From Escherichia phage UE-S1, in sequence record ON568341.1: DNA of 64,000 nt; one strand, 5' to 3'. The translations under genes and the position numbers were made by a program. Of the stretch, positions 1 to 64,000 are shown piece after piece. Every line of letters begins with the position of its first letter. Position 1 is the stretch's first letter. The notes beneath the pieces are model-generated. The model had not been told where the DNA came from. It searched no databases and was given only the letters and a program-made list of their open reading frames with translations.

Positions 1-44
1 CATATCAGCAATTTGTTAATGATAACCCAAGTGATTTTCCTACA

Positions 45-803
45 TTGACGGGCGAACAAGACCACAGTGAACAACGTTTTGGTTCAGGTGAAAAGCCACA
101 ACAATCAACACAACCTGTTAAACAGCCTGTATTTGCAACCAAAGAATCAATCAATGAAGCAGACGAAGAAATTGAAGAATTTGAAAGTATTACAGTACCT
201 GATGGTTATAGAATGACTTCTTCTAAAGGAAAAACATACACTAAGAAAAACAACTTGTGGTATGATATTGACAGCAAAAAGCAACTTAACACTAGTGCTT
301 CTAAAAGTGTTGAAAGAGCAGCCCAACGTGATATTTTCCGTCATAACAACTCTGGTGCTATGAAAATTGGAACAAAAGTTAAATCCAAACAAGGTAAAGA
401 ATATTCTTATGTTGGTGGTGACCGATTCATTAGTGCTGATGGTAAATTTATTCCGAAAGCAACCGCAGCTAAATTACTTGCTAAGTACAATGACGAGAAA
501 GAAGATGTAAAACCAGATAATTCTAGTACTGATCAAATTCAATCAAAAGAAGAACCTAGGAAAGAACCAGAATCTGAACAAAAACCAGACGAAGTTTCTG
601 GTTCAGAAACTAAATCTGAAACAATTGCTGGTGATGACGTACAATCATTAGCTTCTAAAATCAAAGAGTCACCTTATGCTAAAAAAATCACAGTTCTTTT
701 AACTCGTGGTGATGAGGTTTCTCTACTTGCTGCTGATATTCTACTTTCAGGCAAAAAGGATGAAACAGTGCAAATTTTAAAATCATTAAATAATAATGAT
801 TGA
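45..803 (+). CDS. Hypothetical protein; track start at 45 is a TTG and the frame stays open back to position 3, so the gene may begin upstream of the window
   Basis: 252-codon ORF; no in-frame stop between position 3 and 45; Lys/Glu-rich C-terminal half; no motif recognised. Confidence 0.45.
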   Translation: MTGEQDHSEQRFGSGEKPQQSTQPVKQPVFATKESINEADEEIEEFESITVPDGYRMTSSKGKTYTKKNNLWYDIDSKKQLNTSASKSVERAAQRDIFRHNNSGAMKIGTKVKSKQGKEYSYVGGDRFISADGKFIPKATAAKLLAKYNDEKEDVKPDNSSTDQIQSKEEPRKEPESEQKPDEVSGSETKSETIAGDDVQSLASKIKESPYAKKITVLLTRGDEVSLLAADILLSGKKDETVQILKSLNNND

Positions 804-825
804 TAACTAAAAGGATTTATTTAAA

Positions 826-1806
826 ATGGCTAAAAAAATTAATGAAGCACAAGTTAAAATCGATATCGCAGGTTTAGAATCTGATGATTTGGAAACACTA
901 TCCCGTATGTTAGCTCTTGCTGGTCAAGCTGAACGTCAAGACCCTGTGGTTGCTGCTCCAGTATCATCTATTGGGTCTATGGCTCCATCTCTACCACCTA
1001 TTGCACCACTAGATCTTGATTCTATTAGTGCCGAAAAAGAAATTGGTGGAATTGAAACTTCAGTTGAAGATCCATTGGCAGCAGCAGTTGATGGTCTTTC
1101 CGCTGATGATGGTGATTTTGGTGCTGACACCGATGAAGTTGGTATTGATGCTGAATTTTCAGAACCAGGCGTAGAAGGTGAAGAAGATTTTTCTCTTGAC
1201 CTTAGTGGTCAACCTCAACTAGAATCAGTTGAAGAAGACGACGATGAGGAAGAAGAAATCATCGAAGAAGAATTCGATTTTAGTCGTATGCTATCTCTTG
1301 CTGGTATTAACGAAGAAGAAGACGACGATTTTTCCGTAGAGGGTAATACTGCTACTGATAGAGAAATGAAAGATACTCAATTTCTACCAGATCTAAGTAT
1401 CTCTGAAGATGAAGAACCATCTGACAGTACTGATTATGGTCCATATAATACTGAAGCTGATGCAGTTCGTGATGGTCAACTTAAGACTAATGGTGTTGAA
1501 GGTGATCATTTTGTTGTAATTGCGAAAGGGAACCAGTTTTATTGGAGACGTGTTGTAGATGAAGATGTTGACAATCGTCCAGAACCAGAGTATTATGACA
1601 ATGAAGGAAACGAAAATCGCGTTCATAAATTTGAACCAAAATCTCCAGGTACTGCATTAGGAGATAACCCACTCAATGTTAATGAAAGTGAAGAAGATGA
1701 TTCACCAGAAGGTAACACTGACTTGGAAGATGACTCTGATGAAGAAGTAGAAGATATTTTCGAAAGTCTCCAAGAAAAATATAAAAAATTTTTAGGAGAC
1801 AAATAA
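826..1806 (+). CDS. Highly acidic (Asp/Glu-rich) protein of unknown function
   Basis: 326-aa ORF with AAAAGGA-like ribosome-binding site; long runs such as EEDDDEEEEIIEEEFDF; internal repeat SRMLALAG / SRMLSLAG. Confidence 0.6.
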   Translation: MAKKINEAQVKIDIAGLESDDLETLSRMLALAGQAERQDPVVAAPVSSIGSMAPSLPPIAPLDLDSISAEKEIGGIETSVEDPLAAAVDGLSADDGDFGADTDEVGIDAEFSEPGVEGEEDFSLDLSGQPQLESVEEDDDEEEEIIEEEFDFSRMLSLAGINEEEDDDFSVEGNTATDREMKDTQFLPDLSISEDEEPSDSTDYGPYNTEADAVRDGQLKTNGVEGDHFVVIAKGNQFYWRRVVDEDVDNRPEPEYYDNEGNENRVHKFEPKSPGTALGDNPLNVNESEEDDSPEGNTDLEDDSDEEVEDIFESLQEKYKKFLGDK

Positions 1807-1807
1807 T

Positions 1808-2203
1808 ATGCAATATAATTATCGTGAACTAGTTGAAGCGTTGGACGAAATCACCGGACGAGATGAAGAAGGAAGTTTTTCCGTTGAAGTTGATTCCGAT
1901 GTTGTAGCAATTGATGTTCTTAAAGATATTACCAAATGTCTCGTTGATATTGTTGATAAGATTAAATCTGGTGAAGATCAAAAAGAAATCGTTGATAAAC
2001 TACAAAAAGCATGTGACATTTTGTCTGACATTCGATATAATGATGAAAGTACTGAAGTCGATGATGATGAAGTGATGGAAGCTATTGCTGGATGTTTTGG
2101 AACTGAAGGTATGGGTCCAACGATTGACAAAGATGGCGTACAGCACTATAATGAACCAGATGCACCATCTTATGCTGCACGCCAAGGTTATGTTGGAGAC
2201 TAA
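1808..2203 (+). CDS. Small acidic protein of unknown function
   Basis: 131-aa ORF starting 2 nt after the previous stop; AGGAGA ribosome-binding site; Asp/Glu-rich. Confidence 0.55.
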   Translation: MQYNYRELVEALDEITGRDEEGSFSVEVDSDVVAIDVLKDITKCLVDIVDKIKSGEDQKEIVDKLQKACDILSDIRYNDESTEVDDDEVMEAIAGCFGTEGMGPTIDKDGVQHYNEPDAPSYAARQGYVGD

Positions 2204-2208
2204 AATAT

Positions 2209-2589
2209 ATGTTTCCTGTACCATCACATAACAGTACTGAATATCAAAATGATGTACTTTCCAAAGTTAGGGAAGTACATGAATCAGATTCAGAAATAAC
2301 AGACCGTATGCTTCTGATGTCAATTTTTGAAAATTTCAGAACTGGCGGTGGTTTACGTCTTAGCAAGTTTGGGTATGGAATTTGTAAAGAAAATAATCTT
2401 TATGAATTTACAAAAATCCCCTTGCAAAGAGAATTTAAAAGTTCTATAATGTTTACATCACTTGACAGAATATGTACTTCACCTTATTATGTTGAAGGTC
2501 AGTACATATATCTGACAGATGCAATGATAATAACTGAATTAACATTGTGTTGTGATGATTTTAAACAATTATTTTCTATTCATATGTAA
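2209..2589 (+). CDS. Hypothetical protein
   Basis: 126-aa ORF tightly packed after the previous gene; GGAGA ribosome-binding site. Confidence 0.5.
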   Translation: MFPVPSHNSTEYQNDVLSKVREVHESDSEITDRMLLMSIFENFRTGGGLRLSKFGYGICKENNLYEFTKIPLQREFKSSIMFTSLDRICTSPYYVEGQYIYLTDAMIITELTLCCDDFKQLFSIHM

Positions 2590-2601
2590 GAAAAATAAAT
2601 G

Positions 2602-2629
2602 TTGACAAGATAGAATGATGTGATATAAT
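2602..2629 (+). promoter_or_regulatory. Sigma70-type promoter: TTGACA, 16-nt spacer, TGaTATAAT (extended -10)
   Basis: Exact -35 TTGACA at 2602-2607 and -10 TATAAT at 2624-2629 inside the motif GATGTGATATAAT. Confidence 0.6.
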
Positions 2630-2694
2630 AAGCATCAGACATAAAGTTTTCAAGCGGCACAAGATGTGAGTTTGAAAAAAATAAAAAAAAGTGA

Positions 2695-2722
2695 TTGACA
2701 AGTTGAAACGATGTGATATAAT
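2695..2722 (+). promoter_or_regulatory. Second tandem sigma70-type promoter: TTGACA, 16-nt spacer, TGaTATAAT
   Basis: TTGACA at 2695-2700, TATAAT at 2717-2722; same GATGTGATATAAT motif about 93 bp downstream of the first copy. Confidence 0.6.
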
Positions 2723-2892
2723 GTTCACATCAAGGCAGCAAAGAGATTTACCTTTTTAAACACACGGATGATTCATGAAGTAATAAAGGAACTGATAAGT
2801 TAAATTATTTTAACACAGTTCCTTTACTTTTGCCCACGGATTGGCTATAATAGAAACTTAAACGATTTTATCCAACAAAAGGAAATATATAC

Positions 2893-4218
2893 ATGACTAC
2901 TCAAAACGATATCCTGAATGTTAAACTGACTCCAAAGAAAGCTAAAGAAGCAATGGCACTAGCTGACATGATTCAAGATAGCCTGATGATTTGGGGTAGC
3001 CCAGGTATCGGTAAGTCTGCAATTGCTCGTCAATACGCTGATGAAAATTACCCTCTGCGTAAAGATAACGAAGCTAAAATCGAGTTCATGAAACAACAAA
3101 TTGAAGCTGACCCTGAAAATGCTGATCAGCTACGCCGTGAACTGGCTGCATTTGAAGCTAAACTAATCGACCAAGATACTAACTTCATCGATTTCCGTTT
3201 GTCTCAAATTGAACCAAGTGACCTCCGTGGTATCCCTGTACCAGAGAAGCTTTTCCGTAAAACTGACGGTTCTCTTCTCAAAGAATCTGAGCTTGCTGAA
3301 GCAAAAGATTATGTTGCTGAAACTGCTGTAGTTTGGGCTGCACCTAAAGTGCTGAAATTGCCAGAAGATTGGAAAGGGGTTATTCTGTTTGACGAAATTA
3401 ACTCTGCAATGCCAATTGTTCAGGCAGCGTCTTATCAGCTAATCCTCGACCGTTGTGTTGGTGAGATGAAGCTACCTAAAACTGCACTGATTCTTGCAGC
3501 AGGTAACCGTGAAACTGATGGCGGTGTAACGTTCTCACTGGCTACACCACTACGTGACCGTATGACACACATTGAGATGATTCCTTATCATCAAGATTGG
3601 ATTAACGATTATGCAATTGGTAAACGTTTGAACCCAGCAACTGTTGCGTTCATCAACAACACAGGTTCTAAGTACTTTAACACTCTTAGCCCACAAGATC
3701 CTTCTCACAGTGGTGGTACTTCTCCACGTTCATGGGAAGCTGTAGCACGCTACGAAGATCTCAAGAAAACTAAGACAATTGATAAAGAAGTGTTCCGTGC
3801 AATGATTGCTGGGCGTGTAGGTGAAGGTGTAGCAACTGAATACATTGAGTACGTTGATAACGTTGCTAAACTACCAGATACTATGTCTATTCTGTCTGGT
3901 GAAATCAAAGATATCGATGCAACTCTTGATATTTCTGCGAATTATTTTATTACTTTGAACTTGGTTTATAAAATTATCGACCTGTTCAATGAGAAGCAAG
4001 AACAACGTCTACCAGTGGAAGAATGGGGTAAACTGTGCAACAACTTCATTACCTTCCTTGACCATAACTTCTCTGCAACTCAAGCAGAACTGGCAGTTCT
4101 GGCAATTCGCACCATTACGCTTCATAAGGTTGCGATTTCCATTAAAGATGTACCAGCGTTTAAAGATTTTATCGCTAAGTACTCTGAACTAGTTCGTAAA
4201 GCACGCTCTCTTGGGTAA
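2893..4218 (+). CDS. MoxR-like (AAA_5 / CobS-like) AAA+ ATPase
   Basis: Walker A GSPGIGKS, Walker B ILFDEIN, later AAGNRE motif; AAGGAAA ribosome-binding site. Confidence 0.8.
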   Translation: MTTQNDILNVKLTPKKAKEAMALADMIQDSLMIWGSPGIGKSAIARQYADENYPLRKDNEAKIEFMKQQIEADPENADQLRRELAAFEAKLIDQDTNFIDFRLSQIEPSDLRGIPVPEKLFRKTDGSLLKESELAEAKDYVAETAVVWAAPKVLKLPEDWKGVILFDEINSAMPIVQAASYQLILDRCVGEMKLPKTALILAAGNRETDGGVTFSLATPLRDRMTHIEMIPYHQDWINDYAIGKRLNPATVAFINNTGSKYFNTLSPQDPSHSGGTSPRSWEAVARYEDLKKTKTIDKEVFRAMIAGRVGEGVATEYIEYVDNVAKLPDTMSILSGEIKDIDATLDISANYFITLNLVYKIIDLFNEKQEQRLPVEEWGKLCNNFITFLDHNFSATQAELAVLAIRTITLHKVAISIKDVPAFKDFIAKYSELVRKARSLG

Positions 4219-4238
4219 TTAACAAAGAGTGGTTGACA

Positions 4239-4268
4239 AGAAGGATACGATATAGTATCCTTCTTTTA
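4239..4268 (+). terminator. Intergenic stem-loop with U-tract between the ATPase and VWA genes (partial terminator or attenuator)
   Basis: AGAAGGATAC-gatata-GTATCCTTCT followed by TTTAT; a TTGACA lies just 5' but the -10 spacing is poor. Confidence 0.45.
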
Positions 4269-4292
4269 TCTTAACTAAACGAGGAAATATAC

Positions 4293-5717
4293 ATGTCGGA
4301 TAACAAATCTTCATCTAAGTTTAATGAAGTATCACCAGAACTCCAAAAGGAATGTCAAGATCGATTGGTTCTGGCTCGTACATCTTTGATGTTAACTGCT
4401 CCGTTCTTTGGTGTTTTGGCTTCGCGTTTACGTCCTGTTCCTAATAATACATGGTGTCGTACACTAGCAGTTGATGGGAAACATTTATTCTACAATGTAG
4501 AATTTGTTATGGGCATCCAAGATCAATCTAAAAAGAAAGAGTACGAAGATGCTATTCGTGAAAAACACCCAGAGGTTACTGATGAACAATTAAAAGAAAT
4601 GACAGAAGGTCTGACAGATGAAAACCTCATTGCAGTGATTTGTCATGAAATTTTGCATTGTGCTTACGACCACTTCCTTCGTCGTGGAATGCGTGATCCA
4701 CAACGATACAATCGTGCAGCAGATTATGCAATTAACCAAATTATTGTCCGTGAGAAAATTGGAAAAATCCAAAGCTCATGGTTATATGATAAAAAATATG
4801 AAGGAATGACCGCTGAAGAGATTTATATTCTTCTGGAAGATGAAGAACAAAAAGAAGAAGGTGAAGGGAACGGTCAACCACAAAGCGGTGGTGGTGAAGG
4901 TGAAGGTAAAAATCGCGGAACTTTTGGTGATATCAAAGATGGTAAGGGTAAACCAAAAGGTACAACAATTGACCAACATGACGTTCCACAAGAAGGCCAA
5001 GACGGTGGTTCAAGTGAACAGCAAAAACGCGATTATATGGATGATTTCAAAACAGCAATGATGAATGCTGCACGTGCTGGTGGCACACCAGCAGAAATCG
5101 CTCGTATGATTAATAACTTCAAAGAACCAAAGATTGATTGGCGTTCTAAACTTCAACGCACTCTTCGTAGCTGGTTGAAGTCTGATGCAACTTATCAAAA
5201 TCCAGCACGTCGTTCATGGGGTGCAGGTTTTGGTTCTAATGGTTCATTTTATGGTAATCCAATTTATCCAGGGATGAAACCAGATGATGATATTGATATT
5301 GCAATTGCACTCGATGCTTCTGGTTCTATTTCCGAAGACATGCTTCGTGATTTTATTAGTGAAGTTCTTGGTATCACTAAACAATTTAAACAGTTTAAAA
5401 TTCGTATCATGACATTTGATACTGAAGTTTATACTGTAAAAGATTACAAAACTGGTGAAGAACGTAAGATTCTGGAATATCCAGTAAAAGGTGGTGGTGG
5501 TACTGACTTTGAAGCAGTATGGGTTCATATGAAGAATGACAACTATAAGCCTAAACAGCTTGTAATGTTTACTGATGGTGAACCGTGGCAGTCATGGGGT
5601 GATCCTAACTACTGTAAAACACTGTTTGTGATTCACAGTAACCCAAATAAAGTTGCACCATTTGGTGAAACAGTACACTACGAGTATGAAGCAGACAAAA
5701 AACGTCAACGTAGTTAA
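4293..5717 (+). CDS. Protein with N-terminal HExxH metallopeptidase-like region and C-terminal von Willebrand factor A domain
   Basis: HEILH(C)AYDH motif; Gly/Glu-rich linker; MIDAS-like DASGS in IAIALDASGSISEDM; VMFTDGEPW. Confidence 0.75.
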   Translation: MSDNKSSSKFNEVSPELQKECQDRLVLARTSLMLTAPFFGVLASRLRPVPNNTWCRTLAVDGKHLFYNVEFVMGIQDQSKKKEYEDAIREKHPEVTDEQLKEMTEGLTDENLIAVICHEILHCAYDHFLRRGMRDPQRYNRAADYAINQIIVREKIGKIQSSWLYDKKYEGMTAEEIYILLEDEEQKEEGEGNGQPQSGGGEGEGKNRGTFGDIKDGKGKPKGTTIDQHDVPQEGQDGGSSEQQKRDYMDDFKTAMMNAARAGGTPAEIARMINNFKEPKIDWRSKLQRTLRSWLKSDATYQNPARRSWGAGFGSNGSFYGNPIYPGMKPDDDIDIAIALDASGSISEDMLRDFISEVLGITKQFKQFKIRIMTFDTEVYTVKDYKTGEERKILEYPVKGGGGTDFEAVWVHMKNDNYKPKQLVMFTDGEPWQSWGDPNYCKTLFVIHSNPNKVAPFGETVHYEYEADKKRQRS

Positions 5718-5729
5718 GTACTAAATAAT

Positions 5730-5759
5730 GAGAACGGAAATTTTCCGTTCTCTTCTTTT
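5730..5759 (+). terminator. Rho-independent terminator
   Basis: GAGAACGG-aaatttt-CCGTTCTC hairpin followed by a T-tract. Confidence 0.6.
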
Positions 5760-5765
5760 ATAAGT

Positions 5766-5793
5766 GAGACAACTCACAAAAATATGATATAAT
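5766..5793 (+). promoter_or_regulatory. Sigma70-like promoter: GAGACA, 16-nt spacer, TGaTATAAT
   Basis: GTGAGACAACT -35 element and extended -10 TGATATAAT upstream of the 5829-8883 gene block. Confidence 0.45.
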
Positions 5794-5828
5794 AGTTATT
5801 GTACCAATATACATGGAGAGTATTAAAA

Positions 5829-6074
5829 ATGGAACAAGAAAATAATCAAATTCAACTAACCCTTCTAGACCTAATCAATGCAGCAAAAATCATGGAAGCT
5901 GCTGTTGCCCGAAATACATTTAAAGTTGAAGAACTCGTGGATGTTTCCCCAGTTGTCGCCAAATTTGTTTCTTTTGCAAATGAAGCACTTGAAGATATTA
6001 AAGCTCAAGAAGACGCTGCTAAAGAAGAATCTGAATCACAAGATATTAAAGCTCAAGAAGATAAAGGAGAATAA
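5829..6074 (+). CDS. Small hypothetical protein (start moved to the ATG with a GGAGAG ribosome-binding site)
   Basis: ATG at 5829 preceded by GGAGAG; the track ORF starts at 5799 without a good ribosome-binding site. Confidence 0.5.
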   Translation: MEQENNQIQLTLLDLINAAKIMEAAVARNTFKVEELVDVSPVVAKFVSFANEALEDIKAQEDAAKEESESQDIKAQEDKGE

Positions 6075-6076
6075 TT

Positions 6077-6733
6077 ATGGCAGCTATTCGTCATGTTGGT
6101 GTAATGCGTAATACAGGTTCACGTGTTTTTGTTGTTTGGCGTTCACTACCAGATGATCCTGACCACTGCCTTATTGTTTATCGTGATTCCTTACCAGAAG
6201 CATATGTTCATGCAGTAACTGATATTGTGATGGGTCATGGTCAATCAAACATTGATTTGTGGGAAGTAATGCATAAAATTGGTTACCTGGATGGTCGTAA
6301 AATGCTAGATGTACTACACAATATGCAACATTTACGTCGAGTTCGCACTTGTGATATTGATATGCATACTGGTGGTAATAATAAAATTTCTCTTGATGTT
6401 CTAAACAAAGCATTAGATGAAAATCAAGCGAAAGTACAAGAAGATGGTAAAGTAAAAGACTTTAACCCATTTAACCCACAAGAAGTAGACACAAAAGTTG
6501 AAGAAGCAACTATTGTTGAACAACTTATTTCTGACGCTAAAAAATATGAAAAACTTGCTCAAGAACACTATGAACGTGCATACAATTTAGAGCCAAGTTT
6601 GCGTCCACAAACACAAGTTGTTGAACAACCAAAAGATAGTAAAACAATTTATCTAGAAATTCCTGAAGGTATTTCACAGACTAAAGCTATTGAGAAAGTA
6701 AAACAACTATTCGCAGAACGCAAAGCAAAATAA
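6077..6733 (+). CDS. Hypothetical protein
   Basis: 218-aa ORF with AAAGGAGA ribosome-binding site, immediately after the previous stop; no motif recognised. Confidence 0.55.
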   Translation: MAAIRHVGVMRNTGSRVFVVWRSLPDDPDHCLIVYRDSLPEAYVHAVTDIVMGHGQSNIDLWEVMHKIGYLDGRKMLDVLHNMQHLRRVRTCDIDMHTGGNNKISLDVLNKALDENQAKVQEDGKVKDFNPFNPQEVDTKVEEATIVEQLISDAKKYEKLAQEHYERAYNLEPSLRPQTQVVEQPKDSKTIYLEIPEGISQTKAIEKVKQLFAERKAK

Positions 6734-6736
6734 AAT

Positions 6737-7330
6737 ATGAAAAAGAATGAATTAGATGAAGCAATTAAAGGTTTATCTAATGTATGTTTTAGTGGCGGGG
6801 CAGCAGGTGCTGACCGCCTTTTTTCAATCTATGCAAAAAATAATGGATTTGAAGTTATTAATTTTTCATTCAAAGGTCATGTGCATAGTGTAGATGAAAG
6901 CACCATATTAGAAATACCATCCAATATTTTATCTGATATTTCTATATTAAATCAACTAAACATTGCATGTTATTCGTTGCAGCGAAAAGTACCAAAGCCT
7001 GGTTCATATGTTTACAACTTACTTGCAAGGAATAGTTATCAGATACTTAATACAGAAAGAATATATTGTATTGCAAATATTACATCGCCAACTAAGGTAA
7101 GTGGTGGTACTGCATGGGCAGTACAGATGTACATTGATTCAGTTGAAAATCCAGAAATTTATTGTTATGATATGAATTCACGTTCTGTGTTTTACTTCGA
7201 TACAGAACTGAAAGAGTTCAAACAATCATTCGTGGTTCCACCACCACATGGTAACTGGACTGGTATTGGTTCACGCAATGCAACAGAAAAACATATGGAA
7301 CATTTTATTACATTTTTCAAGGAAGAATAA
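6737..7330 (+). CDS. Rossmann-like protein with GGAxGxD motif (SLOG / LOG-DprA-like nucleotide-binding fold); function unknown
   Basis: N-terminal VCFSGGAAGADRLF resembles the glycine-rich loop of SLOG-family proteins; stop overlaps the thyA start (TAATG). Confidence 0.45.
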   Translation: MKKNELDEAIKGLSNVCFSGGAAGADRLFSIYAKNNGFEVINFSFKGHVHSVDESTILEIPSNILSDISILNQLNIACYSLQRKVPKPGSYVYNLLARNSYQILNTERIYCIANITSPTKVSGGTAWAVQMYIDSVENPEIYCYDMNSRSVFYFDTELKEFKQSFVVPPPHGNWTGIGSRNATEKHMEHFITFFKEE

Positions 7331-8883
7331 TGAAGCAACTACAAGAACTATATCAAAAAATTCTAGATGAAGGCGTAGAAAGCGTTGACCGTACTGGCGT
7401 TGGCACAATCAAACTTATCGGTCAACAAATGCGTTTCGACCTTAAAGATGGTTTCCCAGCAGTGACGACAAAACGTCTAGCTTGGAAATCAATGACTTCA
7501 GAATTACTATGGTTTATTGAAGGCTCCCATGATGAACGTCGCCTTTGTGAAATTTTACATGGAACTCGTGATACAGAAAAGAAAACTATTTGGACAGATA
7601 ATTGTTTAGATCGTGCAAAAAACGATCCCAATCGATTTAATGGGGAAACGGTCGGTAATATGTATGGCATGAATTGGCGTTATCAACCATCTGAACCACA
7701 TAGCTATCAATATATTGAGAGGAAAACATATATTGATGATTATGTTGAAAATCATATTTGTCCAGAAATTACTGATACATTTAATGGAGTTAAAATTCAC
7801 AAATCTGCCAAATGTGGGGATTATGAAGTTATTGGTAAACATCATAATAATATAGTAATTCGTTTCATTAACACCGGTTCATATAAAATTGTACCAAGAA
7901 CTGCGAAAAATATTAAAGATTTTTTCCAACCATCAATTGAAGGGATTGGATATTTGGGTGGTGTAATTCCTGATACATTAACTGCAAAAAAATTATATCA
8001 AATTTGGAAAGATATGATTATTAGAGTGTATAACCCTAGAAAAAATCATTTATCATATGAAAATATAACTGTATGCAAACGTTGGCATAATTTTATGAAT
8101 TTTTACAATGATGCTTTTTCATTATGGGGATTTCAAGAATTTGTTGACAGTGGGTATTCTCATCAACTTGATAAAGATTATTACGGTTCAAACATTTATT
8201 CACCTGATACTTGTATTTTTATATCAGCATCATTAAATAAAACATTAAATGGTGGTGGACATGGGTTTAAAATTTATCTTTATAAAGGTAATGTATTTTA
8301 TTCTAGAACCGATTTACAAGAATCACGTGGTTTAACAAGAAAGGCCAATTTACCAGATGATGTAACAATATTAGAAGATAATGAAACACACGTAGTAAGA
8401 CCAAAAATATACATTGATCAACTACAGCGTTGTATTGATTTAATAAAGAACGATCCAGATTCAAGACGAATTGTTATTACATCATGGAATTCTAGAGATA
8501 TTGAAAATGCAGCATTAGGTATGTGTCACCCATTAGTACAATGGTTTGTTATTAATGGTAAGTTGTCATGTTCATTTTATATGCGTAGTTCTGATAGCTT
8601 CTTAGGCTTACCATTCAACATAGCATCATATGCACTACTTACCCACATGATAGCACAAATATGTTCTCTAGAGGTTGGAGAATTGATTTATACAGGTGGT
8701 GATTGTCACATTTATAAAAACCACGTTGAACAAGTAAAAGAACAACTACAGCGAAAACCACGTGAATTACCTGAATTGTGGCTTGATCCTACCATTACTA
8801 ATATTGAAGATTTCACAATGGATTCTTTCAAATTAGTAAATTACAACCCAATGCCAACAATTAAAGCACCGATGGCTGTATAA
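7330..8883 (+). CDS. thyA: Thymidylate synthase (ThyA family) with a ~228-aa in-frame insertion
   Basis: N-terminal TS motifs (DRTGVGT, FPAVTTKR) and C-terminal TS core (NDPDSRRIVITSWN, catalytic CHPLVQWFV, LGLPFNIASYALL, GGDCHIY); 517 aa rather than ~265-285. Confidence 0.85.
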   Translation: MKQLQELYQKILDEGVESVDRTGVGTIKLIGQQMRFDLKDGFPAVTTKRLAWKSMTSELLWFIEGSHDERRLCEILHGTRDTEKKTIWTDNCLDRAKNDPNRFNGETVGNMYGMNWRYQPSEPHSYQYIERKTYIDDYVENHICPEITDTFNGVKIHKSAKCGDYEVIGKHHNNIVIRFINTGSYKIVPRTAKNIKDFFQPSIEGIGYLGGVIPDTLTAKKLYQIWKDMIIRVYNPRKNHLSYENITVCKRWHNFMNFYNDAFSLWGFQEFVDSGYSHQLDKDYYGSNIYSPDTCIFISASLNKTLNGGGHGFKIYLYKGNVFYSRTDLQESRGLTRKANLPDDVTILEDNETHVVRPKIYIDQLQRCIDLIKNDPDSRRIVITSWNSRDIENAALGMCHPLVQWFVINGKLSCSFYMRSSDSFLGLPFNIASYALLTHMIAQICSLEVGELIYTGGDCHIYKNHVEQVKEQLQRKPRELPELWLDPTITNIEDFTMDSFKLVNYNPMPTIKAPMAV

Positions 8884-8886
8884 ACG

Positions 8887-8917
8887 AAAAGGGAGAACAT
8901 CAGTTCTCCCTTTTTTA
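8887..8917. terminator. Bidirectional rho-independent terminator between convergent genes
   Basis: A-tract, GGGAGAAC-atcag-TTCTCCC hairpin, T-tract. Confidence 0.7.
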
Positions 8918-11188
8918 TTATCTAATTGTTACCAACGTTCTTCCGTCGAAACGTACATCAGGAGTTGAAGGTATACTGAACACTACGTTAGTGCCGTTAA
9001 ACGTCACGCTATCGACCTCAACACGAGTATAGACACCTGGACTAACCTGTTCCTGTATCTCTGCTGTGACGATGTTTGAGGCTGTTACAGTAAGGGTGTA
9101 GTAGTTACCACTTAATACCCAAGATGAAATGGTAAATGCATCGGTTCTTACTGAACCTGAACCAATTGGAACCCATTGACCTTGAACTTTTTGCATTGAA
9201 GTACGCTCGGTATTGGAGTATGCAATCATACCATCAACACCAACAGAGTTATCAATAGTAGCTAGTACTGGTAATTGAATACCATATCTATTGAAACGTG
9301 TTCTAATAATTCCATTATCATAGATACTTACATCAGCATAATTCCCCATTGAAAGTTTCAAATCTGAATCAACTAATTGCATTGTACTTTGGTTAGTAGG
9401 GCTTTCTAAAGTAATTATTCCATTTGGTAATAAGCTTAAGTTTTTAAATTTATTCGAATTACCATTAAAATTTGTATTAGCGTTGAAAGTACTAGTTCCA
9501 TTAACTACTATTGTGTTTTCTGCGGCATCACCTAATATTGTATTTCGTTGAACAATCAAGTTACCATTAGCAGTAATATTAGTCGCTGTAGTATCACCAT
9601 TTAATTTTGTATTAGCGTTGAAAGTACTAGTAGCATTAACTACCAATGTGTTTGTTGCGTTGTCACCTAATATAGTATCACTTTGAACATTCAAATTACC
9701 ACTAGCAGTAATATTAGTCGCTGTGGTATCGCCATTTAATTTACTTGTACCATCAACTACGATATTACTATTAAATTTCGTATTAGATTTAAAAGTACTA
9801 GTAGCATTAACTACCAATGTGTTTGCTGCGGTGTCACCTAATATTGTATTGCTTTGAACATTCAAATTACCACTAGCAGTAATATTACTAGCTGAAGTAT
9901 CACCAATTAATCTACTTGTACCATCAACTACGATATTACCATGAAAATCGCTTTCACCGTTTTTAAATTCCACTTGTACCGAATACATAGAACTAAATGA
10001 AATTATATTACTACTTGCACTTATACCAACATTAGTATTAGTTGGGTTATCGAAGTGTAATATTGGAGTTAATGCTGGTGTTGTTGTTGTTTGATAGAGC
10101 GTTAATGATGAGTTGTTAATTCGCACACGTTCTGTTCCGGCAGTACTAAATCCAATAGCATCATCAGCAGGATGAAAAATACCAGTATTAGTATCAGACC
10201 ATTTTTCAGGATCATTACCAGGATTACTTGTTGGGTCGAATGGTTTATTATTAAATGCTATCGCTGGTGCGGAAGCACTCCCATATACAACACCAAAACG
10301 ACCAGACCCTATTGTACCATCATCATACATTGAATCGCCTGTTCTACGTAAACATTCAATTACAACATTATCTATGGAAGTTTGAACTGTACCAGCATTA
10401 GTTCTGAATTGACGATTATTTGCAATCATAATAGTGTTATCATATAACACAGAAGCTGCTGAAATACTTGTTCTTGATTGACGAAGGCGTATGTTTTTAT
10501 CTTCAGTAATAATAATCCAATCACCATCAGATAGTGCTGTTTGATTCATTGGCACACCGGAAGCAAACGGCTTAGTTAAATCATCATCAGTTGCTAAATT
10601 AACAAGTCCACTATGCCCAGTACTAGGGATGGAAGTTGAAATAATTCTTGCAAAAGCGTTTGTTACGAGCTTTGCACCAGATATATTTGGATTAGAATCA
10701 ACATAATATAAAATTTCAACCCAATTCCCCTGTCCAGTTGGGTTAGTTGGAGTAAATGTTACTGGGCTGGTTTTTGGTTTATTCGCTTCAAAATGTGCTT
10801 GGGCGGCATCCATAATACCACGCACAACATAATAATCACCACTAAGTGATGATGAGGGTGCAGGTAGTGGGCTTTGGGCTAACGGTGGGTCAATATCATC
10901 TGGAATCGGATTATATGTACCAACAAACTGTAAACCACTAGTTACTGAATCTGGTAATTGAGATGTAAGAAGTTTACCATTTGCATCTAAGTTAGCGAAA
11001 CGCCTGTATGCCATTGAACCATCTTCAAAATCCAGAACACCCTCGAACGATTTCCATGCTTTATTGTATCTAATCATCCCTGATCTTATTACATCAGCGG
11101 TTTCTTTTGATGGTGCTTTTGGTAATTCTAAAAAAGATTTACTATCAATAATTACACCACCATCACCTCTAATTCGATTTATACTCAT
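8918..11188 (-). CDS. Tail fibre protein, repeat-rich (distal fibre-like)
   Basis: 756 aa; several tandem ~45-aa repeats (NITASGNLNVQS-TILGD-A-NTLVVNATSTF); Thr/Asn/Ser/Gly-rich. Confidence 0.6.
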   Translation of the reverse strand: MSINRIRGDGGVIIDSKSFLELPKAPSKETADVIRSGMIRYNKAWKSFEGVLDFEDGSMAYRRFANLDANGKLLTSQLPDSVTSGLQFVGTYNPIPDDIDPPLAQSPLPAPSSSLSGDYYVVRGIMDAAQAHFEANKPKTSPVTFTPTNPTGQGNWVEILYYVDSNPNISGAKLVTNAFARIISTSIPSTGHSGLVNLATDDDLTKPFASGVPMNQTALSDGDWIIITEDKNIRLRQSRTSISAASVLYDNTIMIANNRQFRTNAGTVQTSIDNVVIECLRRTGDSMYDDGTIGSGRFGVVYGSASAPAIAFNNKPFDPTSNPGNDPEKWSDTNTGIFHPADDAIGFSTAGTERVRINNSSLTLYQTTTTPALTPILHFDNPTNTNVGISASSNIISFSSMYSVQVEFKNGESDFHGNIVVDGTSRLIGDTSASNITASGNLNVQSNTILGDTAANTLVVNATSTFKSNTKFNSNIVVDGTSKLNGDTTATNITASGNLNVQSDTILGDNATNTLVVNATSTFNANTKLNGDTTATNITANGNLIVQRNTILGDAAENTIVVNGTSTFNANTNFNGNSNKFKNLSLLPNGIITLESPTNQSTMQLVDSDLKLSMGNYADVSIYDNGIIRTRFNRYGIQLPVLATIDNSVGVDGMIAYSNTERTSMQKVQGQWVPIGSGSVRTDAFTISSWVLSGNYYTLTVTASNIVTAEIQEQVSPGVYTRVEVDSVTFNGTNVVFSIPSTPDVRFDGRTLVTIR

Positions 11189-11229
11189 TTAAATATTTCC
11201 TCAGAATAGATTATATATGATGTATTTAT

Positions 11230-11267
11230 TTTAGATAAAAGAAAAGGCCAAGTATAGACTTGGCCTT
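11230..11267 (-). terminator. Rho-independent terminator downstream of the 11273-12052 gene
   Basis: AAGGCCAAGT-ata-GACTTGGCCTT hairpin followed on the minus strand by a T-rich tract. Confidence 0.6.
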
Positions 11268-11272
11268 GAAAA

Positions 11273-12052
11273 TTATTTAGTACGTTCAGGTATATCAATA
11301 CCTTCATATACCCAACTCGCAGCTTGTTGTGCTTTATAAATTGCGTTCGGGTCGGAATCATCAACTGCATCAATTGCTTCACATTGTTTATCACAATCAG
11401 AAAATAGTTTTTCAACCATTGCTAATGATTCAGTATATAGCTGTGTCATTTCTTCTGCTGTTAGTTTTACTATAGCATCATCAAGAATAATAGTAACTTC
11501 ATGAGCACCAGACACAACTTGTGTATAATAATTAAGGAGCATTTGGCGACCAGCAAGATCTGTATTATAACGATGTTCTTTGAATACATAACCAGCATTA
11601 ATTCGATTAGTACGTTCTGATAAAGTTCGTTCTTTCAAATCTTTTTTCACATCAGAAATTGGTACATCGACATAATTGTATGTTTTAAGAACAGTCAATG
11701 CTTTATATTCATCAGTTGCATCTTCTAAAAATTCAACTACTGGTTGTTTTTCATCTTTTAATCGAACATATTCCAATGGTTGATCATTCTTATTTACATT
11801 ACCTACATTTTTATATTCTAACCACCAAAAACCTTCTTCTTTTCTTACCTCATCATTTGGTTCTACTGGAGAACCATCATAACTGGAAATACCATACAAA
11901 GTTCTAATATCGCTATAAAGATAGCGATAGGTCTGTGAATCATCAGGAATTGCACCTGGGCGTTCTTTAAGACCTTTAACACCGATTGGGTTTGAGATGA
12001 TACTACCCAATTCATAGTTTTCCTTTGAATTACCTTTCACATATGTGAACAT
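11273..12052 (-). CDS. Hypothetical protein between two fibre genes (possible fibre hinge or assembly component)
   Basis: 259-aa ORF; assignment is by position only. Confidence 0.45.
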   Translation of the reverse strand: MFTYVKGNSKENYELGSIISNPIGVKGLKERPGAIPDDSQTYRYLYSDIRTLYGISSYDGSPVEPNDEVRKEEGFWWLEYKNVGNVNKNDQPLEYVRLKDEKQPVVEFLEDATDEYKALTVLKTYNYVDVPISDVKKDLKERTLSERTNRINAGYVFKEHRYNTDLAGRQMLLNYYTQVVSGAHEVTIILDDAIVKLTAEEMTQLYTESLAMVEKLFSDCDKQCEAIDAVDDSDPNAIYKAQQAASWVYEGIDIPERTK

Positions 12053-12117
12053 ATAACTACCTCACTTGTTACGATGGTGTCACCCAAGTAAGGTGACACC
12101 TTTTATTATAATTATTA

Positions 12118-15100
12118 TTAAGCAGTACGTTGAGCAATAAACATATCTGCTACTGAACTTACACCATCATAAATTACTTGATAGATAGTTACAGAGTTTG
12201 CAGTTTTGTTAAGTGTTCCATCAACTACAGCATATGTACCATCGGTAGTAAAGTTTCTATTACCTGTTGTATCTTGTTTAACATAAATGTATACTGAAGA
12301 TGCTTTACCACCACCAATTAGACCAGTGATAGGTGCTAGTGTTGTATCTTGATCAAGTGTGATGAAGTATACGTTGCTAGTTCCGTCAGGTGTCCAAGTT
12401 CCAGAAGGTGCAATAACAGAAGAAGTTACTTGATTTGGTATAACATCATATTTTTTGGTAGTTACTTTTGTTGTAGTGAAGTCTGCGTTGGTTGTAGATA
12501 AATGACCTGTGACAGTTACACCCTTGTCAAATACTGCATTTTCTTTGAAAGAAGATGTTGCATTAACAGTTAATGTATCAGAATCAGAATCACCTAACAC
12601 AACACTACCATTTGCTGTCATTAAACCAGTAACAGTTAGTGTACCGCCGATTGTAGCTTCACCAGTTACAGATGCACTAGCAAGTGTAGCTGCACCAGAT
12701 GTTGTAATGGTGGTAACAGTAGCGTCTTCAAGTGTAATACTTGATGCAGTTAATTTTCCATCAACCGTTAGGCTACCAGTAACATTCGCACCAGCCGACA
12801 TAGTTACTGCTCCACCAAATGAACCAGTGGTCATGACTTCAAGGGTATTTCCTTTAAGTAATTTAGTTGCAGTTATATTTTCACCAGCAGTAATACTAGT
12901 ACCAGCAGCAACACCATTGGTTGCAGTTAATGATTTAACAGCCACGTCAGAGTTTGATTGGTTTAGTGTTGCGTTTAGAATGCCAGTTACAGTGAAGTCA
13001 CCGTTGTTAACTACGTTACCGTTGATTGTTAAGTTATTGTTTTTAGAACCAACATCACCGATGGTTGCTGATTTAGAAATCAATTCTGCACCAGATGTAA
13101 TGTTACCTGCGGCACTAATAGTGTTAGCTGCCTTAACTGCATAAGGTTCAATAGTTTGACCACTAACATCGATATCAGCATTAATACCACCATCAACACG
13201 TAAAGAACCAGCAATGTAAGTATTAGGGAAAATTTGAACAGTTTCTGAGTGTTCACCAACCTGTGTACCAATAATAACAGATGAACCAGTTTTTATTGAA
13301 CCTTCAGATGTTAGTGCTCCCACTGTTGCTGTGCCAGTAACGTTTAGTTTGCCACCAACTTTAGCGTTATTAGTTACTGTTAACGCTATATCATCACCAT
13401 TAAGAGTCATTGATGATGCAGATGCGTTTCCAGTAACATCGAGTGTACCACCAATAGTTGCATTGCCATCAGAATGTAGAGTTTGTGCAACAGAAAGACT
13501 GTTTGCAACCACATCAGTACTGGTCAAATCCAATGCACCCGGTGTTAATGTACCAGTAATGTTAACATTATTACCAAATGTTGCTGCCCCAGTAACATCT
13601 AGGGTAGAGCTAAATGTACCAGAAGTTGCAGAGATTGAACCAGATTCTAGTGAACCAACAGTAGTTTTTCCAGTTACACCTAGTGTACCACCAACTGTTC
13701 CATTTGTTGTAACTTCTAATGTTCCAGTACTTAGATCTTTCGCTGTAACTTTGTCAGATGCGTTAATAGTTGTTGTTGTAACACCACCACTTAGGGTGCT
13801 TGCACCAGTAACACTGAGTGTTTTAGCTGCACTAACGCTGTTTACGTTAAGATCTGCACCAGATAGGTCTAAACCACCTTCAGGAATAAATTTACCCTTA
13901 ACGGTTAGTTGTTGAACAGAACTGTCACCAGTAACATCCAGTGTAGAAGCAGTTAGACCACCATTCAGGCTTGCTTCCCCAGTAACATCTAGGGTAGTTG
14001 TTACAGTCGCACTGTTAAGAGTGGAGTTACCGGAAATATTAGCACTTGGTGCAGTGATTGAACCTTTATCAACTTGTACATCACCAGAAACAACTTTAAT
14101 ACCACCAGCATCAACTGTTAGTTTTTCGGCAGTGTTCAAAGTACTTGAAATTGTTGTTGCACCAGTTAAGGTTGTGGTTCCTGCAACACTCATGTTTCCA
14201 GAGATAGATGGATTACCTGTAATGTTACCAGTAGTTAGAACCAAGTCAGTACCTACAGTAGTGGAACCAGTACTTTCTAATGTTACACCGACAATATTTG
14301 CAGATTTAAGGTCAATGGAGCCATCAACAGTCAAGTTACCATGTACTGTTGCATCACCGAGTGAATTTAATGATTTCACAGAAACATCAGTTTTACTAAG
14401 GTCAATTACACCAGCAGTAAGTGTTCCAGATACTGCCAAATCACCAGTAATTGCTGTATTTTTAGTAATAGATACAGTTTCTGATGCTGACGTAATTGAG
14501 CCAACAGTAAGTGCACCACCAATGGTTGCATTGTTAGTTACAGTTAACGCTGTTTCTTCACCAGATAGTGTTAAAGAAATACCATTCATTTCACCAGTAA
14601 TATTTGCAGATGCCGCAGAAATATCGCCAGCAACTACCGCATTTGTTGCGTTTAGAGTTGTTGTAGTAATTTCAGTACTTTTTACTTTAGGAAGTGCGTT
14701 GATACCATCTTTACTATTAACTGTAATAATACCAGAACTTGTTAGCGATTTAACAGAAACATCTGCACCACTTAAGTTAACTGTTCCAGAAACAACTAGA
14801 TCGCCACCAATATTAGCACCTTCTGTTGTAGTGATTGATTTTGCATTAACTTCAGTTTGGCTCAAATCAATTGTACCAGGTGATACAGTTCCAGAAACAG
14901 TAAGATTACCAGTAATGGTGGTATCATTAGAAATAGATACACCATCATCATTACTAATTGTTGGGGTTTCAATAGTAACAGCTTTAACTTTACCTGAAGA
15001 AGTCATATCAGCAACAGTTGATGTACCAGTAACCTTTAGATTAGTAATATTTGCAGTAGTTGAACCAAGTGTAGTAATAGTACCATCAGTACTTTCTAGT

Positions 15101-17601
15101 TTAGGAAGAACACTAGCAATAGAAGATTCTTTACTAACAATTGCACCAGTGCTGGTTAGTGATTTTGCAGTTACATCAGCATTAGTAAGGTCAACTGTTC
15201 CATTAACGGTTAGATCTCCCCCAACTGTTGCACCAGCAGTAGTAGTAATTGAATTAGCATTAACATCTGCTTTAGTTAGATCAATTGAACCTGGAATGAT
15301 TGCACCAGAGACAGTTAGATCACCAGTTACTTTTGTATTATTAGCAATTGTAATTCCATGTTCATTGGAAATATTAGGAGTTACTAATGAAGGAGTAGTA
15401 GTTACGCCAGATACATTTAATGTTGTACCAACTAATACACTTGATAGATTAGATTGTCCAGTTACGTGAAGTTCATCTGCATTAACAGTTGTGATAGTTG
15501 CAGTTGTACTTTTAAGTACTGGGAGTACGTTTTCGGACACACTATCATTGCTTTTAATAACACCAGAAGTAGTAAGTGATTTAACATTAAGTTCGGCTTC
15601 TGATAAATCAAAAGAACCTTTAACTACGAGGTCACCACCTACTGTTGCACCAGCAGTAGTAGTAATAGATTTTGCATTAAGTTCGGCTGCACTTAAATCT
15701 AGTGAACCAACAGTTAAGCTACCAGTGATATCAACATTTTCAGTAAAGGTAGTCTCCCCACTAATCGTTGGGGCAGTTAAACTCGTCGCAGTGATATTAG
15801 TACCTTTGATTGTTTCACCACTTAATGTACCACTAGCAGTAATAGTCGGTGCGGTAACTTCTGTAGATGCACTAATTGTTGGTGCGGAAACCGAAGTTGT
15901 ACCAGTAATAACACCAGAACTTACTGATCCAGCAGATAATGCACCAGAAAGAGTTGCAGTTGTACCAGTAATATCACCAGTGACAGTTAGTGCTCCACCA
16001 ACAGTAGTATCACCTGTACTTTCCAAAGTTGCACCTTTGACATGTTCGGCTGCCACAACTGATTTTGGTGTTAAATCTTGTCCACTAACGTCAACGGTTA
16101 AACCAGTTACTTTACCAGTGAAATCAACATCATTAAGAATTGCCTTACCACCAACTTGTAGGAATGGTGTACTTGGGTCTTGTGTTTCGTTACCTGTAAT
16201 TGTTAGATAATCTAATTTGTTTAGACCATTACCAGTAATACCATATGTTGATAGTGATGCATTGCCAAATGTTGCAGTTTTAAGAACTTTCAATGTAGCT
16301 GGAGAAACCAACTCAGATTGAACTTCATTCGGTAAAATAACAGTTGGTCGTTGTTCTGGTGTAGTATATGCAAAACCGAGTTTAACCGCTGGGTCTTGAC
16401 TATTTTTACCTAAACTGATAGATTTGAAAGTTGCAGTACCGTTTAAACCAGTAATATTAGAACCTAGTGTAACACCACCCACCAATGAAGTAGTTCCTGA
16501 TACATTCAATGTGGTTGCATTAATATCATCCAACTGGAATTCGCCACCAAGAAGACCAGAAACATTAATGTTATTAAAATTAGCTGTGCCAGTACTTTCA
16601 ATATTTGGGATAGTTGCAGTACCAGTAACTTCAAAATCAGCAACTTTAGTTTTACCTTTTTTTACTTCTAGAAGTGGTGTGTCTGGTGATTGAGTATCGT
16701 TACCAGAAACAGTTAGATAATCTAATTTGTTTAGACCATTACCAGTAATGCCATAGGTTGGCAATGATGCATTACCAAATGTTGCAGATGTCAAAACAGT
16801 CAATTTTGCTGGTGACATTAGTTCAGATTGAATTTCGTTTTGTAGAATTACAGTAGGACGCTTATCTGGGGCACTGTAAGGAAAGCTTAGTCTAAAGGTT
16901 TGTGATTCAGAGTTAGAGCCAATACGGATGTCTTTAAATGTAGCAGTACTATTAATACCTGTTACATTAGCACCAAAAGTTACAGCACCTTTTTGGTTAG
17001 ATGCACCAGTGACGTTCAATGTTTCAGCATTCAAATCAGAAAGATTAAACTCACCGCCTAGTGTACCATTAATGTTTACATCGTTGAATTCAGCAGTACC
17101 AGTGCTTGTAATATCAGTTGTAGACATAGTTGTGATTTCTGCGGAATTAGCAGTAATTTTATCAAAAGCAGCAGTTGTACCAACATCAGCAGTTAAGTTA
17201 CCTTTAAGTGTTGTTACTTCATCAACTTCTAAGCTTTTTACTTTAGTTTCTTGTAGTGCTGTTGACCCAGCAGTTTGTGTAAAATCACCACCAACTGACA
17301 CAACACCGTTAAATGTAGCATTTGCATTGATTGTTGCTGTATCAGAACCACCATCTTCACTACCGATAGTAGTGTTACCTTTAACATCAAGACCACCACT
17401 TAGTGTTGCTTTTCCAGCAACATCTAATGTAGATGTAATATTGGCAGTTTCTGTTTCAATGGCAGTAAAAGATGCATTTGCAAAAGATATACTACCATTT
17501 ACAGTTAGGTTATTCTTGAATACAGCATTCCCTTTGACTAAAAGATCCTTACCAACCGTGCCAGCACCAGTAATATCTAAGTCAGTTTTTATTGAGTACA
17601 T
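12118..17601 (-). CDS. Large tail fibre protein (proximal long-fibre-like) with internal tandem domain duplication
   Basis: 1827 aa; Thr/Gly/Ser/Asn/Val-rich; repeated DLSKADVNAKSITTTAGATVGGDL-type modules; ~500-bp direct repeat in the DNA. Confidence 0.65.
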   Translation of the reverse strand: MYSIKTDLDITGAGTVGKDLLVKGNAVFKNNLTVNGSISFANASFTAIETETANITSTLDVAGKATLSGGLDVKGNTTIGSEDGGSDTATINANATFNGVVSVGGDFTQTAGSTALQETKVKSLEVDEVTTLKGNLTADVGTTAAFDKITANSAEITTMSTTDITSTGTAEFNDVNINGTLGGEFNLSDLNAETLNVTGASNQKGAVTFGANVTGINSTATFKDIRIGSNSESQTFRLSFPYSAPDKRPTVILQNEIQSELMSPAKLTVLTSATFGNASLPTYGITGNGLNKLDYLTVSGNDTQSPDTPLLEVKKGKTKVADFEVTGTATIPNIESTGTANFNNINVSGLLGGEFQLDDINATTLNVSGTTSLVGGVTLGSNITGLNGTATFKSISLGKNSQDPAVKLGFAYTTPEQRPTVILPNEVQSELVSPATLKVLKTATFGNASLSTYGITGNGLNKLDYLTITGNETQDPSTPFLQVGGKAILNDVDFTGKVTGLTVDVSGQDLTPKSVVAAEHVKGATLESTGDTTVGGALTVTGDITGTTATLSGALSAGSVSSGVITGTTSVSAPTISASTEVTAPTITASGTLSGETIKGTNITATSLTAPTISGETTFTENVDITGSLTVGSLDLSAAELNAKSITTTAGATVGGDLVVKGSFDLSEAELNVKSLTTSGVIKSNDSVSENVLPVLKSTTATITTVNADELHVTGQSNLSSVLVGTTLNVSGVTTTPSLVTPNISNEHGITIANNTKVTGDLTVSGAIIPGSIDLTKADVNANSITTTAGATVGGDLTVNGTVDLTNADVTAKSLTSTGAIVSKESSIASVLPKLESTDGTITTLGSTTANITNLKVTGTSTVADMTSSGKVKAVTIETPTISNDDGVSISNDTTITGNLTVSGTVSPGTIDLSQTEVNAKSITTTEGANIGGDLVVSGTVNLSGADVSVKSLTSSGIITVNSKDGINALPKVKSTEITTTTLNATNAVVAGDISAASANITGEMNGISLTLSGEETALTVTNNATIGGALTVGSITSASETVSITKNTAITGDLAVSGTLTAGVIDLSKTDVSVKSLNSLGDATVHGNLTVDGSIDLKSANIVGVTLESTGSTTVGTDLVLTTGNITGNPSISGNMSVAGTTTLTGATTISSTLNTAEKLTVDAGGIKVVSGDVQVDKGSITAPSANISGNSTLNSATVTTTLDVTGEASLNGGLTASTLDVTGDSSVQQLTVKGKFIPEGGLDLSGADLNVNSVSAAKTLSVTGASTLSGGVTTTTINASDKVTAKDLSTGTLEVTTNGTVGGTLGVTGKTTVGSLESGSISATSGTFSSTLDVTGAATFGNNVNITGTLTPGALDLTSTDVVANSLSVAQTLHSDGNATIGGTLDVTGNASASSMTLNGDDIALTVTNNAKVGGKLNVTGTATVGALTSEGSIKTGSSVIIGTQVGEHSETVQIFPNTYIAGSLRVDGGINADIDVSGQTIEPYAVKAANTISAAGNITSGAELISKSATIGDVGSKNNNLTINGNVVNNGDFTVTGILNATLNQSNSDVAVKSLTATNGVAAGTSITAGENITATKLLKGNTLEVMTTGSFGGAVTMSAGANVTGSLTVDGKLTASSITLEDATVTTITTSGAATLASASVTGEATIGGTLTVTGLMTANGSVVLGDSDSDTLTVNATSSFKENAVFDKGVTVTGHLSTTNADFTTTKVTTKKYDVIPNQVTSSVIAPSGTWTPDGTSNVYFITLDQDTTLAPITGLIGGGKASSVYIYVKQDTTGNRNFTTDGTYAVVDGTLNKTANSVTIYQVIYDGVSSVADMFIAQRTA
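16150..17150 (-). repeat. Tandem direct duplication (~504 bp unit, two copies) inside the 1827-aa fibre gene
   Basis: GTTAGATAATCTAATTTGTTTAGACCATTACCAGTAAT... occurs at ~16205 and ~16709 with long flanking similarity; protein module ITGNGLNKLDYLT... repeated. Confidence 0.7.
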
Positions 17602-17684
17602 TTATACCCTCCATGATAACCTTGTTAATATGTATATATTTAGTTTTATTCTTCTGTTAACTAATAATTTGTCAAAATAAAAAA

Positions 17685-17715
17685 CCAGACTTATTGATAA
17701 CAAGTCTGGATTCAT
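17685..17715 (-). terminator. Rho-independent terminator
   Basis: CCAGACTT-attgataac-AAGTCTGG hairpin followed on the minus strand by a T-tract. Confidence 0.5.
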
Positions 17716-17717
17716 TT

Positions 17718-18617
17718 TTACTTACCAGAGATAACAATCTTCCCACTGAATGTAACATCAGAAGTAAAGATTACGTCACCAGTATTGCTAATTTGTGTGC
17801 CAGTTACTACCAATTCAAATGGTGATGTCGAAACACTACCAGGTGTCTTATTTGCATAAATCGAAACATACAAATTTTCTGGTGATTGTTTGTGTTCAGA
17901 TGCTGGAATTGTGATGGTGAACTCATCTTTATTAGAAATCCAATCATCTTGGTTTATCAATTTACTATAAGGTACTGTCATTGTTGTTGCTCCTATAATG
18001 TTTACTATAACATTTATATAATCCGTAATTTTGCCAATTGCATCTATTGTAATATCACCAGCACCGTTCACTACTACAGATGTTTGAAATACTGAATCCA
18101 ATGTCCTACTACCAGGAGAATCACCATGTAGTTGTATCATGATATCAGGCCCACGCCCATGTACAGATGCTGGAATGGTGTATGTATAATGGTCGGTAGT
18201 ATCTGGTACTAATGTAAATGCAGATACTGGTACAGTTTCAGTTGTTACATATGAACTATCAGTTTCATGTGAACTACCTTTGAATGATTTCCAAATACCA
18301 AGGTCTTTAATATAAATTTGAAGAACATTAGTTTCATCAACTAAAAAATACACATCACCATCTGACCCAATAGATTCATCCGGGGCACTGGTCCCACGCA
18401 AAATACCAGAACTACCAGTGCCACTATGTGCGTTTAGATATCCTAACGTAACTAGATGTGTGTTAGCGGTCGGGTCACCTGCTGAAATTGGAAGAAGTTT
18501 TGTTCCTGAGTAGTTTTGTATTTGCACGACACTACCATTTGTGGTAATCTGTGCACCATTCTTCCCAAGAATGAAGGATTTCTTCATTGTTCCTTCTAAA
18601 TTAGAAAAAACTGCCAT
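17718..18617 (-). CDS. Tail fibre or tailspike protein sharing an N-terminal module with the next gene
   Basis: N-terminus MAVFSNLEGTMKKSFILGKNGA... parallels MAVFSNFEGTMKPKMILGKNGA... of the 18634-20775 protein. Confidence 0.55.
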   Translation of the reverse strand: MAVFSNLEGTMKKSFILGKNGAQITTNGSVVQIQNYSGTKLLPISAGDPTANTHLVTLGYLNAHSGTGSSGILRGTSAPDESIGSDGDVYFLVDETNVLQIYIKDLGIWKSFKGSSHETDSSYVTTETVPVSAFTLVPDTTDHYTYTIPASVHGRGPDIMIQLHGDSPGSRTLDSVFQTSVVVNGAGDITIDAIGKITDYINVIVNIIGATTMTVPYSKLINQDDWISNKDEFTITIPASEHKQSPENLYVSIYANKTPGSVSTSPFELVVTGTQISNTGDVIFTSDVTFSGKIVISGK

Positions 18618-18633
18618 TTTAATTTAATCTCCT

Positions 18634-20775
18634 TTATGGTAGGGTTATATACGTTACTGGCTGGGCAGCTTTTAATGATGCACCAGCGGCAGTTGCTGTT
18701 ATGATGGGATCTGCAATATCAATTCTATATACATTATTAACAACATATACTGCACGAGTTATATACGTTTTCAAATCATCACCATTTTCCCCAGCACCAG
18801 ATATAATGATCTCAGTACCAGCCGCTTTTGCATATTGGTTATCACCCCATGACACACCCAATGCTTCTATATACGTTTGTCCTACTGTCGTTTGTCTAAT
18901 TGTGTCATATTTTCCAAAAAATGAACCACCCACTGTTACAATATATTTTCCACCAGATTTTTTATGTATAATCGTCCCTTCTGGGAAGTATCTTCCTCCA
19001 GGAAAAGTATCATATGGAATATAATATTGCTCAACTACAGGTATTAGTACTGGACCACGGTGACCAGTACCGTCAATTGCAGTTGTTACTTTGAAATTAT
19101 TAGATGATTGATCGATTCTATCTACGTACATTTTAGAAAAACTATATTTTGAAACATTACAATCATCTTGAACAACACAGTTAGTCCAATTAGTATAAGT
19201 ATATTTAGAGCGAGTATACATACCCCCACCTTCACCTTCAGTGGAAAGGTGTTGTCCTATGACATCTAATTCTTTTGTTCTGATATCACTAAATTTAGAT
19301 GAAGATGGTAGACCACGCCAAAGAATTTTAGAACAAGTAATATTACTTAATTCTGTACTATTCAACCAATTATCCGATCCAGAAGTATAAACGATTACGG
19401 AAGACTCTGGTATATAGAGATTGGATATTTTAAAGTTTCTAGGTGGACCAGCAAATCGACCACCAGTTACACCCCAGTTAATAGATACCATACGGTTTGT
19501 GACTGTAGGATCATTAAGTAAATGTCCGGTTAAACCATCAATTACAAACTCTTTTGAACCATAAGTTATTACACCAGCAGTTGTTAACCCAGTACCAACG
19601 GAAATTAAAGATGATGGGTACACCTCATTATCAAGTATTTTGAAATCCATTCCCAATTCGACATGGATACATTGTCTAACATTATAAAGTCTATTATTCT
19701 TAATAACAAAGTTTCTAACATATTGTGTATCAGGGGCATCCAAATCATAAGGACCAGACCCAGCAACACCAATACCAATACCCCAGTTTGAAAGCGGGAT
19801 TGGTGCATCAGAACCATCAACATTTTCAATTATATTACCTTCAATTACAAAACCATCAGGATAATGTGAGTTAATAACGTTCAATTCAATTGCATCCCCG
19901 TAGATATCATGAATGTGGTTGTATGAATAACGACCAACCTTCATTTTCTCACCAGTTCCTTGTTGGAGAACGCCATATTTACATTTAGTCATTTCATTAA
20001 AGCAAAAATCTATTGTGCCAGATTGGGTCATACCTTGCATTAAGAACGCAGCAGTACTGGTAATGTTAATAAATTTATTAAAATAAAATTTACCATCCCC
20101 GCCAAAGAATTTCAAATAACAGCCAGTAAGTGTGGTGAATTGAATTTGTGAATTAATAACGGATATCATAGTTCCACCATTACCCGTAATAGTGCCACCA
20201 AACCAAGTTACATCTTCCAAATATACTGCTTTTTTGATACGATAATTACCACCTGCTTGAATTTGTATTTTATTTTCTTTTGCATAAGTTGCACACAAAT
20301 TTACAGCTTCAGTGTCATCGGTTTCCCCATCACCTTTCGCACCAAATTCTTCTGGTGTTATATAGAACTGTGCTTGTTGAACTGTACCGCCAGTAACAAG
20401 GCCAATGAAATCACCACCATTTTTACTTGATAGTGCTTTTTTATTAATGTAGAGTGATTTAATCCAAGTACCATTAGTTTTTACGAAGATATCAACAATA
20501 CCATCTTCATCAATTTGAAAATAAGTATTATTATTTTTTCCAATATCATCTGACGGTGATTGAACACCAAATAATGCATTTGGATTATCTTCAAGGTATC
20601 TAATATTAACTGCTGAATCTTGGTCTGATGGTGTTCCTACTTTTAGTGGTAGAAACTTTTCACCTAGATAATCTTTTATCGATACGGAATCATTGACGAA
20701 ATTTATCGAAGCACCATTTTTACCCAATATCATTTTTGGTTTCATGGTCCCTTCAAAATTAGAAAATACTGCCAT
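18634..20775 (-). CDS. Tailspike-like protein with pectate-lyase-type beta-helix signature (possible depolymerase); start moved to the internal ATG
   Basis: EEFGAKGDGETDDTEAVN motif; ATG at 20775 preceded by AAGGGGGGTG; the track N-terminal extension would overlap the upstream gene. Confidence 0.6.
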   Translation of the reverse strand: MAVFSNFEGTMKPKMILGKNGASINFVNDSVSIKDYLGEKFLPLKVGTPSDQDSAVNIRYLEDNPNALFGVQSPSDDIGKNNNTYFQIDEDGIVDIFVKTNGTWIKSLYINKKALSSKNGGDFIGLVTGGTVQQAQFYITPEEFGAKGDGETDDTEAVNLCATYAKENKIQIQAGGNYRIKKAVYLEDVTWFGGTITGNGGTMISVINSQIQFTTLTGCYLKFFGGDGKFYFNKFINITSTAAFLMQGMTQSGTIDFCFNEMTKCKYGVLQQGTGEKMKVGRYSYNHIHDIYGDAIELNVINSHYPDGFVIEGNIIENVDGSDAPIPLSNWGIGIGVAGSGPYDLDAPDTQYVRNFVIKNNRLYNVRQCIHVELGMDFKILDNEVYPSSLISVGTGLTTAGVITYGSKEFVIDGLTGHLLNDPTVTNRMVSINWGVTGGRFAGPPRNFKISNLYIPESSVIVYTSGSDNWLNSTELSNITCSKILWRGLPSSSKFSDIRTKELDVIGQHLSTEGEGGGMYTRSKYTYTNWTNCVVQDDCNVSKYSFSKMYVDRIDQSSNNFKVTTAIDGTGHRGPVLIPVVEQYYIPYDTFPGGRYFPEGTIIHKKSGGKYIVTVGGSFFGKYDTIRQTTVGQTYIEALGVSWGDNQYAKAAGTEIIISGAGENGDDLKTYITRAVYVVNNVYRIDIADPIITATAAGASLKAAQPVTYITLP

Positions 20776-20788
20776 TATGACACCCCCC

Positions 20789-21916
20789 TTAAATATTATC
20801 TTGAATAGGTTGGACCGGAGCTTGCCATGAAAGAGTACAAATAATTTCCATTTTACCATAAGGACTATTATTAACTGAATCATTGAATACACATGAAATA
20901 ATTTCATCTACATCTGAAACTTCATGATTTGTTTCATTAACAATAAAACGCATCTGGTGATTAATATCAAAGTAGGATGTTGGTGCAATGACAGTACCAC
21001 CAATATTTTCGTTTGCTTCACCACCGAAACGAACAAACATATCGGTTACTGGAATGGAGTAAGGTTGAAGAATATTTACATCAATATTTGAAACCACATA
21101 ACCAGCAGGACAAGTTCCTATAACCAATAGTGCGTTTGTCCATGAATGGTCAATGATATTTCTTATAGAAATTGTATCTTTACCTGGTGCACCCGGTTCA
21201 CCTTGCTTACCTTGAATACCTTGTGGACCTTCTTTACCACGGAATAAAATACCACTACTCCATTCTTTTGATGGTGGGGTGGTAGTTGTTACTTCATCTA
21301 CATAATAAAGTTTACCATCAGTGTTGTTATAGAAACAATAATCAACTGGGAGGTTTTCTATGCTTGGAAATTGATCACCACTACCGTCAATATGGAAACG
21401 ACCACGTGGACCTTGCTCGCCACGGAAAGGAATACCATCACTCCATGTTGCTGTTACTTTTTGATAAAAATATAATTTACCATCTTGTGTATTGTAAAAT
21501 GTATAGTTATCAAAAAGACCAGAACTTGGAAAATTAGTTCCCGCACTATCGATATGAAAAGGCTTACCAGCTTCACCAGTATCACCTTTACCAAATTCTA
21601 CACTAATCCATGTACTGGTTTGTTCTTGTGCATCATTTGATTTAAAATACAAAGTACTTGTGTTATTTGCCAAGCTAAGGTAGCACCAACCAAGTGGTTC
21701 ACCAACTTTGAATTTATCAGACGGAACTTCAAAACCAATCTCGTTTGGATAAAAGTTCTTACCGTTTTCACCATTTTGTCCTACAACAAGACCTAAATCT
21801 TGAATTGTATTATCGGTATAGGTTACAATTAAATGACCAGCAGCATTAATAACTAGACTTTTGATGCCGGAGTTATTACATGAACCACTGGACCCATTGT
21901 TAAATGAAATTGTCAT
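20789..21916 (-). CDS. Collagen-like repeat-containing tail fibre protein
   Basis: Gly-X-Y triplet runs (GQNGENGKN; GEQGPRGR; GKEGPQGIQGKQGEPGAPGKD). Confidence 0.6.
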   Translation of the reverse strand: MTISFNNGSSGSCNNSGIKSLVINAAGHLIVTYTDNTIQDLGLVVGQNGENGKNFYPNEIGFEVPSDKFKVGEPLGWCYLSLANNTSTLYFKSNDAQEQTSTWISVEFGKGDTGEAGKPFHIDSAGTNFPSSGLFDNYTFYNTQDGKLYFYQKVTATWSDGIPFRGEQGPRGRFHIDGSGDQFPSIENLPVDYCFYNNTDGKLYYVDEVTTTTPPSKEWSSGILFRGKEGPQGIQGKQGEPGAPGKDTISIRNIIDHSWTNALLVIGTCPAGYVVSNIDVNILQPYSIPVTDMFVRFGGEANENIGGTVIAPTSYFDINHQMRFIVNETNHEVSDVDEIISCVFNDSVNNSPYGKMEIICTLSWQAPVQPIQDNI

Positions 21917-22025
21917 ATTATTTCCCTTTTATGAGTTAATGTCATATACCAATATTTATCAGTACAAAATACATTTCGTCGCCATTAATAAATAAATGAA
22001 AGTTCACTACTAAAAGGGCTTAACA

Positions 22026-22523
22026 ATGGCATTAAGATCAAAAAACTTTCTTTTTAAAAGAAAAACAAAAGATGGTTCATGGCAAGATTTTCCTGAATCC
22101 GATAGTTGGTATCCAGCTAATTTGGATTATCTTTGGAATGAACAAACATTACCACTGGCAAGTGGTGGCTACTATGGTAGCACTACTGGGTTGCATACCA
22201 TTTCATTTACACTACGTAATTTTATTGGTAGAATTTATGTATTAGCAACATTAGCTAGTAATCCGACTGACGATGATTGGTTCCCAATTAAATTCACTGA
22301 AAGTTGTAAATATTATCTTGAATTTACTGATATGGTTATTTTAAATCCAAACGGCGGTGATTTAATTAGACAACAAGGAACTACCGGAACATTTGCAGAA
22401 ACAGTGACAGGCAACTTTACATATATTAAAGTTGGTATTGATCGTGATTATATTAGTAAGTACCCGTCTGATGTACAAAAAAGTTTAGCGGGTAAGTTAG
22501 AACAAATTTTAATTAACTACTAA
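22026..22523 (+). CDS. Hypothetical protein
   Basis: 165-aa ORF; first of three co-oriented plus-strand genes. Confidence 0.45.
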   Translation: MALRSKNFLFKRKTKDGSWQDFPESDSWYPANLDYLWNEQTLPLASGGYYGSTTGLHTISFTLRNFIGRIYVLATLASNPTDDDWFPIKFTESCKYYLEFTDMVILNPNGGDLIRQQGTTGTFAETVTGNFTYIKVGIDRDYISKYPSDVQKSLAGKLEQILINY

Positions 22524-22532
22524 GGATTAGAA

Positions 22533-23141
22533 ATGAAATTAGAAGCAGAACAACCAAAACTATTCGTTAAAGGTCATGTACTAATTACCGACGTTACTGA
22601 TCCATCAAATCAAAAGGTCGTTTTAGATAAATCTAACGCTATTCACCCAGAAAATATGAGTACTGCAATTGCTAATGCGTTAGCATATAATCAAGATAGC
22701 ACAAGTATTCCTATTGGTTCGATTAGCGAGATGCGTTTTGGTAATGGTGGTACGGTAGTGTTAAGTACTGGTCGTGTCACTTACAAAAAACCACGTGTCA
22801 CTTCATTTGGTGGTTTGTATTCACAAACATATTTGAAAAAAATTAACCCTAGAATCACCGCTGGCATTGATTCACAATATAATAATATAACAACCGTGCA
22901 TATCCCAGGACAATCATATACGGACATTGTGTGCATTTGTACTCTTGGTTTAGGTGAACCATCAGACCAAGGTGTAAGTTCAGGTACAAGTATGGATGGA
23001 ACTTATGTATTTGACGAATTGGGTCTATATACTGATGGTGATAGCGGTATTCCGTTGACACATATCATTTTTCACCCAGTTGAGAAAAGTGCAAATCGTG
23101 TGTTGCAAATTAAATACACAGTTCGTGTACAACTACAATAA
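22533..23141 (+). CDS. Hypothetical protein
   Basis: 202-aa ORF with AAGGA ribosome-binding site. Confidence 0.5.
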   Translation: MKLEAEQPKLFVKGHVLITDVTDPSNQKVVLDKSNAIHPENMSTAIANALAYNQDSTSIPIGSISEMRFGNGGTVVLSTGRVTYKKPRVTSFGGLYSQTYLKKINPRITAGIDSQYNNITTVHIPGQSYTDIVCICTLGLGEPSDQGVSSGTSMDGTYVFDELGLYTDGDSGIPLTHIIFHPVEKSANRVLQIKYTVRVQLQ

Positions 23142-23153
23142 TGGGGTCAAATA

Positions 23154-24254
23154 ATGAGTGTAAGTTATACAATTTATAGAAGTAATGGTAGTGTTTATGC
23201 TACTATTCCAAATAATGTTATTCTGGGACCAAATCAACCAGGAAGCAACCCAGTTCCGTTAAATTTCGTTGGTAGGAATAAAGTAAGTTATGGACAAGCA
23301 TGGAATGAAAACTTTTTACATTTAGTTGAGAATTTCAGTTCAGCTTCTGCTCCACGCGGGAACGTCAATGGACAACTTTGGTACAGAAATGCTGGCAGTA
23401 CTGGCGAATTGTTGATATCATTGGTAGATAATGCCAGACAACCATCAGATATTGTAAGTGAAGCTGAGTGGGCTTCTATTCCCATGATTACAGTGTTCAA
23501 TACTGTACCTGACGGTGAAAATAGCGTCATGGGTCGCATGGTATTAACTAGTAATGGTGATTCACTTCGTGTATTAATGAAAAATAAAGAATGGCGTGAA
23601 ATTCAAACATCACGCCCAGAGAACAAAGAATATACATCATTATTGGATATTAACTATGACGATGGAAAAAAATACATTGAGTTCACACAAAATAATAGTA
23701 CCAAACCCATCGCATATTTTAACTTAGGTGGTACTTCACAAGTAGATACCAATAACTGGACAACCTTAACTAATGGTACTGGTGTATTTGAATTCGGTAG
23801 TAACTATTTTTATGAATTGAAAATTATGATTAGAGAGGTAAACGATTCATCTGGTGAAATTGTCTCAGTTCCATACAACTCAAAAACATTTTTTATTAAA
23901 GGACAATTTTATGTAGATAATCAAGGAACTTTTGTTCCTGGTTCAGTGGGGGCAAGCCAAATGCCAGATCCACGTAGAATTACTCAGCTAGAATCAATCA
24001 AGGACGTTATCACCAGTAGTCGTCAAAACTGGGATGTGAATATTGTTATTAATGGTGTAGATCCATCTCTACCTAATCCTAATGGTACATCCAAAGCAGA
24101 CTATGAAAGCTGGGTTATCAACTCACTAAACTCAAATAAAAACTTAGGTTTTCGAGTAGATGGAAGCATTGGTAATCTTTCTCCAGGTGAATCTGTGAAG
24201 CTACAAGCATCAGTACTATTAAATATTACAGGTATTCCAATTATTGGTGTATAA
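23154..24254 (+). CDS. Hypothetical protein
   Basis: 366-aa ORF, Asn/Ser/Gly-rich, tightly packed after the previous gene. Confidence 0.5.
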   Translation: MSVSYTIYRSNGSVYATIPNNVILGPNQPGSNPVPLNFVGRNKVSYGQAWNENFLHLVENFSSASAPRGNVNGQLWYRNAGSTGELLISLVDNARQPSDIVSEAEWASIPMITVFNTVPDGENSVMGRMVLTSNGDSLRVLMKNKEWREIQTSRPENKEYTSLLDINYDDGKKYIEFTQNNSTKPIAYFNLGGTSQVDTNNWTTLTNGTGVFEFGSNYFYELKIMIREVNDSSGEIVSVPYNSKTFFIKGQFYVDNQGTFVPGSVGASQMPDPRRITQLESIKDVITSSRQNWDVNIVINGVDPSLPNPNGTSKADYESWVINSLNSNKNLGFRVDGSIGNLSPGESVKLQASVLLNITGIPIIGV

Positions 24255-24284
24255 AAAAAAAGGAGCCAAGTGGCTCCTTTTTTA
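24253..24284. terminator. Bidirectional rho-independent terminator between convergent genes
   Basis: A8, AGGAGCC-aagt-GGCTCCT hairpin, T6. Confidence 0.65.
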
Positions 24285-24746
24285 ATATCTATATGGTAAA
24301 CTATTGACAAACTGAGTACCTTCACGTATACTTTCCCATAATGAGTAAAAATCTTTCATTAAGTTGGTGTTAAGTAATGTGTTTTTAGCTCCTGGGTGTA
24401 ATGGTTTAGGCCACGAACCAATTTTAACCCATGCATAACCAGAGCTTTCATGATTTAAAATTGGTATAAATTCATTTTCAACCACAATAACAAATGAATA
24501 ATATTTAAATTTTCCATTTTTTGTGCAAAATACATCAAACGGTATAATATCAATAATATCTGGTATTGAGTCACCTAACTCTTCTTTAATTTCTCTCATC
24601 AAACCTTGTAATGGTGTTTCGTTATGTTCAAGCTTTCCACCAACAAATGCCCAGTTGTTAGAATAGGTACTTCTTTCAGAACGCAAGTTTAACATCATAT
24701 GTCCAGTACTTTTTGATAAAAAAATAGCACCAACAGCTTCATTCAT
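24282..24746 (-). CDS. Nudix hydrolase
   Basis: Nudix box GGKLEHNETPLQGLMREIKEELG (Gx5Ex7REUxEExGU pattern). Confidence 0.8.
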   Translation of the reverse strand: MNEAVGAIFLSKSTGHMMLNLRSERSTYSNNWAFVGGKLEHNETPLQGLMREIKEELGDSIPDIIDIIPFDVFCTKNGKFKYYSFVIVVENEFIPILNHESSGYAWVKIGSWPKPLHPGAKNTLLNTNLMKDFYSLWESIREGTQFVNSLPYRY

Positions 24747-24758
24747 AACAACACCTCC

Positions 24759-26102
24759 TTATTTGTCAGTGAAAGTTATTTTCCAATATCCTTGTCGATA
24801 AACAGGCATAATACTCTTATGCCATTTAAATTTGTCATTATACCTATAATAACCATTATCTTCTTTATTATAAATGTAGTTACGTACAGATGATGGGTCA
24901 ATTAACTCAACACCATCGTTTGTAATTTTAAACATATAATTTGAAGGAATTTCGGTTTCTTTATAAATGATGTTATGTATACTGTTATTTACATAATATT
25001 GTTCCGGTATTGCATCGAAAAGAACTGAACCTTTCTGTACAAAACCGTGTATCGTATAATCGACAGTATAGTTACTATTATCAAGCTGTACAATAATTTT
25101 GTTAGCATCTTCATTTTCACCATATGAAGATATATAGCCTTTAAGTGGGTTGTCTTCTTCGATTGACTGTTGAAATTTAATACCTACTTTTTTGTCATCA
25201 AAATTTGGTTCTAAATATTTAAGATATTTTTCCCATGAATATATACCACCATTAGGCGAAACATCAGATAATGATTGACTGACTAAAGTTAGCTGATATG
25301 TATCTGGCAAATTATATAAAGAATTAGTTATTTCTTCAACTTTAATACATAAATTTTTGGGTGTAAAAACATCAGTAATTATATCAGTATAGTCACCCAT
25401 TTCAATATCAAATTCGTCACGAGCACCTTTAATGTTAGTAGTAATTTGTTGAATTAGTTTTGGCTTTTCAACAATAGCTGGCAAAGAAAACCATATTGTT
25501 GTTTCAAATGTTAATACCATTATATCTAAATCTTGGTCAGTACCTTGTGGAAAACCACGCGTGGTGAACTGACAATCAATTAATTCAACATCACTAAGTG
25601 ATGTCCAGTCCAATGGATTATCTGATAATTGAAGCTGGATGCTTGGTGCAAATAAAGTAGAGATTTGCTCGAATAATTCCATTTTTGTTTGAATTTGAGT
25701 TACCCAAATGTTCAAATCAAATGTAAAAGTCCAAGGTACAGGGTTGTGTCTTACAATTTTATACTGTGTGTCAAGTTCCTTTTTATATTCATTAATGGCA
25801 GGAGACTTGTTCGTCCCCATCACTAAAGTTTCATTTGCATTAGAGCGTACACTCTTGCGATCCAACTTTAGTTGGTTAACACTTATTGTCATAATAGGTG
25901 CTGATGGTAAAACATTTTCACTATTCCCATTAATAATTGCTGCTGCCATTCTTGAAATATCAGCATAACGACATGGAACTTTTTTATATTTTGGGTTCCC
26001 ATCAGCATCAACGCCATTTTGCACTTGAAATTCACCAAAAACTCTGATAAGATGTTTCAGTACTCTGCGAAATTGACCGTCATAATAATAATCTATCTTC
26101 AT
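24759..26102 (-). CDS. Hypothetical virion or structural protein
   Basis: 447-aa ORF; start overlaps the upstream stop (ATGA), suggesting translational coupling. Confidence 0.5.
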   Translation of the reverse strand: MKIDYYYDGQFRRVLKHLIRVFGEFQVQNGVDADGNPKYKKVPCRYADISRMAAAIINGNSENVLPSAPIMTISVNQLKLDRKSVRSNANETLVMGTNKSPAINEYKKELDTQYKIVRHNPVPWTFTFDLNIWVTQIQTKMELFEQISTLFAPSIQLQLSDNPLDWTSLSDVELIDCQFTTRGFPQGTDQDLDIMVLTFETTIWFSLPAIVEKPKLIQQITTNIKGARDEFDIEMGDYTDIITDVFTPKNLCIKVEEITNSLYNLPDTYQLTLVSQSLSDVSPNGGIYSWEKYLKYLEPNFDDKKVGIKFQQSIEEDNPLKGYISSYGENEDANKIIVQLDNSNYTVDYTIHGFVQKGSVLFDAIPEQYYVNNSIHNIIYKETEIPSNYMFKITNDGVELIDPSSVRNYIYNKEDNGYYRYNDKFKWHKSIMPVYRQGYWKITFTDK

Positions 26103-27604
26103 TCTGTATCCTTATGTATACGATATGCAGTATTTGGTTTAACTGCGTCATGTAATGGAACTTTATTATCACTATTTACAAACTTAGTAAGTGCTAAATC
26201 TGCACCTTCCCATGGTTTTCTGCCACCATAATCAAAAATAACCCATGAATTCTTTGTTGCATTGAATTCCCATAGTGTGACTGGTGTATAATCGGTGCGA
26301 TAAAAATAATCCCCATCAACTGCGTCCGTAGGGAACATAGTTCCTTCTGGTACAGTTCCCCTGGCGGGTGGAATTTTCGGTCGATAATCCTGTTGGGCAT
26401 CAATATTTCCATATACACTATTTGATGTGAATGGCTCATTGACATAGGTTACTTTTGGTTCACCCCATCTATCGTCATTGTACTGAAAAATATGCGGTTC
26501 TTTATAAAAAATACAAAAATCTTCAATATCTTGCGGTGGAATATCACTTGTAGTGTATTCTACATCACAATTTAGCCATTTTTTAGCACTTTTGTCATAC
26601 TGATACAACGTATACCCGGTCACATCTGCATCATTTTCTTTAAAGAAGAAATCCCCATCCATTGGTTTTTTTGGAAAAATGGTTCCACGCTTGACTTCCA
26701 GTGAAATCCATGTATCATTGTCATACTCTTTAAGTACTGGGTACGTTTTTTTCAAAAAATACATACCATTAGCAGGTTCTTCTGGAAAATCGTAACCGTT
26801 GAGCATATATTTAGATAAATCTACGGTGTCGCGGCGGTCATCATACAAATGCTCGTTCGTATAATGGATATAAGGTACTTCATCATCAGCTTGCATGATA
26901 ATACGGTTCATAATATCCATTTCATTACTATAGTTACTGTTTTCGGACGTACCATCAGTAGTGTTTCCATTACCATTATTTGGATCATTTGGGTTATCTG
27001 GGTAATTATTGTTTCCCAGCAAGTCAGAGTACTCAGGTGAATCAGTTAGTGGTTTCACTCGAAGTTTGTAAATGTGGTGTTGCCACGTCACAGAGTAACC
27101 TTCGGCTGTACGAAATGCATCTTGTACCACATAGAAGCGATTTAGTCCAGAATCTTTACCAAGTACATCATAATCACGTAAATTTGGCAGTTCTATCACA
27201 TCACCAGGCATGATTTTCCTGCCTAATCGTTGCATCATCGTATTGTAATGAATTGTGATGTCCATTGTATTAAAATTAAAGAACAATCCTGGGATTTTCA
27301 AGTCAGGAGTTGCTTCTTGGACTTGATAAACACAACTAAGTGTGATTGCTTCAAGGTTGTAGCTTCGATTTGGCGTGTCTCCAAAAATTAAATCACCAAT
27401 ACTTGACACAACCGTACCAGAAGATGTATAATCACCACCATATGATAAGTCATTGGTATCAGCAACTGGTTTTGGACCGACATAAGCGTAAAGCCACATG
27501 TCAACTCCACCAATATTGTATTGTTCGGCAATGGCAGAGTCAATGAACTTGTAATCATTTGTTCTACCTTTTTTCCACATTCTATATGTCATATTTGTCT
27601 CCAA
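26099..27604 (-). CDS. Hypothetical virion or structural protein
   Basis: 501-aa ORF; Asn/Asp/Gly/Tyr-rich. Confidence 0.5.
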   Translation of the reverse strand: METNMTYRMWKKGRTNDYKFIDSAIAEQYNIGGVDMWLYAYVGPKPVADTNDLSYGGDYTSSGTVVSSIGDLIFGDTPNRSYNLEAITLSCVYQVQEATPDLKIPGLFFNFNTMDITIHYNTMMQRLGRKIMPGDVIELPNLRDYDVLGKDSGLNRFYVVQDAFRTAEGYSVTWQHHIYKLRVKPLTDSPEYSDLLGNNNYPDNPNDPNNGNGNTTDGTSENSNYSNEMDIMNRIIMQADDEVPYIHYTNEHLYDDRRDTVDLSKYMLNGYDFPEEPANGMYFLKKTYPVLKEYDNDTWISLEVKRGTIFPKKPMDGDFFFKENDADVTGYTLYQYDKSAKKWLNCDVEYTTSDIPPQDIEDFCIFYKEPHIFQYNDDRWGEPKVTYVNEPFTSNSVYGNIDAQQDYRPKIPPARGTVPEGTMFPTDAVDGDYFYRTDYTPVTLWEFNATKNSWVIFDYGGRKPWEGADLALTKFVNSDNKVPLHDAVKPNTAYRIHKDTE

Positions 27605-27634
27605 AATAATTCGGGTATATCTTTATTTACCATG

Positions 27635-27662
27635 TAGACAAACCATAAGAATGTGATATAAT
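27635..27662 (+). promoter_or_regulatory. Sigma70-type promoter: TAGACA, 16-nt spacer, TGaTATAAT
   Basis: Same ATGTGATATAAT motif as the promoters at 2602 and 2695; about 40 nt upstream of the ClpA-like start. Confidence 0.5.
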
Positions 27663-27703
27663 GTTTATTAATTAGAGTGACGGTGAATCACATAGGAGAA
27701 TAC

Positions 27704-29992
27704 ATGAATCTTACTCAATTGTTCAAAAAAAGCGACGAACTGGCAACATCTCTCGGTCATACATTCTTGACTATTGACCATGTGAGTGCTACAGTACTAA
27801 CCATTGATAGCATCAAGAACGTGTTTGAAGATATGAATATTGATGCAGACAAATTGCATAATCGCTTGATGGACTATCTTAAAAATACATCGGTTCCACA
27901 TGCACCAAAAAGTACAAAAGATGAAGATGCCAATCGTACTTCACTACTAGTAAATCGTGTCGTACATGAGCTTTCAAAAAAATCTGTCATTGAACAACTA
28001 AAAACTGATGATTTTTCGATTGATGCATATTTTGTACTATTTGAATGCTTGTCTTTCCCAAACACTGCACTTGAAGCTGCATTGAAAGAAGAAGGTGTTA
28101 GTTGTACTGAGGCGGCTCGTGCACTACAGAAACATGTTGAGACACTTAATAAGGGTATCAACCTACAAAGCATTAATGATGAACCTACTGGAGATAAAAA
28201 AGTGGCTCAACCACAGCAATCATCTAAACAAAAAGGGTTAGAAGACTACACCACGAATCTAACCGCTCTTGCAAAAGAAGGAAAATTAGATCCGATGATT
28301 GGTCGCCAAAAAGAACTGCGTGCACTGATTGAGACACTCGCTCGTAAAACTAAAAAGAATGCAATTCTTACTGGTGAAGCTGGTGTAGGTAAAACACAAA
28401 TCATTGATGGACTGGCTCAAGCCATCGCTGATGGTAATGTACCTGAACACCTGAAAAATGTTGAAATTCTTTCACTAAATGTTGGTGCATTGACTGCTGG
28501 TACAAAGTACCGTGGTGAGTTTGAAGAACGCATCGATAATTTACTAAAAGAACTAAAGAAACGCGAAAATACTATTGTTTTCATTGATGAAATTCATATT
28601 ATGGTTGGTGCAGGTTCTGCAAGTAATGGCTCTATGGATATGAGCAATATGCTAAAACCAGCACTTTCACGTGGTGAGATTCGTGTGATTGGTGCAACAA
28701 CATACGAAGAATATCGCAAAAATATCGAAAAAGATAGTGCATTAACTCGTCGTTTTATGAAAATTGACGTAGTTGAGCCGACAATTGATGAAACTCGTGC
28801 AATTGTTAATGGGTTAAAGCCAACTTATGAAAAATTCCATAATGTTGAGTTTACATCCGATGCAATGGATGCTGTAATTTCTCTCAGTGATAAATTCCTG
28901 AAGAATAAACACTTCCCTGATAAAGCAATTGACCTAATGGATGCTGCTGCTGCCAAAGTTCGCTCACGTGACAATAATAGTAAGCTTATTACTGCAAGCT
29001 TGGTTCAAGAAGTGGTTGCTGGTATTGCAAACTTAGATATCAATGTGGTTGCATGTACCGAAAGTGAACGTATGCGTAATCTTCCAGATGCACTTCGTTC
29101 ACGTGTATATGGTCAAGATGAGGCTATTCAAAAATTAGTAGATAACGTAATGGTTGCTCGTGCGGGACTACGTGATAAATCAAGTGTTCAGGGTGCATTT
29201 ATGTTCGTTGGTCCATCTGGAACTGGTAAAACTGAAATCACCAAAGCATTAGCTGATGCAACTGGTTCTGAACTTATTCGTTTTGATATGTCAGAGTTTT
29301 CACAAGAACATACAGTATCTAAACTTATCGGTTCACCTCCAGGGTATGTTGGTCATGATTCTGGTAACGGATTACTGCTAGATAAGATCGAACAGTTTCC
29401 GAATGCAGTACTGTTACTTGATGAAATCGAAAAAGCAGATCGTAAAGTACTACTAACCTTCCTACAGGTTCTGGATGAAGGTCGTTTGACTGGTTCACAA
29501 GGAAAAACTGTATATTTTAATAACGTAACTGTTATTATGACTACAAACCTTGGTGCGGCAGATTCAACCAAACGTAGTATTGGTATGAGTGGTAGTGAAA
29601 CTGCTCAAGATAAAGCAATCAAAGCATTTTTACCACCTGAATTCATTAACCGTATTGATAGTATCGTTACGTTTAATGAACTAAGCAGTGAAGCGATTGA
29701 TAGCATCATTGATAAATTTATTGGAAGCTTAAATGACCAAGTAAAAAGCCGTAATGTAAAAGTTACTCTTACAAAAGCAGCACGTGAATGGTTGGCACAA
29801 AATGGTGTACAGGCTGGTATGGGTGCACGACCAATGAAGCGTACAATTGAACAAAACATTCGTGTCCCACTAGCGAAAGAAATGCTGTGTGGAACGCTAG
29901 TGAATGGTGGTAACATCACATTTGATGTTATTAATGGTAAAATTGGTATCAAACCAAAACGTACCAGAACAGTTGAAAAATCACTAGCCTAA
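27704..29992 (+). CDS. ClpA/ClpB-like double AAA+ ATPase (unfoldase); start moved to the ATG with an AGGAGAA ribosome-binding site
   Basis: Two P-loops (GEAGVGKTQ; GPSGTGKTE), two Walker B sites (IVFIDEIH; [10 protein letters not shown]), Clp-N-like N-terminus; the track start at 27677 is a GTG. Confidence 0.8.
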
Positions 29993-30027
29993 AAAAGAAA
30001 AGGAGAGCATATTGCTCTCCTTTTTTA
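29992..30027. terminator. Bidirectional rho-independent terminator
   Basis: A-tract, AGGAGAGCA-tatt-GCTCTCC hairpin, T6. Confidence 0.65.
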
Positions 30028-33000
30028 TTATTTAACTAACAATATATTCTTAATATCATTCCCACTTACTCGTAGGCTATTAGTATACATTGAAAGGTCT
30101 ATTATGTAACTATTTTGAGTATAATGTTTAAATTTATCATAACTACCCAAATTAATACCATTAAAAGAATATGTAGTATTAAGTTTAAAATCATGCTCAG
30201 CACTATACATTACTCCACGGAGCAAATTATTTGCATTTCTGACTTCAACTTTTTCATATCCAATCGATATAATGTCATTCTTGTTAGCAGAAGAACTTAC
30301 TAACACATTATTTCTAACATTATAAGGACTTACTGATATAGGTTGTGCAACATACGTTGTATTTTCTTCACTGATAGTTGTTATGTTAGTGATAGTACCA
30401 CCGACAACACCTATATATATATCGTCAACCATTGGATATCCATAAACCCATATACCTTCATTGTTTTTGAATGGTTTGATAACATTCGCATCATATTCAA
30501 TTACGTTAATTTCTAAACAATCAGGCATTTTAGTTCTTACCAACTCACTAAGAACACCAGCCCCAGTAATTGGTAGGTTATACCCATTATCTATAGTAAT
30601 TCCATCGTCATTAAATATTTCGTTCGATACAATCCACACATCAACATCATCAGGTGTCATTCCGTCATTATACTTACCACCATTTAAAGTAGTATCATAA
30701 AAAACGTCATAATTGATCACATCAATAGTGTAATTTCGGTTTTGTTCATATAATTTAATATCATCTTTGACAAATTCTGAGTCAGAAAATGTTCTAACAC
30801 GAACGATGTTCAATGCAAGAGGCTGTACTGGCTCATTTTGTTGTGCAAGTGTGATATTATCATAACGAAGAACCGCACCAGAAGTATCAACTAATTCAAT
30901 CGTTTCCTTACCAGTAGTTCTTACTGTGAAAAGGATAGGAGTTGTATTATGTTTGATCTTAGATACACGCAATATGGTTTCCCATTTATGGTTTTGATAT
31001 CTTATAAAGTCTTCACCATCAGGAGTGAAAATCATCACCTTATCACCATCAGATAGGTCATTGTCAACAATTTCTGCTTCAGTCAAGCTATTAATAGATC
31101 TCACACGATAAAAATATTTTTCATCAAACGGTGCTGATTTTTTATTAATATCATTTTCAATCTTAGCATATGAAGGAATACTAACAATTGCTTCTGTGTG
31201 TTTATATGGATTTATAATTGCCATACCTTCAGTTTTATATCTACTATTATTACGCAATTGCACCAGTGACACGTTATCAAACCCATATCCATCAACAGTA
31301 AATCTAATATGTCCAACATCACGTCCAGATGGATTTATATCAGATATGTCAATAATATAAGGATCAACTTCATCGTCTTTAACTTCCCATTTTATGGTAG
31401 AAGTTTGTGATTCTAATGCAAGGTTATCAAATGCATTCATATCATTAAAGTACTTAGCTTCAGAAATACTTTTAAGTATATATTGATAGTTTGAATACAT
31501 TGGGTTATTTGTATCTTGTGGTAAATCATCAAGATTTATTTCCGCAAGTTCAACCATTTCACCATTTGTAATAAAATAATCTTCCATGAAATCATCAATA
31601 CTTCTGTTATCTGGTATACTTTGATATACACCATTAACATTTAAGTACACATATTTCCTTGGCATCATAGTAATAGCATAGATATCAATTGGTGTTTTTG
31701 AAAGAATTTCTTCCGCTTTTTCATACTTGTCGGTAGCATCTTTGTCAAACAATCCTCTCATACCAGCTAATACATGAACTGCATCTGAATAGAAACGCGT
31801 ATCTCCACCAACTTCGTCATAACGATAAACGTATACACCATATTCAACTTCTAGTTTTACTTTAATATCATAGTCTGATGCATCAGGATGTTCATCTTTA
31901 ATTAAAGAAATATATTTTTCATATAATTCTTTGCTTATTTCAAAATACCCATAGTTATAATCATTACTAGAAGAAAAACCTAATGGAAGTCTGGTGTTTG
32001 GATTATCATTGTAAGTCAAACCACTGAATCCACAACCAACGGCATCATGAATTTTATCATCACTGATATCTTTATAAAGTTTCAATCGGTTGGCTAATGT
32101 GTTATACTGAACATATTGTCTAAGGTCAGTAAACATTTCATTATGTGTTGATTCTTTATAAACGCGTTCTAACGTAGCTGTAAATTTATCAGTAGCTTCT
32201 AAATCATCTGCATGTTCTTTATACCACTTGTTTACACCATGTGCAGTTCCAAGTGTTACATCCAATTCTGGATAGTAGATTTGCATTAGATAAGCATTAA
32301 CAAGGTCAAACGAATTTTCATTATATTCTGGGAAAGAATATATGTAACGTTGTAATTCATAGTTATTAACAGAGTCTTTTTCATTGGTTTGATATTTTTT
32401 ATTAACATTAATTAAATCATTAATGTTTGCCAAATCTTCATTTGGTTTACATTGAATGTTATCATAATGCATAATAATATCAATTTCTTGGAATCTTCTA
32501 TGTGGGGAAATAAAATCACTAGGTAGTGCACCAACTTGTTCCCATTTTTTAGTAACTTCATTATATTGTGCGTACTCGTAATCCCAAATATCTTTTTCAG
32601 TTTTAATCCAAGAACCATCAACGAAAATATACCCATTAGGATCTAAATCGTTACAAAGACCTTTTATTAAATCATCATCAGATGTTTTTTGTTCTATTTG
32701 TGAACGAATTTTAGTTCTATAAGGTTTAACCTCTTCAAAGTACTCAACAATTTGATTAATCAAATTGTCATTTGAGTAATTTTGTACTAAAGATTGTTCC
32801 AAACCAACAATATAGATATAGGAAGTTTTAAATACCCAATCTACAACACTTTGTTCAACGTGAACATATTTTACCATATCAAAAACAATTTCACTTTGAT
32901 GTAAATCGAAAGAATGTTTGAGTAATGCTAGTGCTTTACGAACATTTATTTCACGATTACTAAGGGAACCGTTTTCATTATGAATACTATAGTCTGCATA

Positions 33001-36000
33001 AATCAAATCATTAAGTTCAATAGTGCTATGTTGACGACCAATAGCTTTCCAATAAATTGAATCACGCGATTGTGCTTTGATATACAACGTCCAAATATTT
33101 TCACTATCCGTAACTCTGATGATATCACCAACTTGATAATTTTTAGTATTTGCTTCTTCTAAACTAGTCTCTTGAATATAAGCTGTTTTGCTATCATACC
33201 CAACGTCATACCAATCAGCATACGACCAGTACTGAGTCATATCTAATGATGTTCCAAGTGATTCGACATAATCACTTTGCTTAATCATTTTATGTTGTCC
33301 CTCACCTTTATTTTCTAAAGTTATAGTAACAACATTTCCTGTATTGGCTGGGCTGTTCATTAACTGAATATATCCATTTTCATCAAAGTGAATGAAATAA
33401 ACTGCACTAGTGGATAAAGGATTTGGTAGATAACCACTGGAACTTAAAATAACAGCGTCATTTTCTTTAAATTTATCCTGCTCGACTGCAATCACTAATT
33501 CATTATTATAAGACAATACACGGAAAGAAACCTCATTAGGGTTAACTTCTGTTGTTTTGACATTAAACACATCTTCCATAACAACACTATTAGTGGTTAT
33601 GTTTTGTGATCTATAATAATTATTTGCACTTTCTACAAAGTTTCTTCGTGCATCAATTACATTCTGGAACCAGGTTTTATTGGAGCCTATACCATTATCA
33701 ACATCTGGATATAATAAATTTATCACCGAACCTGACTTGGTTGTTTCTTGTCCTATTAGTGAGTTCCACATTGAATCCCAAATTAATGGATTAAAGTTAT
33801 AGCTTTCACCCTCTTTACACAGTTGGTATTGATCATGTTTAACAACTTCAGTACTGTCCATATAGTAAGAAATAGTCAAAACACTAGTGTCATCATTGAC
33901 TTTAAACTGCATATTACTAAGGATAAAGGAGTTTTCATTAATTGGTGCAAACCAAGGAATGTTTAACTGTGATGGATCTTTAATAATACGTGCAATATCA
34001 GTACATGATTTAGTTCTGGTATGTAAAGGTGGTACATAAATTGTATCACGTACCCAGAAATAGTATTTTGTCACATAACTGTCAGTTGAGCTATCATATT
34101 CCAAAAATGTACTATAATTATCTTCAAGTGCAGTTCCGCTTGGAAGATACATATTATTATTTTTGTTTTTCTTAGCAACATCTTTACAGTACTTATCCCA
34201 GTTATATGGTTCTACTGGCGAGCATACCCACTCCAATACATCAATAGTGCTATGTGGCAACAAACGCCCCCAGTTGTATCGTTTGTATTCATTAGTAGCG
34301 TCAATATCAACATTACCATCTGCGTCATAAATGGCACGAGTATAATCCAAATAAAATGCAGTGCTTGTGTTCCACCATACTTGACCTACTTTATCTGCAC
34401 CCCAAGCTTGGACTAATTCACCATTACTATTATATTGTGCAGGGTCAATTGGTGAAGTATATGTCACGTTTTGCATAGCTGCACCTGGAATAACACCATT
34501 AATTGGGTCATAAACGTTTAGATATAATGCAGTAATATTTGTACGTTCATCATACGTTGTTGGTCGTTCAAATAGAGTGCTCTGTGGTGCTTTAAAGCTA
34601 TATTTTTTGTCAATATATTCTTGACGTTTATCAGCACTAGTGAATCGTGACACATAACGATACAAACGTGGACGAGTAGCCGGATCAGTAAATTCAATAT
34701 TAATTGAAGTATCAAATGGAACTACCATAACTTTAGGATCTTCGCCAGCAGTGTAATATTGACTTTCTACAGTTAAGGTATCTGGCATAAAATTCGTTTC
34801 ATCAACAAAATAATAATAATCGCCATCTTCAAGTGGGATTTTATCAGTCAATGTTACTTTACAGAATTGTTCAGCGTAAATATCGGTATTTTCGATTGGT
34901 GTTATAGAAACCATTTGCACATTAGTGTCAACTAATTCAAAAATGTTCCACAAACCATTACCATCTTTAAACATCCAAACTGATTCAGGATTTTCACCTT
35001 TACCATTAACATAAGAAATGCGGTCGTTATATGCAGTACTGAAATCTTTAGTAGTGTAAGATACTTCATCTAAGGTAACTGGACCAATATCAGGAAGTTG
35101 AATGTGTTCACTTCTCCCACTACGCATTGGAAATGAAAATTTTCCATTCGGGCGTGTAATCCAACGTGGGTCTTTACCTTGATCACCAAAATATACAACA
35201 TTATTACCAGTACCATTTGAAGTTGCATTTTCATCAAAAGACACCATTTGTGGTTGTTGTTTAAATTGGTCATTAATTAATTTAAATTGAAGATTTTTCT
35301 TACCATCAATATTACCATATGTACCAATTTTAAATGCCCATTCTTGTAATGCTTTATACTCATCAGTGTCATATGATTTAGAAACACGCAAAACACGTTC
35401 TAAAACTTGGTTAGTACCTTTATCATGAATAAATCCTTTATAAAAATCAACACGACTAACATCGCTACTAATCATACGTTGTAGATAATCACGGGATTGA
35501 TAGCCAATTAAATGACTAGACAATTCTTGTAATTGTACATCGCTTACTGGACTTTCATTATCATAGTAATGTTGGAAATCAGTTACTAATGTTTCAAATG
35601 AAGGAATTGTACCAGATTCTAATATAATAAAACCAGGTGCTTGTAATCTTCCAGTCCATGAACCAGTAATATAACCGTACATTTTGATTAGTTCCTGAAT
35701 AGAACCATATGTTGGTTGATAGATGTAATCACCAAAAATAGTTTTATCATCAAATATAACCGCATGTTCATATGAACACAAACTTAAACGAAGTAATGCA
35801 ATACGTTTATTAGAATCTAATGTTCTAACAGTGAAAATATTACCAATACGAGAAGTTTCGATTTCATACTGACGAATACCTTGGTTATTATCGTCAAGTA
35901 GTGACCATACTCCACCATTATTTTGTGTAATAGACTGAACTGAACCAAAATCTGAACCAAATTTTGCATTTGCTGCACTTGGTGTACAAGATATAAATTC

Positions 36001-39000
36001 ACCAGTTATAAGAGAATTCTGACTCCACATCACAAAATCTTTAGCAATAGTGTTCCAATCTTGTTGAACGCCGCCATCATTTACATCTTCGAAGATCCAT
36101 CCATGTTCTTTAAGATACTCCCCATAACCACAAATAAAAGTATAGACTTCTTGGTAACTGTTAAGAACTGTTCCATATTCAATAGAAGCCTCAGACTTCC
36201 ATTCATTGTAATGGACAACATTACGGTTTTCTAATTTAAGAGTTACTTTTCGACCATTTTTCACTGGGAGTTTATATTTAAATTTAGCCCCAACCAAGTC
36301 ATATCCATCTATTTGATATGCACTACCATTCCAGGTAATTTTGATAGCACTCATCTGTTCATCACGAATATTATTTGAACGTACAAGTCCAATTGTTTGG
36401 TTTTCTTGTGAAATCAACCCAAATGATTTAGCATTGAATGTTAGTTGGTCTGCTTTAGTAAATCCTCCAATTTTATGTCCTACATTTACATTAGAAGAAC
36501 GAACAACATCACCATATTTTGTAGTAATGTTTTTATTTTGATACATCAAATAATCACTAACGAACATTTGATACCCAATTGTTCTTGTGTTATTTTCACC
36601 ATGAACAGTGGTTTTTTTATCAAAATTGATACGATTACGGGTATCCCCATAAAGAAATTGTTCACCACCAGTGAATATTTCTTTTAAATTATCATTTCGG
36701 GTGTCCCAAAAATAGTTTGCGAATTGTGCTGGTTTAGCTTTATACAATAGCATCATTTGGTCATATGCAAATAATGTGGTATTCATGTAAGTAAATTCCA
36801 TGTCACCCATATCACCATATGCCCAAGGTTCGGCTCTATGATTTAAAGAACCAGATACTAAACCTAAAATCTCAGGGGCAATATACTCAACAACACAAAT
36901 ATCCACTCCAGAGGATGTTTTATTTCCAGTTTTTGTAATTTTAAATGGTTGTACACCAAATCTTCTATATTTGTCATACTGACCACGGCGGTCACCAGAT
37001 AAAATTGTACCAGTACTACTATCCCCGATAGTATCATTAATATTCCACAGACCACTAGGAACTAAATCACCTTGTTCATCAGTGACAAGTGCTTCATATA
37101 CATATACAACATCACCATCACGTTCACCAACTTGAACAGCAGTTGGTTCATATTCTTGATTCCACCAAGTAGGACGTTGTGTAAATCCAAACATTTCCCA
37201 TGGATGTGTTGCTGGACGATATGTACCATATTGGTCAGTATAGATTGCACGCCACGAACCACGAGCAGGAATTTCAGTACTTTTACCATTGACCATATAA
37301 TAGGTTCCAGTGTAGTTCCATGTTCTCCAGTTACTGGGATCATAATCATGTGTACTATTACTAATACCATTGGATGCTGTAAAGTTAATATAACCACGCA
37401 ATAAAAGTGTTTGTTTCTCTTCCGCACTATATTCAGTTTTTGTAAAATATGGTGTAGGGAAAAGGTCATCACTATTCAATACTGGAACATAATCAACATC
37501 TTTGAATTTATTATCAATACTATTAAAAATTCTATTTTCTAACTCATAAACAACATCATCCATTTTATCAACACCATTAATTACACGGTATGCTTTTGAA
37601 ATAATACCAGTATGACTAATGTTATAAAAGCTTGGTTTACTACCAGCAGTTAGAAATGTAGCTTTCTCAGGAACATATGCTTGTAAAATACCCAAAAACT
37701 GTGGTGTTGGTGGTATAAATGCACGAACAAGTCCAGATGTGCTTCCTACATTATCATAATAGAACGGGAATGAGCTGTCGCGTCCCATATTGATAGTAGT
37801 TAAAATAGAATCAACAATATTTGCTGCACTATTTTGTAAAAAGTTAGATGGATTTTCATTATACATACGAAGCATTTGAGTATTAAATTTATTAATGAAT
37901 CGGAAATATTCAGATTGCATAAACATAGTTGCTTCAAATAAATCAATATCTTCATTTGCGGTATGAGCCATCAATGGAAGCATAGAAGCTTCATTTTGAA
38001 TAATTTTAGTTCCTACTCCATTATTCACTAATCCCTTAGCTAAACGTTCTTCATAATCGTTGAAGTCATCAGCATAACCACTAGTGATATTCTGTTGAAT
38101 AATATCCTGAAAATGTAGAGTATAGTCTCCTTGATTAATATATATAATATTGGAGTTATATGGGTTATTTTGTAAGTTAATCGGAACTTCATATGCACCT
38201 AATTCTTTATCAGGTGTTACGGTTCTACTATAAGTTCTAATTTGAATAACAGAATCATCATCTAAATCTACCGAACTATCAAGTGTGATGCTTTGTACTT
38301 GGCCTTTTGATACATTCTTTGTATATTTTGATACATTAACACCATCGACATTAACTTCAATAATATCAGAATCATTATCTAAAACTTTTTGAGCTAATTC
38401 AAACGTATGATCATATTTTAAAATCTGAATACCATCACCACTAATCTGATGCCAGTCCAAATAAGTTTCACGTTCTGCTTTATAGTACTGATATGTTCTA
38501 TCAACTTCAATAACATATGCATACATACCATCAACAGGTTCTTTGAACACTTCCATGTCATATACAGTACTGAATACTCGATACATGTCAGTGCGTTGGA
38601 CCTGTGGAGTTTGTTTTACATATTGTTTAGAGTATTCGTTTGAACGAACCCAATCAGTTTTTAGATTCATTTTATTATTTTCATCAATAATGTTATAATA
38701 ATACAATCCACCAATTTCAACTTCAACACCAAGATGATCATATGTATAACGTTGTGATTGCAAAAAGTTTTCATAGGTGTAATAGTTATAATCACCAAGT
38801 TCAATGTTATACCCATATACACTATCAGTAGCGTAATTATAATTTATTTTAAAACCAAATAATTGTGAACCTTTAAAGTTACTGGATGGGTATGTTGTAC
38901 TATTATCTAGTTTAATCCCATTGCGATCATAAAGTTGGAATTTTGGGAAGACGTTAACACTAGGTTTAGACTGTGCACGAACCCACAAATTACCATTCCA

Positions 39001-40023
39001 AAACATAGAACTATTACCATATTCATTACCTTTGGTAATTAAAACAACATCTCCATCCTGTGGTTCACCACTTGGACGAGATTCTGATTCTTCATCGGGG
39101 TCTAGTGCTAAGCCATAAACACGTGTACCATCTTGCATTTTTTTAACATATACTTTATAAATCCTATTGTTTTCACCATCGTTACCAATACTAGTGAATA
39201 GAATACGCATACCATCTTGTGGAATAATACCATCAATACGAATACCACTATTGACATCTTTTTGGATAATATCTTCAGGTTTAATATTATCAGAAAAAAG
39301 TTCAACTGTACCACGGAATTTCGTACCGTAGTTAATTAGCTCAATGTTTTTATTATATTCAATAATTGGTGCACGAGCACGAATAAAACGAGCATCTTGC
39401 ATTAATTCTTCGGTCAAGATTGAACCATCTTCCAGTGTCTCACCTAAAGTATACCAAAAGTTTTGTAATGACCAAGTATTACCATTAAGTGCACCACGTT
39501 CCATGACAATGTAGTCAGGAGTAGTAATATTATAAGAGTTTTTTGTATCCCAAAGATATGAGCTAAAATTATTCATTTTATTTGGGTTAATTGCAGGTGT
39601 CCATGCGTAAAACTTACCGTTAAATAAGCGACTTTCATTATCGGTTAGTGCTCCATAATGACTCATGTACCCAACCAGATCATCATAAAATTGAATTGAA
39701 CGAATAGTCGAATCATCATTTTTAGAGACGTAAGCAGTGGACAACTGATATAGTTGTCGAGCAACAGTACTTTCGTGTAAAAAGATATTACCAGCAGCGG
39801 CTGGAGAACCCATATCACCAATATAACCGTCAACTAATTCGTTTTCAGCCGGATTAAACCATTGTTGAATAACATCATCACTGACTTTCTGAATATCTTC
39901 TAAGCCTTGCATCCACTCAGGCAATCTTTTAATAAAAAGCTTTTTCTGTACTGCTTCAGCCATCTGTGTAGGTTGAAACTTAAAATTATTAGTCATTTTC
40001 TGGACTCCATATAATTCGTTCAT
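30028..40023 (-). CDS. Giant (3331-aa) virion protein at the position of a gp7 / gpI-like baseplate wedge component
   Basis: Uninterrupted ~10-kb ORF; sits directly downstream of the gp6/J-like gene in the conserved spike, W, J, I order. Confidence 0.65.
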   Translation of the reverse strand: MNELYGVQKMTNNFKFQPTQMAEAVQKKLFIKRLPEWMQGLEDIQKVSDDVIQQWFNPAENELVDGYIGDMGSPAAAGNIFLHESTVARQLYQLSTAYVSKNDDSTIRSIQFYDDLVGYMSHYGALTDNESRLFNGKFYAWTPAINPNKMNNFSSYLWDTKNSYNITTPDYIVMERGALNGNTWSLQNFWYTLGETLEDGSILTEELMQDARFIRARAPIIEYNKNIELINYGTKFRGTVELFSDNIKPEDIIQKDVNSGIRIDGIIPQDGMRILFTSIGNDGENNRIYKVYVKKMQDGTRVYGLALDPDEESESRPSGEPQDGDVVLITKGNEYGNSSMFWNGNLWVRAQSKPSVNVFPKFQLYDRNGIKLDNSTTYPSSNFKGSQLFGFKINYNYATDSVYGYNIELGDYNYYTYENFLQSQRYTYDHLGVEVEIGGLYYYNIIDENNKMNLKTDWVRSNEYSKQYVKQTPQVQRTDMYRVFSTVYDMEVFKEPVDGMYAYVIEVDRTYQYYKAERETYLDWHQISGDGIQILKYDHTFELAQKVLDNDSDIIEVNVDGVNVSKYTKNVSKGQVQSITLDSSVDLDDDSVIQIRTYSRTVTPDKELGAYEVPINLQNNPYNSNIIYINQGDYTLHFQDIIQQNITSGYADDFNDYEERLAKGLVNNGVGTKIIQNEASMLPLMAHTANEDIDLFEATMFMQSEYFRFINKFNTQMLRMYNENPSNFLQNSAANIVDSILTTINMGRDSSFPFYYDNVGSTSGLVRAFIPPTPQFLGILQAYVPEKATFLTAGSKPSFYNISHTGIISKAYRVINGVDKMDDVVYELENRIFNSIDNKFKDVDYVPVLNSDDLFPTPYFTKTEYSAEEKQTLLLRGYINFTASNGISNSTHDYDPSNWRTWNYTGTYYMVNGKSTEIPARGSWRAIYTDQYGTYRPATHPWEMFGFTQRPTWWNQEYEPTAVQVGERDGDVVYVYEALVTDEQGDLVPSGLWNINDTIGDSSTGTILSGDRRGQYDKYRRFGVQPFKITKTGNKTSSGVDICVVEYIAPEILGLVSGSLNHRAEPWAYGDMGDMEFTYMNTTLFAYDQMMLLYKAKPAQFANYFWDTRNDNLKEIFTGGEQFLYGDTRNRINFDKKTTVHGENNTRTIGYQMFVSDYLMYQNKNITTKYGDVVRSSNVNVGHKIGGFTKADQLTFNAKSFGLISQENQTIGLVRSNNIRDEQMSAIKITWNGSAYQIDGYDLVGAKFKYKLPVKNGRKVTLKLENRNVVHYNEWKSEASIEYGTVLNSYQEVYTFICGYGEYLKEHGWIFEDVNDGGVQQDWNTIAKDFVMWSQNSLITGEFISCTPSAANAKFGSDFGSVQSITQNNGGVWSLLDDNNQGIRQYEIETSRIGNIFTVRTLDSNKRIALLRLSLCSYEHAVIFDDKTIFGDYIYQPTYGSIQELIKMYGYITGSWTGRLQAPGFIILESGTIPSFETLVTDFQHYYDNESPVSDVQLQELSSHLIGYQSRDYLQRMISSDVSRVDFYKGFIHDKGTNQVLERVLRVSKSYDTDEYKALQEWAFKIGTYGNIDGKKNLQFKLINDQFKQQPQMVSFDENATSNGTGNNVVYFGDQGKDPRWITRPNGKFSFPMRSGRSEHIQLPDIGPVTLDEVSYTTKDFSTAYNDRISYVNGKGENPESVWMFKDGNGLWNIFELVDTNVQMVSITPIENTDIYAEQFCKVTLTDKIPLEDGDYYYFVDETNFMPDTLTVESQYYTAGEDPKVMVVPFDTSINIEFTDPATRPRLYRYVSRFTSADKRQEYIDKKYSFKAPQSTLFERPTTYDERTNITALYLNVYDPINGVIPGAAMQNVTYTSPIDPAQYNSNGELVQAWGADKVGQVWWNTSTAFYLDYTRAIYDADGNVDIDATNEYKRYNWGRLLPHSTIDVLEWVCSPVEPYNWDKYCKDVAKKNKNNNMYLPSGTALEDNYSTFLEYDSSTDSYVTKYYFWVRDTIYVPPLHTRTKSCTDIARIIKDPSQLNIPWFAPINENSFILSNMQFKVNDDTSVLTISYYMDSTEVVKHDQYQLCKEGESYNFNPLIWDSMWNSLIGQETTKSGSVINLLYPDVDNGIGSNKTWFQNVIDARRNFVESANNYYRSQNITTNSVVMEDVFNVKTTEVNPNEVSFRVLSYNNELVIAVEQDKFKENDAVILSSSGYLPNPLSTSAVYFIHFDENGYIQLMNSPANTGNVVTITLENKGEGQHKMIKQSDYVESLGTSLDMTQYWSYADWYDVGYDSKTAYIQETSLEEANTKNYQVGDIIRVTDSENIWTLYIKAQSRDSIYWKAIGRQHSTIELNDLIYADYSIHNENGSLSNREINVRKALALLKHSFDLHQSEIVFDMVKYVHVEQSVVDWVFKTSYIYIVGLEQSLVQNYSNDNLINQIVEYFEEVKPYRTKIRSQIEQKTSDDDLIKGLCNDLDPNGYIFVDGSWIKTEKDIWDYEYAQYNEVTKKWEQVGALPSDFISPHRRFQEIDIIMHYDNIQCKPNEDLANINDLINVNKKYQTNEKDSVNNYELQRYIYSFPEYNENSFDLVNAYLMQIYYPELDVTLGTAHGVNKWYKEHADDLEATDKFTATLERVYKESTHNEMFTDLRQYVQYNTLANRLKLYKDISDDKIHDAVGCGFSGLTYNDNPNTRLPLGFSSSNDYNYGYFEISKELYEKYISLIKDEHPDASDYDIKVKLEVEYGVYVYRYDEVGGDTRFYSDAVHVLAGMRGLFDKDATDKYEKAEEILSKTPIDIYAITMMPRKYVYLNVNGVYQSIPDNRSIDDFMEDYFITNGEMVELAEINLDDLPQDTNNPMYSNYQYILKSISEAKYFNDMNAFDNLALESQTSTIKWEVKDDEVDPYIIDISDINPSGRDVGHIRFTVDGYGFDNVSLVQLRNNSRYKTEGMAIINPYKHTEAIVSIPSYAKIENDINKKSAPFDEKYFYRVRSINSLTEAEIVDNDLSDGDKVMIFTPDGEDFIRYQNHKWETILRVSKIKHNTTPILFTVRTTGKETIELVDTSGAVLRYDNITLAQQNEPVQPLALNIVRVRTFSDSEFVKDDIKLYEQNRNYTIDVINYDVFYDTTLNGGKYNDGMTPDDVDVWIVSNEIFNDDGITIDNGYNLPITGAGVLSELVRTKMPDCLEINVIEYDANVIKPFKNNEGIWVYGYPMVDDIYIGVVGGTITNITTISEENTTYVAQPISVSPYNVRNNVLVSSSANKNDIISIGYEKVEVRNANNLLRGVMYSAEHDFKLNTTYSFNGINLGSYDKFKHYTQNSYIIDLSMYTNSLRVSGNDIKNILLVK

Positions 40024-40043
40024 TCATTTATTTTATTTATTAG

Positions 40044-40070
40044 ATAAAAAAGGCGTTCCGAAGAACGCCA
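40044..40070 (-). terminator. Rho-independent terminator
   Basis: GGCGTTC-cgaa-GAACGCC hairpin followed on the minus strand by T6. Confidence 0.6.
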
Positions 40071-40078
40071 GTGTAATA

Positions 40079-43000
40079 TTAAGAACCAATATTTATATTG
40101 CTTTTAGCTAATGAGTTAACTATTTGAACATTTTCTACTGATGCCGTACTCAAAAATATTTGGTCCGAACGTGATGGAATTTCAAATAGTGACCCAAATT
40201 TTGAATTTGGATTTTGTGCAACAATAACAATTGTACTAATATGTCTCCCCAATTGGGAATGTATATAAGTACACAAATCAGTGTAATAGAAACTTTCACC
40301 AAAATCCCAATTATCAACATTAAAATATTCATTTGTTAATGCAATAACATTTTGACGAATTTCATCGTCACTCATAGTACTATTTGGTAATTTAACAACT
40401 TTAAAATCAGCTTTATAGTCTTCAGCAGCACTATTGCCAAACAATGGTAGGTACTCTGCACTATGCCAAATAATACTGTCACTGATGACAATTTTTTGCT
40501 CAACATCTTTGAACATATTTTTCAATTCAACTGATGTAGGTGGTTTTGGGATACTTCCAACTGCATTATTTTTCAACCACACATCAACTTCGGTTTTATA
40601 CGAGTTAGTTAGAACATACATATCAATTAAGTTTGTTCTACTTGGATCAATGCGATTATCGTCAGGTGCATAATGTTTCCAATGGAAGTCAATACTTGTA
40701 CGAGCATTTGTTTTGACTGTGTATTGTGCAGTAACATCTTTATAACCATAGTAATCCAACTTCTGATTCTCATCAGAATTAGTACCCATGTTGTTAATTG
40801 TACGATAAAATGCGAGTTCTGGTGTAACAGTTATGGTGTCATCTGAATATGTCAAATTACTAATTAATTGACCCAAACGATCATTGTTGTTACCAACGGT
40901 TTGTTCGATGAAATAATATTTACCATCATATTTAAAACACACTAAGAATCCAGAACCTTTACTGTACAATCCACTCAATGAGTTAGAACGAATTGCATTA
41001 TTTCGTACAAATTCAGTTCTTTTATATGTATTAGGTTCAGCTAATGCTTGTTCCATCGTATAAGACCAAGATGAATCTAGAAACGTGAATGTATCATTTG
41101 GTAAAGATAGAACTGAAATAGTAAAATCATTATTTTCTTTGAATATCAAAATACCACCATATTTCAATGCATCAGTACCTGACCATTCTGGAACAATTTC
41201 TTTAAATTGGTTTGGTTCCAATGGTATACCATTACTATCTACTTTTCTAGATGTGACAATAATACGAGAGCCATCAAGATATCCATTTTCTTGCTGTATT
41301 GTATCATAAATTTGAAAATCAATATTACTCGTCAGTCCAGAATTGTTAGTACTGGTGGTGTTCGAAGATAAAATTTCAATCTTATCGCTTTGAACAGTGC
41401 CAGTACTAATATCAGTTATTTTTTTGGATGAAACAAAGTAAAATTTCACTTTATCCCCACCAACGAATATATATTCAATACCATTAGCGTCAAATTCCCA
41501 AGTTTCTGCTGTATATTTTACATTTATAACAACCAAAACTTCATGACCATTATACATAATAGTATCATCATTCGTACTTACTTCTACCGGAACCCATGCA
41601 GTTGTTTCTTTGTCATGCACAATGACAAAATCAGTTTTCTTATCCAACATTGCAGAAATAGATTGAACTTCAACGGAATCAAACCTAGTTCTATATGGTA
41701 ATATATAATCAATTGCTTGCATTCTACTTGGTACGGATGTACTTAATACATAAAACCCATTATCTAATACACTAACAATACTTGCCCATACTGTAGTGGT
41801 AGAGTTAGAAAATTTAATCAAAGTACCCACCTGATACGAGCCATATACAGTCCCAGATGAACCCAAAATTCTACCATATGTATTTGTAGTATAATTTGAA
41901 TTATATACAGGCGTCCATGATTGTTGGATTTCAATGCCAATCGTATTGGAAGGGTAAGCTTGATAGCGTTGTATTACCGCATTTTCACCAATCAATGGTT
42001 GAATATTATCAATAACAATGCTGGCATTAGTTTTTGTTGTTGGTAGTAATAGTGACCTATTAAATTTAGTATTTTCTTGATATAATGCCCCGTCATCACT
42101 AAACACATCAGTGTTTTGGTATTTTCCAGTAGGATCATTGATGTCAATAAATCTAGACTGACCACTATAAATTCTATTAATAGCTTTCGACTTAAGCACT
42201 GTATTCCCTAAACTAAGGGGTGCTATATTATAATCTTCACCATTAACAAAGCGGTTTTGTGTATAGTACATTTGTGGTGCACGTGCTTTAATCTGCTCAA
42301 TTGTCTCAGCACTTTGTGCACGATCTGATTCATATTGTAATGAAAAACGTACATCCAACGTACTAGATTCATAACTTGATTGTGTTTTAGTTCGATATGT
42401 ATACTTTACACTTTTATTTTGAATTTCTGATGTTTTAATGTTATACGTTTTACCATTACTGACGCGATACCACACGCGAAAAGTTCCACGCGGCACAACA
42501 CCACTTCTAGAATCTGGATATTTAATTGTTATTTGGTCTTTGTCACGTGTTGAAACAGCAAAAATTGTTTTTAATTGACGGTTAACCGTATTATATGCAA
42601 TACTTTCCATAGATGGTACTTTTGTCCATTTCGCACGCACAATACCATCTTCATTAATTTCTTGAACCCAAACATCAGTTTCGTTTATATTATCAACGTT
42701 TACATCTTGTATTCTATTTTCTTCACGAATATTATATTGATAATCTTGATATGTCAACGTCCCTTGTATAAAATATACAAAAAAACCAGTATTTGGTGAA
42801 CTGAATCCATTACCATCATTTTGATAGACAATATATTTTTGTTCTTGCGGTTCTGGGTGACGTTCCTCAACACCAACGGATGTAATGTCAGGGTTTACCA
42901 CTTCAAATGTCATAGATTCACCATTTACTGTTGCAACAAATGGTATACTTGGTGCAGTCATTGGAATTGTATTCATCCTATACAATTGTCGAGATACACC

Positions 43001-43540
43001 ATTAACATCAATACGTTTAACTGGGTTACCAAATTGATTAGTACTAACAAATGAGCTATTCATAACAAGAATGAAGTTTTCATACCAATTTGCATCCATC
43101 GGGTCATTCCAACGAATAATTTTATCTTTTAGCGATTCATTGAAACTATTACGAACATCTTGGTTAGTTTTAATTTCAGTTAATTTAGCAACTGCACGAC
43201 CAGGATAAGAACGGCGTGGTGCATAAGAAATCATTTTAGCTAGTTTTAGAACTGATGCACGACGTGTTGCAGTATCTAAAAAGTTTTCACGTGTGTTTAA
43301 ATCCATACGAAATGCCAAGTTCTGTCCTAGCATAGAAATTGTATCCAGAATAAAAATGAATTGGTCATTTTCAATCCAGTCATTGAATGAATCAGGATAC
43401 GTTTGACGCAAATAATCAATCATACTCTGGCGAATAGTATCAAAATCATATGCAGTAAGATTGATTTTATAAAAACTTTCATAAACTTGAGTCCAATCTT
43501 CACCACTATATAAATTTGATTGCCTTTTTTGTTGTGACAT
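40079..43540 (-). CDS. Baseplate wedge protein, gp6 / Baseplate_J-like, enlarged
   Basis: 1153 aa; N-terminus resembles the Baseplate_J family start; lies next to the gp25-like gene. Confidence 0.55.
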   Translation of the reverse strand: MSQQKRQSNLYSGEDWTQVYESFYKINLTAYDFDTIRQSMIDYLRQTYPDSFNDWIENDQFIFILDTISMLGQNLAFRMDLNTRENFLDTATRRASVLKLAKMISYAPRRSYPGRAVAKLTEIKTNQDVRNSFNESLKDKIIRWNDPMDANWYENFILVMNSSFVSTNQFGNPVKRIDVNGVSRQLYRMNTIPMTAPSIPFVATVNGESMTFEVVNPDITSVGVEERHPEPQEQKYIVYQNDGNGFSSPNTGFFVYFIQGTLTYQDYQYNIREENRIQDVNVDNINETDVWVQEINEDGIVRAKWTKVPSMESIAYNTVNRQLKTIFAVSTRDKDQITIKYPDSRSGVVPRGTFRVWYRVSNGKTYNIKTSEIQNKSVKYTYRTKTQSSYESSTLDVRFSLQYESDRAQSAETIEQIKARAPQMYYTQNRFVNGEDYNIAPLSLGNTVLKSKAINRIYSGQSRFIDINDPTGKYQNTDVFSDDGALYQENTKFNRSLLLPTTKTNASIVIDNIQPLIGENAVIQRYQAYPSNTIGIEIQQSWTPVYNSNYTTNTYGRILGSSGTVYGSYQVGTLIKFSNSTTTVWASIVSVLDNGFYVLSTSVPSRMQAIDYILPYRTRFDSVEVQSISAMLDKKTDFVIVHDKETTAWVPVEVSTNDDTIMYNGHEVLVVINVKYTAETWEFDANGIEYIFVGGDKVKFYFVSSKKITDISTGTVQSDKIEILSSNTTSTNNSGLTSNIDFQIYDTIQQENGYLDGSRIIVTSRKVDSNGIPLEPNQFKEIVPEWSGTDALKYGGILIFKENNDFTISVLSLPNDTFTFLDSSWSYTMEQALAEPNTYKRTEFVRNNAIRSNSLSGLYSKGSGFLVCFKYDGKYYFIEQTVGNNNDRLGQLISNLTYSDDTITVTPELAFYRTINNMGTNSDENQKLDYYGYKDVTAQYTVKTNARTSIDFHWKHYAPDDNRIDPSRTNLIDMYVLTNSYKTEVDVWLKNNAVGSIPKPPTSVELKNMFKDVEQKIVISDSIIWHSAEYLPLFGNSAAEDYKADFKVVKLPNSTMSDDEIRQNVIALTNEYFNVDNWDFGESFYYTDLCTYIHSQLGRHISTIVIVAQNPNSKFGSLFEIPSRSDQIFLSTASVENVQIVNSLAKSNINIGS

Positions 43541-43604
43541 AATTTATTCCTTTAAATCAGTAAAGTACTAGTTCAGTACTGGGAATTATATAGAAATATT
43601 TATT

Positions 43605-43637
43605 CAAAAAGAAAAGCACTCAGAAGAGTGCTTTTTC
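43605..43637 (-). terminator. Rho-independent terminator
   Basis: AGCACTC-agaa-GAGTGCT hairpin flanked by A/T tracts. Confidence 0.55.
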
Positions 43638-43641
43638 TTAG

Positions 43642-44037
43642 TTATAAAGACGATACAGAATATGTTGCCATTCTATTATTACTTCTTGCATCAAAGACTA
43701 TAGAAAGTTCTTCTACCGTATTCAATACAACGTATTGTAATACGATATTCATTTGGTATCCATATTCAATTCTTGAAATTTGTATGTTTTTAAGATTTAA
43801 GCGTGGATCTAAGCTAATAATCCTACGTGCATCTGCTTCTAAAAGGTTAATAGTATTATATCCTTCCAATTCAAACAACAAATCCCATGCAATAAACCCA
43901 TAGTCTGCATCGAATGCTCTTTCGCCTTTTTTTGTATTAAAATGATTCATCAAATCCTGACGAACCAATTCATTATCATACAACGTTTCAGTTCTACCCA
44001 CAACTGGTGTAGAGAAACCTTTGAAAACAACTGCCAT
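43642..44037 (-). CDS. Baseplate wedge protein, gp25 / GPW-like
   Basis: 131 aa; GxxxRxFDADYGFxxWDLLFE pattern typical of the gp25/W family; sits between the spike-lysozyme and gp6-like genes. Confidence 0.6.
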   Translation of the reverse strand: MAVVFKGFSTPVVGRTETLYDNELVRQDLMNHFNTKKGERAFDADYGFIAWDLLFELEGYNTINLLEADARRIISLDPRLNLKNIQISRIEYGYQMNIVLQYVVLNTVEELSIVFDARSNNRMATYSVSSL

Positions 44038-44050
44038 TGTCTATTTCCTT

Positions 44051-44539
44051 TTATACGGATTCGACGATACGTGCCATCTTTTCCGCTCTAGAAGTGGTTT
44101 GTTTATACCATGTACTATCACGCAATTCTTTACCAGCAGTTTTATAATCAGCTTTACCTAATGCGGACATTGCTTTTTTGAATTTCAAAACTTTGGTTTT
44201 ACCCATTTGGAATACCATCATCCACAATACACGTTGTACCTGTACTGGTGCTGTCATACCAAACTGTTCATAAATGGATTTTGCGTCATTGTACGCAGTT
44301 TGAGCATCTTTAATAAGAAGTTGGTCTGCTTGTTCTTCAGTTAAACCATTTTTGAAGTTCTCGTTGGGAAGAACTAAATGACCATAACCAATAGTATCAA
44401 GTCCGAGGCTATCTTTATATACCCAAAACTTATCATTTTTAAAATATCCAAGTTTTTTTTGATAAGAAATTGTACCTTCAAACTCTTTAATTTCTTTAAA
44501 AAACTGCTCATCTGTATTTTTAATTTCCCATTTACTCAT
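44051..44539 (-). CDS. Glycoside hydrolase family 24 lysozyme (T4 lysozyme-like), free-standing
   Basis: T4-lysozyme-like catalytic triad positions (E in KEFEG, D in KDSLG, T in DTIGYGH) and MVFQMG motif. Confidence 0.85.
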   Translation of the reverse strand: MSKWEIKNTDEQFFKEIKEFEGTISYQKKLGYFKNDKFWVYKDSLGLDTIGYGHLVLPNENFKNGLTEEQADQLLIKDAQTAYNDAKSIYEQFGMTAPVQVQRVLWMMVFQMGKTKVLKFKKAMSALGKADYKTAGKELRDSTWYKQTTSRAEKMARIVESV

Positions 44540-44555
44540 AAAGACATCCTCATTT

Positions 44556-44563
44556 TATTTATA
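44556..44563 (-). promoter_or_regulatory. T4 late-promoter-like TATAAATA box
   Basis: Plus-strand TATTTATA is the reverse complement of TATAAATA, 17 nt upstream of the lysozyme start. Confidence 0.35.
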
Positions 44564-44575
44564 GTACTGAAATAT

Positions 44576-47239
44576 TTATTGACATGCCTCCAAACGTCGA
44601 GCCATTAACTCAGCACGGCGTGTCGTTTGGCGATACCAAGCCGAATTACGGATTTGTGCTGCTGCTTGTTTATAATTTCCTTTCGCTAATTCAGATAACA
44701 TTGTTTTAAATTTAAGAACTCCACCTTTGCCCATTTGAAATACCATTTGACATAGAACTTGCTGTGCCATATAAGGAGTTTTCATGTTATATGATGCATA
44801 AATTGATTTAGCATCATAAATTGCTTTACTACTATCACGAACAAGCATATCATTTGCTTGTTGTTCAGTTATACCAGAAGAAAAGTTTTCGCCATTCACG
44901 ATTAAATGACCGTAACCAATAGTTGGGTAGCCACGACTATCCAAATAACGCCAGAATTTACCATTTCGATAATACCCTTTTGCTTGTTGATATTGCATAG
45001 TACCCTCATATTCCTTTAATTCGGAAATAAATTGAGAATCACCTGGGACAATTTTCCAATCTATTGCAGTTTTATCTACATTACCGACATTATATGTTGG
45101 TTGTACAACTGGTGTAGATGATACACCACTTCTCTGTGTTCTTCTTTTACGAGGTACATGTCGTGAGCCACGCTGTGAATAACCAGTACCAATTGTTTTA
45201 ATTTTGGTAGTAACGACCAATTCATCACTATCAACGGATGGTTGTACTACTGCTTGCGGTGAAGATTGATTTGTTGCTTGACCTGCAATCAATGTTTTAT
45301 TAGCTGCATCTGCACCAATACCAGTTTGTGATGCATAAAATAATCCTGGGTCAACTGAACCACTAAAGCCGAGGACGTTAGCTGACGTTACACGTATTTC
45401 AAATTGCATAACACCATTTGCTTTACCAATGACCTGTCCCTTTTGAACTACATCCTTGTTTAGTAAATTCGTTTGAATATTATAAAATATAGATTTATAA
45501 CCAGATTTATGTTGAATCAAAATCCCACCATTAGTAATTACAACAACACCACCATCTGGTGCAACAACATCTCCTTTACATTGTATTTCCCATCCAGAAC
45601 GGTCAGTCTTTCCTCCATTTTGTGTTGGAATGCCTTTTCCCCAATAGCCGTATTGACGAATGGTCCCACTACACGGCATATACATATGCAAACCTTCATA
45701 TGTAATGCTATACCCAGTCATTCCAGTATCAGATACCATTAAATCTTGTGTTTGAACTTGTTCGGTTTCGGGTGTATAGTTCACAAACTGAATAGCTTCA
45801 GTTTCTTGAGCTTCAGGAATTTCTGGTGTAACATCATTTGCAGGCTGTGGCTGAACAGGGGATTCACTTGAAATCTTCCCCCCACCTTGTCTTGGTGGTT
45901 CAACATAACTACCATGGTTTTTCGCATCAACCCATGAAACAATGTCATGAATGTGTTCATTAAGACCAGCAGATGGTGTTCTGAAATTTGGTGCAGTAAA
46001 TTCAGCAGTACCGCTATTACCACCACTATTAACTGTTAATGTTTGACCTCCACCACTAACAATTGCTGAAGATGAACCAATTAAGTTTGCAGATGTAGAA
46101 GCAGAAATAGACGCATTTGAACCAGCAGTAATATCAGTACTGCTACCACTTTGCATACGTAAGGACGCAGCAGTGACCAGTCGAAGATCAGCACCGGAAT
46201 TAACCACAACTTGTCCACCAACTTTTGCATCAAGAGTTCCAATTAGATCTAATTTAGTATTGGCTCCTACGCGTGCATTAAAATCTTGACCCGTTTCAAT
46301 ATTATATGAACGACCAGCAGTGATGTTAATATCTTGCCCTGCACGAATATTGATATTCTTATCACAGTGCATGTCAATATCCCCTTCACCAGTAAATTTT
46401 ATACGGGCGGTCCCATCACGATTAATTAAAAGTACATCCCCCGTTGCTTCTGATAATAAAAGTTGTGCACCACTACGGGTTTTTATTACAACTCCTTCAT
46501 TTTTACGAGAACCAACACGGGTGTCGTTTACTGGGTTATTGAATTGTGTATCTTGATATCCATCTGGGTCTTGATCCCATGTGGGTGCAGTTAATTCCTC
46601 TTCGGTATAGCCATCATCAATGATGAAACTATTTCCACGTGGGGATGACATCCCATATACAGTACTCGTTGTTTGGCGAGTACTACTTCGGTTAGCAAGG
46701 CCAGCTTCTTCATCATACAAAAGGTTTTGCTTTTTAAGACCAGCAATAATTGGAACATTTGCATATTTGTCTTGCATATCAGTAGTGAGTGTGTTACGAT
46801 CATAGTCAGTAACAGGAAGAGGCATATCTGTTCCGCTATAATTACTAACATCTGTTGCCATACCAGGGACCATAGTATTCATGCGATGGTCATATACACA
46901 ACCAATCCAATACGCTTGAAATGTACGAGCCTGTGCGAAAATCACAACAACAGTGCACCCAACATCAGGCGGCACAGCCCAGAATCCATAACCTTTAGGA
47001 TACTGTCCATAAGCATCTGCACTTGGAATACCTGGTGTTTTACCAGCAAAAGGAGACATATAAGATGCCTCAATCCATGATTCTTTTGAATTTTTATCGC
47101 TTTGTGAACCTTGTATCCAAACTTTTAACTTTCCAGATTTAGTTGGATCTCTATTATCCATAACTGTTGCTAATTGTGGATAAGCTGGGTCAAAACGACC
47201 CAACTGTTGTTGTGCATACTTTTTACTTGTATCTGCCAT
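44576..47239 (-). CDS. Baseplate central spike protein (gp5-like) with M23/LytM-like beta-barrel region and C-terminal GH24 lysozyme domain
   Basis: C-terminal ~160 aa paralogous to the free lysozyme (EYEG, LDSRG, PTIGYGH, MVFQMG); preceding region matches an M23-like pattern (I-H-G-Y-S-Y ... GQVIGKANG). Confidence 0.75.
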   Translation of the reverse strand: MADTSKKYAQQQLGRFDPAYPQLATVMDNRDPTKSGKLKVWIQGSQSDKNSKESWIEASYMSPFAGKTPGIPSADAYGQYPKGYGFWAVPPDVGCTVVVIFAQARTFQAYWIGCVYDHRMNTMVPGMATDVSNYSGTDMPLPVTDYDRNTLTTDMQDKYANVPIIAGLKKQNLLYDEEAGLANRSSTRQTTSTVYGMSSPRGNSFIIDDGYTEEELTAPTWDQDPDGYQDTQFNNPVNDTRVGSRKNEGVVIKTRSGAQLLLSEATGDVLLINRDGTARIKFTGEGDIDMHCDKNINIRAGQDINITAGRSYNIETGQDFNARVGANTKLDLIGTLDAKVGGQVVVNSGADLRLVTAASLRMQSGSSTDITAGSNASISASTSANLIGSSSAIVSGGGQTLTVNSGGNSGTAEFTAPNFRTPSAGLNEHIHDIVSWVDAKNHGSYVEPPRQGGGKISSESPVQPQPANDVTPEIPEAQETEAIQFVNYTPETEQVQTQDLMVSDTGMTGYSITYEGLHMYMPCSGTIRQYGYWGKGIPTQNGGKTDRSGWEIQCKGDVVAPDGGVVVITNGGILIQHKSGYKSIFYNIQTNLLNKDVVQKGQVIGKANGVMQFEIRVTSANVLGFSGSVDPGLFYASQTGIGADAANKTLIAGQATNQSSPQAVVQPSVDSDELVVTTKIKTIGTGYSQRGSRHVPRKRRTQRSGVSSTPVVQPTYNVGNVDKTAIDWKIVPGDSQFISELKEYEGTMQYQQAKGYYRNGKFWRYLDSRGYPTIGYGHLIVNGENFSSGITEQQANDMLVRDSSKAIYDAKSIYASYNMKTPYMAQQVLCQMVFQMGKGGVLKFKTMLSELAKGNYKQAAAQIRNSAWYRQTTRRAELMARRLEACQ

Positions 47240-47252
47240 ATTTTTTTATTCC

Positions 47253-49502
47253 TTAGTCAACTATACTATCGTGACGTTTAAGTGCACGGATTACAATTGC
47301 AGCTTGAATTTGTTGTGTAAAAGAACCACCTGCACCAAAATCATGAACGATTTTATTAACACGATAAATTGTTTGATTAAACGTAGTTGGTGTATTAATA
47401 TCCAATACACCAGTGTTATCATTAATTGACACTACTGGTTGTAATTTTAATAATAGATATGCTTCAGATGTTATGTAGTTTGCTACGTGATAATCATCTG
47501 GATTAATTTCCATATCCTCACCATTAATTACTTGCTCTAGATATTGTAAGTACGAGTAATCACTCCATCCTAACCAATATGGATCACCAACTACACGCAT
47601 ATCAAGCTTGCACAAAAAAGGTCTATTGTAATAGTTGTCACGTATTTTACGTCTATCCATTTCATATGTACTACTGTTATCGTTTAGAGAAGCCGATAAC
47701 GTCGTTTCATTATTGGTTGCTTCAGTAGGCATTGTGAATACTTCACCATAACGATGTCCAATCCCATCAGTTCCTTCATCGTTTTCTTCATATGTAGTGA
47801 CATAATCTTCAATATATTGTGGTAACACATTTACTTGATAATTATTATAACGGTCTTGTTCTTCAGCGTTCCCGACCTGCATTTGGTTTTTAGCCAACGT
47901 ATCAATTTCTGACAATAAATCTTGTTGGTCTTTTGTTAACATTCCACCCATATCACGTGTTACACGCAAATCACTTGTTTTTGCCCATGCATCTGGTATA
48001 CTATTATATTGCACACCTTGTATATTCAATTCTTGTGAGTTATGTGTACCAGAATGGTTTGCCACGTCTTGAATTGGCCCTGGGTTACGGGTAGTGGCTA
48101 CGAAAAATTGTTGGTCAAATTTTAAATCCAAATCAATTATCTCACTATTAAGACCACTAAACTGATAATTATAAGTTTTTATATTCAATTTTGGTTTTTG
48201 ATCGATAGGATCTACATATTTTTCCGCATTCTCAAAGAAATATTCAAATGTGAAATTTTCTGGTTGTAAATCAGATTCATGTACAATATCACCTATCTTA
48301 AATTTAACTATATAAAAAATAACTTTATAAACTGAAGTGTTACGATAATTATCAAAACCAATATATTGTTTTATTGGTATAATATTAACAAATTGTCGTA
48401 CACTGGTGCTCTCATCTGCTTGTACTGTACAAGTATCAATAACATCATCAATAATTCTGGATATAGGAGTACTTGGGTTCCATGAAAAGTTTTTAGAACC
48501 TTGGGTTCCACTTTTAGTTGTTCCAGCTTCTGCCATTTGTTTAGAATCATAATTTATAAACAAATCTTGTAAATCAGGAGCAACTTTAAATTCAAAAAAT
48601 TTGCCATCAGATAATTCACCAAATTTATATCTAAGATACCCATATTGTTGGTCAGCCATCTGATTTAATTTATCTTCCAAATCAAAACAGAAATCACCAA
48701 AGTTTTCAGCCGTACAATTAAATGGTTCTTTAAGTGTCCATTCAATATTATCAACCAATGCTGCTCTATTATGAACTAAACTCATAGAATACATCATAGT
48801 ACTTCCACTTTGTGATGCACTAGCCGTTATACTATTAATTTTAACTGACCATCTTCGTGTTGTTTCAGGAATAATTTCAGGGATTCCATTCTTATTAAAA
48901 CCTATGAACTTTAATTCCAATATCAAAGGTAAGTCCATGAATTTATGAAATCTAAGTTTATTACTTAACGATATTAGTTCATCATATAGACTCATACTAT
49001 TATTTTCAGACATATTAAGAACAGCCGTATTGAAACAATAGTTAGTTGTCATTCCAGGTGTGGATGGTCCAGCTTGCGTCATTTGTACACTTGTGATATT
49101 ATATTTTCCACTAACACCACTTTCAGATATAACATGACGCTGCACGTCGGCATCTGGATAAAGCCAAAAATTTTTAAAATCATCCTTATCCAACGCAAAC
49201 AGACAAAAATGCCAAGTTGGATTATCATATTTTAATAGTTTGTTGTTGTATGGTATCACAAATTGACTTAAATCTAAATCTTCATAAACTTGTCCCATAC
49301 CAGCACTCTGTGATGGCAATGACTCAACATTACTAACATTTGCTTTATAGTTATTTTTTGTAATAGCTTTCACGTCATTTTGTAATGTATTAGCGGTAGC
49401 TTTCAAACTATCCAATGAATTAGATGCAGTTGTTTTTGTCTTCTTATTAATACTTGAAATATCATTTTGAAAATTATCAACTGTACTTCGTAAATCTGCC
49501 AT
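47253..49502 (-). CDS. Hypothetical baseplate or tail structural protein
   Basis: 749-aa ORF immediately upstream of the spike gene in the same operon. Confidence 0.5.
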   Translation of the reverse strand: MADLRSTVDNFQNDISSINKKTKTTASNSLDSLKATANTLQNDVKAITKNNYKANVSNVESLPSQSAGMGQVYEDLDLSQFVIPYNNKLLKYDNPTWHFCLFALDKDDFKNFWLYPDADVQRHVISESGVSGKYNITSVQMTQAGPSTPGMTTNYCFNTAVLNMSENNSMSLYDELISLSNKLRFHKFMDLPLILELKFIGFNKNGIPEIIPETTRRWSVKINSITASASQSGSTMMYSMSLVHNRAALVDNIEWTLKEPFNCTAENFGDFCFDLEDKLNQMADQQYGYLRYKFGELSDGKFFEFKVAPDLQDLFINYDSKQMAEAGTTKSGTQGSKNFSWNPSTPISRIIDDVIDTCTVQADESTSVRQFVNIIPIKQYIGFDNYRNTSVYKVIFYIVKFKIGDIVHESDLQPENFTFEYFFENAEKYVDPIDQKPKLNIKTYNYQFSGLNSEIIDLDLKFDQQFFVATTRNPGPIQDVANHSGTHNSQELNIQGVQYNSIPDAWAKTSDLRVTRDMGGMLTKDQQDLLSEIDTLAKNQMQVGNAEEQDRYNNYQVNVLPQYIEDYVTTYEENDEGTDGIGHRYGEVFTMPTEATNNETTLSASLNDNSSTYEMDRRKIRDNYYNRPFLCKLDMRVVGDPYWLGWSDYSYLQYLEQVINGEDMEINPDDYHVANYITSEAYLLLKLQPVVSINDNTGVLDINTPTTFNQTIYRVNKIVHDFGAGGSFTQQIQAAIVIRALKRHDSIVD

Positions 49503-49513
49503 GTGTTACTCCA

Positions 49514-49828
49514 TTAGCCTATGTTTCGAGTACCATTAAGATAGTTTTGTACTCTTTGATTTGCTGGTATTCTAATTGTTACTCCACTTTTAAAATTATA
49601 TATAGGATCTTCTCCTAATATATCTGGATTTAACAATGCAAAAATATAATATAGACGTTCATTGCCATACATCTCGTAGGCTAAACGCCAGGGTTGATAT
49701 TCATACTTCAATGGGATCTCATAAAAATCATCAGTATCAGCAGGAACTATATCTCGTGGTAAATTATAACCAAGATACCAAGATTGTTTCACCTTAGCAT
49801 AAGGTGAGTATTGACTATAGTTGGACAT
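49514..49828 (-). CDS. Small LysM-like domain protein (tail protein X / gp53-like)
   Basis: YEIPLKYEYQPWRLAYEMYGNERLYYIFALLNPDIL...GVTIRIP fits a LysM-like pattern. Confidence 0.4.
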   Translation of the reverse strand: MSNYSQYSPYAKVKQSWYLGYNLPRDIVPADTDDFYEIPLKYEYQPWRLAYEMYGNERLYYIFALLNPDILGEDPIYNFKSGVTIRIPANQRVQNYLNGTRNIG

Positions 49829-50577
49829 TAAATAAATCCTCCTTTGCGTAATAGTTCACCTCGTTTAAATGCATTGAGGTTAAACGTTTTAGTCATATAA
49901 TCAGATGTCGGTTGTTCTTCAAGTTGTAACATAACTGATATTTTTTGTGGAACCCAAACTTCATCTTGTGGATTCATATATCCAGTACTTCTAAGTTGTT
50001 CGAAGAATTTTCTACTATCCATATCGGATAAATTAAAAGTACTGTCACTACTATTCAAAGGAACTTGAATATAAGAAACATCATTAGGATATGTAAAATT
50101 ATAAGATTTTAAAATTACCGGAATATCATTATATGTGTAACGACCATATCCACTTAAAAGTAAAATTGGTGGTGGTGCACCAGCAATTGCCAATTCGGGG
50201 TTATTAGCAGATGCTGCTTGTCTACCAAAATCCATCAATGAAACCGAACGTATAAAATGAACACATGCCAATGCATACATGGCTTCTGCTGCCGTATTAG
50301 CATAAAATTCACCCTGAATAGTGAAAACCGTATTGGTGGTGTTTTTGTAATTATTATAGTTACTATTGGTATGTATAGGTGACTGTGTTTCATACTGAAT
50401 TGACCTTTGTTCAGTAATTATTGGTGTTACAGTCCAAACCAACCCATTAGTTGGACGCAGAAACGAAAGTAGTGTTGGTTCGGAGCTATCCCCGAAATCA
50501 CCATATACATAGTTAGCACCTGCGGCTTTAGGTCGTAATCGAATTCTACGATCAATCATCTTTTGATTCTCCATCAT
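49828..50577 (-). CDS. Hypothetical protein (start moved to the first in-frame ATG; the track start at 50616 is a GTG)
   Basis: ORF with ATGATGG at 50577-50572; stop overlaps the downstream start. Confidence 0.45.
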   Translation of the reverse strand: MMENQKMIDRRIRLRPKAAGANYVYGDFGDSSEPTLLSFLRPTNGLVWTVTPIITEQRSIQYETQSPIHTNSNYNNYKNTTNTVFTIQGEFYANTAAEAMYALACVHFIRSVSLMDFGRQAASANNPELAIAGAPPPILLLSGYGRYTYNDIPVILKSYNFTYPNDVSYIQVPLNSSDSTFNLSDMDSRKFFEQLRSTGYMNPQDEVWVPQKISVMLQLEEQPTSDYMTKTFNLNAFKRGELLRKGGFI

Positions 50578-50604
50578 AAGGGAACATTTGATGTATTTAT
50601 ACGT

Positions 50605-50632
50605 GGGACAAAACACTTTTTGGTGCTATAAT
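50605..50632 (+). promoter_or_regulatory. Sigma70-like promoter: GGGACA, 16-nt spacer, TGcTATAAT
   Basis: Extended -10 TGCTATAAT at 50624-50632, about 58 nt upstream of the gp55-like ATG. Confidence 0.4.
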
Positions 50633-50689
50633 AACATTGATGGTATAAGGATTGTATCTATTGGATTTAAACATGGAGAGTTGAATATA

Positions 50690-51529
50690 ATGACAAATAG
50701 ACCAAAGCGTAAAAAGTATCTCAATAATGCTGATTTACTTCGTGAAATACAAAAAAGTAAGATTTCATATTGCTGGTTATTAGACAAATCATATAGTATG
50801 TATGATTATATCGTTTTTCATGAGTCAGAAATTACTGCTGAGTTACTTGAAAAAGCAAAAGCAGCACGAATTAAACGACTTAACAATGAAATGCTTGATA
50901 GTATTCGTGCAAAGGAAAATATGAGTGCTAAAAAAGCGAAAGAATATGCAGAAGAAAATAATCTAGTTATTACTGATGTTCCAATTGATGAAGTAGTTAT
51001 TCGTGTTATTACAGATGAACACATCCCACCAGATACTAGAGTTAATTTTGAACCTTTCAAACATTATATCGTAGATAATGAAGGTATTCTTTATGAAGTA
51101 TGTCGCTCTCATTGGAAAGGTGACCTTGAATCTGGGGAATTTAGTACTGTTCATGGTAAAATAACAAATGAACTAGGGAAAATGTTCATTAAACTAGCAG
51201 AGGAAATCTCACATAAATCTAACTATAGAAACTATACATACTTAGATGAAATGATGGGTGATGCAAGAATACAATTAGTTAAAAATGCACTTCTCTTTAA
51301 AGAGAGTATTCTTTATAAAAAAGACAAACCCGCTGTACAACTAAATCCTTTCTCTTACTATACATCATTCGTAAACAATAGTTTTCGTTCAATTTTGAAT
51401 AGTGAGAAAAATGTTCGAAATATACGTGATGATTTACTTGAAATGCATGGCTTTACACCATCACATACACGTCAAATTGAAATTGAATTGAACATGATTG
51501 AAAGGAAAAATGAAGATGGCACTGTTTGA
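50690..51529 (+). CDS. gp55-like late-transcription sigma factor with an internal insertion
   Basis: YLNNADLLREIQKSK resembles the T4 gp55 N-terminus; distal segments GKMFIKLAEEIS and FSYYTSFVNNSFRSIL resemble gp55 core regions (from memory); GGAGAG ribosome-binding site. Confidence 0.5.
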   Translation: MTNRPKRKKYLNNADLLREIQKSKISYCWLLDKSYSMYDYIVFHESEITAELLEKAKAARIKRLNNEMLDSIRAKENMSAKKAKEYAEENNLVITDVPIDEVVIRVITDEHIPPDTRVNFEPFKHYIVDNEGILYEVCRSHWKGDLESGEFSTVHGKITNELGKMFIKLAEEISHKSNYRNYTYLDEMMGDARIQLVKNALLFKESILYKKDKPAVQLNPFSYYTSFVNNSFRSILNSEKNVRNIRDDLLEMHGFTPSHTRQIEIELNMIERKNEDGTV

Positions 51530-52547
51530 TAAAGCAATTACATTCACTGATATCCATTTAGGTTTAAAGAATAACAGCAAGCAGCACAATGAAGATTGTT
51601 TAAACTTCATTAAATTTATGATTGATGTAGCTAAAAAAAATAATATTAAATTTTGTGTTTTTATGGGTGATTATTTTCACAATAGAAGTAATATAAATAT
51701 CCAAACACTAAACTATGGTTTACAAATACTTCAATTACTAAATGATAATTTTGAAAAAGTTTATTTTCTAGTTGGGAACCATGATATGTATCACAAAAAC
51801 AAACGTGATATAACAAGTATCAACATGGCCCAAGTTTATGAAAATATAGAATTCATAAACGAAATTACAACGATTGATGATTGTACTTTTATTCCTTTCA
51901 TGATTGAAGATGAATATAAGTTGTTACCACAACTAAAAAGTAAGTATGTTTTTGGACACCTAGAATTACCAGGTTACTTACTTAACAAAATGGTCGAAAT
52001 GCCCGACCATGGTAAAGAAACAGAGGGTTCTTTTGGTGGTTGTGAGTATGTTTTTAGTGGGCATTTTCATAAGAGACAATCAAAAACAACATCAAAGGGA
52101 ACTCGTGTAGTTTATACTGGTAATTGTTTCCCACATAATTTTTCCGATACATGGGATGATGCAAGAGGTGTGATGATTTTAGAACATGGAAAAGAACCAA
52201 TTTTCAATTCTTGGACAGAAGCACCAAAATATAGAACATTTACACTTTCAGAACTTTTGACTGACCCAAGTTATTATCTTCAAGAGAATACAATTTCAAA
52301 GGTTCAAGTTGATATTGCGATAACTACAGATGAAATTAGTTTTATTCGTGATACTTTCACTAAACTTTATAACATACGTGAATTTAACGTAGTTACTAGT
52401 AAACAAAGTATATCAGAATTGATTGAAGATGGTAAAAGCTTTGAAAGTACTGAGTCAGTTGATGAGATTGTTTTACAACAAATTATGGAAATTGATTCAC
52501 CAATGTTCGATAAAAATCTTCTAATCCAAATTTACAGATCGCTATAA
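51516..52547 (+). CDS. Mre11/SbcD-family nuclease (T4 gp47-like)
   Basis: Calcineurin-like phosphoesterase motifs (TDIHLG, GDYFHN, GNHDM, GHLE, GHFH); start chosen at the ATG with an AGGAAA ribosome-binding site. Confidence 0.75.
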   Translation: MALFDKAITFTDIHLGLKNNSKQHNEDCLNFIKFMIDVAKKNNIKFCVFMGDYFHNRSNINIQTLNYGLQILQLLNDNFEKVYFLVGNHDMYHKNKRDITSINMAQVYENIEFINEITTIDDCTFIPFMIEDEYKLLPQLKSKYVFGHLELPGYLLNKMVEMPDHGKETEGSFGGCEYVFSGHFHKRQSKTTSKGTRVVYTGNCFPHNFSDTWDDARGVMILEHGKEPIFNSWTEAPKYRTFTLSELLTDPSYYLQENTISKVQVDIAITTDEISFIRDTFTKLYNIREFNVVTSKQSISELIEDGKSFESTESVDEIVLQQIMEIDSPMFDKNLLIQIYRSL

Positions 52548-52555
52548 GGGAATAT

Positions 52556-54703
52556 ATGCTAAACATTACACGTATATCAATGAGGAACTTCTTTTCATTT
52601 GGGAACGCACCACAATCAATAGAATTGAATAGTTCTGATATTTCATTAGTTCTTGGGCAAAATAATGATGCAGTTATTGAAGGTGGTGATAGCACTGGAC
52701 GACGAAATGGAGTAGGGAAAAGTGCTATTATTCAAGGATTAGTTTTTGGCTTATTTGGGAAAAGTATTGGTAATGATATTAAAATTCCCAACCTAGTCAA
52801 CAAAACTAATGGCAAAAATTGTGAAGTAGTTATAGAGTTTGAAAAAGATGGTGTGCAATATATAGTTGAGCGTGGGAGAAGTCCTACGTATTTCAATTTT
52901 ATCACATTAGGAAAAGATAATAAGATTGAAGATGAATCGAGAGGTGAAAAAAAAGACACACAAGAAGATTTGAATGAAATTCTTGGAATATCTCAATTAT
53001 TATTTGAACATATTGTAGTTCTTAATGCGAACGTAGAACCGTTTTTGGCTTTATCATCTCAAAAACAACGTGATATGATAGAAGAACTTCTTGGAATAAC
53101 ACAGTTGACTGAAAAAGCTGAAATTCTAAAGGAGATGTACAAGGATACTAAACGTTTAGCCGAACAAGAAAAGTTCAAAAATGAAACTGTGGCTGCAAGC
53201 AATGAACGCATTCAAAAAAGTATTGAAGTACTTCAAGAACAGGCTAACCAATTTGAGATTGATAAAAGTAATAGAGTATCTAAGCTAAATGAAGAGTTGA
53301 ATATATATAAAACTTTAGATTTCAATGATCTCTACCAAGCTGCTGAAGAGAAAGAGAAAGCTCTTATTCATAACGCAAAGCGTGGTGAAATTGAACGCCG
53401 TGTACAAGAGTTGGCTTTAAAATATGATGCTTATGAACGTGAACTTGAAACGTCCAAGCGAGTGTTAAATCTAAGCATTGATAATTTAAAAACGATTGAT
53501 ATTAGTTCGGAATTGGAAAATCACAAGGAGTTGGAAATATGGAAACAGTTAGAGGCTATTCTTAAAGAGAATAATAATCAAAAACGTTTCAAAGAACAAA
53601 AGCTCAACTCACTAAAAGTTGCGTTGAATGGATATAAATGTTCAATTAATACTGAAATCGATAAATTATCAACAGTTGAAAGCAGTAAATGTCCACTTTG
53701 TATGTCTGATTTGGAACATAACGAACATACATCTTCAATTAAAGACAAAATTCAAAGTTCTATTAGTGATCTTCAAACCAAAATTGATAGTTCTTCTTCA
53801 GAAATTGAAACATTACTTAAAGAAATTGAGAGTATTGAGATTTTTGATATGCCACCTAAACCAGTGACATACTATAATACACTTTCAGAAGCACAAATGC
53901 ATGAACATAAGCTTCAAGAACTGATTAAAAAGAGCGAAGAAGAACCAATAAACATCTATGCTAACGAACTTATGTCATCATATGATGAACTTAACTCATA
54001 TGAACTAATGGAAGTACCAGATACATTAAACAAGTACGAAGTTAAAGAGCTAGAAATGACCGTAAGCTCGTTATCACAGCAATTAGAACGTGAATTGAAG
54101 ACTACTAACACTTTTATTAGCCAAATTAACACCCTTAAGACAGATTCTTTAGTTACAATAGACTATAGTGACTATAATAATCTTGATAAAATGTCAAATC
54201 ACCAAGATTTTTTGGTTAAATTACTATTGAACAAGGATTCTTATGTCCGTAAGCGTATTATTGAGCAAAATATCTCATATTTGAATACACGACTTCAGTA
54301 TTATATCGATATGTGCGGTTCTGAGCACAATGTTGTCTTTTTGAATGATTTGAGTGTTGAAATTGAGAAAAGTGGGCAGTACTTTGACTATAAACAGCTT
54401 AGTAGGGGTGAGCGTACAAGGGTAAACATCGCATTATCTTGTGCTTTCCGTGATACATATGAGTCATTATACCAAAGTATTAATATTCTTATCATTGATG
54501 AGATGATTGACCAAGGTCTTGACTCAAGTGGTGTTCTACGTGTGTGGTCTATCTTCCAAGATATGGCTGCTGTACGTGGTAAGAATGTTTATGCTATTTC
54601 CCACAGAGAAGAGTTACTTTCTAAGACTGAAAAAATCCTCAAAGTTGTTAAAGAGGACGGATTCAGTACTGTTGAATATGCAACTCTTGATGATGTTTTC
54701 TAA
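52556..54703 (+). CDS. Rad50/SbcC-family ATPase (T4 gp46-like)
   Basis: P-loop NGVGKSAI, coiled-coil middle with CPLC zinc-hook motif, signature LSRGERTRV, Walker B ILIIDEM. Confidence 0.8.
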   Translation: MLNITRISMRNFFSFGNAPQSIELNSSDISLVLGQNNDAVIEGGDSTGRRNGVGKSAIIQGLVFGLFGKSIGNDIKIPNLVNKTNGKNCEVVIEFEKDGVQYIVERGRSPTYFNFITLGKDNKIEDESRGEKKDTQEDLNEILGISQLLFEHIVVLNANVEPFLALSSQKQRDMIEELLGITQLTEKAEILKEMYKDTKRLAEQEKFKNETVAASNERIQKSIEVLQEQANQFEIDKSNRVSKLNEELNIYKTLDFNDLYQAAEEKEKALIHNAKRGEIERRVQELALKYDAYERELETSKRVLNLSIDNLKTIDISSELENHKELEIWKQLEAILKENNNQKRFKEQKLNSLKVALNGYKCSINTEIDKLSTVESSKCPLCMSDLEHNEHTSSIKDKIQSSISDLQTKIDSSSSEIETLLKEIESIEIFDMPPKPVTYYNTLSEAQMHEHKLQELIKKSEEEPINIYANELMSSYDELNSYELMEVPDTLNKYEVKELEMTVSSLSQQLERELKTTNTFISQINTLKTDSLVTIDYSDYNNLDKMSNHQDFLVKLLLNKDSYVRKRIIEQNISYLNTRLQYYIDMCGSEHNVVFLNDLSVEIEKSGQYFDYKQLSRGERTRVNIALSCAFRDTYESLYQSINILIIDEMIDQGLDSSGVLRVWSIFQDMAAVRGKNVYAISHREELLSKTEKILKVVKEDGFSTVEYATLDDVF

Positions 54704-54711
54704 TTAAAAGA

Positions 54712-54740
54712 TAAAGGGAGCCTTAGCTCCCTTTTTTTAC
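54712..54740. terminator. Bidirectional rho-independent terminator overlapping the 3' end of the minus-strand gene
   Basis: AAGGGAGC-ctta-GCTCCCTT hairpin followed by T7. Confidence 0.6.
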
Positions 54741-55214
54741 ATCAACCATATTTAATTTACCGTCCTTAATCAGCTTTCTAGCTTGTTTTGCACGAGTAGT
54801 AGTGTTACTGCCAGGGACAACTCCGAACCCTTCCAGAATCTCGTTTTGCTGCGTTGCTGGGAGCCTTTTAAATTTATTAGTATCCACTGTTAGTGCCGTG
54901 TGATGTATAACTTGCTCTTCTGGTGGAATATTATTGTTCTTTTCAAGGTAGTCAGCAAGGTTGCGTAGTACTTCATGCAATGGCTTATCTGTTAAATGAC
55001 TAAGACAGCGTTTAAATGAATTTGCAACCCTTCCTTCCCATCCATTCACCTCATTTTGAAGAACCTGTCTACAATGTTGATTTCCACCATGATAGTGATC
55101 CAGAACTGGTTTAGTTATTTTTATGCCTATGATGGGGTCAATGCCATTTTGTTTATTTAGCAATTCAGTTCGATAGTTTGCAGCATCCTTACTATCTTTT
55201 AATCTTTTTTTCAT
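54723..55214 (-). CDS. Endonuclease VII-like His-Me finger nuclease (candidate junction resolvase)
   Basis: LDHYHGGNQHCRQVLQNEVNGWEGR resembles the T4 endonuclease VII HNH-like core as I recall it. Confidence 0.45.
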   Translation of the reverse strand: MKKRLKDSKDAANYRTELLNKQNGIDPIIGIKITKPVLDHYHGGNQHCRQVLQNEVNGWEGRVANSFKRCLSHLTDKPLHEVLRNLADYLEKNNNIPPEEQVIHHTALTVDTNKFKRLPATQQNEILEGFGVVPGSNTTTRAKQARKLIKDGKLNMVDVKKGS

Positions 55215-55305
55215 AATTCCTCACCAAACTATTTGTCATCACAATATTTATAGATTAGTTATTTGCAATATTTTAAGTACTTAATGAATATTTTATAAAA
55301 ATAGT

Positions 55306-55333
55306 GAGACAACTTTAAAATTTGTGCTATAAT
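55306..55333 (+). promoter_or_regulatory. Sigma70-like promoter: GAGACA, 16-nt spacer, TGcTATAAT, firing into a non-coding block
   Basis: GTGAGACAACT plus TGCTATAAT; near-identical architecture to the promoter at 5766-5793. Confidence 0.45.
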
Positions 55334-55339
55334 ATTTGT

Positions 55340-55787
55340 TGTAGTAATGACAATCCTGTTGAATGCAGAAATGCATATAAATGAGAACCTGATCCTATCG
55401 AAAATGTAGATGGCAGATGAGCAGTTCAACAGTGCGATGAGCAGAAGAAACCCGTCAGATGTGGGCATAGTTTGAACCCCTCACGGCAATGCGGCTCAAT
55501 AAAGAACTCCGATAAGCATACAGAGAGTTCCTAGATAGACATATAAGGATCGCACCTTACCAGATTTGCTAAGGGAGTTTATTAAGTGATTTTAATAAAC
55601 AGCCTGAAGTTTGATTGTATAGACTTTCAGGTGAGTGTCAGGATGATTAAGACTGACGACCGTTGCATATGACCGTGATAGGGAGAAACCGAGCAACCCG
55701 CTTCCGTTTGCGATTGATCTTTTTACAATATAGATCCGTCCAAAATTCACGATACAATAAATGCTGAAACCATCAGCGTCAAGAAAT
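55340..55787 (+). ncRNA. Candidate ~450-nt structured non-coding RNA of unknown class
   Basis: Bounded by promoter 55306-55333 and terminator 55787-55810; visibly more G+C-rich than flanks; only short ORFs; local inverted repeats. Confidence 0.3.
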
Positions 55788-55810
55788 AGAGACTTCATTG
55801 TCTCTTTTTT
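55787..55810 (+). terminator. Rho-independent terminator ending the candidate ncRNA
   Basis: TAGAGAC-ttcatt-GTCTCT hairpin followed by T5. Confidence 0.4.
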
Positions 55811-56017
55811 ATTGTCTTCATTCCCCTGCGGGGGGATGAAAATGTCCTCAACAAATCCCGTCAAGTATTAAATCTTTTAAAGTTCTTTATAATTAATTTA
55901 ATGAAATGAATATGAGTTACGTAGTAACGAATATTCTTCAGCTAACGAATGAAATGAGTTAGATGAATCCAATAATATTAAAATTAATTCTTCCATAATT
56001 CAATTCAAATAATTCTG

Positions 56018-56046
56018 TAGTTTAATGAAAAAAAAAACCAGCAACA
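56018..56046 (-). terminator. Rho-independent terminator downstream of the 56067-57112 minus-strand genes
   Basis: CCAGCA-caatgt-GCTGG hairpin followed on the minus strand by T10. Confidence 0.6.
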
Positions 56047-56066
56047 ATGTGCTGGTCGTGTGGGAT

Positions 56067-56276
56067 TTAGTGCTTCTCGTTTTGTTTTTTAATTTTTTTA
56101 TTAAAAGACTTAACTAATAAGTCTCTATCTATTAATGGCATATTAAGAAGTGTTCCGTAATCAATATTATCCATATACACAGAACACTCCATTAGTGCAT
56201 TTTTGATTTCTGACTTATTCAGTTCTATCTCCTTCAGTACTTCTTGTATTTCTTCAGGAGATGACTGGAGAAGCAT
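56067..56276 (-). CDS. Small hypothetical protein
   Basis: 69-aa ORF whose start overlaps the upstream stop by 1 nt. Confidence 0.45.
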   Translation of the reverse strand: MLLQSSPEEIQEVLKEIELNKSEIKNALMECSVYMDNIDYGTLLNMPLIDRDLLVKSFNKKIKKQNEKH

Positions 56277-57112
56277 TACTCGAAAAAATGACTAGGATCA
56301 TATTTTAGTCCATCAATTTCCCATTGATGATTACATCCATCACACTCAACTTCCATACTATGCGATACTCCAATTTCAAGTACTTCATCCATTTTTTCAC
56401 GAATTAGTTTAAGAACTCCTTTTGATTGTTGTCCAAGCCACTCATTAATGAATTCTTTTTCAACTACTTCATCACCATCTGGAGTGATGATTTTTGCAAT
56501 AACTCCACCAATCATATCAAAGTTTAGTTGTGCCATATTTTCAAATACTTCAGAAAATATTTTTACTTTTTCGTCTTGTTCAATCTCAGCAGTTTCTAGA
56601 AACTTAGTTTTCTGCTGCTCACTGAACATACGCTCAGCAAACGATGAATATTCTTTCCATGTTAGTGGTCTAAACTCTAAACGTAGTCCATTATCTAAAT
56701 CAATAGATGGGATTTCTTCGAATGCTTGTGCAGTTTCAAGAAGATATGATAGATTACGTTCAAAACGACCTTCTTTTTCACATTCAGGACATACAGCGTT
56801 AATATCATATGTTTCTTCTTTAGATGCAACTTTAATAGCAATAAGAAGCATTTCAACGTCATTTACATATAACTCATCAGCATCAATAACATTAGGAACA
56901 CAGTTTTCAATGACACGTGATACTGCATCGCCGTTTAGTAACATATCTGGTGTATTGAGTGTCATTTCATCACGTGCACTACGTGCACAAACGCCACATT
57001 TGACACCTTTTGGACCTAAAACTCCGTCTTTATAAGGAATAATGCCGTTAGTAACTAATTTTGTACTGATCTCTTCAATTTTAGTGTACTTAGCAAGTGG
57101 ATTCATAGCCAT
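56276..57112 (-). CDS. Cys-cluster protein (putative zinc-binding), possibly a baseplate hub or assembly component
   Basis: 278 aa with CGVC, CPEC and CDGC pairs; divergent from the head-module operon. Confidence 0.5.
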   Translation of the reverse strand: MAMNPLAKYTKIEEISTKLVTNGIIPYKDGVLGPKGVKCGVCARSARDEMTLNTPDMLLNGDAVSRVIENCVPNVIDADELYVNDVEMLLIAIKVASKEETYDINAVCPECEKEGRFERNLSYLLETAQAFEEIPSIDLDNGLRLEFRPLTWKEYSSFAERMFSEQQKTKFLETAEIEQDEKVKIFSEVFENMAQLNFDMIGGVIAKIITPDGDEVVEKEFINEWLGQQSKGVLKLIREKMDEVLEIGVSHSMEVECDGCNHQWEIDGLKYDPSHFFE

Positions 57113-57203
57113 TTTTGTTAAATCTCCATGTAATAAATGTGTTTATAGTATTTATGACCCCAATAAAAATTAAATAAACCATTTTTTATAATCACAATAG
57201 TTT

Positions 57204-57211
57204 TATAAATA
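57204..57211 (+). promoter_or_regulatory. T4 late-promoter-like TATAAATA box
   Basis: Exact TATAAATA 33 nt upstream of the 57244 start. Confidence 0.4.
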
Positions 57212-57243
57212 TTTCTATAATACATTTATTAAAAGGGAATGTT

Positions 57244-59448
57244 ATGGCTGGAAATACAAGTGATTACCTACTCCAGCAGTTGGTTAATCAAACTAAAGAT
57301 AACAACGATAGTTTGAGTGCTATACGTGAGTTATTGGCTGAAAATATAAAAAATGACAGAAAGAAGTCTGGTTCTAAAAGTGGAAAACGCAATAGTAGCA
57401 ATTCATCAAGTACTGGAAATCGTGGTTCACGAACTAGTAACAAGAGTGCTGATGGTAAAGAATTTGGTAAAATATTCAAATCATTATCATCGGAAGTATC
57501 AAATGTTGGTAAAACTATGATGAGCACTTCTGCAAATGTTAGTAATGTTGTCAATTCAATGGGAATGAGTGCATCTTCATTTGCTGGAACATTGTCAATG
57601 ATTCCTGGTCCTGTTGGTGCAGCAGCAACTGCTTTTAAATTGGTCGCTGACGTTGGTATGGCAGTATATAATGTATTAAACGCACAACTTGAAGTTTATA
57701 ATAGAATAAACAGTGCTGGTGTTGCCCTATCTGAAGGTTATGGTTCCATATTAAAAGGTGCAGGTGCATCAATGATGAGTGTTGATGCATTTGGTGAAGC
57801 ATTACAAACACATAGTTCTGTTGTTGCACAATTGGATGGAGCATATGGTGATGGTGTTTCTACCTTTGGTAAATTATTGGGTACTGTACAACAGGCACAA
57901 AATCAATTAGGCTTATATGGAGTATCACAGAAAACATTAACTGATTTAACTGCACGTAATATTAAATTCCAAAAGCAATTTGGTGGAAGAGAAATGTTAC
58001 GTAGTATGGATCAAGCAAAAAGCACTGAACAGTTTATTATGAGCATGACTAAGTTCAGTAAAAGTATGGGTGAATCAGTTGATGCACTATTAAATAAAAC
58101 ACAAAACTTAGATAAATCATTAGACACACGTTCAATGCAAATAGCATTACAAAACTATTCTGGATTATCTGGTAAAGCAGCGGTTGAAACATCAAAAGCA
58201 TTTAACGAAGCTGCTGCAAGTATGGGTGATGCGGGTGCTGATTTTCTACGTTTGATTTCACATCGTTTGACGATTGGTGGTGTACCAGATGATTTATTGA
58301 CTCCAGTACTTAATCAATTCGCCGACTTAGGTGAGAACTTGGTACGTAGTGGCGTTACTGATTCACAAGAAATTCGTCGCCAGCAGATAGAATTTGTTAA
58401 AAAGAACAAAGAATTAATAAAGCAAGATTTATTACATCAGATTAATTTAGGAAACACTACTGCTGCAATCTTCAACCAACAACTGCTTGATATGGAAGCT
58501 GCGATAAACGATCCTAAGAGTCAACCAGCAGATAAACTAACACAATTCACTGATAGATTCAATAGATGGATTAGTAAAGAATTTTCTGCACCATTTAATA
58601 AAATGTACGCAGATACTCAAAATTCTATTGCCGATTACCTTACTGATATTGCTGATCGAACCGATGGTGCATGGGAGTTTATTGGTCAGTTAGCACTTGA
58701 TGGGTTTGGTTTAGTTCCAATTGCGAAAGATGCAGTTGCGTATTTGGATAGGATTGGTGGTGAGTTTGAGCAGTGGTTAGAAGGTTTAGGTACTGAAATT
58801 TTTGGTAGTGGATACAATAAAGTTTCAGAATCATTTAATAATTTCATGAATAACTTAATGGATTTACCTGGTAAATTATGGGATTCAGTCAAAGGTTGGT
58901 TTGGTGGTTCAAGTGATAAAGTAAAAGTTGATAATAACCCTGTTACTGATGGTGCTGAAAAAGTTAACAGCTACTTCGAAGAAAAAATGAATTCATTTGG
59001 TGATTATATTTCTAATTCATTTGATCATTTTTTAAAATGGAATTCAAGCAGGAACTTCAAACAGCCCAAACCATTAGATGAATCTGTAGCAGAAAAACTT
59101 ATTAGTAGTGGTCTTGAAAATAAACCAAGTGCAACTGCTAGAATAGAAAAATCTGAACATGTTGCACCTTATGTTACTATTACTCCTAAAACATTCGATA
59201 AATCAGCATGGGGTCCGAATGAACCACCGATTCAAGCACAACCTGACGATTATGAGTCAATGAAAGCGATGATAAATAATGGTAGTAGTATGGCAAATGC
59301 TAATAATAATGCCACAATTTCAGAAGACATGAAAGAATTACTTAAAAAACTTGCTGATGTTAACGAGCAATCCCTATCTGCTGTACAACAGACAAATAAC
59401 TATCTAAGAACTATCTCTGAAAACACTCAAGGTGAGAGAAACAGTTAA
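57244..59448 (+). CDS. Hypothetical virion protein (Ser/Asn/Gly-rich; possibly an internal or tail-associated protein)
   Basis: 734-aa ORF directly upstream of the portal-like gene; no catalytic motif recognised. Confidence 0.45.
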   Translation: MAGNTSDYLLQQLVNQTKDNNDSLSAIRELLAENIKNDRKKSGSKSGKRNSSNSSSTGNRGSRTSNKSADGKEFGKIFKSLSSEVSNVGKTMMSTSANVSNVVNSMGMSASSFAGTLSMIPGPVGAAATAFKLVADVGMAVYNVLNAQLEVYNRINSAGVALSEGYGSILKGAGASMMSVDAFGEALQTHSSVVAQLDGAYGDGVSTFGKLLGTVQQAQNQLGLYGVSQKTLTDLTARNIKFQKQFGGREMLRSMDQAKSTEQFIMSMTKFSKSMGESVDALLNKTQNLDKSLDTRSMQIALQNYSGLSGKAAVETSKAFNEAAASMGDAGADFLRLISHRLTIGGVPDDLLTPVLNQFADLGENLVRSGVTDSQEIRRQQIEFVKKNKELIKQDLLHQINLGNTTAAIFNQQLLDMEAAINDPKSQPADKLTQFTDRFNRWISKEFSAPFNKMYADTQNSIADYLTDIADRTDGAWEFIGQLALDGFGLVPIAKDAVAYLDRIGGEFEQWLEGLGTEIFGSGYNKVSESFNNFMNNLMDLPGKLWDSVKGWFGGSSDKVKVDNNPVTDGAEKVNSYFEEKMNSFGDYISNSFDHFLKWNSSRNFKQPKPLDESVAEKLISSGLENKPSATARIEKSEHVAPYVTITPKTFDKSAWGPNEPPIQAQPDDYESMKAMINNGSSMANANNNATISEDMKELLKKLADVNEQSLSAVQQTNNYLRTISENTQGERNS

Positions 59449-59459
59449 GGACGAAAATA

Positions 59460-61199
59460 ATGAGTTGGAAACGACATATGACAGTGGGAAGGTCAAAGCT
59501 ATCGACTATCCCAAATCAGTCCAATAATAGCAATAAATCAACAGGAACAAAAACCAATTTTGCTTCCTATCTTCCAGTTGTATATAATGGATTGGCAAAC
59601 CGTACTGAACGTTATAGTCAGTATGAGCAAATGGACCAAGACCCTGAAATTAGAACTGCATTGAATATCATTGCTGACTTTTGTACTCAAAGTACTGAAG
59701 ATTATGGTTTACCATATAAAATAAAATACAAAGATGATATTGGGGATACTGAAGTAACAACGATTGAAGATCGTTTAGATGCATGGACTGAACAAAATGA
59801 TTTTAAAACACGAATGTATGAGATTGTACGTGGTCTTTTGAAATATGGGGACCAGTTTTTTATCCGAGATCCAGAAACATTTGATTGGTATTGGGTGAGT
59901 CCAAAAAACGTCGAACAAGTATTTGTTAATGAAGCAACTGGGAAAACACCAGTAATTTATTACATACGTGATGTATCATTAAACTTAAAAGATAAAGTTT
60001 ATAGTAATCTACAAGTTGGATTCGATAAAACCGCTTATCCTGGTGCTATTCCTACAACAATGGGTGGTGGTGGTTCTGTCGCTGCTGGCGGTGCATCTGG
60101 ATTCACTAGTCAAGGTAATACTGCTGACCCTTTCAGCACTAATGGTCAATTAGATGTTATTCCTGTTGGTGCAGAACACGTAATCCATTTGACGCTAAAT
60201 ACTGGACAAGATGGAGTATGGCCTTTTGGTACTAGTATACTTGAGGATGTATTCAAAGTTTATAAACAAAAAGAACTTCTAGAAGATAGTATCATAATTT
60301 ATCGTGTACAACGTGCTCCAGAACGTCGTGTTTTTAAAATCGATGTTGGTGATATGCAAGCACATCAGGCAATGGCTTATGTGGAAAGATTTAAAAATGA
60401 AATTCATCAGCGTAGAATACCTTCAAACAAAGGTGGAAGTACTTCTTTAATGGATGCAGCATATAATCCTTTAAGTATATTAGAAGATTACTTTTTCCCA
60501 CAAACTTCTGAAGGTCGTGGTTCGGATGTTCAAACTTTACCAGGTGGTGATAACTTAGGGCAAATTGATGACTTACGCTACTTCAATAATAAATTGATAC
60601 GTGGTCTTCAAATACCAGCTTCCTATCTACCACAAGGTCCAGATGATGGTGGTGTTTCATTATTTGGTGATGGTGCAACACAAGCTATGGCAAGTGAATT
60701 ACGATTCAATAATCAATGTATGCGTTATCAGCGTTTAGTTGCGAAACATTTTGATGCTGAATTCAAAAGATTTATGGTAAAAAATGGATATAATATTAGT
60801 ACTTCATCATTTGAAGTCATTATGAATCCACCAATTAACTTAGCTTCTTATCGTAAAGCTGAATTGGATGCTAAATTAATTAATACATATCTACCTCTTA
60901 ATGATTTACCTTATATGGCTAAACAAACAATTCTTGAGAAAATGGGCTTTTCTAAAGCAGATATTGTTAAGAATGAACAAATGTGGTTACAAGAGAATCC
61001 ACAAGATGGTTCTCAACCTTCTAGTGGTGAAGAAGATTCTGCTGGATTACAGTCTGTTGGTATTGATGCACCAAATGACCCAGGTATGGATCTTGGTATT
61101 GACGGTGATGGTAATTTAGAAAGTGCTGATTCCGAATATCAAGAACAACAAAGTGGAAGTGATGGTTTCAATCCTAATAATTTAGGCAATTCTTTTTAA
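59460..61199 (+). CDS. Portal vertex protein (gp20-like), tentative
   Basis: 579 aa; position immediately before the small core protein, protease and scaffold genes as in T4 (20-67-68-21-22); weak N-terminal pattern resemblance. Confidence 0.45.
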   Translation: MSWKRHMTVGRSKLSTIPNQSNNSNKSTGTKTNFASYLPVVYNGLANRTERYSQYEQMDQDPEIRTALNIIADFCTQSTEDYGLPYKIKYKDDIGDTEVTTIEDRLDAWTEQNDFKTRMYEIVRGLLKYGDQFFIRDPETFDWYWVSPKNVEQVFVNEATGKTPVIYYIRDVSLNLKDKVYSNLQVGFDKTAYPGAIPTTMGGGGSVAAGGASGFTSQGNTADPFSTNGQLDVIPVGAEHVIHLTLNTGQDGVWPFGTSILEDVFKVYKQKELLEDSIIIYRVQRAPERRVFKIDVGDMQAHQAMAYVERFKNEIHQRRIPSNKGGSTSLMDAAYNPLSILEDYFFPQTSEGRGSDVQTLPGGDNLGQIDDLRYFNNKLIRGLQIPASYLPQGPDDGGVSLFGDGATQAMASELRFNNQCMRYQRLVAKHFDAEFKRFMVKNGYNISTSSFEVIMNPPINLASYRKAELDAKLINTYLPLNDLPYMAKQTILEKMGFSKADIVKNEQMWLQENPQDGSQPSSGEEDSAGLQSVGIDAPNDPGMDLGIDGDGNLESADSEYQEQQSGSDGFNPNNLGNSF

Positions 61200-61272
61200 A
61201 CATAAATAACAGTGTATAAGAATGAGGGTTTATATTAGCCCTCATTTATAATGCATATTTCAAGGAGATTGA

Positions 61273-61500
61273 ATGTTAAAGGACATCTTTGAATCTAGCA
61301 GTGATTCAATGTACGACCCTGAAGATGATCAGAACGTATATAAAATTACTGACTCCAGAAAACCAAAACTAACATTACAAGTATTAAATAACTTAAGAAA
61401 GTATCGTGAATTTAAAGCACATGAGGAACAACGCCGCAAAAATGTGGTTGCTGTTGTTTATGCATCTACCCCAACAGGTGATGATTCTGGATTAATGTAA
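61273..61500 (+). CDS. Small prohead core protein-like (gp67 position)
   Basis: 75-aa ORF between the portal-like gene and the acidic core protein; assignment by position. Confidence 0.35.
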   Translation: MLKDIFESSSDSMYDPEDDQNVYKITDSRKPKLTLQVLNNLRKYREFKAHEEQRRKNVVAVVYASTPTGDDSGLM

Positions 61501-61601
61501 ATCAAAAATCGCACTTTTTTAAGCTTTTAAAAAAGGTGATTTTATTCAGTACTAAATAATATCATACTTTATACGAATATAATATATCTATGGAGGATAT
61601 A

Positions 61602-62432
61602 ATGGCGAATTTAAAACTACTACAAGAAGCAATTGCGGCGTTTGCAAATGGTGAACAAGATATTGCTGATAAAAAAATGCGTAAGTATTTTGTTGAGCAA
61701 GCACAAGAAATTAACAAGAAGCTAGAAGAAAGCATGGAAGATGAAGACGAGGAAGTTGAAGTCGAAGATGAAGAACAGCTTGACGAAGATTTTGATGTGC
61801 AACCAGATGCTGGTCTAAATGCTGAAATCGAATACACACTTGGTGAAGAAGATGAAAGTGCAGAAGATGAAGTTGAGTTTTCTGCTGATGCTGATGGTGA
61901 CGGTGAAGATGATGTTGATGTGGAAGTGAAGGCAGATGCTGATGTTCCTTCTGAAGATCAATGGGAATCAATTCAGGATGCTTTCCGTGGTTTACAACAA
62001 ATGTTTGATGAAATTGGTGATGGCGAAGTTGACCTAGATTCCGATGAAGAAGTTGAAGATAGTGAAGAAGAAGTCGGCGTTGACGGTGAAGACGAATTTG
62101 CTGACGTTGAATTCGGTGATGAAAAAATTGGTGAATCCTTCAAACTAGAAAAAGTTGCACCTGTCGACAAGAAAGAAAAAGCTGGTACTCATACTAAATC
62201 CCCAGTAGCACCTGAAGCAAAATCCCCAGTAGCAGGAGCAGAACCAGTTAAATTTGCAAAGAAAACTGATCAAGCACCACTAGTAGACCTAGATGATAAA
62301 TCTGTTCTACCAAAAGATAACCTTGATCTTGGTAAAAATGCTCGCGGTGAAATGAAAGATGTAAAAGCACCAAAAACTACTGCATCAAATTCTAAATCAC
62401 CACTAAGTAAAGCACAACCTAAAGTAAAATAA
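61602..62432 (+). CDS. Acidic prohead core or scaffold-like protein (gp68 position); start moved to the ATG after GGAGGA
   Basis: Extremely Asp/Glu-rich (EDEDEEVEVEDEEQLDEDFD); located before the protease-like gene. Confidence 0.4.
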   Translation: MANLKLLQEAIAAFANGEQDIADKKMRKYFVEQAQEINKKLEESMEDEDEEVEVEDEEQLDEDFDVQPDAGLNAEIEYTLGEEDESAEDEVEFSADADGDGEDDVDVEVKADADVPSEDQWESIQDAFRGLQQMFDEIGDGEVDLDSDEEVEDSEEEVGVDGEDEFADVEFGDEKIGESFKLEKVAPVDKKEKAGTHTKSPVAPEAKSPVAGAEPVKFAKKTDQAPLVDLDDKSVLPKDNLDLGKNARGEMKDVKAPKTTASNSKSPLSKAQPKVK

Positions 62433-62452
62433 ATAAATGAAAGGAGATCATT

Positions 62453-63076
62453 ATGAGTAGTATGATACGTGAATGGTCTTCATTCAATGATTCTAAAGTT
62501 GTTTTGGAACATCGTGATAATGGGTTTGGTGGGCGTGATTGTTACCTTCGTGGTATTGCAATTCAAGCAGACCAACGCAATTTGAACGAGAGAATTTACC
62601 CTTTATCTGAAATTACAAGAGCAGTAAATAATATGAATCAGCGTTTAGCTAAAGGTGAAAGTATTCTTGTTGAATGTGACCATCCAGAAACACTGACTAT
62701 TAATTTAGACCGAGTAGCAGCAATGATTACTAAGGTTTGGATGGAAGGTGCAAATGGTATGGCTGAAATCAAATTACTTGATACTGCACATGGTCAGAAT
62801 ATCCGTAAAATGCTAGAGGCTGGTGTAAAACTTGGTGTAAGTTCTCGCGGTTCCGGTAACGTAGATTATAATGGAATAGTTTCTGATTTTGAAATTATCA
62901 CTATTGATATTGTTGCTCAACCTAGTGCTCCAGAAGCATACCCAACAGCGGTATTTGAATCTCTGATGAGTAAGTACGGATCACCTTGTAATGGTTCTAA
63001 AAAAATCACTGAATCTAAAAAAGTAAATAATTTAGATTCTGAAATATACGATTTTTTCAAGAAATTAAAAGGTTAA
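62453..63076 (+). CDS. Prohead core protease-like protein (gp21 position)
   Basis: 207 aa; AAAGGAGA ribosome-binding site; size and position match T4 gp21; active-site residues not verified. Confidence 0.45.
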   Translation: MSSMIREWSSFNDSKVVLEHRDNGFGGRDCYLRGIAIQADQRNLNERIYPLSEITRAVNNMNQRLAKGESILVECDHPETLTINLDRVAAMITKVWMEGANGMAEIKLLDTAHGQNIRKMLEAGVKLGVSSRGSGNVDYNGIVSDFEIITIDIVAQPSAPEAYPTAVFESLMSKYGSPCNGSKKITESKKVNNLDSEIYDFFKKLKG

Positions 63077-63087
63077 CATTTTAAAAA

Positions 63088-63095
63088 TATAAATA
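63088..63095 (+). promoter_or_regulatory. T4 late-promoter-like TATAAATA box
   Basis: Exact TATAAATA 48 nt upstream of the 63143 start. Confidence 0.35.
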
Positions 63096-63142
63096 TCTGT
63101 ATGTTGAAGTACAGATATTTCAGTACTTAAAGGAGAGAACGA

Positions 63143-64000
63143 ATGTCTAAATTAGAAAAGCTTCTAAAAGAATCATCTCTTTCTGATGAGGCAAAACAGC
63201 TAATTCAGGAAGCATGGAATGAAGAAAAGAATACACTAGCCGCAGAGATGCGTGAAGAAATGAAAGGCCGTTATCAGCAAGATTTGGCTGAATTAACCGA
63301 AGGGTTGAACACTATGGTTACTCAAGTCATTGCTGAAGAAATGGGTGCTGTATATGAAGAGAAAAAACGTCTTGTTGAAGACCGTGTAACTCTACGTAAA
63401 ACACTAAGCAATTTCTCTGCGTTTTCAAATTCTGTTTTGGCTGAAGAAGTTAAACAAATGCGTAAAGAGCGTAAGCATCTGCATGAATGCATGGGTAAAT
63501 TCGTTAATTTTTCTAACGGTATCCTAGCAGAAGAACTAAAAGAATTCCACACAGAAAAACGTCAACTGGTTGAAGCTCGTGTAAAATTACTTGCAGAAGG
63601 TTCACGTCAAATTGCTGAAGCTCGTAATAACTTCATCAAACGTACATCTGAAAGTGCTGCTAAATATATTGCAGAGACAACACAGAAGAATCTATATGCG
63701 TTAAAACAAGATCTAGTGGAAGCGAAACAAAATATGTTTGGTCGTAAAATCTTTGAAGCATTTGCTCAAGAATTTAATGTCAAACAATTCAATGAAAATT
63801 CATTGCTACGTTCACTAACTGAAACAATTAAATCTAAAGAAGATGAAATTGATCAAGTTAAGCAAGAACTACATGAAACTGTTAATGCGGTTAAAGCTGC
63901 TAAAACTAAACTACGTATTATGGAAGATGCACAAGCCCGTAATGCGATTATGTCAGAACTAGTAAAACCACTAACTGCACAGCAAAAACAAATTATGGAA
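63143..64000 (+). CDS. Prohead scaffold-like coiled-coil protein (gp22 position), 3'-truncated by the window end
   Basis: ATG at 63143 after AGGAGAGAA; open frame to position 64000; Lys/Glu/Ala/Gln-rich heptad-like sequence; absent from the ORF track because it has no stop. Confidence 0.5.
   Translation, partial: MSKLEKLLKESSLSDEAKQLIQEAWNEEKNTLAAEMREEMKGRYQQDLAELTEGLNTMVTQVIAEEMGAVYEEKKRLVEDRVTLRKTLSNFSAFSNSVLAEEVKQMRKERKHLHECMGKFVNFSNGILAEELKEFHTEKRQLVEARVKLLAEGSRQIAEARNNFIKRTSESAAKYIAETTQKNLYALKQDLVEAKQNMFGRKIFEAFAQEFNVKQFNENSLLRSLTETIKSKEDEIDQVKQELHETVNAVKAAKTKLRIMEDAQARNAIMSELVKPLTAQQKQIME

Follow-up and report, generated by a model that had tools for sequence, protein, structure and literature searches.

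A candidate family of large, structured non-coding RNAs in Rak2-like jumbo phages and prophage-like elements

Large, highly structured RNAs of bacteria and phages that lack a known function are rare, the chief ones being OLE, GOLLD, ROOL and raiA. Structural and functional research has grown out of each of them, and a new family would be useful if confirmed. Phages and prophages encode ROOL and GOLLD, both of them large RNAs with pseudoknots, and the kissing interactions predicted for them from covariation proved to be intermolecular bridges (PMC12286853). The locus described here belongs to a sequence family with the features of the ROOL/GOLLD type: the predicted RNA is large and multi-pseudoknotted, it is encoded by phages and prophages, and it has no dedicated protein gene. 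A published account of this family was not found in full-text literature searches.

The window, a stretch of 64 000 nucleotides from Escherichia phage UE-S1 (ON568341.1), contains a non-coding gap of 852 bp (55215–56066). To its left lies a minus-strand ORF for 163 aa (54723–55214), which is annotated as endonuclease VII in phages 121Q, PBECO4 and G17; to its right, a minus-strand ORF for 69 aa (56067–56276) is followed by the baseplate-hub ORF. A preliminary description of the window had noted a gap of about 850 bp beside an endonuclease VII-like gene, and had read its central part as a block richer in G+C than its flanks, with no ORF above about 90 codons and no tRNA T-loop motif. Our measurements agree: the G+C content is 0.40–0.42 over 55300–55800 vs. 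0.245–0.29 on either side, the longest ORF in the gap encodes 90 aa (minus strand, 55592–55864), and ARAGORN found no tRNA or tmRNA gene across the window. Folding z-scores were −3.69 for the plus strand and −2.91 for the minus strand.

A plus-strand promoter with an extended −10 element, also pointed out in that description, is located at 55306–55333. It consists of a −35-like GAGACA (55306–55311), a 16 bp spacer and TGcTATAAT (55325–55333), scores 10 of 12 in our consensus scan, with the TG extension, and would place the transcription start at about 55340–55341. Promoter-like sites in the window as a whole are not above chance (9 vs. 6.9 ± 3.0 in shuffles); this one is well above chance because relatives keep it. 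A regex count detected an extended −10 (TGnTATAAT/TATACT) upstream of the element in 88 of the 97 members with enough flanking sequence. It is usually preceded by a GRRAC box (TGAAAC/GAGACA), mostly with 17 bp between the two, and the architecture GRRAC(A)-N16/17-TGnTATAAT/TATACT is found upstream of all 53 aligned copies. The promoter may be readable by the host polymerase; the TGAAAC version of the −35-like box fits the 'divergent RpoD-like promoter' class of phages CBB and GAP32 (PMC5259590).

In total, 101 unique members of the family were gathered. Matches to the nhmmer profile, with E-values between 1e-47 and 1e-150, comprise 74 loci from IMG/VR and phages, eight bacterial contigs and 82 metagenome loci. 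Scanning IMG/VR with a 14-mer pattern gave mostly chance matches, and 26 of the 84 pattern matches from a second scan were chance hits in GC-rich coding sequence. DNA identity across phage genera is 71–80% in an otherwise non-coding gap. The family is present in every Rak2-like jumbo phage searched: the 121Q-type genome has exactly four diverged paralogues, GAP32 has at least four copies, and the other Rak2-like genomes have four to five pattern matches each. The UE-S1 locus is paralogue c1. Each paralogue is found at an orthologous position across genera and the paralogues are thus old and have been retained. The family explains four 'empty' intergenic regions of 0.6–1.4 kb in every Rak2-like genome; in existing records, the gaps that hold the RNA were left empty or were given spurious small ORFs.

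Prophage-like elements with one copy were found in Serratia, Enterobacter, Buttiauxella, Silvania and E. coli. Their gene order is integrase, RNA and a convergent gene for a CI-like repressor, with integrases of two unrelated types (serine or tyrosine), and a co-directional downstream gene is absent. The genes facing the c1 copies are convergent as well; extra genes are inserted in the 3′ flank of c1 in Yen9-04 and XaC1, and the neighbours differ among the four paralogues. In 121Q, the tRNA cluster is about 12 kb away from the nearest RNA copy. When 14 neighbours from prophages and islands were compared with the 121Q-type genome by tblastn, no neighbouring protein common to the temperate and jumbo phage contexts was detected; the sole match was an unrelated DUF4326 homologue. 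A Pfam scan of the neighbouring hypothetical proteins was uninformative. The family is experimentally tractable, as it occurs in cultured phages of hosts compatible with E. coli K-12 (among others 121Q, PBECO4, G17 and Sharanji) and in prophages of Serratia and Enterobacter.

The conserved RNA core, as delimited by the nhmmer profile and alignments A1, A2 and A3, has a length of about 525 nt on the plus strand (55341–55865), its ends being the inferred start and the invariant 3′ motif CUCAACAAAUCCCGUCAAG. Its predicted fold comprises two domains, and no fewer than three long-range pairings (PK1, PK2 and PK3) join them. The 5′ domain (55354–55575), defined by RNAalifold and pair counts, is closed by P1 (UCC 55354–55356 with GGG 55573–55575), which shows one-sided variation only (C-G to U-G). 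Within it, a 5′ hairpin with a GAAA cap (55363–55376; 40.6% paired) is poorly aligned, as are P8 and part of the 3′ extension described below. P2 (55389–55416) is paired in 94.7% and covaries at seven of eight pairs. P3 (55421–55435), P4 (55438–55442 with 55494–55498) and P5 (55452–55455 with 55483–55486) are paired in 100%, and P6 (55504–55508 with 55526–55530) in about 95% with covariation at five of five pairs. The domain further contains P7 (55544–55548 with 55555–55559; RNAalifold). Downstream of P1, P9 is a 12 bp hairpin (55601–55632) that is paired in 89.9% and covaries at 11 of 12 pairs. P11 (CGUGA 55674–55678 with UCACG 55747–55751) encloses P12 (GGGAG 55681–55685 with CUUCC 55701–55705) and P13; both P11 and P12 are paired in 100% and covary at four of five pairs. 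The P13 hairpin module (GCGAUUGAUCUUUUUACAAUAUAGAUCCGUCCAAAAUU, 55707–55745) is conserved in sequence but relocates between members, for example to a position after UAAGGGAG in GAP32, and is duplicated in some of them. GNRA-capped hairpins and relocatable modules, both of which occur in the family, are typical of large RNAs with a tertiary fold.

Of the long-range pairings, PK1 has its 5′ strand (AUUGUAU 55614–55620) in the 8 nt loop of P9 (55613–55620) and its 3′ strand (AUACAAU 55752–55758) directly 3′ of P11. All seven pairs covary, 99.6% of cells are paired, and each of the at least eight sequence variants is complementary. The contact may be intramolecular or intermolecular, as both fit the sequence alike. 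PK2 joins GUUGC 55662–55666, inside the invariant GACCGUUGC, to GCAAC 55693–55697 in the loop of P12 (100% paired, three of five pairs covarying). A likeness of ACAGAGCAACCCGCUU to CR-V/P4 of RNase P was rejected; this segment instead forms the covarying P12 hairpin with PK2. PK3 pairs AUG 55489–55491, which sits in the GGCAAUGCGGC loop, with CAU 55540–55542 (98% paired, double changes at two of three pairs).

For the 93 modelled pairs together, 90.4% of cells are paired as compared with 73.0% in shuffles (none of 500 reached the observed value) and 38–45% for slid partners; the covariation score was 0.433 vs. 0.166. Comparative support is strong: among about 100 distinct members, compensatory double changes occur at 72 of the 93 pairs and keep 20 helices. 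Non-canonical cells are distributed asymmetrically, with 294 G-U cells vs. 80 A-C cells, which assigns the RNA to the plus strand.

No ORF is conserved across the members, nor is there a conserved start codon, frame or length on either strand. The longest ATG-initiated ORFs (one per member) have a median of 53 aa, the smallest of them being 25 aa long. Recurrent 'starts' are TTG or GTG within invariant RNA motifs, with ORFs of 12 to 101 codons, and the 90-aa minus-strand ORF of the window is not conserved in relatives. We considered UAAGGGAG as a Shine–Dalgarno-like ribosome binding site of a mini-ORF and rejected it, since the downstream ORFs are unconserved and its GGG forms P1 with the 5′ YYC. 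The conserved small hydrophobic ORF of a type I toxin–antitoxin locus (hok/sok-like) was not found.

The element was compared with the 4227 models of Rfam 15, which include ROOL, GOLLD, OLE, raiA, HEARO, pRNA, RNase P, tmRNA and 6S as well as group I/II introns, riboswitches and self-cleaving ribozymes. At the gathering thresholds the whole window gave no match. In 55200–56100, matches with E ≤ 10 were confined to chance-level sRNA hits, none of them over the core, and 15 loci including orthologues and paralogues gave nothing over the element at E ≤ 0.5. Homology to ncRNA001 and ncRNA002 of phage PA5oct was not detected (nhmmer --max against PA5oct 7800–23000; best E = 1.6). Several likenesses seen by eye or by context were also rejected. 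A group I/II intron does not agree with flanks that are the start and the end of genes on the opposite strand, with a promoter for each copy and with the lack of an intron model match. A hammerhead core (GAUGAG ... GAAAC) misfits in register and at conserved positions, and the likeness of the 3′ module to BoxA/boxB and rrn leaders consists of short AT-rich word matches. The preliminary description had proposed a structured autonomous RNA gene of unassigned class, to be checked by a covariance-model scan and comparative folding, and had named a conserved short ORF in homologous loci as evidence to the contrary. The scan found no Rfam family over the core, folding revealed strong compensatory covariation that includes the pseudoknots, and such an ORF did not appear. 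The proposal is thus supported, also by the copies' own promoters and the plus-strand asymmetry.

That description had further placed the end of the block at a hairpin with a T-tract some 450 nt downstream of the promoter. The hairpin is present, beginning 455 nt after the −10 element (AGAGACTTCATTGTCTCT 55788–55805, followed by TTTTTT 55806–55811), and terminator-like sites in the window are enriched (6 vs. 1.1 ± 1.1 in shuffles). The promoter end of the block stands, but its other end probably does not, since conserved RNA under plus-strand constraint lies 3′ of the T-tract. Of 91 members, about 40 have a hairpin with at least five T residues here and about 51 do not. Paralogues c3 and c4 lack it, as do the copies of XaC1 and Kaldavass, and temperate copies have a hairpin at this position without a U-tract. 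Among c1 and c2 copies the stem of the hairpin covaries. We consider it more likely that the segment 55788–55811 is an internal hairpin which only some copies have, or a partial terminator. In the approximately 40% of members which have it, this canonical hairpin with its U-tract could truncate the RNA.

The 3′ module of the core (55821–55865) is found in all 53 aligned members. It consists of the hairpin UUCCCC-UGC-GGGGGG (55821–55835), AUGAAAAUG and CUCAACAAAUCCCGUCAAG (55847–55865). The hairpin is paired in 97.4%, and all its variation is C-to-U in the 5′ arm; this keeps G-U pairs on the plus strand while the minus strand would acquire A-C mismatches, indicating constraint on the plus strand. 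The G6 run is invariant and is followed by AT-rich DNA. The conserved RNA sequence thus extends past the U6 hairpin by at least 55 nt and probably by about 155 nt. A probable 3′ extension with two hairpins, in a poorly aligned region, covers 55908–55965 on the plus strand (GAAUAUGAGUUAC-GUA-GUAACGAAUAUUC at 55908–55936 and CUAAC-loop-GUUAG at 55942–55962, within 55939–55965). Jumbo phage and prophage copies share a semi-conserved module 3′ of the core, composed of GAAUUGAG, a hairpin with a ACGNAGUGA loop, and AAAAUUC; it ends in a UUGAC-NNNCG-loop-CGNNN-GGCAA hairpin, and this last hairpin covaries. The predicted length is thus about 525 nt for the core and about 625 nt including the 3′ hairpins. 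A bidirectional terminator-like hairpin (ACCAGCA-loop-UGCUGGU, 56036–56057), which the scan detects for the minus strand, separates the RNA unit from the convergent minus-strand genes. Other genera keep it at this position in their c1 copies, several of them with a U-rich tail on the plus strand too, and it would be the outermost possible 3′ limit for the plus-strand transcript. The 3′ hairpin of several paralogues directly adjoins the start codon ATG of a co-directional gene; these copies may double as 5′ leaders, which would speak against action exclusively in trans.

From the sequence family with its conserved promoter, strand, pairing, non-coding nature, copy number, distribution and contexts, we infer a previously uncatalogued family of non-coding RNAs with autonomous transcription, each acting in trans as a stable, compactly folded particle with a binding target. 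We regard this as probable, with appreciable doubt; on this reading the locus is neither an mRNA nor a cis-regulatory leader nor a DNA site. Transcription would proceed from the extended −10 behind the GRRAC box, the transcript would adopt the two domains with their three or more long-range pairings, and the RNA would work on its own, as a self-assembly, or in complex with a host factor that the Enterobacterales share. Action in trans is suggested because the neighbours of the paralogues differ, convergent genes follow, and no protein is shared between the contexts. As a special case, the particle might consist of RNA only, with PK1 and perhaps other pairings formed between molecules to give homo-oligomers like the ROOL and GOLLD nanocages, whose kissing contacts were intermolecular (PMC12286853). 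PK1 connects an apical loop with a linker at a distance of 130 nt, a partner protein common to the contexts is absent, and PK1 differs among all four paralogues of the 121Q-type genome, of Yen9-04 and of one metagenomic genome, as expected if cross-assembly is avoided. However, such orthogonality is not a rule, since two or three paralogues have an identical PK1 in GAP32 and in CBB, and the sequence fits intra- and intermolecular pairing equally; we consider this special case possible but doubtful.

The unit could instead be a cis-acting 5′ leader or expression platform, operating by antitermination (as HK022 put or EAR), RNA stabilisation or translation control. It invariably begins at a promoter, many copies precede co-directional genes, in one paralogue group a GGAG-bearing terminal hairpin abuts the ATG, and the terminator-like hairpins inside the unit (c1 and c2) or between promoter and core (c3) would need read-through. 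Yet temperate and c1 copies converge on cI or baseplate genes with no co-directional gene, downstream genes vary between paralogues, and the core is often separated from the downstream gene by an ATAAATA that resembles a late promoter. As a 525-nt core with three long-range pairings also far exceeds known cis antiterminators, we judge this explanation rather unlikely. An origin primer, in which a persistent R-loop would prime the leading strand as in ColE1 RNA II or T4 oriF/oriG and the copies would be several origins, seems much less likely still. The four to five copies per genome are comparable to the number of T4 origins, promoters of the TGAAAC class also precede DNA-synthesis genes in CBB, AT-rich DNA follows the G6 run, and ColE1 RNA II is structured and similar in size; but what is conserved and covaries is an elaborate pseudoknotted fold and not a DNA unwinding element, a place between int and cI, as in the prophages, would be unusual for an origin, and GC skew tracks only the direction of transcription, without inflection at the copies. 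Compensatory changes in 20 helices, the excess of G-U over A-C cells (294 vs. 80), impossible from recognition of duplex DNA, and the occurrence of two unrelated integrase types make a DNA-level element (pac, att, operator or recombination hotspot) highly improbable, despite the repetition within phage genomes and the vicinity of integrase and att sites in integrative elements. A decayed or very small protein gene is equally improbable, with no conserved ORF or start codon.

Retention of ancient paralogues and the presence of temperate copies at the lysogeny module point to a role of the RNA in infection or in phage–host conflict. Speculatively, and with no better prospects than the RNA-only particle, the family might stand beside ROOL and GOLLD as a third kind of giant phage RNA that self-assembles, and would be the first such kind in hosts of the E. 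coli type. PK1 would then be intermolecular and each paralogue would form its own particle, made of RNA only or of RNA with a host protein, four to five of them early in jumbo phage infection and one constitutively in prophages (int–cI), which would capture or shield a component of the host or of rival phages.

Some described systems share single traits with the family. Like phi29 pRNA, it would be a promoter-driven structural phage RNA, PK1 can be likened to the covarying and functionally essential loop–loop pairing of pRNA, and the UE-S1 copy lies in the packaging/morphogenesis region beside endonuclease VII. However, pRNA has 174 nt, is single-copy and is restricted to phi29-like phages, whereas the UE-S1 RNA has no Rfam match and the other paralogues and the int/cI prophage copies lie outside packaging regions. 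HK022 put and EAR also directly follow a promoter and have terminator-like hairpins downstream in the same transcript, but they are 70–120 nt long and are invariably located ahead of their target operon, while many copies of the present family lack a co-directional downstream gene. ColE1 RNA II is likewise a structured transcript (about 550 nt), made from a constitutive promoter, and T4-type genomes have several such loci each, with middle-class promoters (oriF–oriG). The fold with three covarying long-range pairings far exceeds the known needs of a primer, evidence for an origin was not found, and the prophage position is atypical for one. The PeSL cassettes of T4-type phages are likewise repeated, promoter-bearing intergenic modules which head variable gene cassettes. 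PeSLs are short promoter-plus-hairpin repeats acting at the level of DNA recombination, whereas the UE-S1 unit is longer than 600 nt and covaries at the RNA level.

The closest resemblance is to ROOL (RF03087) and GOLLD (RF01998). The UE-S1 family fits neither covariance model, occurs in Enterobacterales and Xanthomonas hosts rather than in Firmicutes and others, lies away from tRNA islands and has four to five diverged paralogues per genome; oligomers are known for ROOL and GOLLD, while the present family is known here from sequence alone. Common to all three are a size above 500 nt, several pseudoknots, which are predicted in the UE-S1 RNA, an origin in phages and prophages, the absence of an associated protein gene, and covarying loop-to-linker 'kissing' contacts (PMC12286853).

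The 852-bp gap between the endonuclease VII gene (54723-55214, minus strand) and a 69-aa ORF followed by baseplate-hub genes (from 56067, minus strand) contains no credible ORF. The preliminary description had interpreted part of this gap as a structured RNA gene of unassigned class, and its sequence features were confirmed by sequence scans: a plus-strand promoter, GAGACA-N16-TGcTATAAT (55306-55333), a plus-strand hairpin followed by T6 (55788-55811), and a G+C content of 0.40–0.42 compared with 0.25–0.29 in the flanks. Neither a tRNA nor a tmRNA was detected. Folding of the plus strand gave z = -3.69. Promoter-like sites are common in the AT-rich window (9, with 6.9 ± 3.0 expected), and a single match is not above chance; the significance of the promoter derives from its conservation among family members.

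The window is ~94% identical to Asteriusvirus jumbo phages, e.g. 121Q, PBECO4 and G17. By blastn, the region was detected at 71–80% identity, and in the same place after endonuclease VII, in distant Rak2-like genera, among them Salmonella phages 7t3 and Munch, Cronobacter GAP32, Pectobacterium CBB, Serratia BF, Yersinia fHe-Yen9-04, Erwinia phages and Xanthomonas XaC1. Such identity across genera far exceeds the expectation for a non-coding spacer. Each record revealed 4–5 matching places. The 121Q genome contains four copies, each on the plus strand in a gap annotated as empty: c1 (326.6 kb, following endonuclease VII and equivalent to the locus in the window), c2 (247.4 kb, in an intergenic gap), c3 (192.8 kb, preceding a DNA methyltransferase) and c4 (90.3 kb, following a sigma-factor gene). 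A search by nhmmer with all filters off confirmed exactly four, of which the window contains c1 alone. Another gap of ~2 kb annotated as empty in 121Q (135.2-137.2 kb; L014:35195-37160) has no similarity to the RNA family.

Members were collected by a degenerate pattern scan of IMG/VR and a subsequent profile search. This gave 74 matches with 53 unique full-length copies, all on Rak2-like contigs, at 4–5 pattern matches per complete Rak2-like genome; 26 further pattern matches were chance hits in GC-rich coding DNA. After metagenome and genome scans the family comprised 101 unique members in 36 clusters, and no copy was found in cultured phages outside the Rak2-like group. The same promoter type precedes all 53 aligned copies. 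An extended -10 was counted by regular expression in 88 of the 97 members with enough flank, and 44 of these have a 17-bp spacer behind the GRRAC box. The -35-like TGAAAC box belongs to the ‘divergent RpoD-like’ promoter class described in CBB and GAP32, a class that DNA-synthesis genes use as well (PMC5259590).

Comparative folding of related copies supported a structured RNA, revealing covarying helices as well as long-range pairings. RNAalifold predicted 59 pairs from 53 sequences, 37 of them with compensatory changes. Covariation scans of 53 and 101 sequences recovered the same helices and added three plus-strand pairings: PK1, between the loop AUUGUAU (55614-20) and AUACAAU (55752-58); PK2, between GUUGC (55662-66) and GCAAC (55693-97) in the loop of hairpin P12; and PK3, between AUG (55489-91) and CAU (55540-42). 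A model of 93 pairs in 20 helices was tested against shuffled and slid-partner controls. It paired 90.4% of cells, compared with 73.0% for shuffled (0 of 500 reached the observed value) and 38–45% for slid partners; the covariation score was 0.433 versus 0.166 and not above 0.109, respectively. Double changes were found in 72 pairs (786 cells). All seven PK1 pairs covary and are 99.6% paired, and PK2, P3, P4, P5, P11 and P12 are 100% paired. The model has weak parts in P8 and in the 5' and P5a hairpins, which vary between members or align poorly. A hairpin of conserved sequence (…UACAAUAUAGAUCCGUCCAAAAUU) differs in position between members and is sometimes present in two copies, a behaviour typical of a peripheral tertiary or protein-binding module. 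In this relocatable hairpin (55707-55745 and equivalents) a GAUC, which in DNA is a Dam site, is conserved as part of UAUAGAUCCGUCC.

G-U cells are more frequent than A-C cells (294 versus 80), and every variation in the CCCC/GGGGGG hairpin is a C-to-U change in the 5' arm; both findings identify the plus strand as that of the functional molecule. That the conserved element is a DNA site or a coding gene is contradicted by this strand asymmetry and by the covariation. The homologous loci were also checked for a conserved short ORF, named in the preliminary description as evidence against an RNA gene; neither strand has an ORF, start codon or frame that is conserved across members. The records of 7t3, Hallingskeid, E9.1, SHEFM2K, JP4 and others annotate 3–5 tiny ‘hypothetical proteins’ across the RNA, almost certainly spurious ORF calls. 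The RNA is independently promoted, non-coding and plus-strand, with a conserved tertiary-type fold, and we are confident that it represents a genuine structured RNA gene family.

The hairpin and T-tract described earlier as the terminator are present, but the block does not end there. A conserved plus-strand module follows, consisting of a hairpin (55821-35) and CUCAACAAAUCCCGUCAAG up to 55865, and the T-tract is thus at most a partial terminator. The terminator-like hairpin (55788-55811) covaries in the c1 and c2 copies and is missing from ~51 of 91 members; temperate copies, those in prophage-like elements, have a hairpin without U-tract instead. A looser module 3' of the core is common to jumbo and temperate copies and falls at 55908-55936 and 55939-55965 (plus strand) in the window. 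It begins with a motif resembling an ATAAATA late promoter and continues with GAAUUGAG, a hairpin whose loop is ACGNAGUGA, then AAAAUUC, and last a terminal hairpin that covaries. A bidirectional terminator-like hairpin (56036-56057, both strands) forms the outer bound of the unit.

Directly after the last 3' hairpin, the window has an 11-codon ORF, ATGAATCCAATAATATTAAAATTAATTCTTCCATAA (55963-55998); the corresponding hairpin of other paralogue groups adjoins the ATG of a real gene downstream. In Yen9-04 (L009:1628 onward) and XaC1 (L005:2140-3071; L-numbers denote compared loci with local coordinates), inserted plus-strand genes follow the c1 unit immediately on its 3' side. Genes inserted there in some genera are an adenine methyltransferase and two hypotheticals; in the window, baseplate genes converge on this position. 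The 3' flank seems to be a hotspot of gene insertion. At the other end, c3-type paralogues have a perfect hairpin plus U6 between the -10 and the RNA core, e.g. GGACGAUGCGAGAGCACCGUCC-UUUUUU (L015:42750-42810 for 121Q c3, L010:905-975, and upstream regions of L033, L060, L164 and L172), and the motif UUUUUUAAUUGAG recurs in this region. The hairpin could be a leader terminator, an attenuator or a 5' protective stem.

True members (E-values 1e-82 to 1e-93) were also found on eight bacterial contigs: the complete chromosome of Serratia fonticola GTA-SR07, Serratia sp. 2723, Silvania hatchlandensis, Enterobacter chinensis, Enterobacteriaceae RIT714, a Buttiauxella MAG, an Enterobacteriaceae MAG and a mis-binned 2.8-kb contig. 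Pfam analysis of neighbouring proteins and tblastn across loci revealed a recurrent order in at least 12 loci: an integrase gene (large serine recombinase or tyrosine integrase), the RNA on the same strand, a convergent gene for a CI-like HTH+S24 repressor, and a conserved 286-aa ORF. Jumbo phages have retained 4–5 ancient paralogues, and temperate elements have captured the RNA at the lysogeny module. One MAG has the RNA between cI and the host genes thiM/thiD. The S. fonticola unit lies at the extreme edge of the element, adjoining a duplicated host rof gene. The two rof genes (Rho-termination modulator; L228:4775-5490), 97.7% identical, flank this edge, suggesting that the element integrated into rof and restored its target; the element also has a gene for a large serine recombinase and two genes of ParB/RepB type. 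No copy was found on plasmids, and two of 5426 complete E. coli genomes have one, on an island of 10.5 kb bounded by ffs and ybaA, within an unannotated 1.4-kb gap. In strain LR-29-1 (L318, NZ_AP027515.1 3472142-3486515), where RefSeq leaves this gap blank, the island beside ffs (4.5S RNA) contains an IS3-disrupted integrase, the RNA, several hypothetical proteins, and DUF4326, DUF488 and dual-OB genes. Prophage or island contexts without the CI-like repressor have at least three ATCGATCGAT-type palindromes clustered just upstream of the next gene (L225 ~7100-7300, L318 ~8100-8250, L245 downstream of the RNA), which resemble the operators or iterons of some other module for immunity or replication.

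A cis-acting leader or antiterminator would agree with the terminal hairpin of some copies, which abuts a downstream ATG, but this explanation fails for copies in convergent contexts. Temperate and c1 copies lack a co-directional gene that they could regulate, the paralogues have mutually unrelated neighbours, and we found no neighbouring protein common to jumbo and temperate contexts; for these reasons we infer that the RNA would act in trans as a folded particle, a mechanism that we consider reasonably probable as formulated. Copy number and promoter class would fit a primer RNA for replication origins, for which no positive evidence was found. By analogy with ROOL and GOLLD (PMC12286853), PK1 could be an intermolecular bridge. 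In three genomes every paralogue has a PK1 sequence of its own, and in GAP32 and CBB the sequences coincide; oligomeric assembly seems unlikely.

No Rfam 15 family matched at gathering thresholds in the whole 64-kb window, matches at E ≤ 10 over the gap were at chance level, and nothing was found over the element in 15 loci with orthologues and paralogues, in agreement with the unassigned class first described. PA5oct, a distant relative, has four ncRNAs defined by RNA-seq (PMC7318152), of which ncRNA001 and ncRNA002 have no similarity to the family. With no Rfam model and no published description found in our literature search, the RNA is a new family in both sequence and structure. In kind, it belongs with the small number of large ornate RNAs of phages and prophages such as ROOL and GOLLD, from which it differs in fold, hosts, genomic neighbourhood and multi-paralogue organisation.
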